A stretch of 64,000 nucleotides of DNA from Rhodopirellula sp. JB044 (lineage in GTDB: Bacteria > Planctomycetota > Planctomycetia > Pirellulales > Pirellulaceae): assembly GCF_043101355.1 (NCBI RefSeq), contig NZ_JBICHZ010000005.1; one strand, given 5' to 3'. Shown here piece by piece: positions 1-64,000 of this stretch. Under the pieces are notes generated by a model. The model was not told the origin of the DNA and searched no databases. It was given only the letters and a program-made list of their open reading frames with translations. Positions within the stretch are counted from its first letter, which is position 1. The number at the start of each line of letters is the position of its first letter. The position numbers and the translations under genes were made by a program.

Positions 1-822
1 TACGTTTTCCAACAAGGCAGTGGATGGTTTATCCCTGACACCCCCGGCGCCGAGCCAATTCGAATGATGGCGGGCGATCATCTGATCACGCCATGGGGGA
101 CACCGCACCGTATGCTGCACACTCTCGACTGCTCTGCCGAGCCGGTGGCCGAACGGGTCGACGATCCGACATGGCATATCCCAACTGGACCTGAATCCAC
201 CGCCATTCTCTACGCACAGTTCTCTCTGAATGAACTGAAACAGAACCCGCTTTCGATCGGGCTACCCAAATATGTCCACTTAAATCATCGCGCCGATTCA
301 TCACTTCGATCCTGCATCCCGATCTTGGATGTTCTATCGACGGCCAAACGCGAAGCCGAACACGGTTGGCAACTCACCGTCCGAAAACTTGCCGAAATTA
401 TCTTCATCAAAACGCTTTCGGTTGAACTCACCAACGGCTCCGAGGGCACCAACGGAAATGGTGGCAATCATTTGATGCATGCATTGACGGATGCCACCGT
501 CGGCCCCGTCCTCAAAGTGCTCGTCGACTCGCTCGGTGATCCATGGACGGTTCCGAAAATGGCCAAACTCGCCAAGGTATCTAAGTCGGCATTCTCCGAA
601 CGATTCCGCAACCTCGTCGGTACCCCACCGCTGCAGTACCTGACCGAGATTCGAATGCAAAACGCGTGCGAACTGCTGAGAGAGAGCACGATCGAAATCG
701 CAAACATTGCAACACTGGTAGGCTACGAATCACCCTCATCGTTCAGCAACGCATTCAAACGGTGGAACGGGAAGTCACCCGCAGAATACCGACGCGGTGC
801 AAAACAGCTTCAGCAAAGCTGA
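1..822 (+). CDS. AraC-family transcriptional regulator with N-terminal cupin (Cupin_6/RclR-like); 5'-truncated by the window edge
   Basis: The frame is open from base 1 (YVFQQGSGWFIPDTPGAEPIRMMAGD...), so the track start at 64 is internal. It has a C-terminal double HTH (WTVPKMAKLAKVSKSAFSERFRNLVGTPPLQYL...IATLVGYESPSSFSNAFKRWNGKSPAEYR). Confidence 0.9.
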   Translation, partial: YVFQQGSGWFIPDTPGAEPIRMMAGDHLITPWGTPHRMLHTLDCSAEPVAERVDDPTWHIPTGPESTAILYAQFSLNELKQNPLSIGLPKYVHLNHRADSSLRSCIPILDVLSTAKREAEHGWQLTVRKLAEIIFIKTLSVELTNGSEGTNGNGGNHLMHALTDATVGPVLKVLVDSLGDPWTVPKMAKLAKVSKSAFSERFRNLVGTPPLQYLTEIRMQNACELLRESTIEIANIATLVGYESPSSFSNAFKRWNGKSPAEYRRGAKQLQQS

Positions 823-873
823 ATAGCCCATCACGCTAAAGAGCCAATCACGAAGTGAAGTTGCACGATCCGT

Positions 874-903
874 GGCGGAGCCCTTTTTCATAGGAGTTCC
901 GCC
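874..903. terminator. Imperfect hairpin between convergent genes (possible bidirectional terminator)
   Basis: ggcggagccc-tttttcata-ggagttccgcc lies between the AraC stop (822) and the stop of the minus-strand gene (934). The stem is imperfect and there is no clear U-tract. Confidence 0.3.
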
Positions 904-933
904 GCTCTCGTAAACGGAACGCCGCAAAACCGA

Positions 934-2451
934 CTAGGACGCCGGCGGCTCTTGCGATTCTTCGGTCGTTGCTGACTTACGACCGCGTAGTTCGACCGTC
1001 AACACAACGCCACTGACGAACAGCATTCCGGCGTATGCGACAGGCGACAGGCTTACAGAACCGGACGCCGTTTCGTCATTTTCGCCCACCATGGGCACCT
1101 CGACTCCCATCGTCAACGCACGGTCACGATAGACCGCACGAACATCATGCCCTGGGACGGCAGCCAATTGAAAACTACGGAAGTGCCCCATGCGGGGATC
1201 GAGTTGCACCTCGACTGATTCCTGCAAAGGCAATTGCATCGCACGCGGTAACACCACATGCCCGATCGCAATGAGCCCTCCGTCACGTGCTGCATCGAGA
1301 GCAAACTGGCCTGCAGCATTTTCACTCGTACGGTCAGTCGATCCTGCCGATGGAGTCACCGACTGCTCTGCATGTGCATTGGCGGAAATGCGATCGATCG
1401 TTTCACTTTCGATCTTCCATGCGTCATCGTCAGCAGATTTCTCCGATGATCGGTTTGCCTGTCCTGACGAATCAATCTCGATCAAACCACATTCACCGTC
1501 CAACGCGAAGTCAAGCTTGTCTTTTGCATCCTGAACGTCGTCAAGGACTGACAAACCAACCTTGAATGCGGGACCGTAATCCGATGGGAAATCAACGACA
1601 GGCACCGTACCGGATGATGCTCGACCTTCGTCGTTGGCAATCGTGCTAATCACGCCGTTCAGTTCGCCCTCATCCATCGCGAACTCGAGAGCGTCACCGT
1701 ATTCAGCACCGCGTCCACCGTCAAAAACATCAGCCCGAACCGCGTCTCGCACGCCGGGATCGCGTTGATCGGCATCACGTTGCGGGTTGTTGACAACGAC
1801 AAACCAGATAGCCGGTGGCTGCTCCGTGCGTATCGGAATGACTTCGATTTTGATGTCATGTTCGACATCTTGATAACGCTCGGAACTCTCTCGCTGAAAG
1901 ATCTGCGCTCGTTCATGAACCCATTGATCGTAGACTTCTCGCGAGAAGTCCTTTTTGTCGACACTGACGTTGTTCAGACGGTCATAACGTGCAACGTCCC
2001 AAGCATCGATTGCGACGCCCTTCGGCACCGCCATCAACGGTCGTTCTATCGCCGAGTCCGTCACCTGTTCCGGTCGAACGACCCAAGGCGTATGGAAAAC
2101 TCCGTTGGTGAACTTGTCGCGGGCTCGTTCTCCAACATCACCCACGATATCGTCCGCGGCTTGGAATACGACGCCGTGCTCTGCCGCGGCAATGTGCATC
2201 CTCTCAGGAACGCTCACGTCCATCGGTCGATCCGCGGAGGCTCGTATGCCTTCGAACCTCTCGGCTCTCGCGGTTGGCGAGAGATCCGCCAACGCGGCAA
2301 AGTCGGCCGACAGCAACGCGCGCGACTCGAGTGGCTCGAGACGCAAAGTGCGTTCACGATTCGACGGTTTGCGGTAACGTTGCTTTTGTTTTTTCAAAGT
2401 AGACTTCAAAATTTCAGTCAACCAAATTTCTGTCAACACGTGCTTTGACAT
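934..2451 (-). CDS. LEPR-XLL (planctomycete extracellular) domain protein with C-terminal membrane segment
   Basis: Basic N-terminus followed by RTLRLEPLESRALLSAD, the LEPR-XLL signature. C-terminal hydrophobic AYAGMLFVSGVVLTVEL is followed by RGRK. The likely start is the ATG at 2451 (track start 2478). Confidence 0.75.
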   Translation of the reverse strand: MSKHVLTEIWLTEILKSTLKKQKQRYRKPSNRERTLRLEPLESRALLSADFAALADLSPTARAERFEGIRASADRPMDVSVPERMHIAAAEHGVVFQAADDIVGDVGERARDKFTNGVFHTPWVVRPEQVTDSAIERPLMAVPKGVAIDAWDVARYDRLNNVSVDKKDFSREVYDQWVHERAQIFQRESSERYQDVEHDIKIEVIPIRTEQPPAIWFVVVNNPQRDADQRDPGVRDAVRADVFDGGRGAEYGDALEFAMDEGELNGVISTIANDEGRASSGTVPVVDFPSDYGPAFKVGLSVLDDVQDAKDKLDFALDGECGLIEIDSSGQANRSSEKSADDDAWKIESETIDRISANAHAEQSVTPSAGSTDRTSENAAGQFALDAARDGGLIAIGHVVLPRAMQLPLQESVEVQLDPRMGHFRSFQLAAVPGHDVRAVYRDRALTMGVEVPMVGENDETASGSVSLSPVAYAGMLFVSGVVLTVELRGRKSATTEESQEPPAS

Positions 2452-2495
2452 CGGCCGCAACGGACGTCCGTTCATCATAGTTTAAACCGAGAATT

Positions 2496-5330
2496 TCAGT
2501 CCAGACGAATCGGAACGTCAACTGACCGATAAACTGGACGATCGAGCATGTCTTCTGGAGGATCATAGCCCGAATCGATGGCCATCTGCATCGTCTCTCG
2601 GCAGAAATCGCGAAGCTCATTGGTTGCTAAACCATTGATGGGTGTTTGCTCATTGGTTTCCGAACGATCGACCGATATTCGTTCGAGATCGGCTTCCTCT
2701 GACATCACGCGAACCTCTTCGGCAACTCCCGCGAGCCGTTCGCCGTCTCCCTTCCATAACTCACGCCGACGCTTCGCAGTTTCGAACGCTTCGGCATCGC
2801 GGCCGGCCGAACGAAGCAATTTGGCGTAGTTGAAGTAGTGTTTACTGAGATACTCTCGGTACTGGGGAACCTCGGGGGTTGATTGATAGGCTCGCGTTTG
2901 ATGCTTGACCGCCATGCGATAGGACTCGATCGCGCCATCAACTTCGCCGAGTTTCTCCTGAGCAAACCCACGGTTGTTGTAGACGCCACCGAGTGTGCTC
3001 TGCAGATCAGCATCATTGACGAACAACTCAGCAAGAGGAATCTGATGCGCCAGCGATTGATCAAACGCCTCCCGCGCTTCCTCATATCGTTGGTGCGCAG
3101 CGAGCGCTAAACCATAGTTGTTATGAGTCACCGCGATATCGCGTTGATAGTTGAGCTGGTTTGGCCAACGTTCGATCAACTGCGACTGAAGATCGATCGC
3201 TTGCCGATACGAGTGAATTGCCGAGTCCACGTCGCCGGCCACTACTTGCGCCGCACCGAGGCTATTCAACGTCAACGCCACGCGGCTCGCCGTTTTAGGA
3301 TCACCCGGTTGGGCATTGAGTTCGTCCGTCTGATTTCGAAGCGCCGTGCGAGCGTACTCAACGGCGCGTCCCGGATCACGATCCGCCAACAAACCAGAGA
3401 GGTTCTGATAAGTCGACGCCAATTGCAGCGCGACTTCTCCGGTTCGCTTCGCATCCGCGATCGATTCGGACAATTCGATACTGCGTTGGTAGGCATCCTC
3501 CGCATCATCGAGGTTTCCGGTCTTGCTCAGCAGTAGCCCGAGGTTATTGAGCGACAACGCCAAGCCAGCTTTCGCATCTGCATCACCCGGCCGCTCTCGG
3601 ACTAAATCCTCCTGTCGAGCAATCGCCGATCGGTACCAACCGAACGCAGCCTCATACTGGCCGGCTTGATCCAACGCCAACGCCAAGTTGTTTTCCCCTG
3701 TCGCCAACTCCTGCAGTCGGTTCACGTCAAACGGTTGTGCGTCGGCTCGCTTTGCGAACAACTCACGCGACATTTCGAGAGACTCAATTGCTTCCTCGAC
3801 CGCCCCCACTTCGCTCTGAATCGAACCGATCTTTCCGTAGGTGACTGCGAGATCGTGCATCAACTTAGGATCGTCATCCGCCCGGGCAGCAAAGTCTTGA
3901 TAGTACGCAAGAGTCTCCTGCAACAACTGACGCCGAACCGATTCTGCACCCGGAACATCGGCAAGCTTCTCGGCCACTTGGGCACCTAGCCGATCAACCT
4001 GGGCCCGAGACGCCAACTCGCTTCTTGCCAACTGTTCCGCGTTCTCGTCGGATTCCCGTTTCGCCGCGGTGATCATCGCGATGCTGATCGACAGTCCCAA
4101 TAACGCAACAAGCACGAGGCCTGCCGTGGCGGTCACGATTGCACGATGACGGGCCGCCCAGTGCGTCACACGGTCGAACAGCGTGGGAGGTCGTGCTTGC
4201 GTCGGTTCGCCCGCGAGGACTCGCCGCAAGTCGCTCGCTAGATCCGCCGCCGTGTCGTAACGCCCGTCCCGCGACTTCGCCATCGCTTTGGCGACCACGG
4301 TCTCTAAATCGGCCGGGACATCTGAACGAATCGATCGCAGAAGAGGCGCGTTGCGTTCGTCAATGTGACGCAAAACCGCAGGCGCATCTCCTCCGTCAAA
4401 CGCCGGTTGCAAACACAACATTTCATACAGAGTGGCACCGAGGGAATACACATCCGTACGCCCATCGACAATCGCTGAATCGCCGCGAGCCTGCTCCGGA
4501 CTCATGTACCGCATCGTCCCGACGACGTCGCCCGTTTTGGTCAGTGTTGCTTCGGTTTGGCAACGAGCCAAACCGAAGTCAGTGATCCATACCTTTCCAT
4601 TGCGATCGATCATCACATTGGACGGTTTGACATCGCGATGAATCACCCCAAATTGATGCGCCGTATCGAGCGCCTCGGCAATTTGGATTCCGATGGAAAC
4701 CACAGACTCAATCGACGGTTGTTCGCTATGCTCGATTTGCTTTGCAATCACCTCATCGAAAGACTGCCCGTCGATAAACTGCATCGCATAATAGTGCACA
4801 CCCCGCACCGAACCGACCGTGTACACAGGCACAATGTTCGGATGATGTAGCAGAGCCGCAGCATGGGCTTCGTTGTTGAAACGAGCGATCTGTCGCGAGT
4901 CCAACACGGCGGCAAACGGCAATAACTTAATCGCGACAATCCGATCGAGCGACAATTGTTTGGCGCGATAAACGACCCCCATTCCGCCGCGACCGATCTC
5001 TTCGAGCAAACGAAAATCACCGAGCAATTTCTCAGAGGATTCCGCCGACTCATTATCCGTGTCCCCTTCCTCCACACCGTCCTGCGGAACGAACCCGGCC
5101 GCTATTTGATGCAGATCCTCCAATCCGGCAATGTGGGAACGCAGCGGTTCGATGAGTTCGCGATCGTCCGCCGCGAGCTGCTCCACCGACGGCGGCACGC
5201 CTTTCTCTAATGCGATCAAATACTGATCGAGCAACGCGGTGAGACGTAGCTTCTGATGGTAAGTCAGCTTCCGGGTAGTTTCCGACTCGAAACTGAAGTC
5301 AGAAAACGACGACGATTCGATACCGCTCAC
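2496..5330 (-). CDS. Hanks-type Ser/Thr protein kinase with one transmembrane helix and C-terminal TPR repeats
   Basis: Kinase motifs GRGGMGVVY, VAIK, HRDVKPSN, DFGLA and GTMRYMSPEQ. TM segment IVTATAGLVLVALLGLSISIAMI. Repeated LA.S.NNLG TPR units. GTGA overlap with the sigma-factor stop. Confidence 0.95.
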   Translation of the reverse strand: MSGIESSSFSDFSFESETTRKLTYHQKLRLTALLDQYLIALEKGVPPSVEQLAADDRELIEPLRSHIAGLEDLHQIAAGFVPQDGVEEGDTDNESAESSEKLLGDFRLLEEIGRGGMGVVYRAKQLSLDRIVAIKLLPFAAVLDSRQIARFNNEAHAAALLHHPNIVPVYTVGSVRGVHYYAMQFIDGQSFDEVIAKQIEHSEQPSIESVVSIGIQIAEALDTAHQFGVIHRDVKPSNVMIDRNGKVWITDFGLARCQTEATLTKTGDVVGTMRYMSPEQARGDSAIVDGRTDVYSLGATLYEMLCLQPAFDGGDAPAVLRHIDERNAPLLRSIRSDVPADLETVVAKAMAKSRDGRYDTAADLASDLRRVLAGEPTQARPPTLFDRVTHWAARHRAIVTATAGLVLVALLGLSISIAMITAAKRESDENAEQLARSELASRAQVDRLGAQVAEKLADVPGAESVRRQLLQETLAYYQDFAARADDDPKLMHDLAVTYGKIGSIQSEVGAVEEAIESLEMSRELFAKRADAQPFDVNRLQELATGENNLALALDQAGQYEAAFGWYRSAIARQEDLVRERPGDADAKAGLALSLNNLGLLLSKTGNLDDAEDAYQRSIELSESIADAKRTGEVALQLASTYQNLSGLLADRDPGRAVEYARTALRNQTDELNAQPGDPKTASRVALTLNSLGAAQVVAGDVDSAIHSYRQAIDLQSQLIERWPNQLNYQRDIAVTHNNYGLALAAHQRYEEAREAFDQSLAHQIPLAELFVNDADLQSTLGGVYNNRGFAQEKLGEVDGAIESYRMAVKHQTRAYQSTPEVPQYREYLSKHYFNYAKLLRSAGRDAEAFETAKRRRELWKGDGERLAGVAEEVRVMSEEADLERISVDRSETNEQTPINGLATNELRDFCRETMQMAIDSGYDPPEDMLDRPVYRSVDVPIRLD

Positions 5331-5968
5331 GCATTGGCCTCAAAAGAGGCTTTGAATTTGTCCATTGCTCGCAACCACAACATCCGCACCGATCCTGGTT
5401 TTCGATCAAGACGATCTGCAATCTCGTCAAAAGACAAACCTTGCAAGTTACGAAGTACGATCACATCACGGTATTGAGGTCGTAGTTTTGCGAGCTGATC
5501 AGCCAACTCCACTGCACGCTCGCGGCGACGCATCGGTTCACTCGGCGACGGCCCACGATCGGCCAACATGTTGGCAAAATTTGCTGCGCTGTTGTCGATC
5601 GTTTGGCTGACTTGTTCGATCGAAATTTCACGACGCATGTCTCGCTTCTGAGCGTTGAAGTGCACGTCGATCGCCGTCCGCAGACAATTCACCAAAATCT
5701 GCCGCAACCAGGCTAAGAACTCATGCTCCGTCCCGCCACGAAAAGCCTCAAAATCACGGTGAGCACCCAGCATCGTTTCTTGAACCAAATCCGAAGGATT
5801 CATCCTCCGTCGCAATCGCCCGTCCAACTGGGTGGTCGCCAAAACAGTCAAATAGTTCCGGTATAACTGAAGCAATTCACCAAGGGATTCGGCACCCTCG
5901 TCGCGGGCTTTCTCCAGCATAACTTGAACGGGCGATGCGGCTTCGTCCGGTGTCTCGGCTTTATTCAT
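5327..5968 (-). CDS. ECF sigma-70 factor, planctomycete kinase-associated type
   Basis: Region 2: LGELLQLYRNYL...SDLVQET...EFLAWLRQIL. Region 4: LRPQYRDVIVLRNLQGLSFDEIADRLDRKPGSVRMLWLRA. The probable start is the ATG at 5968 (track ORF extends to 6112). Coupled to the kinase. Confidence 0.92.
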   Translation of the reverse strand: MNKAETPDEAASPVQVMLEKARDEGAESLGELLQLYRNYLTVLATTQLDGRLRRRMNPSDLVQETMLGAHRDFEAFRGGTEHEFLAWLRQILVNCLRTAIDVHFNAQKRDMRREISIEQVSQTIDNSAANFANMLADRGPSPSEPMRRRERAVELADQLAKLRPQYRDVIVLRNLQGLSFDEIADRLDRKPGSVRMLWLRAMDKFKASFEANA

Positions 5969-6248
5969 AACGACATTCGATCCATCTCTTGCATGGGATT
6001 CCGCGACCCGTTCACGGCGGGTCTCAGCGTCTAAAGTCAGTTTAACCGGCCGTCCGACCAACCACGAAAACGCAGGGCCAAACTCAGTGTTGCCGCTTTC
6101 ACCGATCGACAAGCTATCACTCTAACCCAGCATCGCACCATGAGTTCCGCGACATCCCGGACAGGCGAGCAACCGAAACGGCGATTCTCAACACTCACGA
6201 CTTAGCAACCGCCGGGAATTCCACGAAACGCCCCCGAACGAGAGGAGG

Positions 6249-7265
6249 TTATTCGTCTCCGCTCGACTCGCGACGGCCCGGCCGATCCACCCATTGGTAG
6301 GCACGTTGTGAATTCAACGACGCGAAATTACGAACCGCGTTTTCTCCCCATTCCGCCGCGTACTCGAAGACGATTCGCTGCAACGATTCGTAGTCGGCCG
6401 CTCGCTCGGAAACCGGCCAATTGCTGGCATAAATCACTCTATCGTCACCAAACGCGTCCCAAACGACGTCCAAGTACGGCCGGTAAAAGCCGAGATCATT
6501 GGGGGCCTGTGCGCCGCTTTCTCGCTCCGCGTTTTCGACCAAAGCCGAGATTTTGCAAAAGACGTTGGCGTGTCTTGCCGCCGAACGAATGCCTTTCACC
6601 CAATCTTCCGGTGGAGGCGTTGACGAAACCTTCACGTTGCCGATGTGGTTGATCACCATTCTCAACCGAGGAATTTTCTCAGCGGCCCTCGCCACCACTG
6701 CCGGGGTTCCCGCGCCTCCGTTAACGTCGAGCGCAAGACCTTTCTCAGCGAGCAGACGCAAATCATTCAAGGAATCTTCATCTTCGCGGCTTGCTCGAAG
6801 CAGTTCGTCGAGTCTGGTACTTCGAACTCGAATACCACGAAACAATGAATTCCCAGCGAATCGACTGAGTTGCATGGCGAATTCGGTCGACCCGATCGGC
6901 AATCGTCCAATGATGCCAACGATGAAAGGATCATCGGCAGCCAAGCCCAACAACCATGCGTTGTCCTCCACACGTGAACTCGCCTCGACAATCACCGTTC
7001 CAGAGACGGGGCGAAATTGCTTCAGCGCACGAAAGTGGCCAGGCAACACAGTCCGGTACAGCGAAGAATCTCTCGAAGGCCACGGCACGCCTTCGGGCCG
7101 ACTCGGATCGTAAAAGTGCGTGTGGCAATCGATAATGTCGAGGTCATCTATCCAAGCCGACGGTTCGTCTGCTCGCGCGGAAGGCTGACCGCATGTTACC
7201 CCCATCCCCAAACTGAATGCGATTGCCGCCAAGATCCAAATTCGATGTTGAGACATCCAAATCAT
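6249..7265 (-). CDS. Secreted amidohydrolase_2-family protein (sugar-lactonase-like)
   Basis: Signal peptide; DCHTHFYD metal motif; FRGIR; INHIG; CKISAL; YASNWPV. ATGA overlap with the upstream WD40 gene. Confidence 0.8.
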
Positions 7266-8770
7266 TTCGTTTTGATCACATGAGAATGAAGCCGACCGGC
7301 CGAATCCCCTGTGATCGCGGTGGCACCGTTGAAGGTCAACACCGATTGTAGCGGAAGGTTCTTGATATTGTTGTGCTCGCTATCGTTCGGAACGGTGAAG
7401 ACGCTGACAATATTCGCATCGCTCGACCACACGCGTACTTTCTGATCTCGGCCGCAACTGACTAACTCGCCGCTCGGACCAAACCGCAGATCCAGCACAC
7501 CGTTGGGGATTTCACCATAAAAACCGCTCGGTCGCATGGGTTGGTGTGCTTTCGCTTTTGTGTATAGCGGCCAACCTTTTGCCACGTCCCACCACACGAT
7601 CAGACCGTCCTCTCCACTGGACGCCAACACGCGAGAATCGGATCGCCATTCGAGTGCCGTCACGGAAGCCTTGTGTTCCGCCAACGGGCGAATGACGCCT
7701 CCGCTTTCGGCATCCCACAAATGAATGTTTCCGACGCGATCGGCCGTTGCGAGATATTTTCCATCGGGGCTGAACGCCACCGCAGTCACCCAGTCGGTGT
7801 GTTTGACCAACCGATAAAGCAACTCGCCTGTCTCAGTAGAGAACACTTTAATCATCCGGCCCGAACCGCCGATCGCGACTCGTCGTTCGTCAGGCGAGAG
7901 ATCCGCAGCCATGATCACATCGGCCTCGTCGCCCATCTTTGCCAGACGCTTCCCGGTTTTCACGTCAAACAGTACCGCGACCCCATTCTGCACGGGACGC
8001 CCTCCGGCAACCATTAACAGTCGCCCCGATCGGCTGAACCGCAGCACATGCGGTTCGCCTTCAGGGAACGCCACCGCTCCGACGGTCTCCTGCGATTGCG
8101 TGTTCACAAACTCTACGCGTTCATACGAACCGACCGCCAACAGAGGCGCTCGCGGGCTCGCCGCCATCGCAATTACGGGGAACGCACGCAGTGTTCGCGC
8201 GGGCTTCAACGGCGACAAGGCTTCGGGCATCGCCGGTGGCGTGTCGTCGAAATCAGTCATCGACGTCGGCGTGAACGCCACACCTTGTTTCTTCTCGACC
8301 TTGCTCCCCGCGTTTTGCCGCAACCCAGAGTCAATCCAGGCGCGAATCAACGCGACCTGTTCTTTGGGAAGAGGATCATTTTCCGGAGGCATTCGCTCCG
8401 CCGGATCTTCGGCCACGATAATCTCCAACAACCGACTGCTACTCGAACGCCCCGCGACGACGAGATCATCATTCCCGGCGATGTCCACATAACTGGCCAA
8501 GTTGAGCCCCGCTTCTTGCTTCGCATCACCGTGACATTGCCAACAATGGCGTTTCAAAATTGCAGAGACATGATCATCAAAATTGACAGGCGGCTCCCCC
8601 AAAGCCTCGCGATTGGCCTCCACCGCGATCGCTTCCGAGGGCAGAATCATCGCTGCGAACGCGAGCAAACACGCCACGTGCCACGACGGCAAACAAGGGT
8701 TTGGTTTCGCTCGTTTCTTCGTTTGAACTGGAATCATGAGGGTCATCAAAACGGGAAAACTATCGGACAT
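7262..8770 (-). CDS. Planctomycete cytochrome c (PSCyt1-like) domain + WD40 repeat protein
   Basis: [20 protein letters not shown] contains a CxxCH heme motif and is followed by ERMPP...WIDSG. WD40 repeats include [30 protein letters not shown]. Confidence 0.88.
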
Positions 8771-8817
8771 ACGGCGTGGCAGCGAAACATCGAGACTGAG
8801 GATACAGTCGGGTGGCG

Positions 8818-11124
8818 TTAGTGGTTAAACGAAAACTCCGTTGAGTTGAACAAGCCCCAAAAGATATCTTCATACGCCTTTGGGTCTTTGGTAGAATCAC
8901 CCACCACCGCAACGAGATCTTTAATCTCCTCCTCGGTGGGCTGGCGAGAGAGAGTTCGCACAAACAATTCTTCGATAACCTGCTCGGGCTGTTCTTTCGA
9001 TGCGACGAGTTTTCGGATCTCACCATTGGCCCACAATCGCTTCTGAATCGTTTCGCCAACGGCAAGGTGCAGTGCCTGCGACAAGGTCGGCTGTGTGTCT
9101 GTTTCGCAGGCACATATCGTGGCACGACTCGATCGGCCGAACGTCTTAAAGAACGGCGTCCCGTAGTTCGGCCCTCCCGTGTCACCGCCGGAGATCGGGA
9201 AATAATTGATCGCGCGAGTACCGGCGGCAAACTTTGGCAACGACGCCTGCATGCCTGTCGCGGTGGCAACGGAATCGAGCAACACGTCCGCCCGCAAATG
9301 CCTCAGGTAAGCATGCGAGAATTGTCGGGTGTCCCCCTTGTTCGACGCGTTGGGCTGAACACTCAGTTGATAGACCCGAGAGTTGCAAATGTCTCGCACC
9401 AACGTTCTGAGATCGAAACCGGAATCCACCAAGCGGTCGGAAATCGCGTCGAGCAGCGGCCCATTGACCGGTGGATTACTGACGCGAATGTCATCGACCG
9501 GCTCAACGATCCCTTTGCCGAGCAACTGTGCCCAGATTCGGTTAGCAATGTTGCGACTGAACATCTCGTTGTCAGGCGACGTCAACCATTCCGCGAGCTC
9601 CTTCCTCGGATCGCCGTCACTCGCCACCGGTTCGACACCACCGAGCACGCGTGGCGGCATCGGACGCTTGTCAACGACGTGCTTCATCGGCGGCGTTGAC
9701 GTGTCATAGAAAATCCTCCGTTCACGAGGTTCCACACCGGGTTTGCGTTTCATCCCAGCAAAGAAACTGACAAAGCTATAATAGTCGTCCTGGGTCCACC
9801 GATCGAACGGATGGTTGTGGCATTCGGCACATTGAATCTGCACCCCGAGAAAGACCTGCGAGAAATCGGCGGCGAAGACTTTGGGTTCGAAACGAGGTGC
9901 GTGGACCATCATCGTGTACAGGTTCGCGGGTCCGTTGGTCAAATTACTGCCCGACGCAACGACCATTTCTTCCACGAATTCGTTCAGCGGACGTCCCGAT
10001 CGCATTTGCTTTCGGATCCATTCGTAAAACGACATCGCGGCTTTAACGTGCGTCGCGGCGGGAGCATAGTTGCCGCCAATGATTCGCAGTTGCTCCGCCC
10101 ACAACGCCGTCCACAAGTCCGCAAACTCATCGTTTGCCAGCAACTCGTCGATCTTTGCCGCACGATCTCGATCGCCATCCATGAACTCGCGGTACTCGTC
10201 TACCGTCGGAGTTCGGCCGGCCAGGTCCAACGTTACACGTCGCAAGAACGTCTCGTCATCGCACAGCCCCGACGGAGTGATTCGCAGTTTCTGCAATCGG
10301 TCATAGACCAGTTGATCGATGTAGTTCGTCGCGGGTGGATTGGGCCAATCAAACCCTTCAGCGGGCGGCAACACGATGACCTCCACCCCGACCGTGAATC
10401 GGTTGTAGCGTGCGAACACGTACGTATCACCTGGACCGACCGCCGTCACGATGCCATTGTCATCGATCGTCGCCACGCTTTCGTTGTTGCTGTGGAATCG
10501 TGCCAACGAAGTGACCAACCGCTTCGAACCATCACTCGCGATCGCGCCAACCCGTAAACGATCTTTGGCACCTTTCTTTTCAAACAGAAACCGCTTTTTC
10601 GAGAGGATCACCTCGACCGTGTCGGGAACCGAATCGGAGTCATCGGGTGCACCGGCGGCAATCCAACGATAGAGCGTTTCATAGTACTCGCTGGATTCGT
10701 CAAATAGTTTCCCGCCGGTGTGCGCTACTTTCCCTGTAGATTTCAACAGCAGCAAGCTTTGTTCGGGAACCGCCGTGTTGACACGCCGCCCCACCATTTC
10801 ATTCACGGTGCGGTGATAGTCGCCTTTGGGATCGTACCCGAACAACGACAACATGAAGCCGTCCTTGCCACTCGCGGCGCCGTGGCACGACCCCGCGTTG
10901 CACCCGGCTCGAAAGAACACCGGCATCACGTCGCGACGAAAACTCGGCACGTCGATTTCAGCGACATTGTCGTTGGCAGCAACAGTTGTGAATGAGATGC
11001 CCACGACAAGAATTGCTAGTATCAAACTCAACGTCCGACGATGGGGCGTGATACTTGCAACGCCGTTGGCAAAGACTGCCTTGAGCAATAATTTTCTGAA
11101 CATGAAATCGAGTGCAAAAGTCAT
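8818..11124 (-). CDS. DUF1549/DUF1553 (PSCyt2/PSD1) protein with Ig-like (BIG2) domain
   Basis: [23 protein letters not shown]; NYIDQLV...[19 protein letters not shown]; [25 protein letters not shown]; [18 protein letters not shown]; [13 protein letters not shown]; [17 protein letters not shown]. Confidence 0.92.
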
Positions 11125-11208
11125 GATGCGTTCCTAAATGCCCGATTCATTTCGTGTGGGCAAAACGTTTTGGTGCGGCCGAGGGTCGAGTTTTTCGTCA
11201 AACGTTCG

Positions 11209-13677
11209 TCAACCTTGTCCCGGGTCAATTCTCAGCACGCCATTGCCGGTTCGCTGAACAATCTCTTGGCCCTCCGCCTCGAGTATCACTTCGCACGCCA
11301 ATCCCGTCGCTGCCCCCAACAGAGCCTCTTCAGTGGCTTCAATTTCGAAACGCACCTCTTTGGATTGATTGTTCAATGTCGGCATGGGGTCGATGACGTT
11401 CACCCCTTTCGGCAACCCGAGCAATCGGACGCGAGCCTCACCATCAAACGCATTTTTGTGCTGGACGTTCCATACGAACGATTTGCGTTCGCCCCGGCGA
11501 ACACTCTCGGGATTGGCCGCCAACTCGACATATCGGTCCGCAACCGTGAGTTCGATAAACTCAGACGACACTCGTGTGTGACCAACGCCCAAGAAAGGGT
11601 CGATGTCGTCTCGAACAGTGCTGGCAATCGCAACCACCGGCCAAGTCGTTAGCTGTGCACCGGGCGTCGCCGAAATTCTCATTAGTCCTTCTGTTTCGCC
11701 TGGAGGAATCGTTTGAGGCGGCTGGATCGCTAGACCCGGCGGCGACCAAACCGCCCCAAACTCAACCGCACCCTCAAATCCTGGGCGGCGGTGAATTTTG
11801 ACGGGCAATGCCAACTCACCTCCCCGAACGAGCGGCGCCGACGGCTTGATCAATTCAATTGAAAACGGTGCCGGATCGACCACGGCCGTGATATACGCAT
11901 CCACTCGCACCGTATTCCAGGCATCCCCTCCGGAATGGTTGATAAAAGGCACCTGTTGCACCGATCGACTCTCGACGTTCTCATTCGGATCGGCAGGGAT
12001 CGCATCGAGAGTGATCACCGCCCCACCAGGCTCTGCGGTCTCATCAGCAACAAATTGCATCGGCCAAACCCGGGGGATCTTGCCTTTCGGCATCGGAGGA
12101 ACGATCAATGACATTCCTTTGGGAAGTCCGCGAGCGACGACCTGAAAGTCACCTTTTATCGAATCGCACTGTCCCTGCGGGAGGTTCACATTGACGGTCC
12201 ACCGATTGCCGCGTGGAACCGCGAGTCCCGTCACTCGCATCGACTCGGTCCAGTCAAACGTCGTGCTGCGAAGCACTGTTTGAAAGAGCGTTCGTGGCGG
12301 TTCAATTTCAATTCGATAAACGCCCGTCGGGCCACCGTTGTTGCTCGAATCAAGCAACTCGATCAAATACTCGCCGTCCTTCTTTGGCTCCCAAACCACG
12401 GACGGATCCAGCGTATCGGGTAAACCACTGCGAGAGCGATAGTTTGTTCCATAGACATCACGTTCTTCCAACGTCACGTCATCGAGATCGACTTCCGGAT
12501 CGCCGGAACTGCCATCCTCTTCGATCGGCAGAATACGAATTCGAGGATCGATGGGTGACCCCAAGGTTGTGGAGTACACACGAACATGCCATCGATCCCC
12601 CTTATTGACCCGCACGCGAAAGCGGTCGGACGGGTCTTCCGATTCGATGATCCCATTGATCGCGATTGGCAGCGTTTCCACATCCGTCACACTGGCATCG
12701 GGTTCTTCGAATACGTTCGGGTACGGACTGCTGCGCAGCCGCAGCGGAGTCGGGGAACTGCCAAAATACTCAAACGTTCCTTCCTTCGCGGGAATCTCCA
12801 CAGCACTCTCATAATCCCCAAACGCGTCGCCGATAAAACGAATCGTTTCCTTCTTTCCGGCTTGGCCGCCGAGAGGATACGCGGCCTTCGGACGAGGAGT
12901 GTCACTGATATGGACGCAATAGGGTCGCTGTGAAGGCACAAAAATTGAACGGGAGACTTCGACAAACACATGTCCGTCCCGGGGCACCTTCAGCGACACC
13001 AACGGATCTTGAATCAATAGCGCGTTGTCATCGTTCGCGGCCAACTCTCGGCCACTTTCGTCCAACACTCGAATGGCGGTATCAAATTCAGAGTCGCCAT
13101 AGTGAACGTCCGCGATGCGAGCACACCCGACCTCGACTGCCAACCGCTGACCTGCGGAGACGGGCACCCTGTACATATCCACGTCACCCCGATGCCCGCC
13201 ATTTAAATACCCACGCACACTCACATTGGGTTGAACATCGACCGCATTCTCCATCGTGTCATTCTTGTTGTGCCCCTCCTCGTTCTCGTCTGTGACGGGG
13301 AACGGAGTGACATGAAATGTGGCGATCTGGGTCAATTCCGTTGAAGTTCTTAATCGAAACGCGTGCTCACCCGGCGGGCAATCCGGGGCGATTTCGAATT
13401 GGCAAACCACCGCTTCTTTCACGACTCCTCCGTGCATCAAGCTGCGTCGTCTGGGCTGTTCCTCAGGCGTCCGCAATTGGGTCGCACGGATTCCCGGTTG
13501 ATAGAAGATGATCTCTTGAGGGTTCGACAACGAAACGCCGCCAATGGTGACCTCAACGGTCGTTCCACGTTGTGCGATTCTCGGGCGGACGGTCTCAATG
13601 CTCTTGGTCATCGCACCAACGCAAACGTTGGTCAACGCACACAGCGACAACATGATGACAAACAAACGCGCGTGCAT
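11209..13677 (-). CDS. Secreted PPC (pre-peptidase C-terminal) domain protein, usual partner of DUF1501/DUF1553
   Basis: Signal peptide; PRIAQRGTTVEVTIGG; repeated PPC-like units (GDVDMYRVPV.AGQRLAVEV...DTAIRVLDESGRELAANDD...DP; DRFRVRVNKGDRWHVRV...IDP). No protease catalytic domain is recognisable. Confidence 0.8.
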   Translation of the reverse strand: MHARLFVIMLSLCALTNVCVGAMTKSIETVRPRIAQRGTTVEVTIGGVSLSNPQEIIFYQPGIRATQLRTPEEQPRRRSLMHGGVVKEAVVCQFEIAPDCPPGEHAFRLRTSTELTQIATFHVTPFPVTDENEEGHNKNDTMENAVDVQPNVSVRGYLNGGHRGDVDMYRVPVSAGQRLAVEVGCARIADVHYGDSEFDTAIRVLDESGRELAANDDNALLIQDPLVSLKVPRDGHVFVEVSRSIFVPSQRPYCVHISDTPRPKAAYPLGGQAGKKETIRFIGDAFGDYESAVEIPAKEGTFEYFGSSPTPLRLRSSPYPNVFEEPDASVTDVETLPIAINGIIESEDPSDRFRVRVNKGDRWHVRVYSTTLGSPIDPRIRILPIEEDGSSGDPEVDLDDVTLEERDVYGTNYRSRSGLPDTLDPSVVWEPKKDGEYLIELLDSSNNGGPTGVYRIEIEPPRTLFQTVLRSTTFDWTESMRVTGLAVPRGNRWTVNVNLPQGQCDSIKGDFQVVARGLPKGMSLIVPPMPKGKIPRVWPMQFVADETAEPGGAVITLDAIPADPNENVESRSVQQVPFINHSGGDAWNTVRVDAYITAVVDPAPFSIELIKPSAPLVRGGELALPVKIHRRPGFEGAVEFGAVWSPPGLAIQPPQTIPPGETEGLMRISATPGAQLTTWPVVAIASTVRDDIDPFLGVGHTRVSSEFIELTVADRYVELAANPESVRRGERKSFVWNVQHKNAFDGEARVRLLGLPKGVNVIDPMPTLNNQSKEVRFEIEATEEALLGAATGLACEVILEAEGQEIVQRTGNGVLRIDPGQG

Positions 13678-13747
13678 AGTGAAATCAGTGGGGAGGCAGG
13701 GGAACGATAAAAGTCGGAAACGGAACGTGTAAAAGCTACTCAGAAGG

Positions 13748-15154
13748 TCAAGTCAGCAATCCGTTGACCAACTCGCCGCCCTTGATGATTTCGATCGGAC
13801 GCGTTCCGAAGGCCAACAATTCCTTGCTCGCATCAATACCGAGTTGGTGGTAGATGGTGTGCATTAGGTTCTCGAGCGGTACCGCGTCCCGCGCCGGCTC
13901 GCCTCCGATCGAATCACTTGCCCCGTAAATCAGACCGCGGGAGAAACCACCCCCGGCGATCAACATGGAATAATTCCTGGCCCAGTGATCCCTGCCGCTG
14001 GTGTTGTTGATTTTCGGCGTCCGTCCGAACTCAGACGTCACCCAAAAAATCGTGGAATCCAGCAACCCCCGTTGGTCCAAATCGGTAATCAACCCGGAGA
14101 TCGCGTGATCAAGGGCAGGCATCTGATCCAGGCATGCACTCTCGACATCGACATGCGAATCCCATGCCCCGTAGGTAACCGTCACGAACCGCACACCGGA
14201 CTCGACCAACCGCCGGGCGACAATCATCTTTTCGGCAAGTCCCTTCGGATGGAAACGACGGTCCGGGCCTCTCAACCCGACGACATCACGGCCATAGAGC
14301 TGAAAAGTCTCTTCGGTTTCACCATCGAGGGCAAACGCTGCTTGCGACTCTTTCGACGTCAGCAGTGTGTAAGCCTGCTGATAAAAATCATCCATCGTAT
14401 CGAGCATGGTCTGATCGGCTTCCAAACGCCGAATCTTCTGCTCGATGATTTCTCGAGCCGTTTTCCGTCGACTAAAACGATCCATCGAAACGCCTTCGGG
14501 GACCGAAAAGTCTTTGACTTTGTAGTTTCGCTCCGCCGGGTCGGCGTTCAGTTCAAACGGCCCGTGCGTGCTGCTAAGAAAACCCGTTCCACCGGCAAAG
14601 CTGTGGTTGTTTGGGATCGCGACATAGGGCGGCAGATCGCCGCGTTTGCCCAATTCATGAGAGACGATCGATCCCATTTGTGGGAAATCAATCACTGCGG
14701 TCGGCGTGTACCCCGTGAAGAGATGATAGGTTGCGGTAGCGTGATCCGGAATCTTGCCGACCATGCTGCGAACCACCGTCAGTTTGTCGGCGATGGCTGC
14801 GGTGGTCGGGAAGTTCTCACTGAAGACCTCTCCGGTGTTTGTCTTGGTAACACCAAACGCGCCACGATATTCCACCGGCGATTCCGGTTTCGGATCAAAC
14901 GATTCGTGCTGCGGAACGCCACCACCGAGATGCAATTGGATCACACTGAGTGCCTTGGGATCCTCCAGCGTTTTACCCCGGGTCATGCTGAACGCATCAC
15001 CCCCTTGCGACTGCAACCGGAGCATATCGCCTAAAGACAATGACAGCCCACCACACACACCGGCTTGGATAGCGGCGCGGCGGTTGACCATCGATCGGAA
15101 CCCCTTGCAGCCATATCGATTGGGCGCATCGGTCGATCTGTTTTGACGCGACAT
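13748..15154 (-). CDS. DUF1501 family protein with Tat-type signal
   Basis: NRRAAIQAG twin-arginine motif; [20 protein letters not shown]; [14 protein letters not shown]; WDSH; [35 protein letters not shown]. Confidence 0.93.
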
Positions 15155-15231
15155 TCTAATTTTCCTTGGGCAGGCGGGAGGAAGGCAGGATTGAGGTGGG
15201 AGTAAGGCGAGGCAGGTATCAGGTGGGGCTC

Positions 15232-15247
15232 AACATGACTTCATGTT
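15232..15247. promoter_or_regulatory. Perfect palindrome AACATGA-ct-TCATGTT upstream of the DUF1501 gene
   Basis: 7-bp arms with a 2-nt spacer, too short a loop for a terminator hairpin. It lies in the 105-bp gap between the anti-sigma gene and DUF1501. Confidence 0.3.
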
Positions 15248-15259
15248 TGGCAAACAAAA

Positions 15260-17023
15260 TCATGGTTTGGGAAGGGGGTGCTCAAGAGGCGGGTTATCAC
15301 GTGACCAGACCAAGCTCGGACGTCCTTCGTCTACGAGCGTCGAGATTTCTTCATCGCTTAACGCCCGTTTCCAAATCGCAACCTCATCCATTCGGCCACG
15401 CAGCGCACGTGGCGGGCGTTCTGAGAACTGTGCAAACGGCACCCAGTTACCCAGGCGGCAGACACCAGGCTTGATCGGATATTCATCTTCACGGAGCAAA
15501 CTCTGCGTTACTTTCTCACCGTTGACGTAGATGTCACTGCGTTTATCCGGGACCGACGTGACCGATAAAACATGAACCCACTTCCCCACGGGCACGGGAT
15601 CACCGATCCAGCGGAGTTCATCGCGTCGGGCACCCATGATGCCTCCGCGTGGCAAACCGAAACGGTTCATTTGAAAGTGAAGCACGCCGTTTTCCCCACC
15701 ATTGCTATTGCAGATGGAAATCATTTCCCGGTCGAGCCGATCTACCTGGATCCAAACGGCGATCGTCATTTCCTCGTAGGTTCCCGGAATCTCGAACTCA
15801 ACAAAATCCGTATCGCGATCGAACAGCAAAGCATCTTTCCCGGGCCAACGCCCCGACACCCAACGCGGACCGGAGATCTGCCCCGGGGTCACCAACGCAT
15901 TTCCTGCCGCGTTGACCAACAGTTTGGAATCGTCTTGCCTTGTAAACGGGAACCAACCGATCAGGCTCGGGTCATCGACATGTCGTCTCCGCACCGTTTT
16001 CCACCGCAGAAAACCGATTTCGCCGGGTGACGGAAACTGCTCCGCGGCGGGCTCCTCACCGGGTTTGGCCTCGCCACCGGAATACCGCACCCAGTCGCCC
16101 TCATAGACGCTCTTCATCAGACCATTGTTTTTGGCTTCACGAACGTTGACCTGACCGTCGAAGACCTGCATTGTGCTTTCGCCGGTCTTCTTCGAAACGT
16201 TCAAACCGAACTCGGTCCCCACATCTTCGAAGTTCACGTCGGTCGTTTTGATGGTAAAGCCGACCGCCGAAGGAGGAACAATCGCGCGGACCGCTCCATA
16301 CGCCAACCGAGCGTGCAGCAGATCGTCAATCGCCAACTTGGCCGGCGCCTGCATCACCAAATCCACCCCGCTGGCAAACCGCAGATGGATCGTTCCTTCC
16401 AACAATTCATAGTCACCAGGATTGAAAATAACGTCGTCCGTGGAACGACCGCCGGCAAACTTAGCGCCCGCCTCGTCGACCAACATCGCCGTGATTTCAG
16501 CGTTGACATGATCGACCTGGACCACTTCCACCGGCGACGAGAGAACAACCGCCTCGCCATCGATCCAAAAATTTGGCCGTTGCCCTATCAGCACGGCGAG
16601 ACACCCGCCTACCAACATCACCCACGGAACCACTACCGCCGCATACCAGGTGACCCATGATGCCGACCGCGGTCGGCCCCCATTGCCACGTCGCCATGCC
16701 TCTTCGCCAGAGTATGCATGACTTTCCGGCAATCGCACCGTCGACTCCGCGTCGACGTGTTTGCCGTCTGAGACATGGCCGATCTGATCCACCATTCCAC
16801 CAACCGCATCGACCGACACTTCTCTTGCGACTCCAGCCTCCAAGAGACGATGCCGGATGTAGTGCCGCCTCGCCTCTCGATCTTCCATCAGTCGCTGCTG
16901 CAGTTTGGCAAACGCTTCATCGCTCAACGTTCCGTCGATCGCTGTCGACAACAGCTCAATGAATTCGCGATCCCGACGTATCGAATGCAGCGATGACTGC
17001 TTGGACTCGTTTTGATGATCCAT
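15260..17023 (-). CDS. FecR-domain anti-sigma factor with C-terminal LamG/ConA-like domain
   Basis: N-terminal anti-sigma helix (FIELLSTAIDGTLSDEAFAKLQQRLMEDREARRHY), TM, FecR (YELLEGTIHLRFASGVDLVMQAPA...DVGTEFGLNV...VFDGQV) and LamG (MTIAVWI...GKWVHV...IYVNG...GRMDEVAIWKRALS.EEI). The true start is the ATG at 17023, a TAATG overlap with the sigma stop; the track start at 17203 is too long. Confidence 0.88.
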   Translation of the reverse strand: MDHQNESKQSSLHSIRRDREFIELLSTAIDGTLSDEAFAKLQQRLMEDREARRHYIRHRLLEAGVAREVSVDAVGGMVDQIGHVSDGKHVDAESTVRLPESHAYSGEEAWRRGNGGRPRSASWVTWYAAVVVPWVMLVGGCLAVLIGQRPNFWIDGEAVVLSSPVEVVQVDHVNAEITAMLVDEAGAKFAGGRSTDDVIFNPGDYELLEGTIHLRFASGVDLVMQAPAKLAIDDLLHARLAYGAVRAIVPPSAVGFTIKTTDVNFEDVGTEFGLNVSKKTGESTMQVFDGQVNVREAKNNGLMKSVYEGDWVRYSGGEAKPGEEPAAEQFPSPGEIGFLRWKTVRRRHVDDPSLIGWFPFTRQDDSKLLVNAAGNALVTPGQISGPRWVSGRWPGKDALLFDRDTDFVEFEIPGTYEEMTIAVWIQVDRLDREMISICNSNGGENGVLHFQMNRFGLPRGGIMGARRDELRWIGDPVPVGKWVHVLSVTSVPDKRSDIYVNGEKVTQSLLREDEYPIKPGVCRLGNWVPFAQFSERPPRALRGRMDEVAIWKRALSDEEISTLVDEGRPSLVWSRDNPPLEHPLPKP

Positions 17024-17556
17024 TACGACGCCTTTAGTTTTTGCTGGACGCAACCGAGCAATGATTCTCGAATTCGGAACAGAGCCTGACGCACCGAACC
17101 CACGGTTCGATCGAGCGACTCGGCGATTAACTTTAGAGACGAGTCTGGCTCGTAGCGCATGCTCAATAGCTGACGTTGCGGCGTCGGCAATTTCTCCATG
17201 CACCCCTGCAACACCTCCATGCGGTCATCAATCTCACTATCCATCTGCTGCACATCCAATGCAATCAATTCCAGAAGCGAATCATCAAACACCAATCGAT
17301 CTCGCCCGAGACGCTTGCAATGGGTAAGGACCTGGAACCTCGCGATCGTCGAGGCCCACGCCCAAAAATTGGTGCCCATTTCGAATTCATCATGCTTGCG
17401 CAGCAAAACAACATTCACGTCCTGCAAGACATCATCAATGTCTTTGGGATCAAACAGCAAACACCGCACGAACCCGTAAAGTCGGTTTTGCGATCGAGTG
17501 AGTTCACGCACGAACGCGTCAGGAACGGAATTGTCTTTTGTGTCTGCTTGCATCAT
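17023..17556 (-). CDS. ECF sigma-70 factor (Rhodopirellula/Verrucomicrobium type)
   Basis: FVRELTRSQNRLYGFV; DIDDVLQDVNVVL; NFWAWASTIARFQV; LQGCMEKLP..QRQLLSMRY...IAESLDRTVGSVRQALFRIRESLLGCV. Likely start MMQAD at 17556 (track 17613). Confidence 0.93.
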   Translation of the reverse strand: MMQADTKDNSVPDAFVRELTRSQNRLYGFVRCLLFDPKDIDDVLQDVNVVLLRKHDEFEMGTNFWAWASTIARFQVLTHCKRLGRDRLVFDDSLLELIALDVQQMDSEIDDRMEVLQGCMEKLPTPQRQLLSMRYEPDSSLKLIAESLDRTVGSVRQALFRIRESLLGCVQQKLKAS

Positions 17557-17830
17557 TTTTCTCCAGCAATCTCGCAACCACGAGTGAAATGCGGCTTTGC
17601 TCGTTGTAGGCACATGGCGCGACAGAACGCATCATCACACCGAAAAAGAGCGACAATGGCTGAGTTTTTCACCGAGAGTCACCCCTCTAGAAAAAGGAAT
17701 GCCAGACACGAAACAACACTGGACACACGCACAGGAGCCAAAAACAGGACACACACTCTCTTTTTACACCTTTCGCGTGCCTACTTGCTTCCTGCCTACA
17801 TGCTCCCTACGAACTTACCTGCCTGGCTAA

Positions 17831-20800
17831 TTACCACAACTTGAAACACTCAGATTCGTTTTCGACCGCCAACACTCTTTGATCGACGCTGACACCGTGA
17901 TGCACTTGCTGCCGCCCTCCGGGCCATCGAATCTGGAGTTGCACCGGTTCACTCGCTTCCCCTAGCCCAAACGAAACGACGTTTTCATTGCGACTCAGAT
18001 AGCCATCTCCTGACGCGACACACTGCACGGCCTCTCGGTCGCCCGACTTCACCGTAACCCTGGCTCCAATCGCATCGCGTTCGGACTCTGTCCCAACCAA
18101 TTGAACCTGCAGCCAATGGTTTCTCGTCGGAGTCTCGTTAACCAGCAACGCAGACGGCTGACCGGTGTGTGTGACGACGAAATCGTTCCTTCCGTCTCGA
18201 TCGAAGTCCAACCGCGCTAAACCACGCCCCAGGTAACTCGCCTGCCAATATTCAGCATCATGGCTCATCTCGACTGGCAAGAAACCTGTGCCGGAATTCG
18301 CCAACAACTGGGTTGGCTGGAGAAAAGGAACTCGGATCTCGGTCGAATCGTCGAGGTGCCCGTTTGCCACCACCAAATCGAGGTCGCTGTCATTGTCATA
18401 ATCAATCGCCTGACATCCAAACCCCACCATGCTGCGAGTCGGACCAGCAAGGCCGAACGCAACACTGCGATCTTGATACGCGTCACGATCCGATAAGAAC
18501 AAACTCGAATTCTGATTCTCGTAATTACTGATGTGAATATCCGTCGAACCGTTGGAGTCAAAGTCACCGATGGCGATTCCCATCGATCCAGTCGCCACTC
18601 CACTGCCGTCAAACGCACACCCCTTCAACGTCGCAAGATCGCTCCAAACCTGCCCGGTAGAATCGCGCGTCCAGAGCTGGTTCGGTGTCAAATCGTTGCC
18701 CACAAATACTTCATTCCCGGCGACGCCATCGAGATCGGCGACCACGACACCCAACGCGTAACCCTGTTCACGGTCCTCACGGCGAAACGGTTCTGAACAA
18801 AAATCACCTTCGCCGTCGTTGATAACCAGTGTGTCCACACCGACGTGGTACTCGCCCGGTGACACCGCAGCGACGACACGTCCCGACGCATCCAACGGCG
18901 GCTTGCGGCTGATTTCGGGATCGTCCACATAGACGCACTGAAAAAGATCGGGCAGACCGTCTCCGCTCAAATCGGCCATGGCGATAGACGAGGGAACCCG
19001 AGCGAGATTGACATCATCCGCCAACGGACACCGCTCAAATGATCCGTCTCCGTTGTTGATAAACAATGAGTCGACGCCGATGTTTGAAACAACCAAATCA
19101 GGAAAGCCGTCTTGGTTCCAATCTCCGCTCGTCATTCCGAGACTGTACTGCGTCTCTCGCGTACCGCTCGCACCGGTCACGTCGACCAACGCCTGCCCCA
19201 CGTTGCGGAAGAACTGGTTGGACTGTTCACCTGCCGCCCTCGGCGGATCGGCCGTTCCTTGTGCAAACGCCAAATCAGCCATGCCGTCCAAATCGAAATC
19301 GATCACCGCCACACCGCCCCCGAGGGTTTGGTGAATCGAATACCGCTGACGGACCGAAGACTCCGCAACTTGGTACGAGTGATCTAATCCTGCACGTTCG
19401 GCAACATTCACGAACCTGGCACCAACGAAATCTTCGTCACTTCGCATGCGTTTCCGAATAGCGATATCACCGATCGCATTCGAGCTGAGCGACGGCAACG
19501 GGAAGTCATCCAGGTGCAAACCGCACAAATGATCTTCCGTTCGTGGACGCTCCCTTCGGGCAACAACGAGCCTGCGACGCTCAGCATTCAGCTTGGCCAC
19601 CTCTTCGGCAGGTGCGTCTCGATATCCCGCTTCGAGAATTTTCCAAAGCACCGCTTCGAGTCGCCGATCGAGCCTTACTAAGGTGTCAGCGAGTCCGGCC
19701 ATCGCATCCACGTTGGGCTCATCCGATTGAGCGATTTGGTTGTTGTACTTCAGCGCGTCCTGAAGCGCCGACCACCGCGAATTCCATCGCTCGGCGATCT
19801 TTTCATACCCTAGAGCGATCAACGGCTGCCGAAGTCGACCGATCGAAATGAAATCCGTTGAGTCTCTTGAAACCGCTTCCGCCAACGCACGTACTGCTTC
19901 GGGATATCTCCGGTGCCGCGACTCATGGGCGCCGATCGCCGCCCAGTAGTCAGCAAACTCTTGCGTTGCCGCATCGGTTCGCCCCAACCACCATTGAAAA
20001 CGCTTATCGTCCTGTGTCTCGGCGACGGCTCGCCCGTACAGAGCAATCGCCGCTGGCATTGCTTCGCCGGCACGAACGGCATCGTGCAACGTTTCGATAA
20101 CATCATCGTACTGCTGCAACGCAAACTGCCGACGCGCTTTTCCCAAACGCCCGATCGGCCAATAGGGTAATGTTCCGGGCTCGAGCTTGTCGCGTTGCGA
20201 CGGATCGTCATACATCGCATCTGTCAAAATGACCAACGCATGAAGTTCGTCCTGATGAACGTCTCCACATCGACACAGCGGAACAATCTGTTCGGCGGCC
20301 TCCTGCCGGCGACCTTGACGGTTCAACAGGTAGGCTAGTTGGCGACGCGGAGGGACCGCGTCGGGCATCCTCTTGATAATTTCTCGGTAGCGATGCTCCG
20401 CTTCGTCATACCGCTGCAAACGAAAGCACCAGTCTGCAGACTGCCCCAGCGCAGGCAGCCCGGCCTCGGGATGATCACGAGGTATGCTATCGAGCAACTC
20501 AATCGCTGTTTCGAAACTCCCGTCCGCCGCCCGAACGCTCGCTAAGCGGAACAACACCTCGACGTCATCTGGCTCGATCAACAACCAGTTCTGCAACGAC
20601 TCGGATGCCCCGGCGAAATTGCTTTCACCCACGAGTCGTTCGGCAGTAGCGATCGCAACGGCGCGGCGCTGCACCAGTGCGGGGCCGCTGTGCTTCTCGT
20701 TGAGGTCGGTTGCCTCGTGGTTAACCCGAGCCTCACTCACCGAAGGACGTGCAACCACCTTCGGTTGCTCCTTCACGCCCTGCTCAGGAACAGACATCAC

Positions 20801-20836
20801 GTTCGCGTCCCCACCACACCCGCACAAAACGACCAC
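17831..20836 (-). CDS. TPR + FG-GAP/CRTAC1-like + ASPIC/UnbV lipoprotein (copy 1)
   Basis: Lipobox-like VLCGC; TPR half; GGGVAVIDFDLDG and repeated D.N.DG.PD FG-GAP motifs; C-terminal NHWLQVQLVG..S.RDAIGARV...GDGYLS.NE....FGLG...I.WPGG. The start may lie further upstream because the frame stays open. Confidence 0.88.
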   Translation of the reverse strand: MVVLCGCGGDANVMSVPEQGVKEQPKVVARPSVSEARVNHEATDLNEKHSGPALVQRRAVAIATAERLVGESNFAGASESLQNWLLIEPDDVEVLFRLASVRAADGSFETAIELLDSIPRDHPEAGLPALGQSADWCFRLQRYDEAEHRYREIIKRMPDAVPPRRQLAYLLNRQGRRQEAAEQIVPLCRCGDVHQDELHALVILTDAMYDDPSQRDKLEPGTLPYWPIGRLGKARRQFALQQYDDVIETLHDAVRAGEAMPAAIALYGRAVAETQDDKRFQWWLGRTDAATQEFADYWAAIGAHESRHRRYPEAVRALAEAVSRDSTDFISIGRLRQPLIALGYEKIAERWNSRWSALQDALKYNNQIAQSDEPNVDAMAGLADTLVRLDRRLEAVLWKILEAGYRDAPAEEVAKLNAERRRLVVARRERPRTEDHLCGLHLDDFPLPSLSSNAIGDIAIRKRMRSDEDFVGARFVNVAERAGLDHSYQVAESSVRQRYSIHQTLGGGVAVIDFDLDGMADLAFAQGTADPPRAAGEQSNQFFRNVGQALVDVTGASGTRETQYSLGMTSGDWNQDGFPDLVVSNIGVDSLFINNGDGSFERCPLADDVNLARVPSSIAMADLSGDGLPDLFQCVYVDDPEISRKPPLDASGRVVAAVSPGEYHVGVDTLVINDGEGDFCSEPFRREDREQGYALGVVVADLDGVAGNEVFVGNDLTPNQLWTRDSTGQVWSDLATLKGCAFDGSGVATGSMGIAIGDFDSNGSTDIHISNYENQNSSLFLSDRDAYQDRSVAFGLAGPTRSMVGFGCQAIDYDNDSDLDLVVANGHLDDSTEIRVPFLQPTQLLANSGTGFLPVEMSHDAEYWQASYLGRGLARLDFDRDGRNDFVVTHTGQPSALLVNETPTRNHWLQVQLVGTESERDAIGARVTVKSGDREAVQCVASGDGYLSRNENVVSFGLGEASEPVQLQIRWPGGRQQVHHGVSVDQRVLAVENESECFKLW

Positions 20837-20955
20837 AACCGCACAACGCCTCCAAGGCCCCGAGAGGGCATGAAGGCGATGGCGGTGCTGGCAGCCTCCG
20901 TTAGCTTCAGAGGCTTGTCGTTTCGCTTTTCGCGGATCGATCAGATCAGCCTCTG

Positions 20956-22203
20956 CTAGAACTCACCTTCGATCACTTCATTCGAAGCCCTCGTTCCGAG
21001 CGACCCCCACAATCCATAGGGACTCTTGGAGCCTGGCGCCTGCGTGCCGCCCTTGCCATACTCCACCATTCCCGCTCGCGAATCGCCGGCATCAATCGAA
21101 TCAGTAATGAACTTCACCGCACCGTCGGCCATCAACACATGGGCACCGCCTTGGTGACGACTCGACACACCCAACACACCACTGTGCCATGACGGTTGAT
21201 CCTTTTGCCACGTGCAGTTCTCTCGGTTTGGCGGAAGGATGGTGAAGACCCCGGAATACGTCGGCAACGCATCCGCCCAGTGGTACCCACGCGCCGCCGC
21301 GATCGAGCCCATCGGAATCCCCGAACTCCAGAAGCTAGGACGCTGCGGATCAATCAACGGCGTCGTGTCATCGAGGCAAGCAGACGGATTCGCAATGACC
21401 GTTGCTTCGGCGGTGACCGACCCGGCGGCTTTCGGCAAACTCGTACGAACATCGTTGTCCCCTAGATCCGTCGCGATTTCACCGCCCGCGATCGTGTTGG
21501 CGAGACCATCGAGAATGTCCCGGAACTGAGTTTTCTTCAGCGTCACGAATGCTCCTCGGCATCCCGCACGGGTCCGCGAACTGTAATGATCGCCCGTTTG
21601 GTACTTAGGACCACGCTCACCACGGATATCCAGATACCCGCGTGCAGACCAAGCGATCGAGTCACCCATGCAGGCGGCGTAGTTAGTCCGCCCCAATGCC
21701 GGCAATCCCGTCCCAGGATCACTCGGGCAACGAAACGCAGGAAGCTCCGTGGACCACGGAATGTACTGGATCTCTTCGGGTGTCGGGCCAAATGCAGGCC
21801 ACGGCGTCGTCCCACCGGGATCGGCGGTGGTCCCGTCGGTTCGTCCGATCAACGGGTTACTAATTTGCTCCCACAGTGCCTGCTGCTCAATGAACGGCGT
21901 GGCGCCGACGAGAAAACTAAGACGGTGCAGGTTGCCATCGTCCTTGTCGCCCCAGAACCAGTGATCCGTCGCGGACTGAGTCCCGGTCCCCTGGATCGGC
22001 ATCTGATCATAAGCACTGTGGTAGTTGTGAATCGCGAGCCCGATCTGCTTGAAGTTGTTACTACAACTCATCCGCCGAGCCGCCTCGCGAGCAGCCTGAA
22101 CGGCAGGCAACAGGAGCCCGACCAAAACGCCGATGATCGCGATCACCACCAGCAGTTCGACGAGGGTGAAGCCACGTGGCTTCCATTTTGAATTTCTTGA
22201 CAT
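20956..22203 (-). CDS. DUF1559 prepilin-like protein (copy 1)
   Basis: [53 protein letters not shown]; FRCPSD; [11 protein letters not shown]; H-X9-DG motif [16 protein letters not shown]. Confidence 0.95.
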   Translation of the reverse strand: MSRNSKWKPRGFTLVELLVVIAIIGVLVGLLLPAVQAAREAARRMSCSNNFKQIGLAIHNYHSAYDQMPIQGTGTQSATDHWFWGDKDDGNLHRLSFLVGATPFIEQQALWEQISNPLIGRTDGTTADPGGTTPWPAFGPTPEEIQYIPWSTELPAFRCPSDPGTGLPALGRTNYAACMGDSIAWSARGYLDIRGERGPKYQTGDHYSSRTRAGCRGAFVTLKKTQFRDILDGLANTIAGGEIATDLGDNDVRTSLPKAAGSVTAEATVIANPSACLDDTTPLIDPQRPSFWSSGIPMGSIAAARGYHWADALPTYSGVFTILPPNRENCTWQKDQPSWHSGVLGVSSRHQGGAHVLMADGAVKFITDSIDAGDSRAGMVEYGKGGTQAPGSKSPYGLWGSLGTRASNEVIEGEF

Positions 22204-22623
22204 GTCGTTTGACCGATACAGAGTGCGTGAAAAATTCGAAACACTGCTCGCGAGCTATAGAAACTGCCGCCAAACCACCGAATGTGGAACACAGCCTCGT
22301 AATGCCCTCCCTAAGGGCAGACCCGCGTGCCTGTTCTGATGGCGCCCTCACTGCTCAGATCACGCATAATGGGTGAAATATTTGAGAAAAATCAATACAC
22401 CCGTATTTTGAACGAATCCGCAAAAATCCTCGACTTTCTGCGGAACACCCCTTTCCCATGCGGCATTAGCGATGGTGGAAGCAGCTCGATTGTCTGTGTT
22501 TCCACCTGATTGCATGCCCCTCGACGGAAGGGCAAAGCGTTTCTTACGGTGTTCCCGCCGCTGCAGCGAACGACCATTCTCGAATCGGCCCCATTTCAAA
22601 CTTTATTTTCAAAAGGTGTTGCC

Positions 22624-22812
22624 ATGAAAACTCTCGCCATTCTTTCTCTTCTCGTTGCTGGGTTTGCCGTAACCGGATGCGGTTCGGGCGAACCCGCCGT
22701 AATCGGTACCAGTGACCCAGAAGGCATTGCCAACTACGAAGCGATCATCGCAGAGCAACAAATGACTCAACGCGATATGAAAGAGGTCGAAAAAGAAATC
22801 ATGAAAGAGTGA
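22624..22812 (+). CDS. Small lipoprotein (62 aa), DUF1559-associated type
   Basis: MKTLAILSLLVAGFAVTGC lipobox, AAAGGTG RBS-like sequence upstream of the ATG at 22624, acidic helical tail. The track ORF starts too early, at 22510. Confidence 0.75.
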   Translation: MKTLAILSLLVAGFAVTGCGSGEPAVIGTSDPEGIANYEAIIAEQQMTQRDMKEVEKEIMKE

Positions 22813-22843
22813 ACAAAATCACCCTTCCGGAACTGAAGCCAAT

Positions 22844-22862
22844 GTCGCGTTACTGACGCGAC
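22844..22862. terminator. Hairpin GTCGCGT-tactg-ACGCGAC between convergent genes
   Basis: 7-bp stem just downstream of the lipoprotein stop; no clear U-tract. Confidence 0.3.
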
Positions 22863-22966
22863 TCAGCGGGACTGTCGACGCCAGAACACATCAACCAACA
22901 GCATCCGGCCTGAACGGGAAAAGAAACACGAATTCCGCGTTGCACCCGAGTCATACGTCGACAACT

Positions 22967-25900
22967 TTAAAAAGGCTCCTGTCCCTGAACGATGACCCAC
23001 TCGCGATCCACCGCGACCTGGCTCGTCACCTGTTCACTGCCGTCGGGCCATGAGATGCTCACGGTGACAGGCATAATGTTGTCACCTAGTCCAAATCGCA
23101 CGACCCTCTCGTTGCTGCACAAATAGCCATCGCCCGACGACACGACACCCGTCCATCGATGATCTTCTTGTTCGACAACCACAACCGCACCGATCGCGTC
23201 TCGCGAGACTGAGCGGCCCACCAACCGGAAGGAAACATGGTGGTGATCGGTTTCTGTTTGATTCACCAGCAACGCGACCGGTTCGGTTTGGTGCGTGACA
23301 ACGAGATCGACTTTCCCGTTGCGATCAATATCGATCGTCCACAACGCCCGACCGGAATGATTCGTAGACAGATACCTGCCGGAACGTGCCGTATCAAAAA
23401 TTGAGAACCGACCATCGATGTCTTGGTAATAGACCTGCATCGGTTGCAGGTACTCCGATTCGCTTTCCGAAACGGGAAAGTCAACGTGCCCGTTGGCGAC
23501 GACCAACTCTAACAAACCGTCGTTATCGAAATCGACGGCCTCGCTCCCAAATCCCACCATCGGAAACGCAGCCTCGGAAAGATTCTGCTGCAGTGTCCGG
23601 TCGAGCCAGAAGCCGCTTCCGTTTTGCTGATGGAATGTGTTGTACTCGTCTTCGAAATTAGTGATGTAAATGTCCATATCGCCATCGCGGTCCATATCTG
23701 CGGTAGCGATTCCCATCGACGCTTGCGGGTTCGATCGGTCATCGGTCGCCAAACCACGCGAAATACCTGACTCAACTAATCGCATGGATTCCGAGGGACT
23801 CCGGCTGTAGTAGTGGTTGTTGCTCATATCGTTGGCAACAAAGATATCCAACCCCGGACTGCCATCGAGAGATGACACCACCACACCCAATCCCCGCCCT
23901 AAAATCGCCGGCTCGAACCCCCAATCTTCCGTCACATCGATGAACGTGCCGTCGCCTCGATTGTGAAAAAGGTTGTCCGCTTCGGCCGAGAAATAAATCG
24001 GTGCACATGATTTGTGAATCCCTTTCGCTTCATCGACGCATGAGTCGGTCACGGGATCGAGCCCCGCGCAGTAGTTGAGGACAACGATGTCAGACAGACC
24101 GTCACCATCGATGTCCGCAATCGCCCCGCTCGATGACCATCGCGAAAGAGGGCCAGGCATCAAATCCGCAGTCGCATCCGAGAACGTCCCATCACCATTG
24201 TTGATGTAAATAACGTTCTCCCCGTAGTTTAAAACCAGCAGATCGGGAAACCCGTCTTCGTTCAGATCACCAACGGCGACGCCCTGCCCAAACCCTATAT
24301 CGGTGGTTCCTGAACGCGATCCGACGTCAACTAATCGTCCATTGAGGTTCCGCCACAACGCGTTGGGACTGGAATCGCGATGTGGCGGCGTGCCACCGGC
24401 AGCGGTTAAGTACAAATCACACCAACCGTCCAAATCAAAATCAATGGCACCGCCACCGCACCCCAACTCGGCATAAATCGGAATGCCCGGTTGGTCCAAA
24501 TCATCTCGCGTTCGTCCAAAGAAGTTCAACCCACGCTCGACGGCTTCGTTTCGCAGCGTCGGCATGATCGACGCGACCGTTACCGGCGGTGCAGACTTCG
24601 CAGCCAACACCGAACCGGATGAACCCTGTTTAGGCTTGGGGAGATGACTGAGGTCGCAGGCCAGCTCGGTTCGCTCGTCGATAACCTGCCATGGCGTATC
24701 ACGCCGCAGCGATTTTACGATCTTCTGCCGTATCGCATTCACATCGACTTCTGGTTCATCAGCCGCGATCGGAAAGCCTAATCCGATCGCCGCCCACGCT
24801 TCCGCTTCCCAAGGACGCCCTAGCGAGAACAAAGTAGTCGCAACGTTGGCCGCTTCCACTCGCGAGTCTCGGCCCGATCGATCAAACCGTTTTTTAGCTT
24901 GAATCGCTTCGCTCAACCGGTTGGCACGCCGTTGAACGGCATCGATCGTTGTTTCCATCTGCGTAGCGGGCGTGTCACTATCGTTCATCTCAGGCAATTG
25001 ACGAAGAGTGGACGCGAGTTTGGCCCATACCAACGCCACGTCCGCGTTGCGTCTGGTCGCCTCCCAATACGCCCGTGCAGCACCCGCGTAATCGCCTGCA
25101 GAACGAGCCCAGTCGCCCTGGACGGACCAATACATCCACTCCGCATCGTGCCCCCTCAAACCAGAAACGGTTTCGTCCCACTGCTTCAACTCGTCGAACC
25201 GTCCCAAATCCGCGAGCGTTCGCCCCCGCAACAACTGCGCCGGCAGATACTGAGGATGCACGTCCAAAATCTCTCGCAACATGGTTTCGGATTCCACCAA
25301 TTTGCCTTGATCGAATAGCTTTTTCGCGGCTCCGATCAACGGCCGCTTGTCATCCGGATTTCGCTCCACCATCTGATCGAGCGAGTCGTTTTCGAGGTCC
25401 CGTTTTTCGGTGTTACTCAGTTCGATCAGCAACTCAGCATCAAATTTTCTTCGTCGCACCAACTCTCGCCCGTGGGGCACCGCCTCGGTATGCCGTTCAA
25501 AAATGACTAAGAAATCAAACAGCCAACGTCGTGATTCGTCTTGATCAGGGTGCCTCCGGACAGCTTCGGCGAGCAAATCCATCGCGTCAAAAACACGCCC
25601 CACCGAGATTAAACCGGTCGCCGCGCGACGAACCGAAGCAACATCAGCCAACTCGCCCGCCTGAGCCGCATCGACGAGCAAGCCGATCGCAGCATCCGGA
25701 CGTTTGTTCTCGTGAGCCACGCGTGCCACCTGCGACAAAACCTCGGGATCATCGGAATGCGAGATCAACACGGCTTCCGAAAATTGATCAGCCGCCTGCC
25801 AGTCGCCTGATCGAATCGCCGCGCGCATGGAATCCAGCGGCGAGACCTCTTTCACTTCCGCCCCAACACTCGCACTCTCGCGTGCAGACTCGTCACCGCA

Positions 25901-26107
25901 ACCGATCATCACGCTGACAACACAGAGCATCACGAGACATGATTCGATTGGTAACATTCTTCGATACCAAATGATTTCCATAGCAAGTCGATTCATGTGG
26001 AGAAAGCAATGCGGAAAATAAAGAAGCCAAGAAACACCGTCAAGAAACTTCCACCGATTCACTGATCGATCACTCGGCCGGCGGTTGAAGCATACAAAGA
26101 TGAGCAA
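22967..26107 (-). CDS. TPR + FG-GAP/CRTAC1-like + ASPIC/UnbV lipoprotein (copy 2)
   Basis: Lipobox-like VMIGC; TPR half; ELGCGGGAIDFDLDGWCDLY; GFGQGVAVGDLNEDGFPDL; SRDAIGAVV...GDGYLCSNERVVRFGLG. The true start is probably downstream of 26107. Confidence 0.88.
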   Translation of the reverse strand: MLIFVCFNRRPSDRSVNRWKFLDGVSWLLYFPHCFLHMNRLAMEIIWYRRMLPIESCLVMLCVVSVMIGCGDESARESASVGAEVKEVSPLDSMRAAIRSGDWQAADQFSEAVLISHSDDPEVLSQVARVAHENKRPDAAIGLLVDAAQAGELADVASVRRAATGLISVGRVFDAMDLLAEAVRRHPDQDESRRWLFDFLVIFERHTEAVPHGRELVRRRKFDAELLIELSNTEKRDLENDSLDQMVERNPDDKRPLIGAAKKLFDQGKLVESETMLREILDVHPQYLPAQLLRGRTLADLGRFDELKQWDETVSGLRGHDAEWMYWSVQGDWARSAGDYAGAARAYWEATRRNADVALVWAKLASTLRQLPEMNDSDTPATQMETTIDAVQRRANRLSEAIQAKKRFDRSGRDSRVEAANVATTLFSLGRPWEAEAWAAIGLGFPIAADEPEVDVNAIRQKIVKSLRRDTPWQVIDERTELACDLSHLPKPKQGSSGSVLAAKSAPPVTVASIMPTLRNEAVERGLNFFGRTRDDLDQPGIPIYAELGCGGGAIDFDLDGWCDLYLTAAGGTPPHRDSSPNALWRNLNGRLVDVGSRSGTTDIGFGQGVAVGDLNEDGFPDLLVLNYGENVIYINNGDGTFSDATADLMPGPLSRWSSSGAIADIDGDGLSDIVVLNYCAGLDPVTDSCVDEAKGIHKSCAPIYFSAEADNLFHNRGDGTFIDVTEDWGFEPAILGRGLGVVVSSLDGSPGLDIFVANDMSNNHYYSRSPSESMRLVESGISRGLATDDRSNPQASMGIATADMDRDGDMDIYITNFEDEYNTFHQQNGSGFWLDRTLQQNLSEAAFPMVGFGSEAVDFDNDGLLELVVANGHVDFPVSESESEYLQPMQVYYQDIDGRFSIFDTARSGRYLSTNHSGRALWTIDIDRNGKVDLVVTHQTEPVALLVNQTETDHHHVSFRLVGRSVSRDAIGAVVVVEQEDHRWTGVVSSGDGYLCSNERVVRFGLGDNIMPVTVSISWPDGSEQVTSQVAVDREWVIVQGQEPF

Positions 26108-26337
26108 AGCAGCCTACTGTAGAAGACACAACGATTCAAACTCATCGATTCCAGTCTCTGTTTGCGAAACAAGCATCACAACACTTCCGTGAACTCGATA
26201 GCGTTCATTGTGATTCGCGTTCATCAAATCTTATGTTCACGTGTGACACGGTGCATCATGGATGTATAAATTCGGGCCACCCATCGATTGTCGTTATCGC
26301 GGGCTATCCGACGACGTTTCTTCCCACAGAATCCTCC

Positions 26338-27897
26338 ATGATCATTCGCCACCTGACATATGTATTTGTTTTAACTGCGTGCGTTTTGTTCTGCTCCAAC
26401 GCGATTGCACAATCAAACCCCACGTCTGCGATCCACATCACTGCCACTTCTCAAAAATCTCCCAATCTTCCGGTCCCCCGTGACAAACGAATCCCGTTTG
26501 GATGGCCATCACTTCCGATCGCATCTGCTAGCGATGGCAGTGCCTCGCATGTGCGTTGGTCCCCACAGAGCCTTCCTCCGGGCGACACCATTCGCCTGCG
26601 TCTGACAACGGCGCTCGACTCCCGCAAACCTCTCTTGTTGGAGGTCAGCCTGCCTGGTGAAACGGAACCTCTCGGTCAATTCAACTTTAACTTCGCACCT
26701 GTTTTCCAAATGGGTGAACTGCCACTGACGCGAGACCAAGCCCAACAAGTGCTCAAACACGGGATCGTCATCAGGAGGACCATCGGAGAGGCGCCGTTTC
26801 ATTTGTTCGTATCCGCGTCAGACTCACCATCTACCCATCCGTCCACGACCAATTCAGTGCCGCCCCAAGTGGCCGCCATCCCACCTTTGCTGCAACCCCA
26901 CCTGATGGTCGCGGGGGAGACAGATCGTTGGGCCGAATACAACAAACGGCTTGAGGGACTCGACACGGTTCAACCTTTTGGATGGATGGAAGGAGCATTA
27001 CTCGACGGTGTTTGGGATTTGGCGCAAGCGACTCACAGTGACGGCTTCGCGAATGGCTATTCCAATCGAATGAATTTGTATCTACGCGGTGATCGATTGA
27101 TCTATGAGGATCCCAAGAGTTGCCCGTGCGACGATCGGATCTTTGGCATTGAAGACACACTCCCCTTTGCCGCGATCGCTCAAACGCATCCTGATCACCC
27201 AGCTATTGATCTGGCCATCGCGTTTTGGAAAAACCACCGTCGCCCACCAGGTTTTGCCGAAGGATGCGTGCAAGACGGTGGGTTATGCAGTGCCGAGGGT
27301 TCTTACACCGTAGGCTATCCATTGATGCGGGTCGGTCGACTTCGTAACGACCCTCAACTGATTTCCATCGCTCTGGATCAGTATCGGATTCGCAAGCAAT
27401 TACTCGTTGACGAAGACCAGAACATTTGGCTGAGAAACTCCAACGGTCGGCGGACGATGAAGAATTGGGCGCGTGGCGTGACATGGTATTTCCTGGGATT
27501 GATTCGCGGTATTGCCGAGGCTCCCGACTCGGTCGACACGAGCGACCTTCGTGCGGAAGCTGTCCGCACGATGGACTGGGTAATCTCACATCAACAAGAC
27601 AACGGATTGTGGCGGAACCTCTTTGACCAGCCTTCACAAACAATCGACACCTCAGGTTCATCGGGAATCGCTGCCGCACTCGCGATCGGTGCCAAAACAG
27701 GCATTTTGCCGGATCGGGCACGTACAGCCGCGTTGAAAACCAAACAGGGATTGACCGATTACCTCACCGCCGACGGCCTGCTCGCTCACGGCACTCCGAG
27801 CAACCGATCGCCTGAAGCCCAAAGCAACCGCCGCGTGATCTTCCCCGTCGGCATGGGACTCTGCGCTCAAATGATCGCCGCTCTGCAAAGCGAGTGA
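26338..27897 (+). CDS. GH88/GH105 unsaturated uronyl (rhamnogalacturonyl) hydrolase with an extra N-terminal domain
   Basis: Signal peptide from the ATG at 26338; FGWMEGALLDG; NWARGVTWY; HQQDNGLWRNL; IDTSGSSGIAAALA; (alpha/alpha)6-barrel pattern. Confidence 0.8.
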   Translation: MIIRHLTYVFVLTACVLFCSNAIAQSNPTSAIHITATSQKSPNLPVPRDKRIPFGWPSLPIASASDGSASHVRWSPQSLPPGDTIRLRLTTALDSRKPLLLEVSLPGETEPLGQFNFNFAPVFQMGELPLTRDQAQQVLKHGIVIRRTIGEAPFHLFVSASDSPSTHPSTTNSVPPQVAAIPPLLQPHLMVAGETDRWAEYNKRLEGLDTVQPFGWMEGALLDGVWDLAQATHSDGFANGYSNRMNLYLRGDRLIYEDPKSCPCDDRIFGIEDTLPFAAIAQTHPDHPAIDLAIAFWKNHRRPPGFAEGCVQDGGLCSAEGSYTVGYPLMRVGRLRNDPQLISIALDQYRIRKQLLVDEDQNIWLRNSNGRRTMKNWARGVTWYFLGLIRGIAEAPDSVDTSDLRAEAVRTMDWVISHQQDNGLWRNLFDQPSQTIDTSGSSGIAAALAIGAKTGILPDRARTAALKTKQGLTDYLTADGLLAHGTPSNRSPEAQSNRRVIFPVGMGLCAQMIAALQSE

Positions 27898-27901
27898 TCG
27901 C

Positions 27902-30900
27902 TTACTTGACTTGCCACCGGCCCCATAGCTTCGGGGTCAGTTCGGCTTCGCTAGGCACGTCGGCCGTGATCGCGGTCGCTTTGTTGCTCCAGTAAACCCG
28001 CTGAGTCGTTTGCCCGCCGGAACCGCGGAGCACGCCCATATCGGCTCGCACGATGTCGCCCGACTTGGGTGCCCAGTGCAACGTGGCCATCGGCACGCTG
28101 ACTTCGTAGTTGCCCGCTTTGTCGGACGCGAATTTTACCTGCGTGGTAACGTCCTTGACCACATCGATGTTGATCGTGCGCCACGGGCTGCTGAACGCGA
28201 CCGGGTTAAGGGTGCCCGGAACTTTGGACCGATAGAGCACCGCGTGCATCTTCCCCTTGACCAGCGTGACTAAGAGCCGCTGATCGGTATCGGTTTGCAG
28301 CATGAGATCAAGGCAACCACCAGTTTTGAAGAGCGCATTGGGCGTCTCGCCGCTGTTGTTGAGCAGATCCTTTTCCGTCGTCCGCCACGCCGCGAACAAC
28401 CGGCCATCGGCGATACAAAGTGAACCGCTGACTTCATACGGGCGCGAGTCGCTGTTGAAGTTGGCCTTGGTACCGCGTCGATCGATCATGGCCCACTCGG
28501 CCGAGACTGGCCAATCATCGAGTTTGCCATCGACCGTCGGCGTGTCGGTCCGCATCGGCACGGAAAGGATGCCCGTGCCAAGAGACTGCTGTCGCGAGAG
28601 TTCAACGCGGGCGAACCAATCACGAGCTTTGTCGAGATCCGCCGTCGTGATCGTGATCTGTTGATCGGGAAGACGCTTGAGGCTATCGAGACCATCAACT
28701 CGCACGAGGCTGGTGCGGCCACCGTCAACGACATATACCTTGCCATCGGGTGTCTGCGTCATGCTGGGCCAAAAGTTCTCGTCGTGCAGCGAGACATCGG
28801 TCACGTCCATGTTCCGCGTGGCCACGGGCGCGGCCCAGTTCGGCCGCAAGCGAATGTCATGGAACAAGGTGCTTACAAACAAACCGTCCGCCGTGAACAG
28901 ATACATGTTGCCCATGTTCCCGTTGATACCGAACATCGGACCAACAGGGCCGTCGATGAAATCACCGAGCAAGCGTGTATGGCCGACGACCATGCCCGGG
29001 CGGTCGGGCACGGCCGCCTCATGGCTGGCATGAAGCCCAGGCCATGGACTAGGGTAACTCCAACGCGGCTCGCCTTGATAGGTGCCACCAAGACCGTGCG
29101 GTGAAAACGGCTTTGTCGCGTTGGTGGAGATCGTCCATCCGTTGTGATGCAGCGTTTGGTTGCCACCACTCGAAGGCGGCTTGCCCCCTGCGGGACCGAG
29201 CCTTACGGGTGCAAAGTCGTAGCGTGGCACGCCTTTCGTGTCGATGCCCGTCGGGCGAAACATCGCGGTGTCTTCACCTAGCCGTGAAACGATGAAATCG
29301 AGATCACGAGTGACCGTCACACCGCGAGCTTGACCTCGGGTCATCTGAATTTCCGCGGCCTGCGGCTTGCCGTCTGCGTTCAGATCCATCCACAGGAAAG
29401 TGGCATGTTTGTCCGGTTTCGGGTTTGCTTTTTCGGGCTGTGTGCCGTCCGGCCACACGCTGCGGAACTCGGGCTGCTCGCGGAGATAGGGCCACGCATG
29501 CGCATCACCCAACGCGGCGACGAGTCGGGTTTGCTTGCCGGTATCAAGCCAAAGGAACGCAACGTTGTCACCGCCCGTGGGAGTATGCGTGTAACAACTG
29601 GTGAAGTATCGACGGCCGTTTCCCCGCGAAGGATACAGCGGCCAGTCGGGTGAGAAGTGACCGTAATGAGCCTCGAGCAACGGATCGGGACGGGCGAACA
29701 CGCGAGCCAGCTTGTCGGTACCGTTTTCCCAATCGAGTGAAAACTCGAGACCCTTGTAAAAGAAATTGCCCGCGTCGCGAGAGTCGAGCACACCCCCGCC
29801 GCCATATTCGGTCGGACCGTAGAACGTGCGTTCGAGATCGCCATGTGCCGACCAAACCGAGACCCGGCGCGGGTAGTTGTCGTTTTCGGCAACCCACACG
29901 CGACCTTGCGAATCGATCGCCAATCCGTTGGGATTGTTCATGTGCTGCGGGTCATAATCACCGACCGTCGGTGCCCCCGCTTTACCGATCGCTTCCATGA
30001 ATTTTCCGGAAGGCGAAAAAATCTTGACCTGATGCGAACTGCCTCGGTCGCTAATGTAGTACCGCCCTTCGGCATCGATCGCGATGTGCCTCGGATCTTC
30101 GAGCCCTTCAACGATTACCGTCTCGGCTTGGGTCGAATTCACTGATGAATAAGCAAGCAATCGGTTCTCGCTGAGCACCAACATCCGGCCCCGTTCATCA
30201 AAAGTAACGCCGCGTGGGCTGCGCACTGGCAGGTGGCCCACTTGCTTGCCGGTCGGAATATCGACGAAGAGCAATTCGTTTTGCCGCAGCATCGAACAAA
30301 CCAACATGCCGTCGTGCGCTGCCAATCCGCTCAACACATACCGCCGATCTCCACCTTCGAAACCCTCAATCGGTTCCGGCCTGGGATCGGTGGGCTTCCT
30401 CGGGCGCGGATCATCACCGAGTTGGGTTTGAAAGATCGATTGGTCACCAAGCGATTTTGTTTTGGCTGTCAGTCGCAGCTCGCCTTCCCACACCGAGCCC
30501 ACGTAACACAGGTGTTCCTTTTCGGCTTGCGTTCCCAGATCGACCGCCAACGTCGGCGCGCCGGTCCAGTGACCACCCACCCAATGCTGGCCACCGACTT
30601 TCGTGCCGTCTTCACGCAGCCACTGCAAGCCATGCCCACCTTCGGCAACGTAACACCCCATGAGAATCAGGGGCTCTCCATCCTCGGTACGGTCGCCCGA
30701 AACAAAGGTCATGCTTGTTGGCGGCGTGTGCGTCGTGAGCCAACAGCCAGTGTTGTCGGCGGTCCTCCAAGGAGGTTTGCCTGCGTTGTAGATACTGAAC
30801 TCATAACGCAGGCTCAGCGGTTTACGCCACAGCCCGCGCACTGTGTACCGCCCCGGTGCGACAGGGCGCGACGGAATGTGATAAACACCGTGAGCGGCCG

Positions 30901-32230
30901 CCTGCGGGTCACGCAACAAATCATCGCTGCCATCCCACCATGCGATGTTCTCGCCTGCCGGAAAAGGCGTTTCACTCAACAGATTGCGGACACGACGCCC
31001 CTTGTCGTCTTCAATCACAAGCGTCACGAGGCCGGCTTCGGGCAACGTGAACCGGATCGGGATCGGCGGCGGTTCCTCGCTTTGTTTGGGCAGAACCAGA
31101 CTCGCGATCTTTGCCTCACGAATTGGCGACAATGCCATCAGTTCGCCGAGCCACACGCGGCGTCCGTCTTTAATTTTTCGAACGACGTGCGAATGCCGCT
31201 CATTCGACGGCGCCGTCATGCGAACGCGAATCGCCCGCGTGCTCACCTCACGATCGAACGTGATCCAGTTCGGACCGAGTTGGCTCGGATACAGCGATTG
31301 CAGATCATGTCCGCGTCCGACACCAACCCATGACGCCTCGGAGGTTTCTCGCACGTTCGCATCGTCGTCTCCCGTGAAGGCATCGATTTCGCACTCCGCG
31401 AATCCCGCCCACAACAAACATACTCCGCTGAGCGTCACCGGCTTCGGCCAGGTCAGTGTGACGATTTCCGGATGCTCATCGGAAATCGGCAACGGTGCAC
31501 CGTCTTCGGCATTCCCCCAAGCCTGCCAAGTATGGTTGTGCGATTGATCGACGATCTTCATCGAAACATCGTCCCGTGCTCGCGACTGCACCAATGCCTG
31601 CGGTGCAACGTTGCCCATGCGCTGCGGCAACAGCCACACACCGGCGAGTTTGCCTGCCGTTTCGCGATCCCCGGCAGTGGGCGTGTGACTGAATCGCAGC
31701 GCCCGTGTCATGGTTCCCGGAGGCAATACCCACACTCCATAGTCGCCGGCCTCGACCTCCGATTCCGAGACGGAACCGACTACCAAACGCTGCGCCGAAA
31801 TCCATTGCGAGTCATCCGAAAGATTACCCGGATACTCCGCGTCCGGCTTCAGCACGCTCAGCGAACCGCCGCCACCGACGAGCACACTGCCCACCGGAAC
31901 GTGTTGCGTGAAACCGATCCGCAAATACCGCGTGCCGGCCTCCCCCCCCGCACCGTAGGTCGTTCCCTTCCAATGCGGTTGCGATTGCTCGCACCACACA
32001 ACGGCTTGGGGACCGACACGGGTGGCCGGGCTGTCACCTTCGATCGGAGACTCCGGTGCATTTCCTATGCGTTCCGCAAACGTCGCGGGATCGAGCAATG
32101 ATGCGTCGAAGGCGGGGAAGAGTTTAGTGGAGGACGTTTGCGCGAAAGCGGAATGATCCCCACTCGCCCCCGACATTGCCACCGTCACCGCGAGGATCGA
32201 GGCGACGAGGCAATTAAAACGAAAACACAT
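27902..32230 (-). CDS. Large secreted protein: beta-sandwich N-terminus, FlgD-type Ig domain, NHL beta-propeller, C-terminal CBM9/DOMON-like domain; function unknown
   Basis: Signal peptide; PIPIRFTLPEAGLVTLVIEDDKGRRVRNL...WWDG (FlgD-Ig); GLEDPRHIAIDAEGRYYISD and MNNPNGLAIDSQGRVWVAE (NHL); VDGKLDDW...YEVSVP (CBM9-like). Paralogue of the adjacent gene. Confidence 0.75.
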   Translation of the reverse strand: MCFRFNCLVASILAVTVAMSGASGDHSAFAQTSSTKLFPAFDASLLDPATFAERIGNAPESPIEGDSPATRVGPQAVVWCEQSQPHWKGTTYGAGGEAGTRYLRIGFTQHVPVGSVLVGGGGSLSVLKPDAEYPGNLSDDSQWISAQRLVVGSVSESEVEAGDYGVWVLPPGTMTRALRFSHTPTAGDRETAGKLAGVWLLPQRMGNVAPQALVQSRARDDVSMKIVDQSHNHTWQAWGNAEDGAPLPISDEHPEIVTLTWPKPVTLSGVCLLWAGFAECEIDAFTGDDDANVRETSEASWVGVGRGHDLQSLYPSQLGPNWITFDREVSTRAIRVRMTAPSNERHSHVVRKIKDGRRVWLGELMALSPIREAKIASLVLPKQSEEPPPIPIRFTLPEAGLVTLVIEDDKGRRVRNLLSETPFPAGENIAWWDGSDDLLRDPQAAAHGVYHIPSRPVAPGRYTVRGLWRKPLSLRYEFSIYNAGKPPWRTADNTGCWLTTHTPPTSMTFVSGDRTEDGEPLILMGCYVAEGGHGLQWLREDGTKVGGQHWVGGHWTGAPTLAVDLGTQAEKEHLCYVGSVWEGELRLTAKTKSLGDQSIFQTQLGDDPRPRKPTDPRPEPIEGFEGGDRRYVLSGLAAHDGMLVCSMLRQNELLFVDIPTGKQVGHLPVRSPRGVTFDERGRMLVLSENRLLAYSSVNSTQAETVIVEGLEDPRHIAIDAEGRYYISDRGSSHQVKIFSPSGKFMEAIGKAGAPTVGDYDPQHMNNPNGLAIDSQGRVWVAENDNYPRRVSVWSAHGDLERTFYGPTEYGGGGVLDSRDAGNFFYKGLEFSLDWENGTDKLARVFARPDPLLEAHYGHFSPDWPLYPSRGNGRRYFTSCYTHTPTGGDNVAFLWLDTGKQTRLVAALGDAHAWPYLREQPEFRSVWPDGTQPEKANPKPDKHATFLWMDLNADGKPQAAEIQMTRGQARGVTVTRDLDFIVSRLGEDTAMFRPTGIDTKGVPRYDFAPVRLGPAGGKPPSSGGNQTLHHNGWTISTNATKPFSPHGLGGTYQGEPRWSYPSPWPGLHASHEAAVPDRPGMVVGHTRLLGDFIDGPVGPMFGINGNMGNMYLFTADGLFVSTLFHDIRLRPNWAAPVATRNMDVTDVSLHDENFWPSMTQTPDGKVYVVDGGRTSLVRVDGLDSLKRLPDQQITITTADLDKARDWFARVELSRQQSLGTGILSVPMRTDTPTVDGKLDDWPVSAEWAMIDRRGTKANFNSDSRPYEVSGSLCIADGRLFAAWRTTEKDLLNNSGETPNALFKTGGCLDLMLQTDTDQRLLVTLVKGKMHAVLYRSKVPGTLNPVAFSSPWRTINIDVVKDVTTQVKFASDKAGNYEVSVPMATLHWAPKSGDIVRADMGVLRGSGGQTTQRVYWSNKATAITADVPSEAELTPKLWGRWQVK

Positions 32231-32247
32231 AGCGATGAAATCCAGAT

Positions 32248-35200
32248 CTACTCAAGAGTAAAAGTGCCCCACGCCGCCGGTACCAAGTCGGCTTCGCCCG
32301 GGACGTCGTTCACCAATCCAGTGGCTTGGTTGCTCCAGTATTGGCGGGAAACGGTTTGGGTACCGCCATCGCCAAACAGGACACCAACGTCGGCTTTGAG
32401 ACGGAGCCCCGACTCGGGCGTCACACCGAGTTCGCTCCACGGTATCGATGCTTCGACAATGAAACCACCGTGCGTGCCCCGCGATGCCAAAGTGATGTTG
32501 CGGCTGACGACAACACGGTCGAACGAAATCGTCCGCCATGGCGAACTGAAATCAAACTTCTCGTCCGCACTCGCCGTCGGATCCTTCTTCACGTTCAATA
32601 CGGCGACCGGAGTCTTTCCATCCTTGAACGTCATCAGTACACGCATATTCCCCGTGGATTCCTTGGAACTTTCAGGGCCAATCATCAGATCCACCGCATC
32701 GCCGGATTTGAATAGCAAACGATCATCCTGGCCAACATTTTTCATCGCTGAACGCGGAGCGAAGACACGATAGGCGAGATACAGACTTTGATCGTCGTAG
32801 CGGGCGAGGATCCGGGCGTAGCGTTTGCGTTCACTTTCCTGCACGTCTATGGCCGGCAACTTGTCATCGAGCAACGCGGGCCATTCGGTCGCCTTGCCAT
32901 CCACGGTCGCATTGCCGCGGGGGACCGTAAACGTTTTGGGCACCGACGCCTCGGCCAGTTTCTGCGACAACGATTCCTGGGCTTCGGCGAACTGCGAACG
33001 CGTGTAAGTAAACGTGCCACTGAAGCGTCGGATCGATTCGAGCCCACTGACTTTGATCACCCGAGCGTCCGTGCCACCGTTGGTCAGATACGTCTCTCCG
33101 CTAACGGTACGAATGAAGTTACCGCCAAAGCTCTCACCACCGGCCGTGATAGCGTCGAGCGGCATGCCGAGTTCGGCGTGCGCGGGATTTTCCGAAAAAC
33201 CACGTGTGTCCCGAAAGAGAGACTGAATGAACAGGCCATCGTGGGTGAACAGATAGTTCTCGCCGAGGTTACCGTTGAGACAGAACAGCTCGCCCGCTTC
33301 GCCCTGCGTTTCATCGCCAACCTGAACCACACCGAGGAACGACGACGGCCCGATCAGATAGCCGGGACGCGCGGCCTTTGCCCGGTGCGAACCGTGTACT
33401 GACATATGTCGGTTGGGATATCCGCCCACGACGTGGCCGCTTTGCTCGACCATGATCAGCGGGTCTTGGTTGATATAGATCCGCCCGTTTGTGCCACCAA
33501 TGACTTGCCCCTCACCATTGCCGCCGCCGATGATGTCACGGTTGGGACGAATGACCCTCGGCTTGCTAAGGTCGTAGATCGGCGCGCCAACTTCGGTATA
33601 TCCCGAAACGGGAAATTGAACCAATTCCTGACGGTTTCGAACGAGGTACGTGATCGTGCCATCGGTGTCAGGAAGCTGCCCCCAATAGAAGTTACGCAGC
33701 GAAACCGGAGTCCCGTCGATTTCGATGCTCGCAAACATCAACTCAGCTTCTTGCACCAAACCGTCACCGTTTTGGTCGGCCCAAGAGTAACGCTGCCTAC
33801 CGCTTCCTTCAAAAAGATGTTGGAACTTCTTGAAGCGATTACCTCGTCCTTGCCCAACGAGACCCGTGTGCGCCACCGAACGCCAGTGCTCTCCGTCAAA
33901 CAGCGTGCAATGCACCTCGCTCGAACCACGCGACGAGGCGGTCGTGTAGACATACAGCATTCCATTCTTCTTCACCACACGGCTGGTCAAACGGTGGACC
34001 GACGGCGGAAACAGGTCATTGGGATCGTCACTTCCTCCCACCGAGTAAATCGGCTCCGATGTCCCGTCTTCCCAGTTCAAGCGATACACCGTGTCGTCGG
34101 CAAACCCCATCGAAGGATCAAAGGGATTTACCGTGCCGGCTCCTGCATAGCTGGTCGTGCCACTGAAGTCTTGAATCAACTCGCCGCTGTCAACATCCCA
34201 CAAACTGGTCCGTTTCGGATTGTCCGTTTCTTCGGTAACCCAAAGACGATTGAGACTGTCGATCGCAATGCCCGCCGGCCGACGCATCGCCTCGGCAATG
34301 AACTTGCCGTGAAGCGGACGTCCACCCCGCTTGCCGATCTCACTGAGCAACTCTCCATCAACTGAGAAAACTTTGACGTTTTGGTCACTGCCGCGAACCG
34401 AAACATACACACGTCCATCGGCTCCTGTCGCCAGTCCCCACGCTTCAGCGTAGGCCTGCGAGGTGAACGGCCGGACGCCACCTCGATCATTCGCAATCAG
34501 AATGCGTCCTTTCGAGAGCACGAGCAGGTCGCCCTGTGACGTATAGGCGACCGCCTTCGGTTCATCAATCTCGATACCTGAGAGCTGTTCGCCCGTTTCC
34601 GCATGATACAACCGAACCTCGTTCTCCCGCGCGAAGGCGGCAGCCAACACATGATCGTGCAACGCGATACTGCGGAGGTTGGCCTCCGTTTTCGCAGCAG
34701 CCAATCCCGGTTGATCCGAGACAACGAGATCCACGTTATTGAATTCTTGCTGTTCACCTGTCGGAGCGATGTCCCATGGTGCATAACGCCCGTCAGCCAA
34801 TGTGACTCGATAGATGAGCGATTGTTTTCCCTCGGTGGCCACCCACAACGTCGTTCCGTCCGTAGCCAACGAAATATGTCCGCCATCGAAAGCCACCCGG
34901 TTACCGAGCCCCCATAAACGCTGACCGTTTAGGTCGGTCGCAATGAGATGCTTACCAGCCTCGCCCATCGGTGTCGCCAGAGCCACAAAATCCCCCGCCG
35001 CCGCAGCCGCTTGCGGTGCGGTATGGTCGCCATAGAACGCTCCGCGGCCATCGTCGGTCGCCCAACTCGGATTCCCCGGGTTGGCGAACGAAAGAGCGTA
35101 GTTCAACCGAATCCCATCATGCCTCAAAGCGTGAAACGTGTAGTCGCCTGGCAGCACAGGCTTGCCCTCGTCATCCAATCCGTCCCACTTCTCGATGTTC

Positions 35201-36135
35201 TTCCCGGCTTGACGAGGCTGTGCGGCAACGAGATTGCGGATCCGCCGTCCTTCGGAGTCGTCGATCGCCAAGGTCACCTTGCCTTCCTCGGGCAACTCAT
35301 ACTCGATCGCAACAGGCCCGGTCGGCTGATCGGCAGCTTGCTCTTTCATCCATGCGGGTTCGGGAAGGTCCAAGTCACCTTTCGGTTCTAGGATCAGTTC
35401 GCCCCACCCTTTGTGATTGGTGAAAAAGAACTCTCGACCGTGCGCTCCCTCACCCAGGTTGTCCGCATATCGATGAGACGGCCAATCGCCTTGCCCCCAA
35501 AACAGCTCAAAGCCCAACTGAAACCTATCACCGGCCTCGTATTTCTTATCTGTCACGAGCGACCATGGCAGCTTGATTTCTTGCACATAGCCGTTGCCAT
35601 CCTCATCTTTGCGGTAGGCGGTCTCGACACCACCGTCCAACTTCCATCCATCCTGTTGAAACAAACTTTCGGTACCGCCACCAAAGGGCGTGTCTAAATC
35701 TTTTCCGCGATCGACGTAAAAGCCCGGCTTCTTTTCATCCGCAAAGTACCACGCAGTGAGGTGGGTAATGCGGTCGGTCTTAAACCGAATCTGCACACTG
35801 TCACCGGCCCATCCCCGGTTCGCTTGAAAGCGAGGGTCGTGCCGGTTGCCCATCGGCGTCGTGTCCGTGAACTCAGCGGAAATATAGATACACTCCGAGT
35901 CATACATCACCGCCACTTTTGCGGAATACACATCCTGCAGCGACTCCAGGTCATAACACATCAGCGTTTGACCGGAGAGATCCCAATCCGCGAGGTCACC
36001 GTCGATAACAACGTCTCCCGGAACCGGCACCGCGTGCAATCCACGATTATCCGTTTGTGTAGCAAAGGCAGTCGAGGAACAGCAAAGAACGGCTGCAGCA
36101 ACAGAGATAGCAAGATGCCTGAAATCAAAGATCAT
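32248..36135 (-). CDS. Large secreted protein: CBM9-like, FlgD-type Ig, beta-propeller/NHL, CBM9-like; function unknown
   Basis: Signal peptide from the ATG at 36135, overlapping the SGNH stop; VIDGDLADWD...YDSECIYI (CBM9-like); IEYELPEEGKVTLAIDDSEGRRIRNL...WDGLDDEG (FlgD-Ig); RRPAGIAIDSLNRLWVTE. Shares FSSPWRTI and YWSN.AT...DVP.EA.L.P..WG with the neighbour. Confidence 0.75.
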   Translation of the reverse strand: MIFDFRHLAISVAAAVLCCSSTAFATQTDNRGLHAVPVPGDVVIDGDLADWDLSGQTLMCYDLESLQDVYSAKVAVMYDSECIYISAEFTDTTPMGNRHDPRFQANRGWAGDSVQIRFKTDRITHLTAWYFADEKKPGFYVDRGKDLDTPFGGGTESLFQQDGWKLDGGVETAYRKDEDGNGYVQEIKLPWSLVTDKKYEAGDRFQLGFELFWGQGDWPSHRYADNLGEGAHGREFFFTNHKGWGELILEPKGDLDLPEPAWMKEQAADQPTGPVAIEYELPEEGKVTLAIDDSEGRRIRNLVAAQPRQAGKNIEKWDGLDDEGKPVLPGDYTFHALRHDGIRLNYALSFANPGNPSWATDDGRGAFYGDHTAPQAAAAAGDFVALATPMGEAGKHLIATDLNGQRLWGLGNRVAFDGGHISLATDGTTLWVATEGKQSLIYRVTLADGRYAPWDIAPTGEQQEFNNVDLVVSDQPGLAAAKTEANLRSIALHDHVLAAAFARENEVRLYHAETGEQLSGIEIDEPKAVAYTSQGDLLVLSKGRILIANDRGGVRPFTSQAYAEAWGLATGADGRVYVSVRGSDQNVKVFSVDGELLSEIGKRGGRPLHGKFIAEAMRRPAGIAIDSLNRLWVTEETDNPKRTSLWDVDSGELIQDFSGTTSYAGAGTVNPFDPSMGFADDTVYRLNWEDGTSEPIYSVGGSDDPNDLFPPSVHRLTSRVVKKNGMLYVYTTASSRGSSEVHCTLFDGEHWRSVAHTGLVGQGRGNRFKKFQHLFEGSGRQRYSWADQNGDGLVQEAELMFASIEIDGTPVSLRNFYWGQLPDTDGTITYLVRNRQELVQFPVSGYTEVGAPIYDLSKPRVIRPNRDIIGGGNGEGQVIGGTNGRIYINQDPLIMVEQSGHVVGGYPNRHMSVHGSHRAKAARPGYLIGPSSFLGVVQVGDETQGEAGELFCLNGNLGENYLFTHDGLFIQSLFRDTRGFSENPAHAELGMPLDAITAGGESFGGNFIRTVSGETYLTNGGTDARVIKVSGLESIRRFSGTFTYTRSQFAEAQESLSQKLAEASVPKTFTVPRGNATVDGKATEWPALLDDKLPAIDVQESERKRYARILARYDDQSLYLAYRVFAPRSAMKNVGQDDRLLFKSGDAVDLMIGPESSKESTGNMRVLMTFKDGKTPVAVLNVKKDPTASADEKFDFSSPWRTISFDRVVVSRNITLASRGTHGGFIVEASIPWSELGVTPESGLRLKADVGVLFGDGGTQTVSRQYWSNQATGLVNDVPGEADLVPAAWGTFTLE

Positions 36136-37444
36136 TGAGAATGGAACTTTCATTAGACGGAAAGGGAAACACCTTGGCGTCGCCACCTGCGACACAGATA
36201 CTCTCGAGGCGCAGTTCTTGCTCCTCGAGTTCAGGTGAAAAGATTGGTTCAATCTCGAGCGTGTGATTGCGATCCGCGGCTAGATCCTCAGCAATGACGG
36301 CCACATGATGCGTGTTGCCGTTCGCCCTGGCTGAAACACTCGCCGAATCGAACTCACATATCGGCTCTTTGCCACCAGGCTGCGCCCGCTCGACGAGCTT
36401 GCCATCAATGTAGGCACGGTACCTCACCGACTTGGTCGTGCCTTCACCAAACAGCAATACCATGTTGCCACGAAAGGAAATTTTCAGTCGCTCGACTTCC
36501 TGCAAAGAGGACCGCTTCTTCCCTTCAGCGTCCTGGACTCCGACGCGATTTGACGCAACCACTTCATCCTCGAGCCATCGCGACATCAACATGTCAAAGT
36601 AGGCCGACGTGAGATTCGGCGACTCTTTGCGCCATCCCCTGGGAAGTTCGCCAAGCGTGGAAATGCGCACACGCGATTGCGTTCGATACGTTTCGCCGTA
36701 GACCATTTCCTGCGGTGCCTCGCAGACAACATCACGACGCACGCCATCCTCAAAGGCCGCCCACGCTGCATCAGCGAAAAGCTGATAACCGACATCGCCG
36801 GGATGCACGAGATCAAATGGCCAAATTTGCTTCACCGTCACCTCTCCCGCCTTCACTCGCTGCACCGCGAGCGAGATCGCATCACCAACCGTGGTGCGAT
36901 AAACCTGGGAAAGCGACCGATGCGCTGTGCGGCGTTTCATTCTTTCGAAATCCGCCGCCTTCACGTTCCAACCAAACTGGAAGATCAACTGCACTACCGG
37001 CGCGCGTCCTTCCTCAATGATCCGCCACAACAGCGACTCATACGCGGCCAACTTTTCAGCATCCGCGGTATTGATATCGTCGTTGGCCGAGAAATCCAGA
37101 AACACCAAGTCTGGCTTGTGCCGCAGAACATCACGATCCAACCGAAACACGGCCAACTGCGAATTTGTCCCGCCAATCGATGCGTCATGAAACGAGAAGT
37201 GCGCGTCCGGATACGCATCCTGCAAACGCCTAGCAACCTTCGCGCGATACGAAGTCAATTGCGGATCAGTGGCATTGGATCCCCATGTGAGCGAAGCCCC
37301 AAAAAAGACCACGTTCAACCGTTCGCCCGCCTTCGCGCGTCGGTCAAATTCGCCAAACGACGCCGACGTCATGCCCTGCGCATCGGCAACAAACAGGAAC
37401 ACACATAAAAGAACAGCCAAAGAAAAAACCGGAGAATTGCGCAT
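36125..37444 (-). CDS. Secreted SGNH/GDSL hydrolase (likely carbohydrate acetylesterase)
   Basis: Signal peptide; block I FFGASLTWG; block II ASIGGTNS; block III DFSAND; block V DLVHPGDVGY. Confidence 0.85.
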   Translation of the reverse strand: MRNSPVFSLAVLLCVFLFVADAQGMTSASFGEFDRRAKAGERLNVVFFGASLTWGSNATDPQLTSYRAKVARRLQDAYPDAHFSFHDASIGGTNSQLAVFRLDRDVLRHKPDLVFLDFSANDDINTADAEKLAAYESLLWRIIEEGRAPVVQLIFQFGWNVKAADFERMKRRTAHRSLSQVYRTTVGDAISLAVQRVKAGEVTVKQIWPFDLVHPGDVGYQLFADAAWAAFEDGVRRDVVCEAPQEMVYGETYRTQSRVRISTLGELPRGWRKESPNLTSAYFDMLMSRWLEDEVVASNRVGVQDAEGKKRSSLQEVERLKISFRGNMVLLFGEGTTKSVRYRAYIDGKLVERAQPGGKEPICEFDSASVSARANGNTHHVAVIAEDLAADRNHTLEIEPIFSPELEEQELRLESICVAGGDAKVFPFPSNESSILNDL

Positions 37445-37576
37445 GCGAATGTGTTTGCCTAGCCAGAGATTTGGTCCTGACTGGCATATGGCGCACCGAT
37501 CCGAAATTACACCTGAAATAGCGGAAGGATCGCAACCTTTTTCGTAAACTCCGCTGCCCTCCCGCTGTCGTCTTGC

Positions 37577-38080
37577 CTAGCCCGCCGGGCTGGAGAGGAG
37601 CAACTGACAACATTCGGGTTCGCAGACGCCTGAGATCAGTTGCACCGCTTTATCGCTGCTGCTAACGAATTTTTCACACGACAAACCGAGAGTCGCATAG
37701 CCCGCGTCCGTGATTGTTTCGCAGGAAGCGCCATAAGCAATTACGCCTACCTTTGCCAACAATGCCGTCGCAGCACACATCGGGCACGGCTCACCACTAC
37801 TGACTAGAACGTATCCACTTAAATCCGGTGTATTGAGTTTTTTGCATGCCGCGTTAATCGCGTTGACTTCACCATGGCGACTGACTTCGCTGGTTTCCGA
37901 AACCGTATTGTGCGCGAGCGCAACCATGTCTCCCGATGGCGAGAAGACTCCGGCGGCAAACGGAGACTGCCCTTCCTTCAAACCGCTACGCAGCTCGTCG
38001 AGCACTACGAGCATCCAACGCTCTAACGTTGACAAATCGATATCCTGTGGGCTGGCTTCTCGCTGTGCTGTCGCTTTCAT
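37577..38080 (-). CDS. Zn-dependent nucleoside/nucleobase deaminase (cytidine deaminase/TadA/GuaD-like fold)
   Basis: PFAAGV...HN...HGEVNAI...SSGEPCPMCA motifs. Confidence 0.88.
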   Translation of the reverse strand: MKATAQREASPQDIDLSTLERWMLVVLDELRSGLKEGQSPFAAGVFSPSGDMVALAHNTVSETSEVSRHGEVNAINAACKKLNTPDLSGYVLVSSGEPCPMCAATALLAKVGVIAYGASCETITDAGYATLGLSCEKFVSSSDKAVQLISGVCEPECCQLLLSSPAG

Positions 38081-38188
38081 CGCTTTTCAGTCTCCCTTTC
38101 GTCGGTTCTCAGACATTCCGCTTCGGTACGGTTCTTGCTGAACAAACTCGGCAGCAAAGCCCGTGCCCAAGAAACCGGATGAGAGAGC

Positions 38189-39058
38189 ATGTCCACGATG
38201 AACGCAGATTCCCAACAACAGAGTACGATCGATACGCCCGATGGCAGAGGCCTTCATCTACGACGTTGGGGCGAAGGGGCCGGCGACATCGCGATCGTGG
38301 TGGTGCACGGACTCGGTGAACACAGCGGATGGTACGACGAATTCGGCGAAATGATGGCCTTCGAAGCCATCTCCAATGACAACATCATTACGTACGCCTA
38401 TGACCAGCACGGCCACGGCAAGAGCCCCGGTGTTCGCGGGCATGCCCCATCGCTGGATCGGCTCGTCGATGACGTCCAGGTCGTCTGCGATTATGTTGCC
38501 GAGGCTCAACCCGGCGCCGAAATCGTTTTACTCGGACACAGCATGGGTGGTCACATTACGCTCAAATACCTTCTGCGAAGCAACAGTCATCCGGTCCATC
38601 GCGCCATCGTCACCAACCCAATGATCTTGCCGAAAAATCCTCCTACCCGAGCGCAATCCTTTGCGGCATGGCTGACGGCAAAGATCATTCCGAGAGTCCG
38701 AGTCTCGGCAAACATCGAACCGACTCAGTTGACTCAAGACACCGAAATGCTCACACAACTCGCGCACGATCCTCTGATGCATGAAAAGCTGTCAATCGGA
38801 ATAGGAGGGGAATTGATGTCCAGCGGCCATGAGATTCTCGAAGAAGCCTCCAGCCTCACCACCGAGTTGCTGTTCCTCACCGGTAGCGATGACGATATTT
38901 GTGACACGGAAACGAGCCAAACGTTCTGCGAACGCGCAGGAGAAAGCTGTTGCACAAAAACCTTTAACGGACTCCGACACTCGCTCCTCATCGAAGCACG
39001 CCGCGACGAAGTCTTCGAAACCATCAAAACATGGTTGTCCCCGAACACAGACCGCTAA
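38189..39058 (+). CDS. Alpha/beta hydrolase, lysophospholipase/monoglyceride lipase family
   Basis: VHGLGEHSGWY; YDQHGHGKSPG.RG; GHSMGG nucleophile elbow; GSDDDI; H in GLRHSLL. Confidence 0.88.
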   Translation: MSTMNADSQQQSTIDTPDGRGLHLRRWGEGAGDIAIVVVHGLGEHSGWYDEFGEMMAFEAISNDNIITYAYDQHGHGKSPGVRGHAPSLDRLVDDVQVVCDYVAEAQPGAEIVLLGHSMGGHITLKYLLRSNSHPVHRAIVTNPMILPKNPPTRAQSFAAWLTAKIIPRVRVSANIEPTQLTQDTEMLTQLAHDPLMHEKLSIGIGGELMSSGHEILEEASSLTTELLFLTGSDDDICDTETSQTFCERAGESCCTKTFNGLRHSLLIEARRDEVFETIKTWLSPNTDR

Positions 39059-39281
39059 TGCCTTCCTGCAATGCGGAGGATTGAGCCGCCTGCTGCGAGT
39101 CACCTTGCCGCACCCTCGAACGTTGCCTAGCGGGATCGCGTTCGAAAGGGTGCGATTTCTTTGCGTTGTGCGAGATCAACTTCACTGGTCAGATAATTTT
39201 TGCGTTGAGGTTCCCCCCTTCCGCATTCGCTTCTCGGATTGGAAAACCGCATGTCGGAAATCCCAGAACAGATCGATTACC

Positions 39282-41501
39282 ATGTCGCGGCCCCATCCTG
39301 ATAAGTTCACGCGGCGTCAGACCAAAAAGAACTGCACAATGTCGAACCCACCCGTTCCGCAGAAAGCTCGCAAAGTAGCCATCCAGCCCTCACGTGCGCC
39401 CACCCGCCGCGCCCCGAGCCAACATCCGCGTGACCTGGATTGGTGCCAGCAATCGATCGCGTTGGGAGTCACCTTCGCGGTATCCGTCGTGGCAACCGTC
39501 TTGATCACTCCTTTCATTCCCGCCCGATCCCATCAGGATGCGTTTGGGAACATGGGTGGATCCACACCAATCCCTCTGGCCACCACCAAGGCAACGCAAG
39601 TCAAGCAGTCCTCGGGCGCGAATCCTCCACGTATTCCCATCGTCGAGCGACTCGATCAAGGATTGGTTGCGATCGTCCAACCCAACGAAAAGGTGTTCCT
39701 CAGCTGGAGAATGCTGGGACTCGATCCGACCGAGATCCGCTTCGACCTTTATCGCATTTCAGGGGACCGAGAGGTCCGGCTCAACGATTCGCCTCTGGTG
39801 AACACGTGGTTTATCGACGGCGGTTGGGACGGTTCCGTCGAAACCACATACCGGGTCGTTGCCGATCCAGAAAATGCGGGCCACAAGTTCGATAATACGT
39901 TCACACTGCCCGCCAACGCGGAGGCGCAAAAATGCCTGGAAATTCCTCTGCAGCAACCCGAGGCTGGAACCACTCCCGACGGGAAGGACTATCAATACAC
40001 CGCAAATGACGTGACCGTCGCCGACCTCAACGGCGATGGCCGCTATGAGTACATTCTTCGCTGGGAACCGACTAACACTTGGGGTGGCGGGCACCCCAAA
40101 CGTTACACAGGTCCCGTGTTGATCGACGCCTACACATTGGACGGCGAGCGTCTGTGGCGGATCAACTTGGGGACAAACATCAATGCATCGGCTCACATCA
40201 CGCAAATGAATGTGTACGACTTGGATGGTGACGGTCGTGCGGAAATCGCATTAAAAACTGCCGATGGGACACTTGACGGCCGCGGTAACCTCATCGGCGA
40301 AGGCGACCGTGATTATCGAGGCGACGATGGCGTCGTGCTGCGCGGGCCCGAATACCTGACCCTATTCGACGGCCTGACGGGAGCCAAACTCCACACGCAA
40401 TTATTCATTCCGCAGCGTCATCCGGACACGCACAGCCCAACACGCGACCAAATTTGGGACATTTGGGGCGACAACTATGGCGGGCGAATGGATCGATTTA
40501 ATTCCTGCATCGCTTATCTCGACGGCGTCCATCCCTTCCTTGTCACCGCCCGAGGCTACTACCACGGCAAAAAACGAGGAGGCCGCACCTGCATCGCCGC
40601 GTGGCAATGGAAGAATCACCAACTGGAGAACGTTTGGGTCTTTGACACACTCGGACATCCTGAACTCGCCGGTTATATCGGCCAAGGAAACCACCAAGTC
40701 TCCGTGGCGGACCTGGACGGAGATGGCCGAGACGAGATCGTGTTCGGTGGTTGCGCGATCGACGATGATGGCAGCGGGCTCTACACCACCGAATTGGGCC
40801 ACGGGGATGCTTTGCACGTGACCGACATGGATCCGCAAAATCCAGGCCTCGAGGTGTTCGACATTCACGAAGGCACCGACCACGACGCCGGAATTGAATT
40901 TCGTGCATCTGACGGATCCGCGATCTGGAAGAAGTACCCGCACCGAGACGTTGGACGCGGCGTCGCGTTCGATATCGATCCAGAACACAACGGCTTTGAG
41001 TTCTGGTCAACGGCAAGCAGCAAACTCTTCAACGTCCGCGGTGAAACCATCAGCGAGAAGAAACCTCGTTGGACCAACATGGGTATCTGGTGGGATGGTG
41101 ACCTACTACGCGAACTCGTCAACGGCACGATCATTGACAAATGGGATTGGAAACAACGCACCGACCAGCGGTTGCTTACCGGGTACCGTGATCCCTATTT
41201 CGCGTCGCAGAACAACGGCACGAAAGCGAATCCTTGCTTGATCGCAGACGTGCTCGGTGACTGGCGAGAGGAGCTGATCCTACGTTCTCGCGACAACAAC
41301 CGGTTGTTGATCTTTGTCAGCACAATCCCCACGCAATATCGATTGCGCACGCTGATGCACGATCCTCATTATCGGGTTTCCGTGGATTGGCAAAATGTCG
41401 GATACAACCAACCCGCCCATACCGGGTTTTACTTGGGTGCAGGAATGAAACTGCCGCAACCCCCCTATGCAGTCCAGTACGCCGCACCGAAACGCCGATA
41501 G
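39282..41501 (+). CDS. Rhamnogalacturonan lyase, family PL11 (YesW/YesX-like)
   Basis: ERLDQGLVA...VFLSWR; YTANDVTVADLNGDGRYEY; LWRINLG.NI.A.AH.TQ..VYDLDGDGRAEI; ARGYY; GQGNH; GHGDALH; NGTKANPCL.AD.LGDWREE; HDPHYR..V.WQNVGYNQP.H. The start is 39282 or 39339; the track ORF from 38829 overlaps the hydrolase and is too long. Confidence 0.92.
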   Translation: MSRPHPDKFTRRQTKKNCTMSNPPVPQKARKVAIQPSRAPTRRAPSQHPRDLDWCQQSIALGVTFAVSVVATVLITPFIPARSHQDAFGNMGGSTPIPLATTKATQVKQSSGANPPRIPIVERLDQGLVAIVQPNEKVFLSWRMLGLDPTEIRFDLYRISGDREVRLNDSPLVNTWFIDGGWDGSVETTYRVVADPENAGHKFDNTFTLPANAEAQKCLEIPLQQPEAGTTPDGKDYQYTANDVTVADLNGDGRYEYILRWEPTNTWGGGHPKRYTGPVLIDAYTLDGERLWRINLGTNINASAHITQMNVYDLDGDGRAEIALKTADGTLDGRGNLIGEGDRDYRGDDGVVLRGPEYLTLFDGLTGAKLHTQLFIPQRHPDTHSPTRDQIWDIWGDNYGGRMDRFNSCIAYLDGVHPFLVTARGYYHGKKRGGRTCIAAWQWKNHQLENVWVFDTLGHPELAGYIGQGNHQVSVADLDGDGRDEIVFGGCAIDDDGSGLYTTELGHGDALHVTDMDPQNPGLEVFDIHEGTDHDAGIEFRASDGSAIWKKYPHRDVGRGVAFDIDPEHNGFEFWSTASSKLFNVRGETISEKKPRWTNMGIWWDGDLLRELVNGTIIDKWDWKQRTDQRLLTGYRDPYFASQNNGTKANPCLIADVLGDWREELILRSRDNNRLLIFVSTIPTQYRLRTLMHDPHYRVSVDWQNVGYNQPAHTGFYLGAGMKLPQPPYAVQYAAPKRR

Positions 41502-41610
41502 CCTAGACGCCGCAAACGCACATCCGGACACACTCGGCGATGTCCCTTCCGAGTCGACAACAACCTGTCGGAACTCGAAAACGACGCGCACCAGTTAGAG
41601 CGACAGTGGA

Positions 41611-41638
41611 TGCGCATAGTTGATACTTGTTTGCGCAA
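41611..41638 (+). promoter_or_regulatory. Putative XylR/AraC-type operator (site D) upstream of galM-GH43
   Basis: TGCGCATAGTTGATACTTGTTTGCGCAA: TGCGCA half-sites 21 bp apart; -10-like TATCCT at 41669-41674. Confidence 0.55.
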
Positions 41639-41753
41639 AGGTTTAGTGACCAGGCCAAACCGCACGGCTATCCTTGGCGAGAGTGTCGCCTCAAACGCAC
41701 TCGCCTGCTTTCCGATTCAATGTCCCCACATCCAAATTTGGTCTCTCTATCTC

Positions 41754-42857
41754 ATGGCAATTTCCTTGATTCGAAGACTCTTTCTACTCGTCGTGACGGC
41801 AAGCATGACGTGCGGCATCGCTCCTGCCACCGAGGTTTCCGATTTTGACTCCATCAATCTCTACACGCTGACCAACCAAAACAACATGGTGGTGAAAATC
41901 ACCAACTATGGCGCGACCATAACCTCGATCATCGTCCCCGACCGCAACGGCGACATGGCGGACGTGGCTCTCGGTTACGACAACGTGGAAGGCTACATCA
42001 ACGCGGCGAATCGACCGTATTTCGGCAGTGTTGTCGGTCGCTACGGCAATCGCATTGCTCGAGGCAAGTTCACACTCGACGGCACGGAATACACTCTTGC
42101 AACCAACGATGGTGAAAACCACCTTCACGGAGGACAGATGGGTTTCGACAAAGTCGTCTGGGAGGCCGAACGAGTCGACAACGGTGTCAAAATGACTTAT
42201 CGAGCCCGTGATGGCGAAGAAGGCTACCCGGGAAATTTGACCTTGAGCGTCACGTATACGCTGACGAACGAAAACGCGATCGTCATGCACTACGAAGCCA
42301 CCACGGACAAACCAACGGTCGTCAACGTCACCAATCACACCTACTTCAACCTAGCCGGAGAAGGGGAACCGACGATCAACGATCACATCCTCCGAATCGA
42401 CGCGTCCAAATTCACACCTGTCGACGCGGGACTAATCCCTACCGGTGAACTGCGTGACGTAGCAGGAACACCTTTCGACTTTCGCGAACCCAAACTGATC
42501 GGGCGTGACCTTCAGTCAAACGATTCCCAACTGCAACACGGCCTCGGTTACGACCACAACTGGGTACTCGACCGGGAAAAGGCTGGACTCGAATTAGCCG
42601 CTACTTTGCATGAAGCGAAGAGCGGACGCGTGCTCGATGTGCTCACTACCGAACCCGCGATTCAGTTCTACGGCGGAAACTTTTTAGATGGAAACTTGAT
42701 CGGCAAATCGGGCAAGGCCTACCAGCATCGAAGTGGATTGTGCCTGGAAACACAACACAGCCCAGACAGCCCGAATCGCCCCGAATGGCCGAGCACTACC
42801 CTGCGTCCAGGCGAGAAGTACGAGACCACCACGGTCTATCGTTTTGGAGTGAAATAG
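41754..42857 (+). CDS. galM: Aldose 1-epimerase (mutarotase) with signal peptide
   Basis: YFGSVVGRYGNRIA.GKF; HLHGG..GFDK; GEEGYPGNL; VNVTNHTYFNL; GYDHNW; QFYGGNFL; GLCLETQH.PDSPN. The ATG at 41754 gives a signal peptide (MAISLIRRLFLLVVTASMTCGIAPA). Confidence 0.93.
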   Translation: MAISLIRRLFLLVVTASMTCGIAPATEVSDFDSINLYTLTNQNNMVVKITNYGATITSIIVPDRNGDMADVALGYDNVEGYINAANRPYFGSVVGRYGNRIARGKFTLDGTEYTLATNDGENHLHGGQMGFDKVVWEAERVDNGVKMTYRARDGEEGYPGNLTLSVTYTLTNENAIVMHYEATTDKPTVVNVTNHTYFNLAGEGEPTINDHILRIDASKFTPVDAGLIPTGELRDVAGTPFDFREPKLIGRDLQSNDSQLQHGLGYDHNWVLDREKAGLELAATLHEAKSGRVLDVLTTEPAIQFYGGNFLDGNLIGKSGKAYQHRSGLCLETQHSPDSPNRPEWPSTTLRPGEKYETTTVYRFGVK

Positions 42858-42981
42858 CGACAACGCAACGCGTGTGACGCATCCTCTTGCTATGCCGCCT
42901 GACATGATACACCGCGAATAACCTTGGATGCCACGCTCGCGATGTGTACCGCGTGGCCTCGACCTCTCCTGACGAAACGAA

Positions 42982-43980
42982 ATGCGCACCATACTCTGCT
43001 TTCTTTTACTCACTGCAACTGCAGTAGCTGTCGAACCAAGACTTCCGTGGCAAAATCCGATTCTTTGGCAACGCGCCGACCCGCACGTTACCTTGCATAG
43101 CGACGGATGGTACTACTTCACCGCAACGGTCCCGCAATACGATCGCATCGAACTGCGGAAAGCAAAAACGCTCGGCGAATTATCCAACGCCCAGGCAAAA
43201 GTCGTCTGGCGAAAACACGACCGCGGTCCGATGAGCCATCACATCTGGGCTCCCGAGATCCATTTCATCGATGGCAAATGGTACATCTACTTCGCAGCCG
43301 GACGAGCTGAGGCGATCTGGGATATTCGCCAATACGTACTCGAGTGTGATGCGTCCGACCCACTCAAAGGTCAATGGGTTGAAAAAGGCCAGATCAAAAT
43401 GAACCGGGAATCATTCACCTTGGACGCCACAACCTTCCGGCATCTCGGCAAGAGATACCTCGCGTGGGCGCAAAGCGTTCCGGAAGAACGTGGCACACGC
43501 ATTTTTCTCGCTGAAATGGATACGCCTTGGTCCATCACCGGACAACAGGTCGCAATCACGAAACCGGATCTGCCTTGGGAACGCATCGGACACAATGTCA
43601 ACGAGGCCCCCGCGTTCATTCACAGAAACGGAAAACTCTTCATGACGTATTCGGCCAGCGCAACAGATTCGAATTATTGCCTTGGCTTGCTCACCGCTGA
43701 TGAGAATGCCAACCTGCTCGACCCACAATCTTGGAGCAAATCACCGACTCCCGTGCTGAAGAGCCATCCCGAAACCAGCCAATTTGGCCCAGGGCACAAC
43801 TGCTTCACCACGTCACCCGACGGAAGCACAGATATTTTGGTTTATCACTCCCGCGACTACGAAACAATCAAAGGCGATCCTCTAAACAACCCAGACCGTG
43901 CGACGCGCGCGCAGGTGCTGCTGTGGAACGATGACGGTACACCCAACTTCGGCGTGCCCGTTGCGAACGACCGAAAATAA
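42982..43980 (+). CDS. GH43 alpha-L-arabinofuranosidase (GH43_26-like)
   Basis: Signal peptide; QRADPHV; HIWAPEIH.IDGKWYIYFAAG; FTLDATTF; VNEAP; YSASATD.NYC.GLL; GPGHNCF. Confidence 0.88.
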   Translation: MRTILCFLLLTATAVAVEPRLPWQNPILWQRADPHVTLHSDGWYYFTATVPQYDRIELRKAKTLGELSNAQAKVVWRKHDRGPMSHHIWAPEIHFIDGKWYIYFAAGRAEAIWDIRQYVLECDASDPLKGQWVEKGQIKMNRESFTLDATTFRHLGKRYLAWAQSVPEERGTRIFLAEMDTPWSITGQQVAITKPDLPWERIGHNVNEAPAFIHRNGKLFMTYSASATDSNYCLGLLTADENANLLDPQSWSKSPTPVLKSHPETSQFGPGHNCFTTSPDGSTDILVYHSRDYETIKGDPLNNPDRATRAQVLLWNDDGTPNFGVPVANDRK

Positions 43981-43987
43981 AACGCCC

Positions 43988-44018
43988 GCTCAACCGAATC
44001 GCTGCTCAACCGAATCGC
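43988..44018. repeat. 15-bp direct repeat GCTCAACCGAATCGC x2
   Basis: Exact copies at 43988 and 44004, just after the GH43 stop. Confidence 0.6.
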
Positions 44019-44211
44019 CGGCCACGCCTGCGGCACCGACGGCGTATCGAAAACCATCTATCTAGGATCACGCCGAGAAAACTGGGAGCGATGCTCCTCA
44101 CCGCAAAGTGCCGCCAACGAACCGGACATCCCCTCGCGGTTATTGGGTCTCAACTTGTTTGAATCTCACCGCGATTCGAGGCCACTTGGATCAAGACCTC
44201 TTCGTTGAAAC

Positions 44212-47200
44212 TCATTGGGTCGCCACGACGCTTTCATCGGCAGACAGATCATGAGCCTCTTGGTCGGCCTCAACACACAGCCATGTCACGTTGGGCTTCA
44301 ATCCCGGATAACGTTGCTGCGTTCCACAGGCCCACCTCACTACAACGTCGCACTCACCGGCGGACTCGCCTAGCCCGACCCGCAGAATCCGCTGGTTGCT
44401 GCAAAGGTAACCATCGCCCGACGTCAGCGGAACCACCCACCGCCGATCGTTGGATTCAATTTCGACAACAGCACCAATGGCATCCCGCGAGCAATCTCGC
44501 CCCACCAACTGCACCCCGATCCAATCACCAGACTCTTCGGTTTGATTGACCAACAATGCAACCGGTTCGGTTTGGTGAGTGACGACTAAATCCGTCCGCC
44601 CGTCACGGTTGGCAACGACAGTCCACAGGGCCCGCCCGACGTGCTTGGCACTGATGTACTCTCCGTCAATCAACTCAGCAACCGATTCATAATCATCGAC
44701 GGTATGTCTCCGAAAGACTTGTATCGGCTGCGCATACGAACCGGACTTTTCACCTGGGTAATGATCCACGTGACCGTTAGTGACAACGAGTTCGAGCCAA
44801 CCATCATTATCGAGATCCACGGCCTGCGTCCCGAACCCTACCATCGGCAATGTGTCTGAGTACAGTCGCTGCGGCATCGTCTGGTCTCTCCAGACCCCCG
44901 GACTCAGTTGGTCATGATAGGTATTGCACTCCTGATGGAAATTCGTGACGTAGAGATCAAAGTCTCCGTCACGATCGAAATCTCCTGTCGCCAACCCCAT
45001 CGACCCTTGATACGGCGAATCGTTGCTCGCCCCCAATCCTCGTACGATCGCGGATTCGCTCAAGGCAAATTCCTTACTCCCGGCTCGACTCCAATAGTGG
45101 TTGCTTGACTGATCGTTGGCGACAAAAAGATCCACGCCGGGTACTTGGTCAAGGTCACCCGCAATCACACCGAGTCCTCGGCCGAGGTTCGACGCGGTGG
45201 GCTGCAAAGACGTCTGGTGAGCAAACTCTCCCGTTTGAGAGTTTAGGTAGAATCGATCCGCTGCCGCTTTGAAATTCAACGGGGCACACGCACGTGCAAG
45301 ACGTTTGCTCGCCCCAAAACACTTCTTGGTTACCGGTTTGAGACCACTGCCGTAGTTTAAAATTGTCAGATCCGCCAATCCGTCTTGATTCCAATCAGCA
45401 ATCGCACCGCTCGATGACCAAACGACTTCCTGGCCATCGCTCGGCAACCGTTCGCTCGCGTCAGTGAATGTTCCATCGCCGTTATTGATGCATAGAACAT
45501 TCGGACCGTAGTTCAATACCAACAAATCAGGAAAACCATCTTCGTTGACATCCCCGACCGCGACTCCTTGCCCAAAACCGGTGTCATCGGTCCCGGATTC
45601 ACGACTCACGTCGGCAAAGGTGCCTCCTCGATTGATCCAAAGTGCATTCGGACTCGAATCTCGATTTGGTGGGGTGCCGCCCGCCGCCGCGAAGTACAAA
45701 TCCGGCCAGCCATCGAGGTTATAGTCGATGGTCCCGCCACCACAGCCCAACGTTTGGTAATGCATCACGCCTGGACGATCCAGGTCATCCGCCGTACGCC
45801 CAAAGAACGTTAGTGATCGCTCATTCGCCTCGTTCTTCAATTGCAGACGTTCGGAACGCCGGCGGATGCGGATTTGCTCCTGGTCTCGTTGACCAGCGAT
45901 TTTTCCAGGCGAGTCCAATCGCGGCGAAACGAGATGGCTAAGATCCATCCGCAACTCGAGGTGTTTTTCATCGATCTGCCAGGGGGTGTCTTTTCGCAAT
46001 GAACGAACGATCGACTCACGAATTTGAGCAACCGGCACAGACGGATCGCCCGGTAGCCGAGTTGCAATCGCGGCCCAGGCTTCGGCCTCCCATAGACGCC
46101 CCAGGTTTTTCAAGGTTTCGGCAATTTCAACCGCGATAGCCCGCGAAGGATAGGTGCGAAACCGTGTCGTCGCATCGTTAAAAAGGGTCAGCAACTTTAC
46201 TCGCTCCTCAACGGAGTGAAGAGTCAAATCATCAATCCCATGACTACCGTGGTCGAGTTGCTTCAGCGAAGTCGCTAGTTTGAGCCAATATTCGCGACCA
46301 TCCGCGTCCCGCCGCGCCGCCTCCCAATACGCTCGCGTCGCTTCCGTTTGCCGACCTGCATACCAGCACCAATCACCCACCGCTAACCAATAGTCAGGAT
46401 AGTCATCAATGCCGTCAGGCAGTTCGACCGCGAATGTCGCAAACTCGTCGTACGCAGCCGTTGCGATCAACACACGACATCGCAGTGCGTTGGCAGGCAA
46501 GTGTTCGGGGTGAGTCTCGAGGACTTGACGGAGAGTCGCTTCTGCCTGCGTGAACTCGCCCTGATCGAAACGGTACTTTGCTTCGGCAAGGAGAGGTCGT
46601 TTGTCTCGCGGATGACGCTTGGCCATCGCCACAAAAGACTCCAATCGATCCGTTCCCGATTCGGTGGAACTGAGCGTCAATAGCAACGGCAAATCAAACT
46701 GGCGATACTTCACCAAAAGACGACCATGAGGAATTGCTCTCCGTCGGTCTTCCGCGCCCCAACACATGTCGTAAAAGTATTGCCGAATCTCATGCAACTC
46801 GGGATCGACTTCCAACACATCTTCAAAAAGGTCCAGACAATCGAATAGCCGCCCGACCTTCAACAGCGCTTCCATCGCTCTCTTGATCCCGGCCACATCT
46901 TGAAAATCCTCTGCGCGGCATGCATCCACCACGAGTTCTGCAGCAACGTCAGGCTTTCCAACTTTCTGAGCGACACTTGCGACCAGGTACATCACCTCCG
47001 CGTCATCTGGATGTTGCGTCAAGGCAGCGTTAGAACATTCCCACGCCTCCTGCCAACGTTGCCGCTCCACGGCTACACGCAAATGCTGTAAAGGATTGAC
47101 CGGCGAGTCCACCGGAACCGGATCCAACTTCTGCTCTGCCGGCATACTCTCGTCGGTTCGGCTGCAACCGATCTGCACGTACAACACCAACGTGGCACCG

Positions 47201-47238
47201 ACGATGAGCCAAACAATCTGATTACGATGAACAAGCAA
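44212..47238 (-). CDS. TPR + FG-GAP/CRTAC1-like + ASPIC/UnbV lipoprotein (copy 3)
   Basis: Lipobox-like VQIGC; TPR half; TLGCGGGTIDYNLDGWPDLY; GFGQGVAVGDVNEDGFPDL; SRDAIGAVV...GDGYLCSNQRILRVGLG. Closest to copy 2. Confidence 0.88.
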   Translation of the reverse strand: MLVHRNQIVWLIVGATLVLYVQIGCSRTDESMPAEQKLDPVPVDSPVNPLQHLRVAVERQRWQEAWECSNAALTQHPDDAEVMYLVASVAQKVGKPDVAAELVVDACRAEDFQDVAGIKRAMEALLKVGRLFDCLDLFEDVLEVDPELHEIRQYFYDMCWGAEDRRRAIPHGRLLVKYRQFDLPLLLTLSSTESGTDRLESFVAMAKRHPRDKRPLLAEAKYRFDQGEFTQAEATLRQVLETHPEHLPANALRCRVLIATAAYDEFATFAVELPDGIDDYPDYWLAVGDWCWYAGRQTEATRAYWEAARRDADGREYWLKLATSLKQLDHGSHGIDDLTLHSVEERVKLLTLFNDATTRFRTYPSRAIAVEIAETLKNLGRLWEAEAWAAIATRLPGDPSVPVAQIRESIVRSLRKDTPWQIDEKHLELRMDLSHLVSPRLDSPGKIAGQRDQEQIRIRRRSERLQLKNEANERSLTFFGRTADDLDRPGVMHYQTLGCGGGTIDYNLDGWPDLYFAAAGGTPPNRDSSPNALWINRGGTFADVSRESGTDDTGFGQGVAVGDVNEDGFPDLLVLNYGPNVLCINNGDGTFTDASERLPSDGQEVVWSSSGAIADWNQDGLADLTILNYGSGLKPVTKKCFGASKRLARACAPLNFKAAADRFYLNSQTGEFAHQTSLQPTASNLGRGLGVIAGDLDQVPGVDLFVANDQSSNHYWSRAGSKEFALSESAIVRGLGASNDSPYQGSMGLATGDFDRDGDFDLYVTNFHQECNTYHDQLSPGVWRDQTMPQRLYSDTLPMVGFGTQAVDLDNDGWLELVVTNGHVDHYPGEKSGSYAQPIQVFRRHTVDDYESVAELIDGEYISAKHVGRALWTVVANRDGRTDLVVTHQTEPVALLVNQTEESGDWIGVQLVGRDCSRDAIGAVVEIESNDRRWVVPLTSGDGYLCSNQRILRVGLGESAGECDVVVRWACGTQQRYPGLKPNVTWLCVEADQEAHDLSADESVVATQ

Positions 47239-47516
47239 TGCACTTACCTTTTCGCGATGCTCAAGACCTCCTGCGCCAAGAAACCGATTCGAACATGAAT
47301 TAGCCGATCGGTGGTAGCCGCGGTTTCCAGGATATACCCGAAACCAGCGATTGAGGGGCGATCAATTTACCGAGGTGATCGGATAATGCCGAATTGTCGC
47401 CATGGTGGAAAACCGCAAAGCACTTCGCCGCCCCACCTTCAAACCGCCCCCCCCTTCAAACCACGCGACCACCGCCCGACCGAACCCTTAACGCGGTTCG
47501 CTCACGCGTCACACTG

Positions 47517-47544
47517 TACGCAAAAACGACATTTTTGTGCGCAA
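47517..47544 (+). promoter_or_regulatory. Putative XylR/AraC-type operator (site A) upstream of DUF1559 copy 2
   Basis: TACGCAAAAACGACATTTTTGTGCGCAA, 25/28 identical to the araD site; perfect TATAAT at 47574-47579. Confidence 0.7.
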
Positions 47545-47776
47545 TGCCGGATAGAATCCCCGGGAACCAAACCTATAATTGGCTCTAATGTTCAAGAGTG
47601 TCACCTAAAGGGCTTCCTCCTGGACAGCCCAACCCGATACCGGGAAAGGCGTTATTCCCCCGTCAAAACTGTTTTGATTGGTGCCGCGGATTTGTTTCCA
47701 GAACACCTTTCGGTCTTTGCCGATTAGAAACAGTCCGATTTTGTCCATCGTTATACATTGAACTGGAGATGCAGAC

Positions 47777-49018
47777 ATGAGTCCTCAAAGAGTTTGCCCA
47801 CGCAAGGCAAGAGAAGCATTCACACTGGTGGAATTGCTTGTTGTGATCGCAATCATTGGCGTGTTGGTCGGGTTGCTACTGCCCGCCGTACAAGCAGCCC
47901 GTGAAGCTGCACGTCGGATGAGTTGCAGCAACAATTTCAAACAAATTGGATTGGGCATCCACAACTACCACGCGGCGTTCAATCAAATCCCGACGCATAT
48001 GAGCGGAACCGCATCCAGCGGTGGCGGCACGAACCAACTTAACAACCAGCAGATCCTTAGCTACCTCGTCGGAATCTTACCATTCGTCGAGCAGCAAGCA
48101 TTGTGGGAACAGATTTCTAACCCGAACGCTAGTAATGCCGATGGTTCGGCAAAGTCGCCACCGTGGCCTGCGATGGGCCCCGCCCCTTACATTGGAACGT
48201 ACGGTCCTTGGGCGACGGAGATCCCCACCTTTCGCTGCCCAAGCGATCCAGGGAAGGGACTGCCATCGCTCGGCCGGAGCAATTACGCCGCATGTGTTGG
48301 TGATGACGCGATGACCAATTTTGGCCCCTACCACCCTTGGTTCGGGGGCGAACGATGGGGTGACATCCTCGTCAACGATGCACGGGCACACTACCGTGGC
48401 TTTTTCAAGCCGATGCTGAAATCAAGATTCCGTGATGTACTCGATGGCCTCGCCAACACGATCGCCGCAGGTGAAATGAACACCGACCTCGGTGACCGAG
48501 ACATCACCACCGCCGCGTTGAACAACCCAGGAGCATGGTGGAGCCTGACGGACAATCGCAACCACTGTGCCTCTTTGATTAGTGCCGAACGACCGCAATT
48601 CTGGGACGCCTCGGTCCCTCAAGCCTCACCGGGCAGCGACCCGGGCGATGGTGGACTCGTAAACTCAGACTTTGGACGTGGCTATATGTGGGCAGTCGGC
48701 GAACCACTGCAAACTTCCTTTACCACGATCAAGGCTCCGAACTCGGAATTGTGCATCATCGACGGTAACCCTGGATCTGAAATCATGGCCAGTGCAAGCA
48801 GTCGTCACCAAGGCGGGGCACACGTGCTGATGGGTGACGGTGCAGTCAAATTCATTACCGACTCGATCGATACCGGTTCCCACAACGGCATGGTTTTCTG
48901 GGACCACGCTACCAACCGCCCAGGCGCACCGACGGTTCCTGGTTCACCAAGCCCATTCGGACTTTGGGGAGCTCTCGGCACTCGTGCCAGCAAAGAAGTT
49001 ATCGATCAAGAATTTTAA
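47777..49018 (+). CDS. DUF1559 prepilin-like protein (copy 2)
   Basis: [53 protein letters not shown]; [22 protein letters not shown]; [16 protein letters not shown]; GGAG RBS upstream. Confidence 0.95.
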
Positions 49019-49072
49019 TTGGGCCGAGCTCTACGCTTCGCTGATCCTACCTTATACGTGAAAGAGAATTTG

Positions 49073-49267
49073 ATGAGAAGGAAGTCTTGGCTGCTGTTGG
49101 CCCTGTGCGCTCTCAGCCTGCCGACCGCCGGCTGCGGACAAGAAGAAAACACGGTGATCCAAACGGATACCGCGAGAGAGGAGCGTTTTAGTAACTACGG
49201 GGAAACTTCCAAGGACGCCTCCTCAGACCGCTCTCGAGGATCCAGGAGCATTCCCGATCAACAGTAA
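49073..49267 (+). CDS. Small lipoprotein (64 aa), DUF1559-associated type
   Basis: MRRKSWLLLALCALSLPTAGC lipobox; 54 bp downstream of DUF1559; followed by a terminator. Confidence 0.75.
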   Translation: MRRKSWLLLALCALSLPTAGCGQEENTVIQTDTAREERFSNYGETSKDASSDRSRGSRSIPDQQ

Positions 49268-49291
49268 TTCGGCGATGCATTGAACAACGAC

Positions 49292-49321
49292 AGACACGCT
49301 CGCAAGAGCGTGTCTTTTTTA
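49292..49321 (+). terminator. Rho-independent terminator
   Basis: AGACACGCTC-GCAA-GAGCGTGTCT: 10-bp perfect stem, GNRA loop, then a T-tract. Confidence 0.85.
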
Positions 49322-49432
49322 TGCCCCGTCGCATTCAACGATGATGCGACCAGTCAAAATCACTGACCGCGAAAGGAATCAAACCGCCCAAGCCCGGCAA
49401 CACGTCACCGGCAAACATCTTCCAGGGGCGCC

Positions 49433-50611
49433 TTAGCTCGTCTCGTTCCTGATTTGACGGCGAAACCTCGATGGCGTCACACCGTGAGCCGCCCGGAACA
49501 CTTGTATGAAATAGGACGGCGTTCCGAATCCGATCGCGTCGGCGATTTGCGGAATCGGCAAATCAGTTTCCAACAAAAACCGCTTGGCTCGGTCCATGCG
49601 CACACGCTGCAGCTCTTCATGCAACGTCCGCCCAACGACCTTTCGAAAACGCGTTTCGATATTTCTCCGGGAAATGGCAACATATCGGACCACGTCATCG
49701 ATCTGAATCGGCTTGGTTGCGTTTTCATGAATGAAACGTATGGCCGCGGCAACGTCAGAATCTTCGATGGCAAAGATGTCTGTCGATCGGCGTGTGACAA
49801 CGTGCAGCGGCTTGGCCAACAACCGCTGCGGCTTGCGCACCTTCCGTTTCATCATCTGATCCAACAACGCTGCCGCACGGAACCCAGTGCCCTCGGCATC
49901 GAGCGCGACACTCGTGAGTGGCGGATCAGCGAGCTCACAAAGAAGATCGTCATCATCAACCCCAATCACCGCAAACTCCTCGGGCACTCGTATTCCCGCG
50001 TTGTAACACGCCTCGAGAACCTCTCGGCCCCGGTCGTCGTTGCACGCCATTACGCCCGCTGGCTTCGGAAGATTCGAAAGCCACTCGGCCAATTGGTGCT
50101 GTTCACGGTCCCACTCTCGCTCACGTTTGCTCCGCGGGCCCCGGTAAACCTCAACCGAATACCCCGCCTCCTCAATGTGCTTGCAAAAACTCTGTTCGCG
50201 GAGATCGGACCAAACACGCCCACGCACACCCACGAACGCGAATTTTTGGAATCGACGTTCGAGCAAATGCTGTGCAGCCAGTTGAGCAGCACTATAAGAA
50301 TCAGACGATATCTCGCTGAGTTGCGACAAAGGATGATCGGGTTCGCGTTCTTCTTGCTTTAAGTCCAACGCGATCGTGGGCAACCCCGATGCGAGAACGT
50401 CTTTGGCGATTTGAGATGTCTCGAGTCGCGCGATGATCCCGGCTCCACCCCAACGTTTCATGCGAGGCAAGGCTTGCTTGAAATCACCAGGCACGAGGTA
50501 GAAATCCCACGGCCCGTGTAGTCGTGAATAACGGGCGATTCCACGCAACAGTTGCCGCCCATAACCTCGCGACGTCTCAATCAGTAACGCCACTTTTGCC
50601 GAGTCGCTCAC
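49433..50611 (-). CDS. XylR-type regulator (periplasmic-binding-protein fold + AraC HTH)
   Basis: KVALLIETSRGYGRQLLRGIARY; GIIARLET; GVMACNDDRG; VIGVDDD; IHENATKPIQIDDV...SRRNIETRF...IADAIGFGTPSYF. Likely GTG start at 50611 (track 50668). Confidence 0.9.
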   Translation of the reverse strand: MSDSAKVALLIETSRGYGRQLLRGIARYSRLHGPWDFYLVPGDFKQALPRMKRWGGAGIIARLETSQIAKDVLASGLPTIALDLKQEEREPDHPLSQLSEISSDSYSAAQLAAQHLLERRFQKFAFVGVRGRVWSDLREQSFCKHIEEAGYSVEVYRGPRSKREREWDREQHQLAEWLSNLPKPAGVMACNDDRGREVLEACYNAGIRVPEEFAVIGVDDDDLLCELADPPLTSVALDAEGTGFRAAALLDQMMKRKVRKPQRLLAKPLHVVTRRSTDIFAIEDSDVAAAIRFIHENATKPIQIDDVVRYVAISRRNIETRFRKVVGRTLHEELQRVRMDRAKRFLLETDLPIPQIADAIGFGTPSYFIQVFRAAHGVTPSRFRRQIRNETS

Positions 50612-50625
50612 GTGCCACCTTTGTT

Positions 50626-50653
50626 TACGCAAAAGTGACATTATTGTGCGCAA
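50626..50653 (+). promoter_or_regulatory. Putative XylR/AraC-type operator (site B) between the regulator and araD
   Basis: TACGCAAAAGTGACATTATTGTGCGCAA; half-sites 21 bp apart; -10-like TAACAT at 50685-50690. Confidence 0.7.
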
Positions 50654-50773
50654 GGTTTGGATAGTCAACGTGCCCAGACAGAGCTAACATCGTCTCATGA
50701 CGTGCGAGCGTCGCAACCACTGCCTTCATGACGAAATTGAGGGCTCTTAAATCCCCTCAGCAATGACACAGAG

Positions 50774-51502
50774 ATGCTCGACCGGTTGAAGAAGGAGGTA
50801 TGCGAAGCGAACCGTGACTTGGTTCGTCATCACCTCGTCACACTGACTTGGGGTAACGTCAGCGGGTATGACTCCGATAGTGAACTCGTTGTTATTAAAC
50901 CGAGTGGAGTCTCGTATGAAGAGCTAACACCACAAAAAATGGTCGTTGTAGACCTGGATGGAAATTCCGTCGAAGGCGACTTAAGACCGTCGAGCGACAC
51001 CGCAACTCACGTTTTGCTGTATCGTTCGTTTGTCGGCATCGGTGGGATCACTCATACGCACAGTCGCTACGGCACGGTGTACGCGCAGGCAAGGCGTGAA
51101 ATTCCGTGCCTGGGAACAACGCACGCGGATCACTTTTATGGTCCGGTACCTGTCACCCGTCCGTTGACCAAAGAAGAGGTCGAGACCGGGTACGAAGCGA
51201 ATACCGGGGCAGTGATTGTAGAACGATTCGCAAACCTGGATCCGCAATCGATGCCAGCAGTGTTGGTAGCCGGACACGCACCGTTCGTGTGGGGACCGTC
51301 GGCGAAAAAGTCGGTCGAAAACGCCGTCGCTTTAGAGGCGGTTGCAGAAATGGCATTGGCCACGCAGCAAAGCATGCAGCAGGGCACGCACAGCGCCCAA
51401 GAGTTAGAATCCTATGTGCTTGAAAAGCACTATCGTCGCAAGCACGGTTCGGCCGCCTATTACGGCCAACCCTCTAACTCCTCTGCAAGCACTCAATACT
51501 GA
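50774..51502 (+). CDS. araD: L-ribulose-5-phosphate 4-epimerase
   Basis: LVTLTWGNVS; VIKPSGV; PSSDTATH; THTHS; GTTHADHFYGPVP; VLVAGHAPF.WG; KHY.RKHG..AYYGQ. Confidence 0.95.
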   Translation: MLDRLKKEVCEANRDLVRHHLVTLTWGNVSGYDSDSELVVIKPSGVSYEELTPQKMVVVDLDGNSVEGDLRPSSDTATHVLLYRSFVGIGGITHTHSRYGTVYAQARREIPCLGTTHADHFYGPVPVTRPLTKEEVETGYEANTGAVIVERFANLDPQSMPAVLVAGHAPFVWGPSAKKSVENAVALEAVAEMALATQQSMQQGTHSAQELESYVLEKHYRRKHGSAAYYGQPSNSSASTQY

Positions 51503-51515
51503 TTAGGTCCCCAAC

Positions 51516-53207
51516 ATGCAAATCTTTGACTGGGTTGTTGTCGCTATTTATTTCATGGGATTGGTTGCCATTGTGCACTGGTCCTCGAAACAAATTTCAT
51601 CGACATCGGATTACTTCCTCGCTGGGCGACACGCCAGTTGGTTTGTGATCGGGGCATCGCTCTTTGCCTCGAACATCGGTTCCGAACACATCGTAGGATT
51701 GGCGGGCAACGGGGCGTCCTCCGGGATGGCAATGGCCCACTGGGAATTACACGCCTGGGTGATGCTGTTGCTCGCGTGGGTGTTTGTCCCGTTCTACTAT
51801 CGCAGCGGTGTCTTTACGATGCCGGAGTTTCTCGAACGTCGATTCGATTCCAGAACGCGTTGGGTACTGTCAATCGTCAGCCTGCTAGCATACGTTTTCA
51901 CCAAAGTATCAGTGACGGTGTACGCCGGGGCACTCGTCTTCATGAGCCTGCTCCCCGATACGTTTGGCACCCCCGAAAATGCGTTCTGGGTCGGTGCCTT
52001 CGTTACCGTAGTTTTGACGGGAGTCTACACCGTTTTCGGTGGACTGCGTGCGGTGCTTTATACCGAGGTGGCACAAACGGTGGTGCTGCTTCTCGGGTCA
52101 TTCTTCATAACTTGGTTCGGACTGCGGGAACTCGGCGGATGGGGAGAACTGCAGGCGACCGCATCGGCATCAAAAGCTGAATTCGCATTGTGGCGTCCAC
52201 TCGTTCAGGAAGGCGTTCCCTGGTGGAAGAACGGTGACTTCCCTTGGCTCGGAATCTTGATCGCCTCGCCCGTGATCGGCATCTGGTACTGGTGCACCGA
52301 CCAATACATTGTCCAACGAACACTCGCTTCGAAAGACCTGACCGAAGCACGACGCGGTGCGATCTTTGGCGGTTTCCTCAAGGTCTGGCCGGTAATGATC
52401 TTCTTGATCCCCGGCATGATCGGTTGGGCTCTTCATCAAAAAGGCAGCATCTCTATCCCAACGCGGAGCAGTGGCGAGATTGATGGCGACCAAGTCTTTG
52501 CCACGATGGTGACCGGACTGCTTCCGATCGGCCTGCGCGGTCTCGTGGTCGCGGGATTGATGTCGGCCCTCATGAGTTCACTCGCATCACTATTTAATTC
52601 GTGCGCGACACTGTTCACGATCGACATCTATGAAAAGCTGCGACCGGGTAAAACCGAAAAGCACTACGTCTACATCGGTCGCTTGGCAACGGTTGCCGTC
52701 GTGATCGCGGGCCTGATCTGGATTCCGATCATGAAAGCAATGGCAGGCGGCGGCATCTACAAATACCTGCAAGGTGTCCAAAGCTATCTCGCGCCTCCGA
52801 TCACCGCCGTCTTCCTACTCGGACTCTTTTGGCGACGGGTCAATGCGACCGGAGCATTCTGGGGTTTGATTATCGGGTTCGTACTCGGAATGGGTAAACT
52901 GACCGTGGAAGCGGTCACGACCTCCTTGGAGGTACAAAGCGGAATTTGGAAAGACATCGCGGACTTCAACTTCCTTTATTACTCCGGCGTTTTACTACTG
53001 ATCAGTGTCGCCATCGTGGTTGCCTTGTCGTTGCTAACGGAATCGCCGGGAGAGGAAAAGACGAACGGCATTACCTGGGGCGGGCTGTCGACGGAAGACC
53101 GCCTGGCAATTCGAAACAGTTGGACCGCCACCGATGTCGTCGCCTCCCTGGCTGTCCTCGGTATGGTCATCGGCGTTTACCTCTATTTCAGTTTTTGGTT
53201 GAGTTGA
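51516..53207 (+). CDS. Sodium:solute symporter (SGLT-like sugar transporter)
   Basis: DYFLAGR; ASLFASNIGSEH.VGLAG; TMPEFLERRF; WYWCTDQYIVQRTL; SSLASLFNS..TLFT.DIY; many TM helices. Confidence 0.93.
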   Translation: MQIFDWVVVAIYFMGLVAIVHWSSKQISSTSDYFLAGRHASWFVIGASLFASNIGSEHIVGLAGNGASSGMAMAHWELHAWVMLLLAWVFVPFYYRSGVFTMPEFLERRFDSRTRWVLSIVSLLAYVFTKVSVTVYAGALVFMSLLPDTFGTPENAFWVGAFVTVVLTGVYTVFGGLRAVLYTEVAQTVVLLLGSFFITWFGLRELGGWGELQATASASKAEFALWRPLVQEGVPWWKNGDFPWLGILIASPVIGIWYWCTDQYIVQRTLASKDLTEARRGAIFGGFLKVWPVMIFLIPGMIGWALHQKGSISIPTRSSGEIDGDQVFATMVTGLLPIGLRGLVVAGLMSALMSSLASLFNSCATLFTIDIYEKLRPGKTEKHYVYIGRLATVAVVIAGLIWIPIMKAMAGGGIYKYLQGVQSYLAPPITAVFLLGLFWRRVNATGAFWGLIIGFVLGMGKLTVEAVTTSLEVQSGIWKDIADFNFLYYSGVLLLISVAIVVALSLLTESPGEEKTNGITWGGLSTEDRLAIRNSWTATDVVASLAVLGMVIGVYLYFSFWLS

Positions 53208-53297
53208 CGCCCTCGCCACAGCGGGCGCCATTACCGGCACACGCGGATCACACCGCGTTGGATGGCCGAACAGAGCATCTACAAGGAGCACAGAAAA

Positions 53298-55031
53298 ATG
53301 TCATACACGCTTGGAATTGACTATGGATCCAACTCCGTTCGTGCGATCGTAGTGGATGTTGCCGACGGATTCGAACTGGGCAGTTGTGTCTTTAATTACC
53401 CCAGCGGACAGCAAGGCATCTTGCTCGATCCACAGGATCATCACCTCGCTCGCCAACACCCCGGCGACTATCTTCTCGGTCTGGAACAATCCGTGCGAGG
53501 CGCCATCGAAAACGCGTCCAACGTTGCCGGTTTCTCCGCCGACAAGATTGTCGGCATCGGCGTCGATACCACGGGATCCAGCCCCATCCCGGTCGATGAA
53601 AACAATATCCCGTTGGCGTTGAATGAATCGTGGTCGGAGAACCTGGCGGCGCAGTGTTGGCTTTGGAAAGATCACACCAGCCACGAGGAAGCGGCAACGA
53701 TCACCGAACTCGCCAAGGAACATCGGCCGGATTACATCGCCAAATGCGGAAATACCTATTCGTCGGAATGGTTCTGGAGCAAAATTTGGCACTGCCTGAA
53801 TTCATCACCCGACGTATTCGACGCCGCGTTCAGTTGGGTCGAACTGTGTGACTTCATCCCTTCGGTGCTCGCTGGAGTGAACGATCCGCGGGAAATCAAA
53901 CGCGGGATCTGTGCCGCCGGGCATAAGGCGTTGTACAGCGACCAATGGGGTGGCCTGCCGGACAAAAATTTTCTATCAATGCTCGATCCGGCACTGTCCG
54001 AACTCCGTGATCGCCTCTACGAAACGGCGTACGATGCCACCGAAGCCGCCGGCACCCTGTGCGACCAATGGGCGAATCGACTGGGGCTGACTGCCGGAAT
54101 CCCGATCGCCATCGGTGAATTCGATGTGCACTACGGTGCAATCGGTTGCGGTATCGACGAGGGAACGCTCGTCAAAGTCATCGGCACCTCGACGTGTGAC
54201 TGTGTGGTCGTCCACGAAAGCAAATCGATCGCCGATATACCGGGCATCTGCGGAATCGTGCCAGGCGCCATTTTGCCAGACTACTACGGTATCGAAGCTG
54301 GACAAAGTGCAGTCGGTGATATCTTCAAGTGGTGGGTCGAAGGCGTGTGCGGGGGTGATGCCACACTGCACGCGAGACTCTCTCTCGAAGCCGAATCTCT
54401 CGCGCCCGGCCAAAGTGGTCTGCTCGCTCTCGATTGGAACAACGGCAACCGCACAACGCTGGTCGATCCGATGCTCAGCGGTTTAATGCTCGGGCAAACG
54501 CTGCACACCACTCGTGCAGAAATCTACCGTGCGTTGATCGAAGCGACTGCCTTTGGAGCCCGAACCATTATCGAACGCATTGCAGAATATGGTGTCACGA
54601 TTGATCGAGTGGTATGCGCCGGTGGTATCGCGGAGAAGAACCCCTTACTCATGCAGATCTACGCCGACATTACCGGTTGCACAATGCTCGTTGCCGGATC
54701 GAGCCAAGCATGTGCACTCGGCGCCGCCATATCGACTGCTGTCCTCGCCGGAGAACATCCTGACTTCCGCACCGCGCAGGACTCGATGACTTCCCTTAAA
54801 GACGTCTGCTACAGTCCCATTGCCGCAAATCAAAAGATTTATGACCAACTCTTCACGCTCTACCGTCTCATCCACGATTCCTTTGGCGGCGTCCGCCGTT
54901 CGGTAGATCTCTCCGGCGTGATGAAGGAACTCATTCAAATCAGAACGTTGTCGCAGAAAACCGATCATCCCTCTGACGCCGACACTCAACCAACCGAATC
55001 CCGTCCCCACGTCGAACTCGTCCGCTCATGA
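53298..55031 (+). CDS. araB: L-ribulokinase
   Basis: [14 protein letters not shown]; [11 protein letters not shown]; WLWKDHT; YSSEWFWSK; AGHKA; LDWNNGNRT; [15 protein letters not shown]. Likely start at 53298. Confidence 0.95.
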
Positions 55032-56542
55032 GCAACATGCCAAAACCCGAAATCTGGTTTATCACCGGTTCACAACACCTTTACGGCGAAGGGCCTCTCA
55101 AGCAGGTCGCGGAAAACTCCCTGCAGATCGTTAACGAATTAAATGCATCGGGACGTTTGCCATTGAACCTGGTCTTCAAACCGATCGTCACCCGACCTGA
55201 GGAAATTCGCGCGCGTTGCCTGGAAGCCAACAGTTCCGAAAACTGCGCAGGCGTCATTCTTTGGTGCCACACCTTTTCGCCTTCGAAGATGTGGATCGGT
55301 GGCTTGCTTCAGCTCGCCAAGCCGGTGTTACATCTGGCCACGCAGTTCAATCGCGACCTGCCTTGGGCAGACATCGATATGGACTTTATGAACTTGAACC
55401 AAGCCGCTCACGGTGATCGCGAACACGGGTTCATTCACACGCGTCTGCGGCTCGGACGGAAAGTCGTCGTCGGCCATTGGAGTGATCCGGAAGTCCAAGA
55501 CCGCGTCGCCGTATGGATGAGGGTCGCCCACGCCTGGGCTGATTGGCAGGGAGGCAAGTTCTTACGCATCGGCGACAACATGCGTTACGTTGCTGTGACC
55601 GAAGGCGACAAGGTAGCGGCCGAAGCACGCTTCGGTTTCTCCGTCAACACGCACGGCGTCGGCGATCTGGCTGAGGCCATGAACGGGATCGACGAAAGTG
55701 CGGTCACTGATTTATGTGCGCAGTACGAATCGGAATATGATGTCGCCGACGGGCTCCGGAAGGGAGGCCGACGCCACGACGCACTCCGTTACAACGCTCG
55801 GCAAGAACTCGGACTGCGCGCGTTTCTCGAAGATGGCGATTTTATGGGCTTCACCGACACGTTTGAAGACCTGCACGGCCTGACGCAGCTACCAGGCTTG
55901 GCAGTCCAACGATTAATGGCCGACGGCTATGGATACGCAGGTGAAGGCGACTGGAAAACCGCTGCACTCGTCCGTGCAATGAAAATCATGTCGTCCGACA
56001 TGCCTGGCGGGACGTCATTCATGGAAGACTATACCTATGAACTGAACCCCCAAGGTCAACTCGTTTTGGGATCTCATATGCTCGAGATCTGCCCGTCGAT
56101 TGCCTCGCATAAACCGGCGATCGATATTCACCCGCTGGGGATTGGTGGCAAGGACGATCCCGTACGAATGATTTTTGATGCACACGAAGGTGCCGCAGTC
56201 AACGTCGCGATGATGGATCTCGGAAATCGGTTCCGGTTGCTGGTCAACGAGGTCGATGCGATCAAACCACCTCATGATCTGCCCAAACTTCCGGTGGCCC
56301 GCGCGGTTTGGAAGTGCAGGCCTGATCTGAAAACGGCTGTGGGATCATGGATTTATGCCGGTGGTGCCCACCACACCGGATTCAGCTACAGCGTGACGAC
56401 AGAGTACATCGAAGACCTTGCAGAAATCGCAGGAGTTGAAGTCGCGATCATCGATGCGGAAACCAAACTAAGAGACTTCAAACAAACGCTCCGAAACAAT
56501 GAAATCTACTATCACATCGCCCCCGGACTCAGCAGGATGTAG
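55028..56542 (+). CDS. araA: L-arabinose isomerase
   Basis: [12 protein letters not shown]; [10 protein letters not shown]; [10 protein letters not shown]; [10 protein letters not shown]; SFMEDYTY; GSHMLE.CPSIA; GGAHHT. ATGA overlap with araB. Confidence 0.97.
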
Positions 56543-56578
56543 ACGCAGGAACGAAGTCCTCCGACACGAAACTGCAAT

Positions 56579-57409
56579 TCACTGATAGACGCGAACGTAT
56601 TCAATTTCATATCGTGTTGGAAAGGTGGTGCCCGCCGGATCGCCACCGTTGGCACCACCGATCGCAAGGTTGAGCAAGAGATAGTGAGGTTGCCGAAAGG
56701 GATTCTTCGGTCCCCGGTCAGTAGGATTCAATGTCTTGCGAACATCGATCGTATTGAGCAGCCGATCATCAACAAACAACTTAATGCTGTCGGCATCCCA
56801 ATCCATTCTCCAAACATGGAACCTTTCATCCCATTTCGGATCGCCAAAGGAGTCTACCGGCTTCTTGACGCTATCCCACTTTGCATTCCAACGTTGTCGC
56901 GTCCCCCAGCACGCGTTCGCCAAAATGTTCCCGTCGTAGTACTCCATCAGATCGATTTCACCGTTACTCGGCCATTCTCCTTCCACACCTAGAAACCAAA
57001 TCGCGGGCCAAAGCCCTGGCTGTGCAGTGATTTTCGCTTTTACTTCAAACCGGCCGTACTTCCAACTCTGTAGGCCCCGGGTCGTCAACGAAGCAGACGT
57101 GTATTCGGCGAACTTCCTCTGTGTCTTCCAGTTTCTACTGCCCGCTTCATAGTTGGGATTTTCCCTACGTTCTCGGCGACCTTCGATAACCAACCGACCG
57201 CCTTGGCAGTAGGCATTCTGTCGCTGGTACCACTGCAGTTCACGATTGCGAGCGAAGCCACGTTCGTAAGTCCAGTTCATTGGATCGGGTGCACCATCAA
57301 TCTCAAACTCATCCGCCCAAACGAGTTGCAAGTCATCGGCAGGCGTGTTGGTACACAAGTGCGAAGCTGACAAATGAAACACCATCAGCACAGCAATATG
57401 AATTCGCAT
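56579..57409 (-). CDS. Secreted GH16 glycoside hydrolase
   Basis: LVWADEF; YTSASL; YGRFEVKAK; WPAIW; catalytic EIDLME; LLLNLAIGG; EIEYVRVYQ. Likely start MRIHIAV at 57409. Confidence 0.9.
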   Translation of the reverse strand: MRIHIAVLMVFHLSASHLCTNTPADDLQLVWADEFEIDGAPDPMNWTYERGFARNRELQWYQRQNAYCQGGRLVIEGRRERRENPNYEAGSRNWKTQRKFAEYTSASLTTRGLQSWKYGRFEVKAKITAQPGLWPAIWFLGVEGEWPSNGEIDLMEYYDGNILANACWGTRQRWNAKWDSVKKPVDSFGDPKWDERFHVWRMDWDADSIKLFVDDRLLNTIDVRKTLNPTDRGPKNPFRQPHYLLLNLAIGGANGGDPAGTTFPTRYEIEYVRVYQ

Positions 57410-57620
57410 TGAACGCTCTCTCGTTTTCGTTTGACAGCGATGCAAAGTGGACCTTCCACCTCGCGATTCCTGTCGTTTTTTCTTTTATCAGGTCAAGAAG
57501 ATTAAAGACGTCGGGCACTGCGGCATCGATCGCCTGCGCGGACATAACCGCTCTCGGTTGTAGAACATTGATTCAAACATACCCACAGAGCAATGCCTCC
57601 AAGACCCAACACGGGGCACC

Positions 57621-57648
57621 GGCGTGATATCGACATTTTTCTGCGTGA
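57621..57648 (+). promoter_or_regulatory. Putative XylR/AraC-type operator (site C) upstream of GH51-GH27-GH146
   Basis: GGCGTGATATCGACATTTTTCTGCGTGA: GCGTGA repeated at 21-bp spacing; core CGACATTTTT identical to site A. Confidence 0.5.
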
Positions 57649-57769
57649 AACTGCATTGAACGATCAAGCATATTGAGAGAGCATCAATCCGTCGTGTTTG
57701 ATGCAAGCGGTTTGTCCCTCGCAGATCACGATGCCCCCTATCCCCACTCGCCTTGCTAAAGGGCACCCA

Positions 57770-60256
57770 ATGTACAACACGCTTGAACGCGTACGCAGAG
57801 CATGCTTCGTCAAATACAACGCCGCGTTGGCACTATCCACCTTGCTGTCCCTCACTGCATTTAACTTGGCGAACGCGGAGGGAACCGCGGAGATCCAAAT
57901 CTTCTGCGATCAACCTACCGTCGACCTCAGCCCTCATTTGTATGGCCTGTTTTTTGAAGACATCAACTATGCGGCCGATGGTGGATTGTATGCAGAGTTA
58001 GTGCAAAACCGCTCATTCGAATACTATTCGCTTACAAAAAATCGTCGCGGACAAGGACTCCATCCTCTCTACGCTTGGAACATGATCCAACGACGCGGCG
58101 GTCAGGTGGAAACCCGAGTTACCGACGCCGAACCACTCAACCCAAACAATCGCAATTATGCCGAACTGCAAATCACAAAGAGCGGTGAAGTTGGTGTGGG
58201 TAATAAGGGCTACGACGGAATCCATTTAGATCAAAACGCCCGCTACAACGTGTCACTCTACGCGCGTGCGAAGTCCTGGTCCGGTGACTCGTCGCTAACG
58301 ATCAGGCTTGAAGCCGAAGATGGTTCAGACTGCGGGAGCGTTTGCCTGCAAGGTCTTGATGGCGATTGGAAAAAGCTGGAAGGCGTCATCACCGCGAACA
58401 AATCGACCGACGAAGCCTCCCTACTTGTCATCACCGAAGGTGAAGGCACGCTGCACTTGGACATGGTCTCGCTGTTCCCGCAGGATACCTACAACGGGCA
58501 CAAGAATGGATTGCGGAAAGATCTGGTGCAGGCGCTGAAAGATTTGAATCCAAAGTTCCTGCGGTTTCCCGGTGGTTGTATCGTGCACGGCCATGGATTG
58601 GACAACATCTATCGTTGGAAAGACAGCGTTGGTGACGTCGCTCAGCGGAAACCGAACTGGAATCTGTGGGGCTATCACCAAACCTATGGTCTGGGTTACT
58701 TCGAGTACTTTCAACTTTGCGAAGATTTAAAGATGGAACCACTGCCGGTGGTGCCGATCGGCGTGGGTTGTGGGTTCCGATGTAAAGAATTTGTTCCAAT
58801 TGACGAGTTGGGACCGCACATCCAAGATGCGATCGACCTGATCGAATTTGCCAATGGCCCGGTGACGAGCACATGGGGCAAGGTGCGTGCGGACATGGGG
58901 CATCCTGAACCATTCGACCTCAAGTATATTTGCCTGGGCAACGAAGAGCATGACACGCCTGACATGCGTCAGCGTTTCCCCTTGTTTTCCCAAGCAGTGC
59001 GAGAGGCTTATCCCGACATCAAAATCATTGGTACGTCCGGGCTCAGTCCATCGATTCCGATCTACGATCTGATGGCACGCGATAAGGTCTACAGCTCGGA
59101 CGAGCATTATTACATGTCACCCGCATGGTTTTTAGCAAATCAAGATCGCTTTGATGACTTTGACCGCGACAAACCGCTCATCTTTGTCGGCGAATACGCG
59201 GCCCACGATACGGATCGCAAAAACACACTCTATTCTGCGTTGTCCGAGGCGGCTTTCCTGAATGGGATTGAACGCAATGCTGACATCGTCGACATGACTT
59301 GCTACGCACCGTTGTTCGGTCACAAGAACCACTCTCAGTGGAATCCTGATCTCATTTACTTCGACAAACGTAATGTGATCCGCACGACCAATTACTACGT
59401 GCAGCAGATGTACGGACAGAACAAGGGCGATGTCTATCTTCGCAACAGTGTGGAGATGAAGGCATCGGATGCTCCCTCGACGGTATCTGGTCACATTGGG
59501 ATAGGCACTTGGAACACGACGATTGAGGTGGACAAAGTCTCGGTGAATGGTCGGCAATTGGCACCCTCTAAGTGGCGGGTATCCAGCGGCGACTATTCCA
59601 TGAAAGAAGGTCAATACGTTCAATCAGACGGACGAGCAACCCCAGCGATGAGCATTAGCCGCGAGGCGTTTGACGCGGAAACGGTGACCATCGAAATACG
59701 AGCTCGCAAGACAAGCGGGGCGGAAGGTTTTCTAATCCGATTCGGAGCGGATGAGAAAGGGGAGGGTGGTTATTGGTGGAATGTCGCGGGATGGAACAAC
59801 AGTCGTCACGGTATCGAAAATTTCTCCGGTGGCAGCGAGACGGTTCAAAGTGTCAATGGATCAATTGATGCAAACCGTTGGTACGACACGAAAGTGGAAC
59901 TCACCCCCGGTAGGATTCGCTGTTATCTCGATGGTCAGCTCATTCAAGACTACACCATCGAACAAGCCTCGCTGAGCCTGTCCTCGACGTTCGATCGCGA
60001 GTCTCGCGACGTGATACTGAAGCTCGTTAATCCGACTTCCGAGCCGATTCAGGCGCAAATCAACCTTGCCGGTACCAGTAGCGTTGCGTCCGAAGCGAGC
60101 CTCATTTCGCTCTCCGGTGCGAAGGACGCCACCAACACGTTTGAACATCCGAACAAGGTTGTTCCTGAGAAAAGCACCATTTCGGCTGGTGACGAGTTTA
60201 TCCATACGGTTCCGGCGTTTGCAGTGGAGATTATCCGCGTGAAGGTGAAGCGGTAA
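57770..60256 (+). CDS. GH51 alpha-L-arabinofuranosidase with CBM4/9-like N-terminal module and inserted beta-sandwich
   Basis: LYGLFFEDIN.AADGGLYAELVQNRSFE; FLRFPGGC; GLGYFEYFQ.CED; LGNEE; DEHYY; FVGEYA; AFLNGIERNADIV.M.CYAPL; W.PDLI.FD. Likely start at 57770. Confidence 0.93.
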   Translation: MYNTLERVRRACFVKYNAALALSTLLSLTAFNLANAEGTAEIQIFCDQPTVDLSPHLYGLFFEDINYAADGGLYAELVQNRSFEYYSLTKNRRGQGLHPLYAWNMIQRRGGQVETRVTDAEPLNPNNRNYAELQITKSGEVGVGNKGYDGIHLDQNARYNVSLYARAKSWSGDSSLTIRLEAEDGSDCGSVCLQGLDGDWKKLEGVITANKSTDEASLLVITEGEGTLHLDMVSLFPQDTYNGHKNGLRKDLVQALKDLNPKFLRFPGGCIVHGHGLDNIYRWKDSVGDVAQRKPNWNLWGYHQTYGLGYFEYFQLCEDLKMEPLPVVPIGVGCGFRCKEFVPIDELGPHIQDAIDLIEFANGPVTSTWGKVRADMGHPEPFDLKYICLGNEEHDTPDMRQRFPLFSQAVREAYPDIKIIGTSGLSPSIPIYDLMARDKVYSSDEHYYMSPAWFLANQDRFDDFDRDKPLIFVGEYAAHDTDRKNTLYSALSEAAFLNGIERNADIVDMTCYAPLFGHKNHSQWNPDLIYFDKRNVIRTTNYYVQQMYGQNKGDVYLRNSVEMKASDAPSTVSGHIGIGTWNTTIEVDKVSVNGRQLAPSKWRVSSGDYSMKEGQYVQSDGRATPAMSISREAFDAETVTIEIRARKTSGAEGFLIRFGADEKGEGGYWWNVAGWNNSRHGIENFSGGSETVQSVNGSIDANRWYDTKVELTPGRIRCYLDGQLIQDYTIEQASLSLSSTFDRESRDVILKLVNPTSEPIQAQINLAGTSSVASEASLISLSGAKDATNTFEHPNKVVPEKSTISAGDEFIHTVPAFAVEIIRVKVKR

Positions 60257-60427
60257 GGATGCTACCCCGCTTTCATGCGTTTTGATCGCTCAACTCACGT
60301 GCGATGGGCAGACGTACATTTCTATAGAAAAGGCCCTTGTCATGGAATCGACGGACGACGACGTGCATCTTACATGTTGTTGTGAATTCGATGGACGAGG
60401 TTGTTCACCGTACGCTGGCAAACCAAT

Positions 60428-62233
60428 ATGAAAAATTCGTTAGTTACTTTCACTTGTTACTTGCTGTTGGCCTGCTTGGGCGTTTCGCAGACTCAGGCTC
60501 AATCAGCACCGCCGCATTGGAAACTTGCACCGACACCGCCGATGGGCTGGAACAGCTGGGATACCTTTGGCACCTCCATTACCGAGAAGCAAGCCAGGTC
60601 ACAGGCGGATGCGATGGCCAAGCATTTGCTGCCGTCTGGCTATGACATCTTCACCGTCGATATTCAGTGGTATCAACCCACCGCTAAAACCCACCACTAC
60701 GACGCGGACGCCATCTACAGCCTGAGCATGGATGAGTACGGCCGATTGACTCCTGCTGTCAATCGTTTTCCCTCCGCGGCAGGTGACGCTGGGTTTAAGC
60801 CCTTAGCCGATTACGTGCATTCGAAAGGGTTGCGATTTGGTATCCACATCATGCGAGGTATTCCCAAGCAAGCTGTCAAGGATAACACGCCGGTGCTGGG
60901 TACGGACGTTCGCGCCAAGGACGTGGCCATCACCAGCTCGACGTGCCCGTGGAATCCTGACATGTACGGCGTCGATGCCTCCAATCCCAGCGGACAGGCA
61001 TATTACGATTCGATCGTCCAGCTATATGCCTCTTGGGGAGTGGACTACATCAAGTGCGATGACATTTCCCGGCCCTACGACGATGTGCAAAAGGCGGAGA
61101 TCGAAGCTCTGCGCAAAGCCATCGACAAGACGGAACGTCCGATTCTGCTGAGTCTTTCCCCCGGTGCCACACCACTTTCGGCCGGCGAGCACGTGATGAA
61201 CCATGCCAACCTGTGGCGGATCACTGACGACTTTTGGGACCGCTGGGGATTGCTGCGAGAAATGTTCGAACGGGTGCACGCATGGGAACCGTTTCGTCGT
61301 CCCGGGGCTTGGCCAGACGCCGACATGATCCCGATTGGTATTGTGGACTTTGGTCGTCCGACCAAGTTCACACCTGACGAACAAACCACACTGATGAGTT
61401 TGTGGAGCATCGCCCGCTCTCCCCTAATCTTTGGCGGGGACATGACCAAGCTGGATGATTTCACGCTCAGCATGTTGACCAACCCCGAAGTGCTGGCTGT
61501 GAACCAAAGCAGCACCAACAACCGGCAAGTATCCCGGAAGGATAATCTGATCGTTTGGGCGGCCGACGTGCCCGACAGCTCTGATCGCTACGTTGCCTTG
61601 TTCAATGCTCAAAGCAACGATGATAACTTGGATTTCGCATCCGCGGATTACGCCAGCCCGGTGATTGCCGGTGCAGGCAACTCCCAGGAGATCAGCCTTT
61701 CAATCAAAGGTGGCAAGAAACTAGTGTTGTTTGTGAAAGATGGTGGCAACGGTTTCGAGTACGATCACGCGGTTTGGATGGCCCCGGTCCTACGGGGCCC
61801 CGCAGGCGAGCTCAGTCTGACGGAACTTCGCTGGACCCATGCGGATTCCGGCTGGGGGGCACCACGCGTCAACCGCACCTGTGAAGACCAGCCGCTAGTC
61901 GTCCATGGCAAGTCGGTGACGGGAATTGGAACGCACTCCGATTCGACGATTCTTTACGAGTTGCCTGCAGGTTATGAAACGTTCACAACGACGGGCGTGA
62001 TGACCAACAAAGGTTCTGTCGTATTCGGTGTCTTGGTCGACCGTGGTGAGAAAGAGGCTTCCGACCGCAGTAAAGTTCAGATTGACTTGGATCAACTCGG
62101 AATCAGCGGCAAAGTGAAAGTCCGTGACCTTTGGGCACGCAGAGACATCGGTACCTTTGAAGATGGTTTTGTGCAGAGCTTGCCACCGCACGGTGCTGGA
62201 CTCTTTCGACTTTCGCCATTAGCAGATGATTGA
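60428..62233 (+). CDS. GH27 enzyme, probably beta-L-arabinopyranosidase, with NPCBM/NEW2 insertion
   Basis: TPPMGWNSWD; VDIQWY; YIKCDD; WRITDDFWD; WPDADMIP; SPLIFGGD; NPCBM motifs DHAVW, SGWG and GIGTH. Start ATG at 60428. Confidence 0.88.
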   Translation: MKNSLVTFTCYLLLACLGVSQTQAQSAPPHWKLAPTPPMGWNSWDTFGTSITEKQARSQADAMAKHLLPSGYDIFTVDIQWYQPTAKTHHYDADAIYSLSMDEYGRLTPAVNRFPSAAGDAGFKPLADYVHSKGLRFGIHIMRGIPKQAVKDNTPVLGTDVRAKDVAITSSTCPWNPDMYGVDASNPSGQAYYDSIVQLYASWGVDYIKCDDISRPYDDVQKAEIEALRKAIDKTERPILLSLSPGATPLSAGEHVMNHANLWRITDDFWDRWGLLREMFERVHAWEPFRRPGAWPDADMIPIGIVDFGRPTKFTPDEQTTLMSLWSIARSPLIFGGDMTKLDDFTLSMLTNPEVLAVNQSSTNNRQVSRKDNLIVWAADVPDSSDRYVALFNAQSNDDNLDFASADYASPVIAGAGNSQEISLSIKGGKKLVLFVKDGGNGFEYDHAVWMAPVLRGPAGELSLTELRWTHADSGWGAPRVNRTCEDQPLVVHGKSVTGIGTHSDSTILYELPAGYETFTTTGVMTNKGSVVFGVLVDRGEKEASDRSKVQIDLDQLGISGKVKVRDLWARRDIGTFEDGFVQSLPPHGAGLFRLSPLADD

Positions 62234-62275
62234 GTGATACTGAACACAACACGAACCGCCAGGACAAAATTTGAG

Positions 62276-64000
62276 ATGACGAAACGGATGATTCGCGTGA
62301 TGCTTGCAAGCGTTTGCTTGCTGGCGCCGTTTCAAGTTGCTAGCGGACAAAGCGTTGCTCCCGAGCAACCAGCTGAACTGTTTTCGCTCTCGTCGGTGCG
62401 GTTGTTGGATGACAGCCTGCTCAGTACAGCCGTGGAAGCCAACCGAGATTATTTGCTCGACCTCGAACTGGATCGTTTGTTGGCTCCGTTTCTCCGCGAA
62501 GCGGGACTCAAGCCGAAAGCTGAGTCGTATGGCAATTGGGAAAACAGCGGTCTGGATGGGCACACCGGCGGGCACTACCTATCGGCACTGTCGTTGATGA
62601 TCGCTGCCGGCGGGGATACCAACGACGGTGAACTCAATCGACGACTGGACTACATGCTCGATGAATTGGGACGTTGCCAGCATGCCTATGGCGACGGCTA
62701 TATCGGCGGGGTTCCGGGAAGCCGGGAACTGTGGGAAAAGGTGGCGAGCGGTGATACCGGCGCGGTCTGGAAGAGATGGGTGCCCTGGTACAACGTGCAC
62801 AAAACGTTTGCGGGTTTGCGAGATGCGTATCTTGTGGCGAACAAGCAACAGGCACGCGAGCTACTCACCGGACTTGGTGACTGGTGTATCCAAATCACCA
62901 GCCAGCTTTCCGACGCACAAATGCAGAGCATGCTCAACAACGAGTATGGCGGTATGAATGAAGTGATGGCTGATATCTTTGCCATCACCGGTGATATCAA
63001 ATATTTGAAGGCCGCTCGAAGATGGAATCACCGTTCGCTTTTTGATCCGCTGGTAGCGCACCAAGACCGTCTGACTGGAATGCATGCCAACACCCAGATT
63101 CCCAAAATTATCGGAATGGAGAGGATCGCGGCATTGACGGAAGACACGAGTGAACATTCCGGTGCCAAGTTTTTTTGGAAGACGGTTTCAGAGAATCGCT
63201 GTGTTGCATTTGGTGGCAACAGCGTGCGAGAACATTTTCATGCTCCAGATAACTTCCTCGAGATGCTGAAGGATAGGGAGGGCCCCGAAACCTGCAACAC
63301 CTACAACATGCTGCGTCTGACGGAGCAACTTTTTGCAGCGGAACCCAACGCAGCGTACGCCGACTTCTATGAGCGGGCGTTCTACAACCACATTCTTTCC
63401 GCGATCAACGTGGAGCGTCCCGGATACGTCTACTTCACACCCATTCGGCCAAAACATTACCGCGTTTACTCTCAACCCGAAAACTGCTTTTGGTGCTGTG
63501 TCGGCACGGGAATGGAAAACCCCGGTCGCTATGGCCAATTCATATACGCCAAGGCAAAGGATGGCGTCTACGTGAACCTGTTCGTCGCCTCGGAATTGAC
63601 GACCGATGCCGGGATGGTTATTCGCCAAGAAACTGCCTTTCCGTACGAATCCAAAACACTGCTTGAGATCAAAAGGAGCAATCCGGAGACGTTCACGCTC
63701 TACCTCCGACATCCTCAGTGGGTGGGTGAGGGCCAATTGCAGGTGAAGATCAACGACGAAGTAGTCGCTACACAGTCCTCACCTTCGTCGTACGCCCAGA
63801 TCACACGTCAGTGGAAATCGGGGGATGTCGTTGAAGTCGAATTGCCGATGCACACACGTGTCGAACGCTTGCCGGACGGTTCCGATTGGGTGGCAATCTT
63901 GCACGGTCCGATCGTGCTGGCTGCCCCGGCGGGAACCAACGATTTGCCCGGACTGTTCGCCGATGGAGCCCGGATGGGGCATGTGGCTTACGGGCCGAGG
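62276..64000 (+). CDS. GH127/GH146 (DUF1680) beta-L-arabinofuranosidase; 3'-truncated, absent from the ORF track
   Basis: Translated by hand from the ATG at 62276: MTKRMIRVMLASVCLLAPFQVASG...YGNWENSGLDGHTGGHYLSALS...EYGGMNEV...HANTQIPK...GGNSVREHF...ETCNTYNML...FWCCVGTGMEN...DGARMGHVAYGPR. Still in frame at base 64000. Confidence 0.9.
   Translation, partial: MTKRMIRVMLASVCLLAPFQVASGQSVAPEQPAELFSLSSVRLLDDSLLSTAVEANRDYLLDLELDRLLAPFLREAGLKPKAESYGNWENSGLDGHTGGHYLSALSLMIAAGGDTNDGELNRRLDYMLDELGRCQHAYGDGYIGGVPGSRELWEKVASGDTGAVWKRWVPWYNVHKTFAGLRDAYLVANKQQARELLTGLGDWCIQITSQLSDAQMQSMLNNEYGGMNEVMADIFAITGDIKYLKAARRWNHRSLFDPLVAHQDRLTGMHANTQIPKIIGMERIAALTEDTSEHSGAKFFWKTVSENRCVAFGGNSVREHFHAPDNFLEMLKDREGPETCNTYNMLRLTEQLFAAEPNAAYADFYERAFYNHILSAINVERPGYVYFTPIRPKHYRVYSQPENCFWCCVGTGMENPGRYGQFIYAKAKDGVYVNLFVASELTTDAGMVIRQETAFPYESKTLLEIKRSNPETFTLYLRHPQWVGEGQLQVKINDEVVATQSSPSSYAQITRQWKSGDVVEVELPMHTRVERLPDGSDWVAILHGPIVLAAPAGTNDLPGLFADGARMGHVAYGPR

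Follow-up and report, generated by a model that had tools for sequence, protein, structure and literature searches.

A Rhodopirellula-clade copy of the four-gene DUF1501 envelope module of PVC bacteria, flanked by an ECF sigma/anti-sigma pair and an exported hydrolase

Gene layout and domain content

Seven genes, all on the minus strand, span positions 6249-17556 of the window, by which we mean the whole 64-kb stretch of DNA analysed (Table 1; ORF coordinates were checked against the sequence). The initial annotation described them as a compact, co-oriented unit, and this description holds. The ECF sigma factor gene ends in a TAA (17025-17023) whose last base is also the first of the FecR start codon (ATG, 17023-17021), giving TAATG, the stop of the WD40 gene (TGA, 7264-7262) overlaps the amidohydrolase start (ATG, 7265-7263) as ATGA, and the remaining intergenic gaps are 105, 70, 84 and 47 nt. 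Scanning the unit for promoters and terminators gave nothing above chance. The start of the ECF gene is not certain, since its reading frame extends without a stop as far as a GTG at 17613.

Table 1. Features of the seven-gene unit, in window coordinates
Feature	Position	Strand	Basis
Candidate promoter/operator motif GTGTGA-N13-CGCGCCA, upstream of ECF gene	17615..17640	-	Conserved upstream of ECF in loci L001-L003; putative function
ECF sigma factor, 177 aa	17023..17556	-	Pfam Sigma70_r2 and Sigma70_r4_2
FecR-LamG anti-sigma factor, 587 aa	15260..17023	-	Pfam, transmembrane prediction
Spacer FecR-DUF1501, 105 nt, C/T-rich, AAGGAA at its end before ATG	15155..15259	-	Sequence
Tat-exported DUF1501 protein, 468 aa	13748..15154	-	Pfam DUF1501, 323.9 bits
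Exported beta-rich PPC protein, 822 aa	11209..13677	-	Pfam PPC, 25.1 bits, slightly below 25.9 cut-off
Exported/anchored protein, 768 aa: CX4CH haem-type domain, Big_2, PSCyt2 (DUF1549), PSD1 (DUF1553)	8818..11124	-	Pfam
Exported PSCyt1 and WD40 beta-propeller protein, 502 aa	7262..8770	-	Pfam
Exported Amidohydro_2 hydrolase, lactonase-like, 338 aa	6249..7265	-	Pfam Amidohydro_2, 117.8 bits

The sigma factor matches TIGR02989, the Rhodopirellula/Verrucomicrobium sigma family (166.6 bits; cut-off 124.55). Its partner has a cytoplasmic N-terminus, a transmembrane segment at residues 128-147, a periplasmic FecR-like region at 238-292 (FecR 23.5 bits, slightly below the 24-bit cut-off) and a LamG/ConA-like domain at 417-561 (Laminin_G_3, 56.6 bits). 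All five downstream products carry N-terminal hydrophobic segments, in agreement with the export signals assigned to them initially, and the twin arginines of the DUF1501 protein (R25 and R26) are invariant across 39 orthologues and paralogues.

The AF2 model of the DUF1501 protein (pLDDT 79, pTM 0.80) has 178 PDB matches in Foldseek at E<=1e-3, with TM-scores of only 0.3-0.4. The best 50 of these 178 are all sulfatases, LtaS/LtaP-type lipoteichoic acid synthases, phosphonate monoester hydrolase, alkaline phosphatase or phosphodiesterase, and the fold thus models as a divergent member of the alkaline-phosphatase superfamily. A sequence motif scan of the protein did not find C/SxPxR, and no nucleophile could be assigned from the Foldseek comparison. 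In the PPC protein an N-terminal domain is followed by a pair of PPC domains (residues 140-262 and 326-465, approximately; E 1e-9 to each other by internal hhalign) and three interrelated C-terminal domains (mutually E 1e-5 to 7e-4). Its PPC match is present in 14 of 14 orthologues, and its family comprises 415 representative clusters at E<=1e-30; a sequence search returned no PDB relative.

Haem-type motifs number three and lie in two proteins, as the initial annotation had it for the proteins. The PSCyt2-PSD1 protein has CAECH (432, within PSCyt2) and CNAGSCH (75, the CX4CH form), both invariant in 69 orthologues; the PSCyt1-WD40 protein has CWQCH (76), and its C..CHG and RMPP motifs are invariant in 51. 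Haem attachment to both proteins is predicted from these motifs. The N-terminal CX4CH domain falls below detection by the PSCyt1 model and is related to the PSCyt1 domain of the WD40 protein at hhalign E 8e-4. In the model of the PSCyt2-PSD1 protein (pLDDT 71.5), PDB relatives were found for the Big_2 part only (Pfam 22.4 bits, slightly below the 22.8 cut-off), and structure search with the model returned no solved relative of the PSCyt2/PSD1 fold. The propeller of the WD40 protein has ordinary WD repeats.

A known module and its recurrent neighbours

The domain architecture of the four central genes matches, gene for gene, the 'most complex' DUF1501 cluster of PVC bacteria, exemplified by Verrucomicrobium spinosum, which is functionally uncharacterised and for which a role in electron transport has been proposed (Kamneva et al. 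2012, Genome Biol Evol, PMC3542564). We are therefore nearly certain that the region is the Rhodopirellula-clade copy of that module, and the earlier description of a recurrent, uncharacterised PVC module stands. The two share the four gene types, signal peptides and a Tat motif, haem-type motifs, co-directional packing and occurrence in Planctomycetes and Verrucomicrobia. Unlike the published cluster, the window copy is preceded by ECF and FecR-LamG genes and followed by an exported Amidohydro_2 gene, and its PSCyt2 protein bears the CX4CH domain. The core is thus the module known since 2012, and the sensor pair and the hydrolase are additions that recur beside it in some lineages only.

We collected 80 related loci from Planctomycetota and Verrucomicrobiota with the PPC protein as marker, 40 of them complete and assessable. 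DUF1501, PPC and PSCyt2 stay together in those of the 80 that hold other core genes, and the WD40 gene is last in 24 of the 40 complete loci, as in the window, and first in 16. Identity to the window proteins is 63-91% for DUF1501 (63-76% outside the Rhodopirellula clade, verrucomicrobial loci included), 62-96% for PSCyt2, 47-95% for PPC and 45-76% for WD40, against merely 24-41% for paralogous pairs. The core genes form one orthologue group that is syntenic across two phyla.

The sensor pair and an ester-type hydrolase are facultative but recurrent beside this core. ECF and FecR-LamG genes stand ahead of it in six of the 40 assessable loci (L001-L003, L049, L055 and L063), and the same pair heads the same module in Verrucomicrobiota, where the periplasmic part of the anti-sigma factor keeps 42-55% identity and long invariant blocks. 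Approached from the FecR side, four of nine distinct metagenome loci lead directly into the module and one more into an amidohydrolase where the contig ends, while in another the module follows at a distance of 9 kb. An Amidohydro_2 gene abuts the core in seven of the 40 loci and in three partial ones, in at least four arrangements. The same slot is occupied in five of the 40, and in one further locus, by unrelated exported GxSxG serine alpha/beta-hydrolases, which form three groups only 27-32% identical to one another; some are weak dienelactone-hydrolase matches. The filling of one slot by three such distant groups, in lineages other than the window's, is a point in favour of a step that hydrolyses an ester or lactone.

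It could be argued that the seven genes do not work as one unit, and that the sensor pair and amidohydrolase are mere neighbours of the core in the Rhodopirellula clade. Neither sensor nor hydrolase lies beside the core in 22 of the 40 loci, FecR-LamG orthologues also head other genes (PSCyt3-PSD and DUF1552 pairs in L083 and L096, a PA14/Calx-beta giant protein gene in L081/L082), and amidohydrolase orthologues occur in unrelated contexts in all four genomes looked up. However, in two phyla the same types of accessory gene adjoin the core directly and share its strand, in several different gene orders, and start/stop overlaps mark both ends of the unit in the window. Of the promoter evidence below, the repeated motif in L088 also speaks against mere neighbourhood, and the lack of a motif copy before DUF1501 in the window speaks for it. 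We regard this reading as very unlikely.

Candidate promoter motifs and probable sigma control

As in FecI/FecR/FecA cell-surface signalling, translation of the ECF sigma gene is coupled to that of an anti-sigma factor which crosses the membrane once and carries a FecR-like domain in the periplasm, and the putative target genes follow directly. The differences are that the cluster is without a TonB-dependent transducer, that the anti-sigma factor has a LamG/ConA-like domain at its end, that the sigma factor is a TIGR02989 member and that the putative targets do not serve iron uptake.

The pattern GYGTGA-N13-[CGT]GCGCCA, which covers the candidate motif upstream of the ECF gene, has only two copies on both strands of the window, the second at 22340-22365. 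The scan found no copy before DUF1501, so co-transcription of the unit in the window is assumed from the short gaps alone. The FecR-DUF1501 spacer holds neither a motif copy nor a terminator-like hairpin, which is consistent with read-through transcription into DUF1501. ECF genes of the verrucomicrobial type have a different motif just upstream, CGTCAG-N13-CGGGArTC, and in a scan of 3.1 million positions only one other site matched it strongly, at 31.6 bits against 16.6 for the runner-up. This site belongs to the metagenome locus L088 and precedes by 33 nt the start codon (ATG) of the WD40 orthologue, which is the module's first gene there. Repetition of the motif before the module supports sigma control, at one locus and in a lineage other than the window's. 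In R. baltica, an ECF factor adjoining a PSD1/PSC2 gene has already been proposed as its regulator, and this factor, RB10049, is induced by heat, cold and salt stress (PMC2754498). We consider it reasonably likely that the module is under the control of the adjacent sigma factor. The earlier proposal that the pair heads and controls the module is supported by its recurrence and by L088, but not by a motif before DUF1501 in the window.

Proposed function and alternative readings

We suggest that the anti-sigma factor would sense a periplasmic ligand or state through its highly conserved FecR and LamG part and release the sigma factor, which would transcribe its own operon, the module being included by read-through. 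On the periplasmic side of the cytoplasmic membrane, the four exported proteins would form an assembly in which catalysis falls to the DUF1501/PSCyt2-PSD1 pair, as many as three c-type haems link this pair to electron transfer, and the PPC and WD40 proteins serve as scaffolds. The accessory hydrolase might take a carboxyl-ester or lactone function off the same substrate. We hold this explanation as a whole, the known module with sensor control and the proposed chemistry, to be probable; its chemical scheme taken by itself is tentative and rather doubtful.

The initial annotation had proposed a carbohydrate-induced periplasmic sugar oxidase, in which the haem proteins make a lactone and the amidohydrolase hydrolyses it. 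The nearest solved structure and nearest characterised relative of the amidohydrolase is indeed the L-fucono-1,5-lactonase BmulJ_04915 (4DLF, E 3e-18, alignable over 260 residues; NF052480), with which it shares an Amidohydro_2 TIM-barrel, the strand-1 HxH and NH(I/V)G. The LamG domain of the sensor, the published link of PSCyt genes with carbohydrate-binding modules (PMC5615132) and the ester- or lactone-type hydrolases that recur beside the module in several lineages point the same way. However, the window protein scores 111.5 bits against NF052480, where the cut-off is 400; it has Asn for the strand-8 Asp of GSDWPV, as do 10 of 11 module-linked copies and 104 of 120 homologues; and, unlike BmulJ_04915, it is exported and lies outside any fucose pathway cluster. 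Its leader reads HR where 105 of the 120 homologues have a Tat-like RR. Among the Pfam matches of the seven proteins there is no dehydrogenase domain of the flavin, PQQ, NAD or molybdenum kind, the propeller is of the ordinary WD type, and the DUF1501 fold is of phosphatase/sulfatase rather than redox type. Most loci are missing the hydrolase, and the identity of DUF1501 outside the Rhodopirellula clade is more in keeping with a single universal substrate than with a niche sugar. We regard the sugar-to-lactone scheme as weakly supported and very unlikely.

The module might instead be a housekeeping or stress machine of the envelope rather than a nutrient pathway, with the ECF/FecR pair reporting envelope state and not a food glycan; the module might maintain some component of the envelope, for instance by turning over a phospho- or sulfo-ester attached to lipid or wall, or by redox homeostasis. 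The conservation of all four proteins over Planctomycetota and Verrucomicrobiota is unusually high and sets them apart from the many paralogue pairs, the closest structural neighbours of DUF1501 include LtaS/LtaP-type lipoteichoic acid synthases, RB10049 responds to stress, and one amidohydrolase orthologue sits within a murE-murF-mraY-ftsW cluster. On the other hand, the module neighbourhoods contain no conserved envelope-biogenesis genes, and the ECF link is found in a minority of loci only. We regard this possibility as unlikely.

The explanation that we prefer, a sensor-controlled module with predicted haems, finds a possible parallel in the Sox thiosulfate-oxidising system, which combines periplasmic c-type cytochromes, an oxyanion-releasing metallo-hydrolase and small beta-sandwich partners. 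Sox is purely a candidate for a system that works like the module: no sulfur-carrier motif was identified in the module, and the likeness is drawn by analogy rather than from sequence or fold. A sister pair of PVC bacteria, PSCyt3/PSD2-5 (DUF1585/1587/1588/1592/1595) with DUF1552 (HXXSHH), likewise joins an exported multidomain protein with haem motifs to an exported enzyme-like protein. It differs in its domain families, and it was seen without PPC or WD40 partners. Orthologues of the same FecR-LamG anti-sigma factor head this pair in L083 and L096, and in L025, L049, L052, L066 and L070 the pair is found close to the four-gene module.

The seven-gene unit and its four-gene core

In Planctomycetes and Verrucomicrobia, the DUF1501 and PSCyt/PSD genes form one of the largest gene sets still without an explanation, and the four-gene version found in the window (genes 3 to 6 of the unit, hereafter the core or module) is the most conserved form of the set. 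The window locus does not reveal what it does. The additions made here are a quantified, facultative link between the module and an ECF/FecR-LamG pair, a copy of the sigma-associated motif ahead of the module at the related locus L088, a pattern in the slot beside the core that hydrolases occupy, and a fold assignment for DUF1501. Three handles on the module follow: a dedicated sigma/anti-sigma pair, preceded by a motif that can be recognised, which could serve to turn the module on, unrelated exported ester-type hydrolases that repeatedly hold one slot and hint at the substrate chemistry, and a fold for its enzyme-like subunit.

The initial annotation described seven co-oriented genes with two start/stop overlaps, and both features were borne out. 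The ORFs follow one another in the same direction from 17556 to 6249 on the minus strand; the start of the anti-sigma gene shares one base with the stop of the sigma gene, the WD40 and amidohydrolase genes overlap, and the other intergenic gaps are 105, 70, 84 and 47 nt. Sequence prediction likewise agrees with export of all five downstream products, each of which has a hydrophobic N-terminal segment, and with a single Tat product among them: the twin arginines R25/R26 of DUF1501 are invariant across 39 relatives. Haem motifs are present in genes 5 and 6 as described, but there are three of them rather than two: gene 5 has CAECH and CNAGSCH, the latter of CX4CH form, and gene 6 has CWQCH, all invariant in orthologues. 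Scans for sigma-70 promoters and terminators gave nothing above chance, no Rfam families were found, and a repeat scan returned only short, imperfect repeats that we take as chance matches.

Assignments and positions of features in the window and in related loci
Feature	Position	Assignment	Score or remark
Gene 1		ECF sigma factor, TIGR02989 'Rhodopirellula/Verrucomicrobium' family	166.6 bits; ORF open to GTG at 17613
Gene 2		FecR-like + Laminin_G_3 (Pfam)	FecR 23.5 bits, just under the 24-bit cut-off, E 8e-5 (borderline)
Gene 3		DUF1501 (PF07394)	323.9 bits
Gene 4		PPC-domain protein	PPC 25.1 bits in the window copy
Gene 5		Big_2-PSCyt2(DUF1549)-PSD1(DUF1553) (Pfam)	Big_2 22.4 bits against a 22.8-bit cut-off
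Gene 6		PSCyt1-WD40	PF07635 44.3 bits; PF00400 93.5 bits
Gene 7		Amidohydro_2 (Pfam)
ECF/anti-sigma overlap	17025-17021	TAATG
WD40/amidohydrolase overlap	7265-7262	ATGA
Amidohydrolase leader	7245-7256	SQHRIW
Motif copy	17615-17640	GTGTGA-N13-CGCGCCA
Motif copy	22340-22365 (-)	GCGTGA-N13-GGCGCCA	about 140 nt upstream of the DUF1559 gene
DUF1559 gene	22203-20956
Second ECF and kinase-TPR genes	2496-6112	ECF sigma gene overlapping Ser/Thr kinase-TPR gene	after the amidohydrolase gene
Motif copy in L088	12767-12806	TGTCAGA-N12-CGGGAGT	31.6 bits
Amidohydrolase locus in L100	10001-13372		Planctomycetaceae
Amidohydrolase locus in L101	10001-13297		Planctomycetaceae

Each gene of the core has its counterpart in the 'most complex' cluster that Kamneva et al. 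(2012; PMC3542564) described from PVC bacteria including Verrucomicrobium spinosum, and the core is almost certainly that already known module, in line with its initial reading as a recurrent, functionally uncharacterised PVC unit. That cluster comprises DUF1501, a signal-peptide protein with a weak PPC domain, a PSCyt1/Big_2/PSCyt2/PSD1 protein and a PSCyt1/WD40 protein. All four protein types are present in the window, adjacent and conserved as a unit. In gene 5 the N-terminal domain falls short of the PSCyt1 model, yet it carries the invariant CX4CH motif and aligns weakly to the PSCyt1 domain of gene 6 (hhalign, E 8e-4). The authors of the 2012 study stated that the cluster's function was unknown and suggested roles in electron transport and in membrane targeting (PMC3542564), later work still leaves these genes unexplained (PMC5615132, PMC4452313), and the PSD1 and PSC2 domains occur in 41 copies each in R. 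baltica (PMC2754498). Our literature search found no function assigned to DUF1501, DUF1549 or DUF1553.

With the PPC protein as a marker we collected 80 genome loci and mapped the seven window proteins onto them by tblastn; 40 loci, hereafter assessable, carry the complete core with 1.2 kb or more of flanking sequence at each end. DUF1501, PPC and PSCyt2 remain together, in that order, in the related loci that contain the other core genes, and the WD40 gene comes last in 24 of the 40 assessable loci and first in the other 16. Across the planctomycetotal and verrucomicrobiotal loci, identity to the window proteins is 63-91% for DUF1501, 62-96% for PSCyt2, 47-95% for PPC and 45-76% for WD40, against merely 24-41% for paralogous DUF1501/PSCyt2 pairs within the same loci, so that the core constitutes a single, sharply conserved group of orthologues. 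At E<=1e-30, 415 representative clusters of a 50%-identity library belong to the family of the PPC protein, whose PPC domain was detected in 14 of 14 orthologues.

The sensor pair and candidate sigma control

The likeness of genes 1 and 2 to FecI/FecR/FecA signalling is partial. As in that system, gene 1 encodes an ECF sigma factor in which both region 2 and region 4 are present, and the single-pass anti-sigma architecture fits gene 2, which has one membrane span (residues 128-147) ahead of its periplasmic part and a FecR domain of borderline score. The TonB-dependent outer-membrane transducer of the Fec system, which bears an N-terminal signalling domain, has no counterpart among the ten genes at 2496-20836, where Pfam found no TonB-receptor or STN domain. 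The periplasmic FecR and LamG part of the anti-sigma factor would sense a ligand or the state of the envelope and free the sigma factor, and the operon would then be transcribed from the sigma gene's own promoter.

An ECF/FecR-LamG pair stands ahead of the core in six of the 40 assessable loci, three of them close relatives and three verrucomicrobial (L049, L055 and L063); the verrucomicrobial anti-sigma factors are 42-55% identical, with long invariant blocks in the periplasmic part. A metagenome search from the FecR side gave 19 loci, including nine distinct ones with enough downstream sequence. The module directly follows FecR-LamG in four of the nine (L086, L090, L092 and L094), while in L089 FecR-LamG is followed by the amidohydrolase at the contig end and in L088 the module lies 9 kb downstream of FecR with a paralogous PSCyt2/DUF1501 pair in between. 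A sister PSCyt3-PSD and DUF1552 pair comes directly behind FecR-LamG in two more (L083 and L096/L097), and in the ninth (L081/L082) FecR-LamG heads a PA14/Calx-beta giant protein.

Verrucomicrobial-type ECF genes are preceded by a two-block motif, CGTCAG-N13-CGGGArTC; no consistent -35 element was definable for it, and we treat it as a two-block site only. A weight matrix built from 12 sites was scanned over 3.1 million positions, and all sites above 20 bits lie upstream of ECF genes save the one at L088:12767, the next best non-ECF site scoring 16.6 bits. The L088 site lies 33 nt before the ATG of a WD40 orthologue that opens the module. This copy, at one locus and in another lineage, is the best evidence at hand and supports the view that the module would be driven by this type of sigma factor.

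Rhodopirellula-clade ECF genes are preceded by a different motif, GYGTGA-N13-SGCGCCAT. The window holds only two copies in its 64 kb, with about 0.01 expected by chance per window, and both are kept at orthologous places in three close relatives of the window (L001-L003). The ECF operon and the upstream pair of DUF1559 and CRTAC1-like genes may be under one regulator. No copy of the motif stands before DUF1501 in the window, so sigma control of the module would have to work by read-through from the sigma gene. The gaps are short and no terminator-like hairpins are seen, which permits read-through without proving it. An ECF link to a neighbouring PSD1/PSC2 gene was proposed earlier for R. baltica (PMC2754498). 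We consider it reasonably probable that the module is controlled by the adjacent sigma factor, and if the ligand of the sensor were found, the substrate of the module would probably follow.

The hydrolase slot, the DUF1501 fold and possible chemistry

The amidohydrolase does recur beside the module, but it is far from a fixed part of it. Amidohydro_2 adjoins the core in seven of the 40 assessable loci, and three partial loci show the same. At least four arrangements occur: the gene may follow WD40, PSCyt2 or, directly, FecR, or it may stand between FecR and WD40. No recognised accessory gene lies beside the core in 22 of the 40. In five more assessable loci and one partial locus the slot holds a BD-FAE/Abhydrolase_3-type alpha/beta-hydrolase that is exported and has a GxSxG elbow; identity between the three groups into which these enzymes fall is just 27-32%, and the groups stand at three different positions. 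Other neighbour families of the core recur in seven loci at most. That exported ester-type hydrolases of unrelated families have been recruited repeatedly is a genuine sign that an ester or lactone is handled, though a facultative one. That the accessory genes are merely chance neighbours of the core is very unlikely, because they recur in two phyla.

In each of the four genomes inspected, the orthologue of the amidohydrolase itself (60-66% identity) has unrelated surroundings. In two Planctomycetaceae genomes, at L100 and L101, the orthologue (63-66%) comes after murE-murF-mraY-ftsW and is followed by genes for a sodium:solute symporter and a creatininase-family protein. Judged by its sequence, gene 7 is lactonase-like and not a fuconolactonase, scoring 111.5 bits against the 400-bit equivalog cut-off for L-fucono-1,5-lactonase (NF052480). 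The closest solved structure, 4DLF (E 3e-18), has an Asp in GSDWPV where the window reads SNWPV, and Asn takes this place in ten of 11 module-linked copies, in 104 of 120 homologues and in 6UVZ, a second solved relative. We take the Asp to be the strand-8 Asp of amidohydrolases. The leader reads PQRRIW in R. sallentina, and an RR (Tat-like) pair is found in 105 of 120 homologues; the window has HR instead, so the first arginine of a likely Tat motif has been lost in this genome. Oxidation of a sugar to a lactone that the amidohydrolase then opens, as first proposed, is a special case of a scheme with an accessory hydrolase. It lacks a dehydrogenase, and the hydrolase on which it depends is facultative and atypical in its active site, which leaves it very improbable.

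A DUF1501 model built on a 39-sequence alignment (pLDDT 79, pTM 0.80) matched 178 PDB chains in Foldseek at E<=1e-3, the best being 1P49 (E 2e-7). The best 50 of the 178 all belong to the alkaline-phosphatase superfamily, among them S1 sulfatases, LtaS/LtaP, choline sulfatase, phosphonate monoester hydrolase, phosphodiesterase and alkaline phosphatase. The low TM-scores (0.3-0.4) mark a divergent member, and DUF1501 is thus predicted to carry the core alpha/beta fold of this superfamily in divergent form. The single sequence found nothing in the PDB, and its profile gave only weak sulfatase and LtaS matches (E 0.06-1.2). Type I (formylglycine) sulfatases have a C/S-x-P-x-R maturation motif, which was not found in the window DUF1501 protein. 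Residues invariant in orthologues and paralogues include D87, H138, D332, H334 and H390, with D389 nearly so. H138 comes after a core strand and begins a helix in the predicted structure, and the strand-to-helix turn is the nucleophile site in the superfamily, where relatives have Ser, Thr or formylglycine. H138 would then sit at the nucleophile position, as placed from predicted secondary structure.

For the PSCyt2 protein (model pLDDT 71.5), the fold search returned solved relatives for the Big_2 domain only; the 'teneurin-like' PDB matches were rejected, reflecting nothing but the Big_2 repeats. The PPC protein consists of an N-terminal domain, two PPC domains that match each other at E 1e-9 and three mutually related C-terminal beta domains (hhalign), and a sequence search of it against the PDB found nothing.

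The module comprises four exported proteins, one of them with a phosphatase/sulfatase fold, and three haem-type sites are conserved among them. In some lineages a dedicated sigma/anti-sigma pair stands ahead of the set and an ester-type hydrolase accompanies it. DUF1501 and PSCyt2-PSD1, which are paired in all simpler paralogous modules, would form a catalytic pair, the haems would carry electrons, the PPC and WD40 proteins would serve as scaffolds, and the accessory hydrolase would target a carboxyl ester or lactone in the module's substrate. As an overall chemical scheme this is tentative, and we hold it to be possible but doubtful. A housekeeping or stress role would fit the extreme conservation of the core and the stress induction of a comparable R. 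baltica ECF, though we judge it unlikely. Within the catalytic-pair scheme, a more specific and decidedly improbable proposal is that DUF1501/PSCyt2-PSD1 is a haem-wired metalloenzyme of an unrecognised kind on an alkaline-phosphatase scaffold, in which three c-type haems would couple redox chemistry to the freeing of an ester-bound group, in loose analogy to the Sox cycle, with the recurrent exported esterase or lactonase preparing or finishing the same substrate. If this were true, the FecR-LamG sensor would be an experimental switch for a module unexplained since 2004/2012.

Variants and neighbours of the module

Single loci depart from the common arrangement. The PPC gene has no other core genes within 10 kb in L013 and L057, is duplicated in tandem in L064, L065 and L076, and stands opposite an inverted PPC-PSCyt2-DUF1501 set in L053; the DUF1501 match in L028 is in two pieces, suggesting a frameshift or an assembly error. 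A sister set, PSCyt1-PSD3-PSD5-PSD4-PSCyt3-PSD2 with DUF1552 (HXXSHH), lies near the module in L025, L049, L052, L066 and L070. Four module-bearing lake MAGs (L012, L039, L074 and L063) are labelled 'Candidatus Kuenenia stuttgartiensis' or 'Akkermansia muciniphila', and these labels look doubtful since DUF1501 is reported absent from Kuenenia (Kamneva et al. 2012, PMC3542564).

The second ECF and kinase-TPR pair beyond the amidohydrolase holds the same place in L001 and L002, and no such pair was found in L003. Six loci of lake Planctomycetaceae MAGs (L025, L031, L033, L035, L036 and L039) have a small TfoX_N-domain gene immediately 5' of the module on the same strand, preceded in all but L025 by an Exo_endo_phos-family gene.

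Follow-up and report, generated by a model that had tools for sequence, protein, structure and literature searches.

A candidate XylR-family operator links a DUF1559 prepilin-like gene to a predicted arabinose regulon in Rhodopirellula sp. JB044

Introduction

Planctomycetes are major polysaccharide degraders, and our search of the literature found almost no planctomycete transcription factor with a defined operator. DUF1559 (PF07596, TIGR04294), a planctomycete-specific family without assigned function, outnumbers every other paralogous family in these genomes: R. baltica has 74 copies and P. limnophila 68 (PMC2754498, PMC10632474). A 64-kb stretch of the Rhodopirellula sp. JB044 genome (contig NZ_JBICHZ010000005.1), hereafter the window, contains a member of this family, DUF1559 copy 2, amid genes for the use of arabinose and arabinan. 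The locus raises the question of whether a specific DUF1559 gene is wired to a single sugar and, if so, through which regulator.

Results

Four copies of a 39-bp element lie upstream of arabinose genes and a DUF1559 gene

An earlier note on this DNA had described four plus-strand 28-mers, here called D, A, B and C in order of position (Table 1). Their positions and letters proved exact, as did the identity of A and B at 25 of 28 positions (3 of 28 differ). The accompanying gene annotations were right as well, except for the glycoside hydrolase family of the last gene, which had been labeled GH146 and matches Pfam GH127-type β-L-arabinofuranosidase domains. The gap to the start codon, put at about 116–122 bp for D, B and C in the note, measures 115 nt from D to the galM ATG (41754), 120 nt from B to araD (50774) and 121 nt from C to the GH51 ATG (57770). 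The full extent of the element is larger than had been proposed, however, as conservation continues for ~11 nt beyond the 28-mer with the consensus ggTTTGGATAG, giving a site of ~39 bp in total. When the window was scored with a position weight matrix (PWM) built from 15 sites, all from other organisms so that the test was not circular, A, B, C and D were the four best matches (27–36 bits), with A on top; the next match reached 3.8 bits and the highest score over 40 shuffled windows was 16 bits.

The 39-bp site contains two TGCGCAA boxes at a spacing of 21 bp. Some 4–5 nt past each of them comes a further box, which is GACAT for the distal and GGATAG for the proximal TGCGCAA. AraC-family activators bind direct-repeat half-sites about two helical turns apart next to the −35, and the half-sites here had been read in this way. 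The 21-bp spacing stands, but because the TGCGCA hexamer is self-complementary, direct and inverted repeats look alike in the half-sites alone; the orientation is set instead by the asymmetric center (GACAT and a following T-run), by the 3′ extension and by the constant position of the −10. The TAnnnT hexamers reported after A, B and D are indeed present, 29–31 nt downstream of the 28-mer, and across many genomes such a hexamer occurs at an offset of 28–32 nt in 18 of 21 sites, where ~1.2 would be expected. The 3′ extension abuts or overlaps a weak −35. This placement upstream of the −10 and against a poor −35 is an activator-type geometry resembling that of E. coli XylR, and points to activation rather than repression at these sites.

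Table 1. Features of the window, ordered by position; bits are scores against the PWM of sites from other organisms
Feature	Positions	Strand	Evidence or remarks
Operator D	41611–41649 (28-mer 41611–41638 plus 3′ extension)	+	ahead of galM-GH43; 26.7 bits
−10-like hexamer of D promoter, TATCCT	starts 30 nt after 28-mer D	+	sequence
galM (aldose 1-epimerase)	41754–42857	+	PF01263
GH43	42982–43980	+	PF04616
TPR/FG-GAP/ASPIC protein	44212–47238	−	divergent from DUF1559; recurrent neighbor of DUF1559 genes
Operator A	47517–47555 (28-mer 47517–47544 plus TGCCGGATAGA)	+	ahead of DUF1559 copy 2; 36.0 bits
−10 hexamer of predicted DUF1559 promoter, TATAAT	47574–47579	+	sequence; canonical offset 29
DUF1559 copy 2	47777–49018	+	prepilin-type N terminus (Ala at −1), PF07596, H-X9-DG
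Small lipoprotein (MRRKSWLLLALCALSLPTAGC...)	49073–49267	+	conserved partner, trails DUF1559 genes
Hairpin, 10-bp stem	49292–49315		T-runs on both strands; sequence
XylR-family regulator, 392 aa	49433–50611 (GTG start at 50611)	−	PF22177, PF13377, PF12833/PF00165
Operator B	50626–50664 (28-mer 50626–50653 plus GGTTTGGATAG)	+	between regulator and araD; 31.2 bits
−10 of B promoter, TAACAT	50685–50690	+	sequence
araD	50774–51502	+	profile matches
Sodium:solute symporter	51516–53207	+	profile matches
araB (ribulokinase)	53262–55031	+	profile matches
araA	55028–56542	+	profile matches
Operator C	57621–57659 (28-mer 57621–57648 plus 3′ extension)	+	weaker variant, GCGTGA half-sites; 27.9 bits
GH51 α-L-arabinofuranosidase	ORF 57698–60256, ATG likely 57770	+	profile matches
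GH27 with NPCBM	60401–62233	+	profile matches
GH127-type β-L-arabinofuranosidase	62276 to window end (64000)	+	Pfam domains

The adjacent regulator belongs to the XylR family

The regulator gene at 49433–50611 encodes an N-terminal XylR/PBP-like sugar-binding domain followed by a C-terminal AraC-type double HTH, and residues 6–385 align with residues 7–385 of E. coli XylR (4FE4) with an E value of 3.7e-67. Its domain order and the type of its predicted operator are those of the XylR family, to which we assign it. An identity as an E. coli-type AraC was rejected, as the N terminus is PBP-like and not a cupin fold; the NCBIfam AraC model matches only the C-terminal HTH (residues 275–389), at 62.8 bits where the cutoff is 208. 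We also rejected an identity as XylR proper, the D-xylose regulator, since every target identified is an ara, arabinofuranosidase or Leloir-type gene and the xylose-contact residues differ at two of six positions. On the minus strand, a sigma-70-like promoter (−35 TTGACT, 50668–50663; −10 AATAAT, 50645–50640) lies over site B. Thus, site B overlaps the regulator's own divergent promoter, which makes autoregulation likely.

The motif recurs beside orthologues of the regulator

The earlier note had tied the motif to this regulator and proposed a search at orthologous Pirellulaceae loci. There, the site does recur beside regulator orthologues and arabinose genes. In all, it adjoins orthologues that are 55–78% identical to the regulator at 15 loci of other organisms (L001–L005, L018, L032, L034, L036, L037, L039, L041, L054, L056 and L097), where it faces arabinose/arabinan genes. 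Nearly all sites at these loci precede araBDA, GH51, GH43, GH127 or Leloir-type genes; the downstream genes tallied were araBDA (7 sites), GH51 (5 sites), GH43, GH127 and galT-kinase-PGM-epimerase (3 sites). Of six loci retrieved by way of regulator orthologues, five have the site in the divergent intergenic region. When 185,579 species genomes were scanned with a strict pattern, 58 matches came up, 10 of them directly beside a regulator orthologue (nine labeled Planctomycetota, plus L041), while the other 48 had neither regulator nor arabinose-gene context. The metagenome scan contributed L097, where a regulator 65% identical is divergent from the site and GH51 and GH127 follow, as well as L082 (site, then GH127) and the contigs L111 and L122. 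Three further sites with a matching 3′ extension were set aside as chance matches, since two (L094 and L117) look organellar and one (L121) lies in a two-component-system locus. These 15 loci back the link between motif and regulator, and the element is most probably the operator of the XylR-family protein next to it.

Judged solely from regulon content, the effector would be L-arabinose. The Leloir-type targets in L001, L005 and L041 make D-galactose a possible effector or co-effector. In Novipirellula artificiosorum, the regulator orthologue (65% identical) has no site within 10 kb on either side; a DUF1559 gene directly follows it.

Site A is predicted to drive DUF1559 copy 2 and a small lipoprotein

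Site A is identical at 39 of 39 positions in Rhodopirellula sallentina SM41, where the strict pattern occurs at site A only, and the −10 is identical at 6 of 6. The whole intergenic region is 80% identical between the two, the leader 89% and the 100 bp directly upstream of the site only 48%. The odds of 39/39 by chance are ~2e-4 at 80% identity and ~0.01 at the leader's 89%, and as SM41 is a close relative this conservation carries only moderate weight. The best match in the window, retained intact amid a diverged intergenic region, nevertheless favors the proposal that DUF1559 joins the arabinose regulon, and site A most likely drives DUF1559 copy 2 together with the small lipoprotein. Their co-induction with the arabinose genes is predicted. 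The 28-mer A lies 232 nt from the DUF1559 ATG (47777), whereas this distance is ~115–121 nt at B, C and D; the reading requires a long untranslated leader, with a predicted transcription start at ~47586 and a 5′ UTR that would be ~190 nt. Rfam has no match anywhere in the window, and a known RNA element thus does not account for this leader. Searches of sequencing runs for RNA returned only low-depth metagenome contigs and no transcriptome, start-site or induction data. Downstream of the lipoprotein gene, the hairpin probably terminates transcription from both sides, separating the DUF1559-lipoprotein unit from the regulator gene that converges on it.

Copy 2 is by its sequence a DUF1559/H-X9-DG prepilin-like protein, with a prepilin motif (PF07963), PF07596 (E value 3e-68) and a C-terminal H-X9-DG (TIGR04294, 41.8 bits against a cutoff of 19). 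Residue −1 is Ala, while the pattern of type IV pilins and T2SS pseudopilins has Gly. The AF2 model has a mean pLDDT of 78; in a fold search against the PDB it matched pilins (1AY2, 6XXD and PulG) through its N-terminal helix alone, at E values >0.1 throughout, and its head domain had no match.

Orthologues of copy 2 in N. lusitana (73%), Rhodopirellula sp. SWK7 (68%) and CA13 (60%) lack the site. The wiring thus appears specific to the lineage, as copy 2 orthologues in other genera are not under the operator. No arabinose-type site precedes DUF1559 copy 1 or the DUF1559 gene of L036. However, the operator is found with other DUF1559 genes: L018 has the order regulator, site, PEP-CTERM-like protein, DUF1559, lipoprotein and MFS_2 sugar transporter, and L111 and L122 have GH51, site and DUF1559, with a 39-nt site that is identical in both contigs and flanks that differ. 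Two unrelated DUF1559 paralogues in distant lineages thus appear to have acquired the same operator independently.

Alternative readings of site A and of the operator

Site A could bind the regulator and yet have no effect on DUF1559, being either a relic of duplication or conversion of B or an element that serves only the divergent FG-GAP/ASPIC gene. We regard this as unlikely. A and B do share further likeness just upstream of the 28-mer (TCGCTCACGCGTCAC at 47498–47512 and TCGCTCACGTGCCAC at 50604–50618), which looks copied, overlaps the regulator start codon at B and is decaying at A in SM41; moreover, the start codon is twice as far from A as from the other sites. But the operator and −10 are perfectly kept where the supposedly co-copied flank is not, TATAAT stands at the canonical offset, the same operator precedes DUF1559 genes in two other lineages, and A is oriented toward DUF1559, with 279 nt between it and the FG-GAP/ASPIC start. 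The origin of A as a simple duplicate of B is itself only partly supported, given that its proximal half-site and −10 show homology to the DUF1559 promoter of N. lusitana, which speaks for either conversion of the distal half-site in place or a partial gene conversion.

That homology also bears on the idea that A is used by another XylR-family paralogue, in which case the inducer would not be arabinose. Two of the copy 2 orthologues without the site, those of N. lusitana and SWK7, adjoin another XylR paralogue, whose orthologue would be the one to use A; it shares just ~40% identity with the arabinose regulator, and this paralogous group is widespread in Pirellulaceae. At L065, a DUF1559 orthologue beside the paralogous regulator has a homologous promoter: its proximal box (TGCGCAA-N4-GCATAG) and its −10 (CCTATAATT) are shared with A, but its distal box is TGGTGAA. 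The distal box of A, TACGCAA, is however of the arabinose type and not the GTGAA type, A fits the arabinose-type consensus better than B does, and the window contains no second XylR-type gene; in a homologue search, the second regulator group was listed from many genera with no named R. sallentina entry. We therefore hold such use of A to be quite improbable. It is more improbable still that the site is a palindromic operator, TGCGCA-N15-TGCGCA, at which this protein or another factor represses and arabinose de-represses. The self-complementary TGCGCA, the partly symmetric flanks (AAA...TTT) and the overlap of site B with the regulator's own predicted promoter, where binding would repress, fit a repressor, but 18 of 21 promoters have the site in the activator position, upstream of the −10 and abutting a poor −35. 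In addition, the GACAT center and 3′ extension are asymmetric and always point to the catabolic genes, and characterized XylR/AraC-family sugar regulators activate from that position.

Discussion

On computational evidence, we consider it probable that the XylR-family regulator activates, through the ~39-bp operator, four arabinose-regulon units including DUF1559. The operator would occupy approximately −70 to −32 of a promoter with a recognizable −10 and a poor −35 and, by analogy with E. coli XylR and AraC, a regulator dimer on the site would recruit RNA polymerase with sugar, most likely L-arabinose, bound. The predicted units are galM-GH43, araD-symporter-araB-araA, GH51-GH27-GH127 and, from site A, DUF1559 with the lipoprotein; the regulator is likely autoregulated through site B.

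The closest known system is E. coli XylR. Its operators (~37 bp) carry a pair of direct repeats that border the −35, in promoters whose −35 and −10 are both poor, and the protein occupies them only in its sugar-bound state (PMC3561964). The two proteins (PDB 4FE4/4FE7 for XylR) share their domains, a length of 392 aa and a full-length match (E value 4e-67), and both would use operators of ~37–39 bp with two direct repeats beside the −35 of weak promoters. Four of six sugar-contact residues are identical (Tyr18, Trp135, Arg139 and Asp219), whereas position 65 changes from Asp to Glu and position 237 from Gln to Leu or Phe. The targets also differ, being L-arabinose/arabinan genes here and xylAB/xylFGH for E. 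coli XylR, as does the half-site, TGCGCAA here compared with gaAa-a-a-AAT. For XylR, DNA looping between two sites has been shown.

E. coli AraC at pBAD (I1-I2) likewise has direct-repeat half-sites 21 bp apart, a proximal half that overlaps the −35, araBAD targets and a divergent regulator gene, with autoregulation probable here too. However, the sensor of the present regulator is PBP/LacI-like rather than cupin-type, and a counterpart to the distal O2 site was not found. AraR of Bacillus (GntR/LacI type) controls a similar regulon of araBAD and arabinofuranosidases but is an unrelated repressor with a palindromic operator. The same holds for BtAraR of Bacteroides, an NrtR-family L-arabinose regulator (PMC4666351) that also governs araBAD and arabinofuranosidases and is an unrelated repressor with palindromic operators. 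PvmA of Planctopirus limnophila, a rhamnose-responsive DeoR-family protein (PMC11958385), provides the only native sugar-responsive regulator/promoter pair exploited so far in the phylum; it is of a different family, probably acts as a repressor and lacks a defined operator. In that organism LacI, TetR, XylS and NagR systems failed and the native rhamnose-responsive circuit was adapted instead (PMC11958385). The conservation of the present regulator and operator pair across many Pirellulaceae makes it a candidate arabinose-inducible expression tool.

For DUF1559, with its 68–74 copies per genome, the predicted operator is a first testable link to one sugar, and would place copy 2 in the regulon of a defined sugar. 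With particular members of the family lying behind an arabinose/arabinan operator in three lineages, there would be a defined inducing condition and a shortlist for knockouts on one substrate. A proposed model has dedicated pilin-like proteins forming fibers that pull polysaccharides into the periplasm (PMC12078418). We tentatively suggest that DUF1559 proteins and their lipoprotein partners may be substrate-dedicated parts of planctomycete glycan capture or uptake, with particular paralogues coupled to particular sugar regulons through XylR-type regulators that are paralogous to one another and have related operators. If true, this would explain the expansion of both the DUF1559 and the XylR-type families, and would give molecular identities to the hypothesized polysaccharide "fishing-rod" fibers.

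The Four Putative Operator Copies in the Window

The four 28-mers sit on the plus strand exactly where the earlier note had placed them (see the table below), sites A and B are identical at 25 of 28 positions as it had stated, and its gene annotation of the window was upheld. To avoid circularity, our weight matrix drew on 15 sites, all from organisms other than that of the window. Site A scored highest (36.0 bits), followed by B (31.2), C (27.9), and D (26.7), and scores in shuffled windows (n = 40) never exceeded 16. Within the 64-kb window the runner-up match scored 3.8 bits.

Alignment of 21 sites revealed that conservation runs ~11 nt past the 28-mer (consensus TGCGCAATTnTaACATTTTTTTGCGCAA ggTTTGGATAG) and that in 18 of them, against ~1.2 expected, a TAnnnT hexamer starts 28-32 nt past it. 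This fixed offset places the site at about -70 to -32, with its 3' end reaching over a weak -35, which reads TAGTCA at B and ATAGAA at A. The TGCGCA hexamer is self-complementary, and operator polarity is set by the asymmetric center, the 3' extension, and the -10 rather than by this hexamer; all three face the catabolic operon in every locus. Because a minus-strand promoter of sigma-70-like type falls inside site B and the GTG start of the regulator (50611) is only 14 nt from it, the regulator is likely autoregulated through B. Sites A and B also share a 13/15-identical stretch, TCGCTCACGYGYCAC, immediately 5' of the 28-mer (47498-47512 and 50604-50618), which overlaps the regulator start codon at B, is decaying at A in Rhodopirellula sallentina SM41, and could be left over from promoter B having been copied in part.

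Features of the window and of related loci
Feature	Location	Strand	Context
TPR/FG-GAP/ASPIC-UnbV gene	17831-20836	-	
DUF1559 copy 1	20956-22203	-	
TCCGCAGAAAGTCGAGGATTTTTGCGGA	22417-22444	-	about 212 nt upstream of copy 1
Lipoprotein gene	22624-22812	+	
TPR/FG-GAP/ASPIC-UnbV gene	22967-26107	-	
RG-lyase	38829-41501		
Site D	41611 (start)	+	galM and GH43
TPR/FG-GAP/ASPIC-UnbV gene	44212-47238	-	
Site A	47517 (start)	+	DUF1559 copy 2
DUF1559 copy 2	47777-49018	+	
Lipoprotein gene	49073-49267		64 aa
Predicted terminator hairpin	49292-49315		
XylR-type regulator	49433-50611	-	
Site B	50626 (start)	+	araD, sodium:solute symporter, araB (ribulokinase equivalog), araA
GH16		-	
Site C	57621 (start)	+	GH51, GH27, GH127-type gene
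Crateriforma conspicua site			faces araB-araD-araA-symporters-GH27
Strain CA13 site			faces GH51 and GH43
L004 site			faces GH51
L001 and L005 sites			face galT-kinase-PGM-symporter-epimerase-GH127/51
galT-type genes	L001 2713-9594; L041 3093-7157		
L097			regulator, divergent site, GH51 and GH127
L082			site, GH127
L018 (Pirellulales MAG)			regulator (55%), site, PEP-CTERM-like protein, DUF1559, lipoprotein, MFS_2 sugar transporter
L111 and L122 (low-GC contigs)			GH51, site, DUF1559
L036			DUF1559 convergent with regulator, site, araD-symporter-araB-araA, as in the window
L034 (MAG), split regulator	5224-6419	-	operator faces DUF7133 protein
Copy-2 orthologue promoters	L065 (N. lusitana) ~9830-9900; L066 (SWK7) ~9880-9950		
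Lipoprotein genes	L065 11272-11463; L066 11359-11553; L067 11354-11521; L036 ~1913		
ASPIC gene, SWK7	L066 11804-14917		

The Regulator and Its Association with the Motif

The regulator aligns over its full length with Escherichia coli XylR (E 4e-67) and has hundreds of orthologues in Pirellulaceae (55-78% identity). The ATG chosen by the gene caller (50639-50641, minus strand; 402-aa form, P0001) lies inside the GACAT box of the operator, where it is the complement of CAT, and the GTG at 50611 is favored as the start because of the orthologue lengths (390-396 aa). E. coli XylR, of 392 aa, binds DNA only when sugar bound, at ~37-bp operators with two direct repeats adjoining the -35 of promoters with poor core elements (PMC3561964). 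The window sites match this architecture and also resemble that of AraC at I1-I2, and regulator and operator belong to the XylR/AraC kind. Four of the six xylose-contact residues are kept; the changes, Asp65 to Glu (O4) and Gln237 to Leu (O3), are compatible with a different pentose without proving one. From regulon content we infer L-arabinose as the effector, while D-galactose is possible given Leloir-type targets in three loci.

The link between motif and regulator that the earlier note had drawn holds in other organisms. Of six loci fetched via regulator orthologues, five carry the motif between the regulator and divergently oriented catabolic genes, which it faces. A strict pattern scan of 185,579 species, one genome each, gave 58 matches, with a regulator orthologue directly adjoining in 10; nine of these are labelled Planctomycetota, and the tenth (L041) is labelled Alphaproteobacteria, yet matches them in its regulator and has the galT context. 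Neither regulator nor arabinose-gene context was found at any of the remaining 48. A metagenome scan added three more cases (L097, L082, and L111/L122).

In three organisms (L001, L005, and L041) this operator stands before galT-GHMP kinase-PGM-(symporter)-epimerase genes, a Leloir-like or sugar-salvage set, and thus the regulon is not limited strictly to araBAD. The L041 genes appear frameshifted, in a planctomycete-type context. In L034 the regulator orthologue is split into two ORFs (frameshift or assembly error) and the operator is intact.

DUF1559 Genes behind the Proposed Arabinose Operator

Site A faces DUF1559 copy 2 and has a perfect TATAAT at the canonical offset of 29. SM41, itself a scan hit (L015), shares 90-100% protein identity with the window, which therefore comes from that species or a sister. 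The intergenic region that holds A is 80% identical overall between the two, with 39/39 positions kept in the 39-bp site and 6/6 in the -10 but only 48% identity over the 100 bp immediately 5' to the site. The transcript from A is predicted to carry a ~190-nt leader, which has no Rfam match, followed by DUF1559 and a lipoprotein gene that recurs after DUF1559 genes in other genomes, and to end at a strong bidirectional hairpin. The proposal that the regulator and site A put DUF1559 in the arabinose regulon is supported in silico, with the element refined to ~39 conserved bp. No arabinose-type site is present at copy 1. Upstream of that copy lies a look-alike, TCCGCAGAAAGTCGAGGATTTTTGCGGA, a TCCGCA-N16-TGCGGA inverted repeat with an interior A-rich then T-rich, as in the arabinose operator; another regulator may use it as an operator for copy 1.

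The main new lead is the repeated placement of DUF1559-lipoprotein modules behind a putative arabinose/arabinan operator, which involves other DUF1559 paralogues in L018 and in L111/L122. DUF1559 genes, ~1% of genes as a family, occur in 3 of about 22 operator-controlled units, an enrichment that is suggestive, not decisive. The 39-nt sites of L111 and L122 are identical and their flanks differ; in L036 the available 690 bp upstream of DUF1559 yielded no site.

The link is not general for copy-2 orthologues, as those of Neorhodopirellula lusitana (73%), Rhodopirellula sp. SWK7 (68%), and CA13 (60%) are without the site. The first two adjoin a different XylR paralogue, whose identity is about 40% with the arabinose regulator and 56% between the two organisms. 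The N. lusitana promoter is homologous to promoter A, with the same proximal TGCGCAA-N4-GCATAG box and CCTATAATT -10, but with TGGTGAA as the distal box. Copy 2 thus seems to have been wired to arabinose by a switch of the distal half-site that is specific to its lineage. Next to this second XylR paralogue group, both orthologue promoters hold an operator-like sequence that is related to the arabinose operator yet distinct from it (TGGTGAAAACACACATGACTTATGCGCAATAACGCATAG in N. lusitana), which suggests that paralogous regulators have families of related operators.

DUF1559 Proteins, Their Partners, and the Surrounding Island

DUF1559 copy 2 has a prepilin-type N terminus, a PF07596 domain, and an H-X9-DG motif. 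In its AlphaFold model (mean pLDDT 78), a long helix at the N terminus resembles type IV pilins and PulG, and the head domain has no match in the PDB. The literature presents the family as confined to planctomycetes, greatly expanded, and without a known function (PMC2754498, PMC10632474); a review relays the hypothesis that polysaccharide is taken up by fibers built of dedicated pilin-like proteins (PMC12078418). All four operator- or regulator-linked DUF1559s (window 47816-47818, L018, L036, and L111/L122) have Ala, not Gly, at -1 of the prepilin motif, a post-hoc observation; among 41 sampled relatives, 30 have Gly and 11 Ala.

A small lipoprotein (about 55-65 aa, with a lipobox) accompanies DUF1559 genes, and the pair looks like a conserved two-gene module; the closest lipoproteins share a ...NTVI...NYGE.S.D...DRSRGSR motif. 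The region 26233-41501, upstream of the arabinan genes, encodes GH88, a 1442-aa NHL-repeat protein, a CBM9 protein, a GDSL esterase, an S33 hydrolase, and an RGL11 lyase, and by its gene content the whole window reads as a pectin/rhamnogalacturonan-I utilization island. In the window, three paralogues of the TPR/FG-GAP/ASPIC-UnbV type, each about 1000 aa long, flank both DUF1559 copies, and the association recurs in SWK7, where the copy-2 orthologue is followed by an orthologous ASPIC gene (54%).
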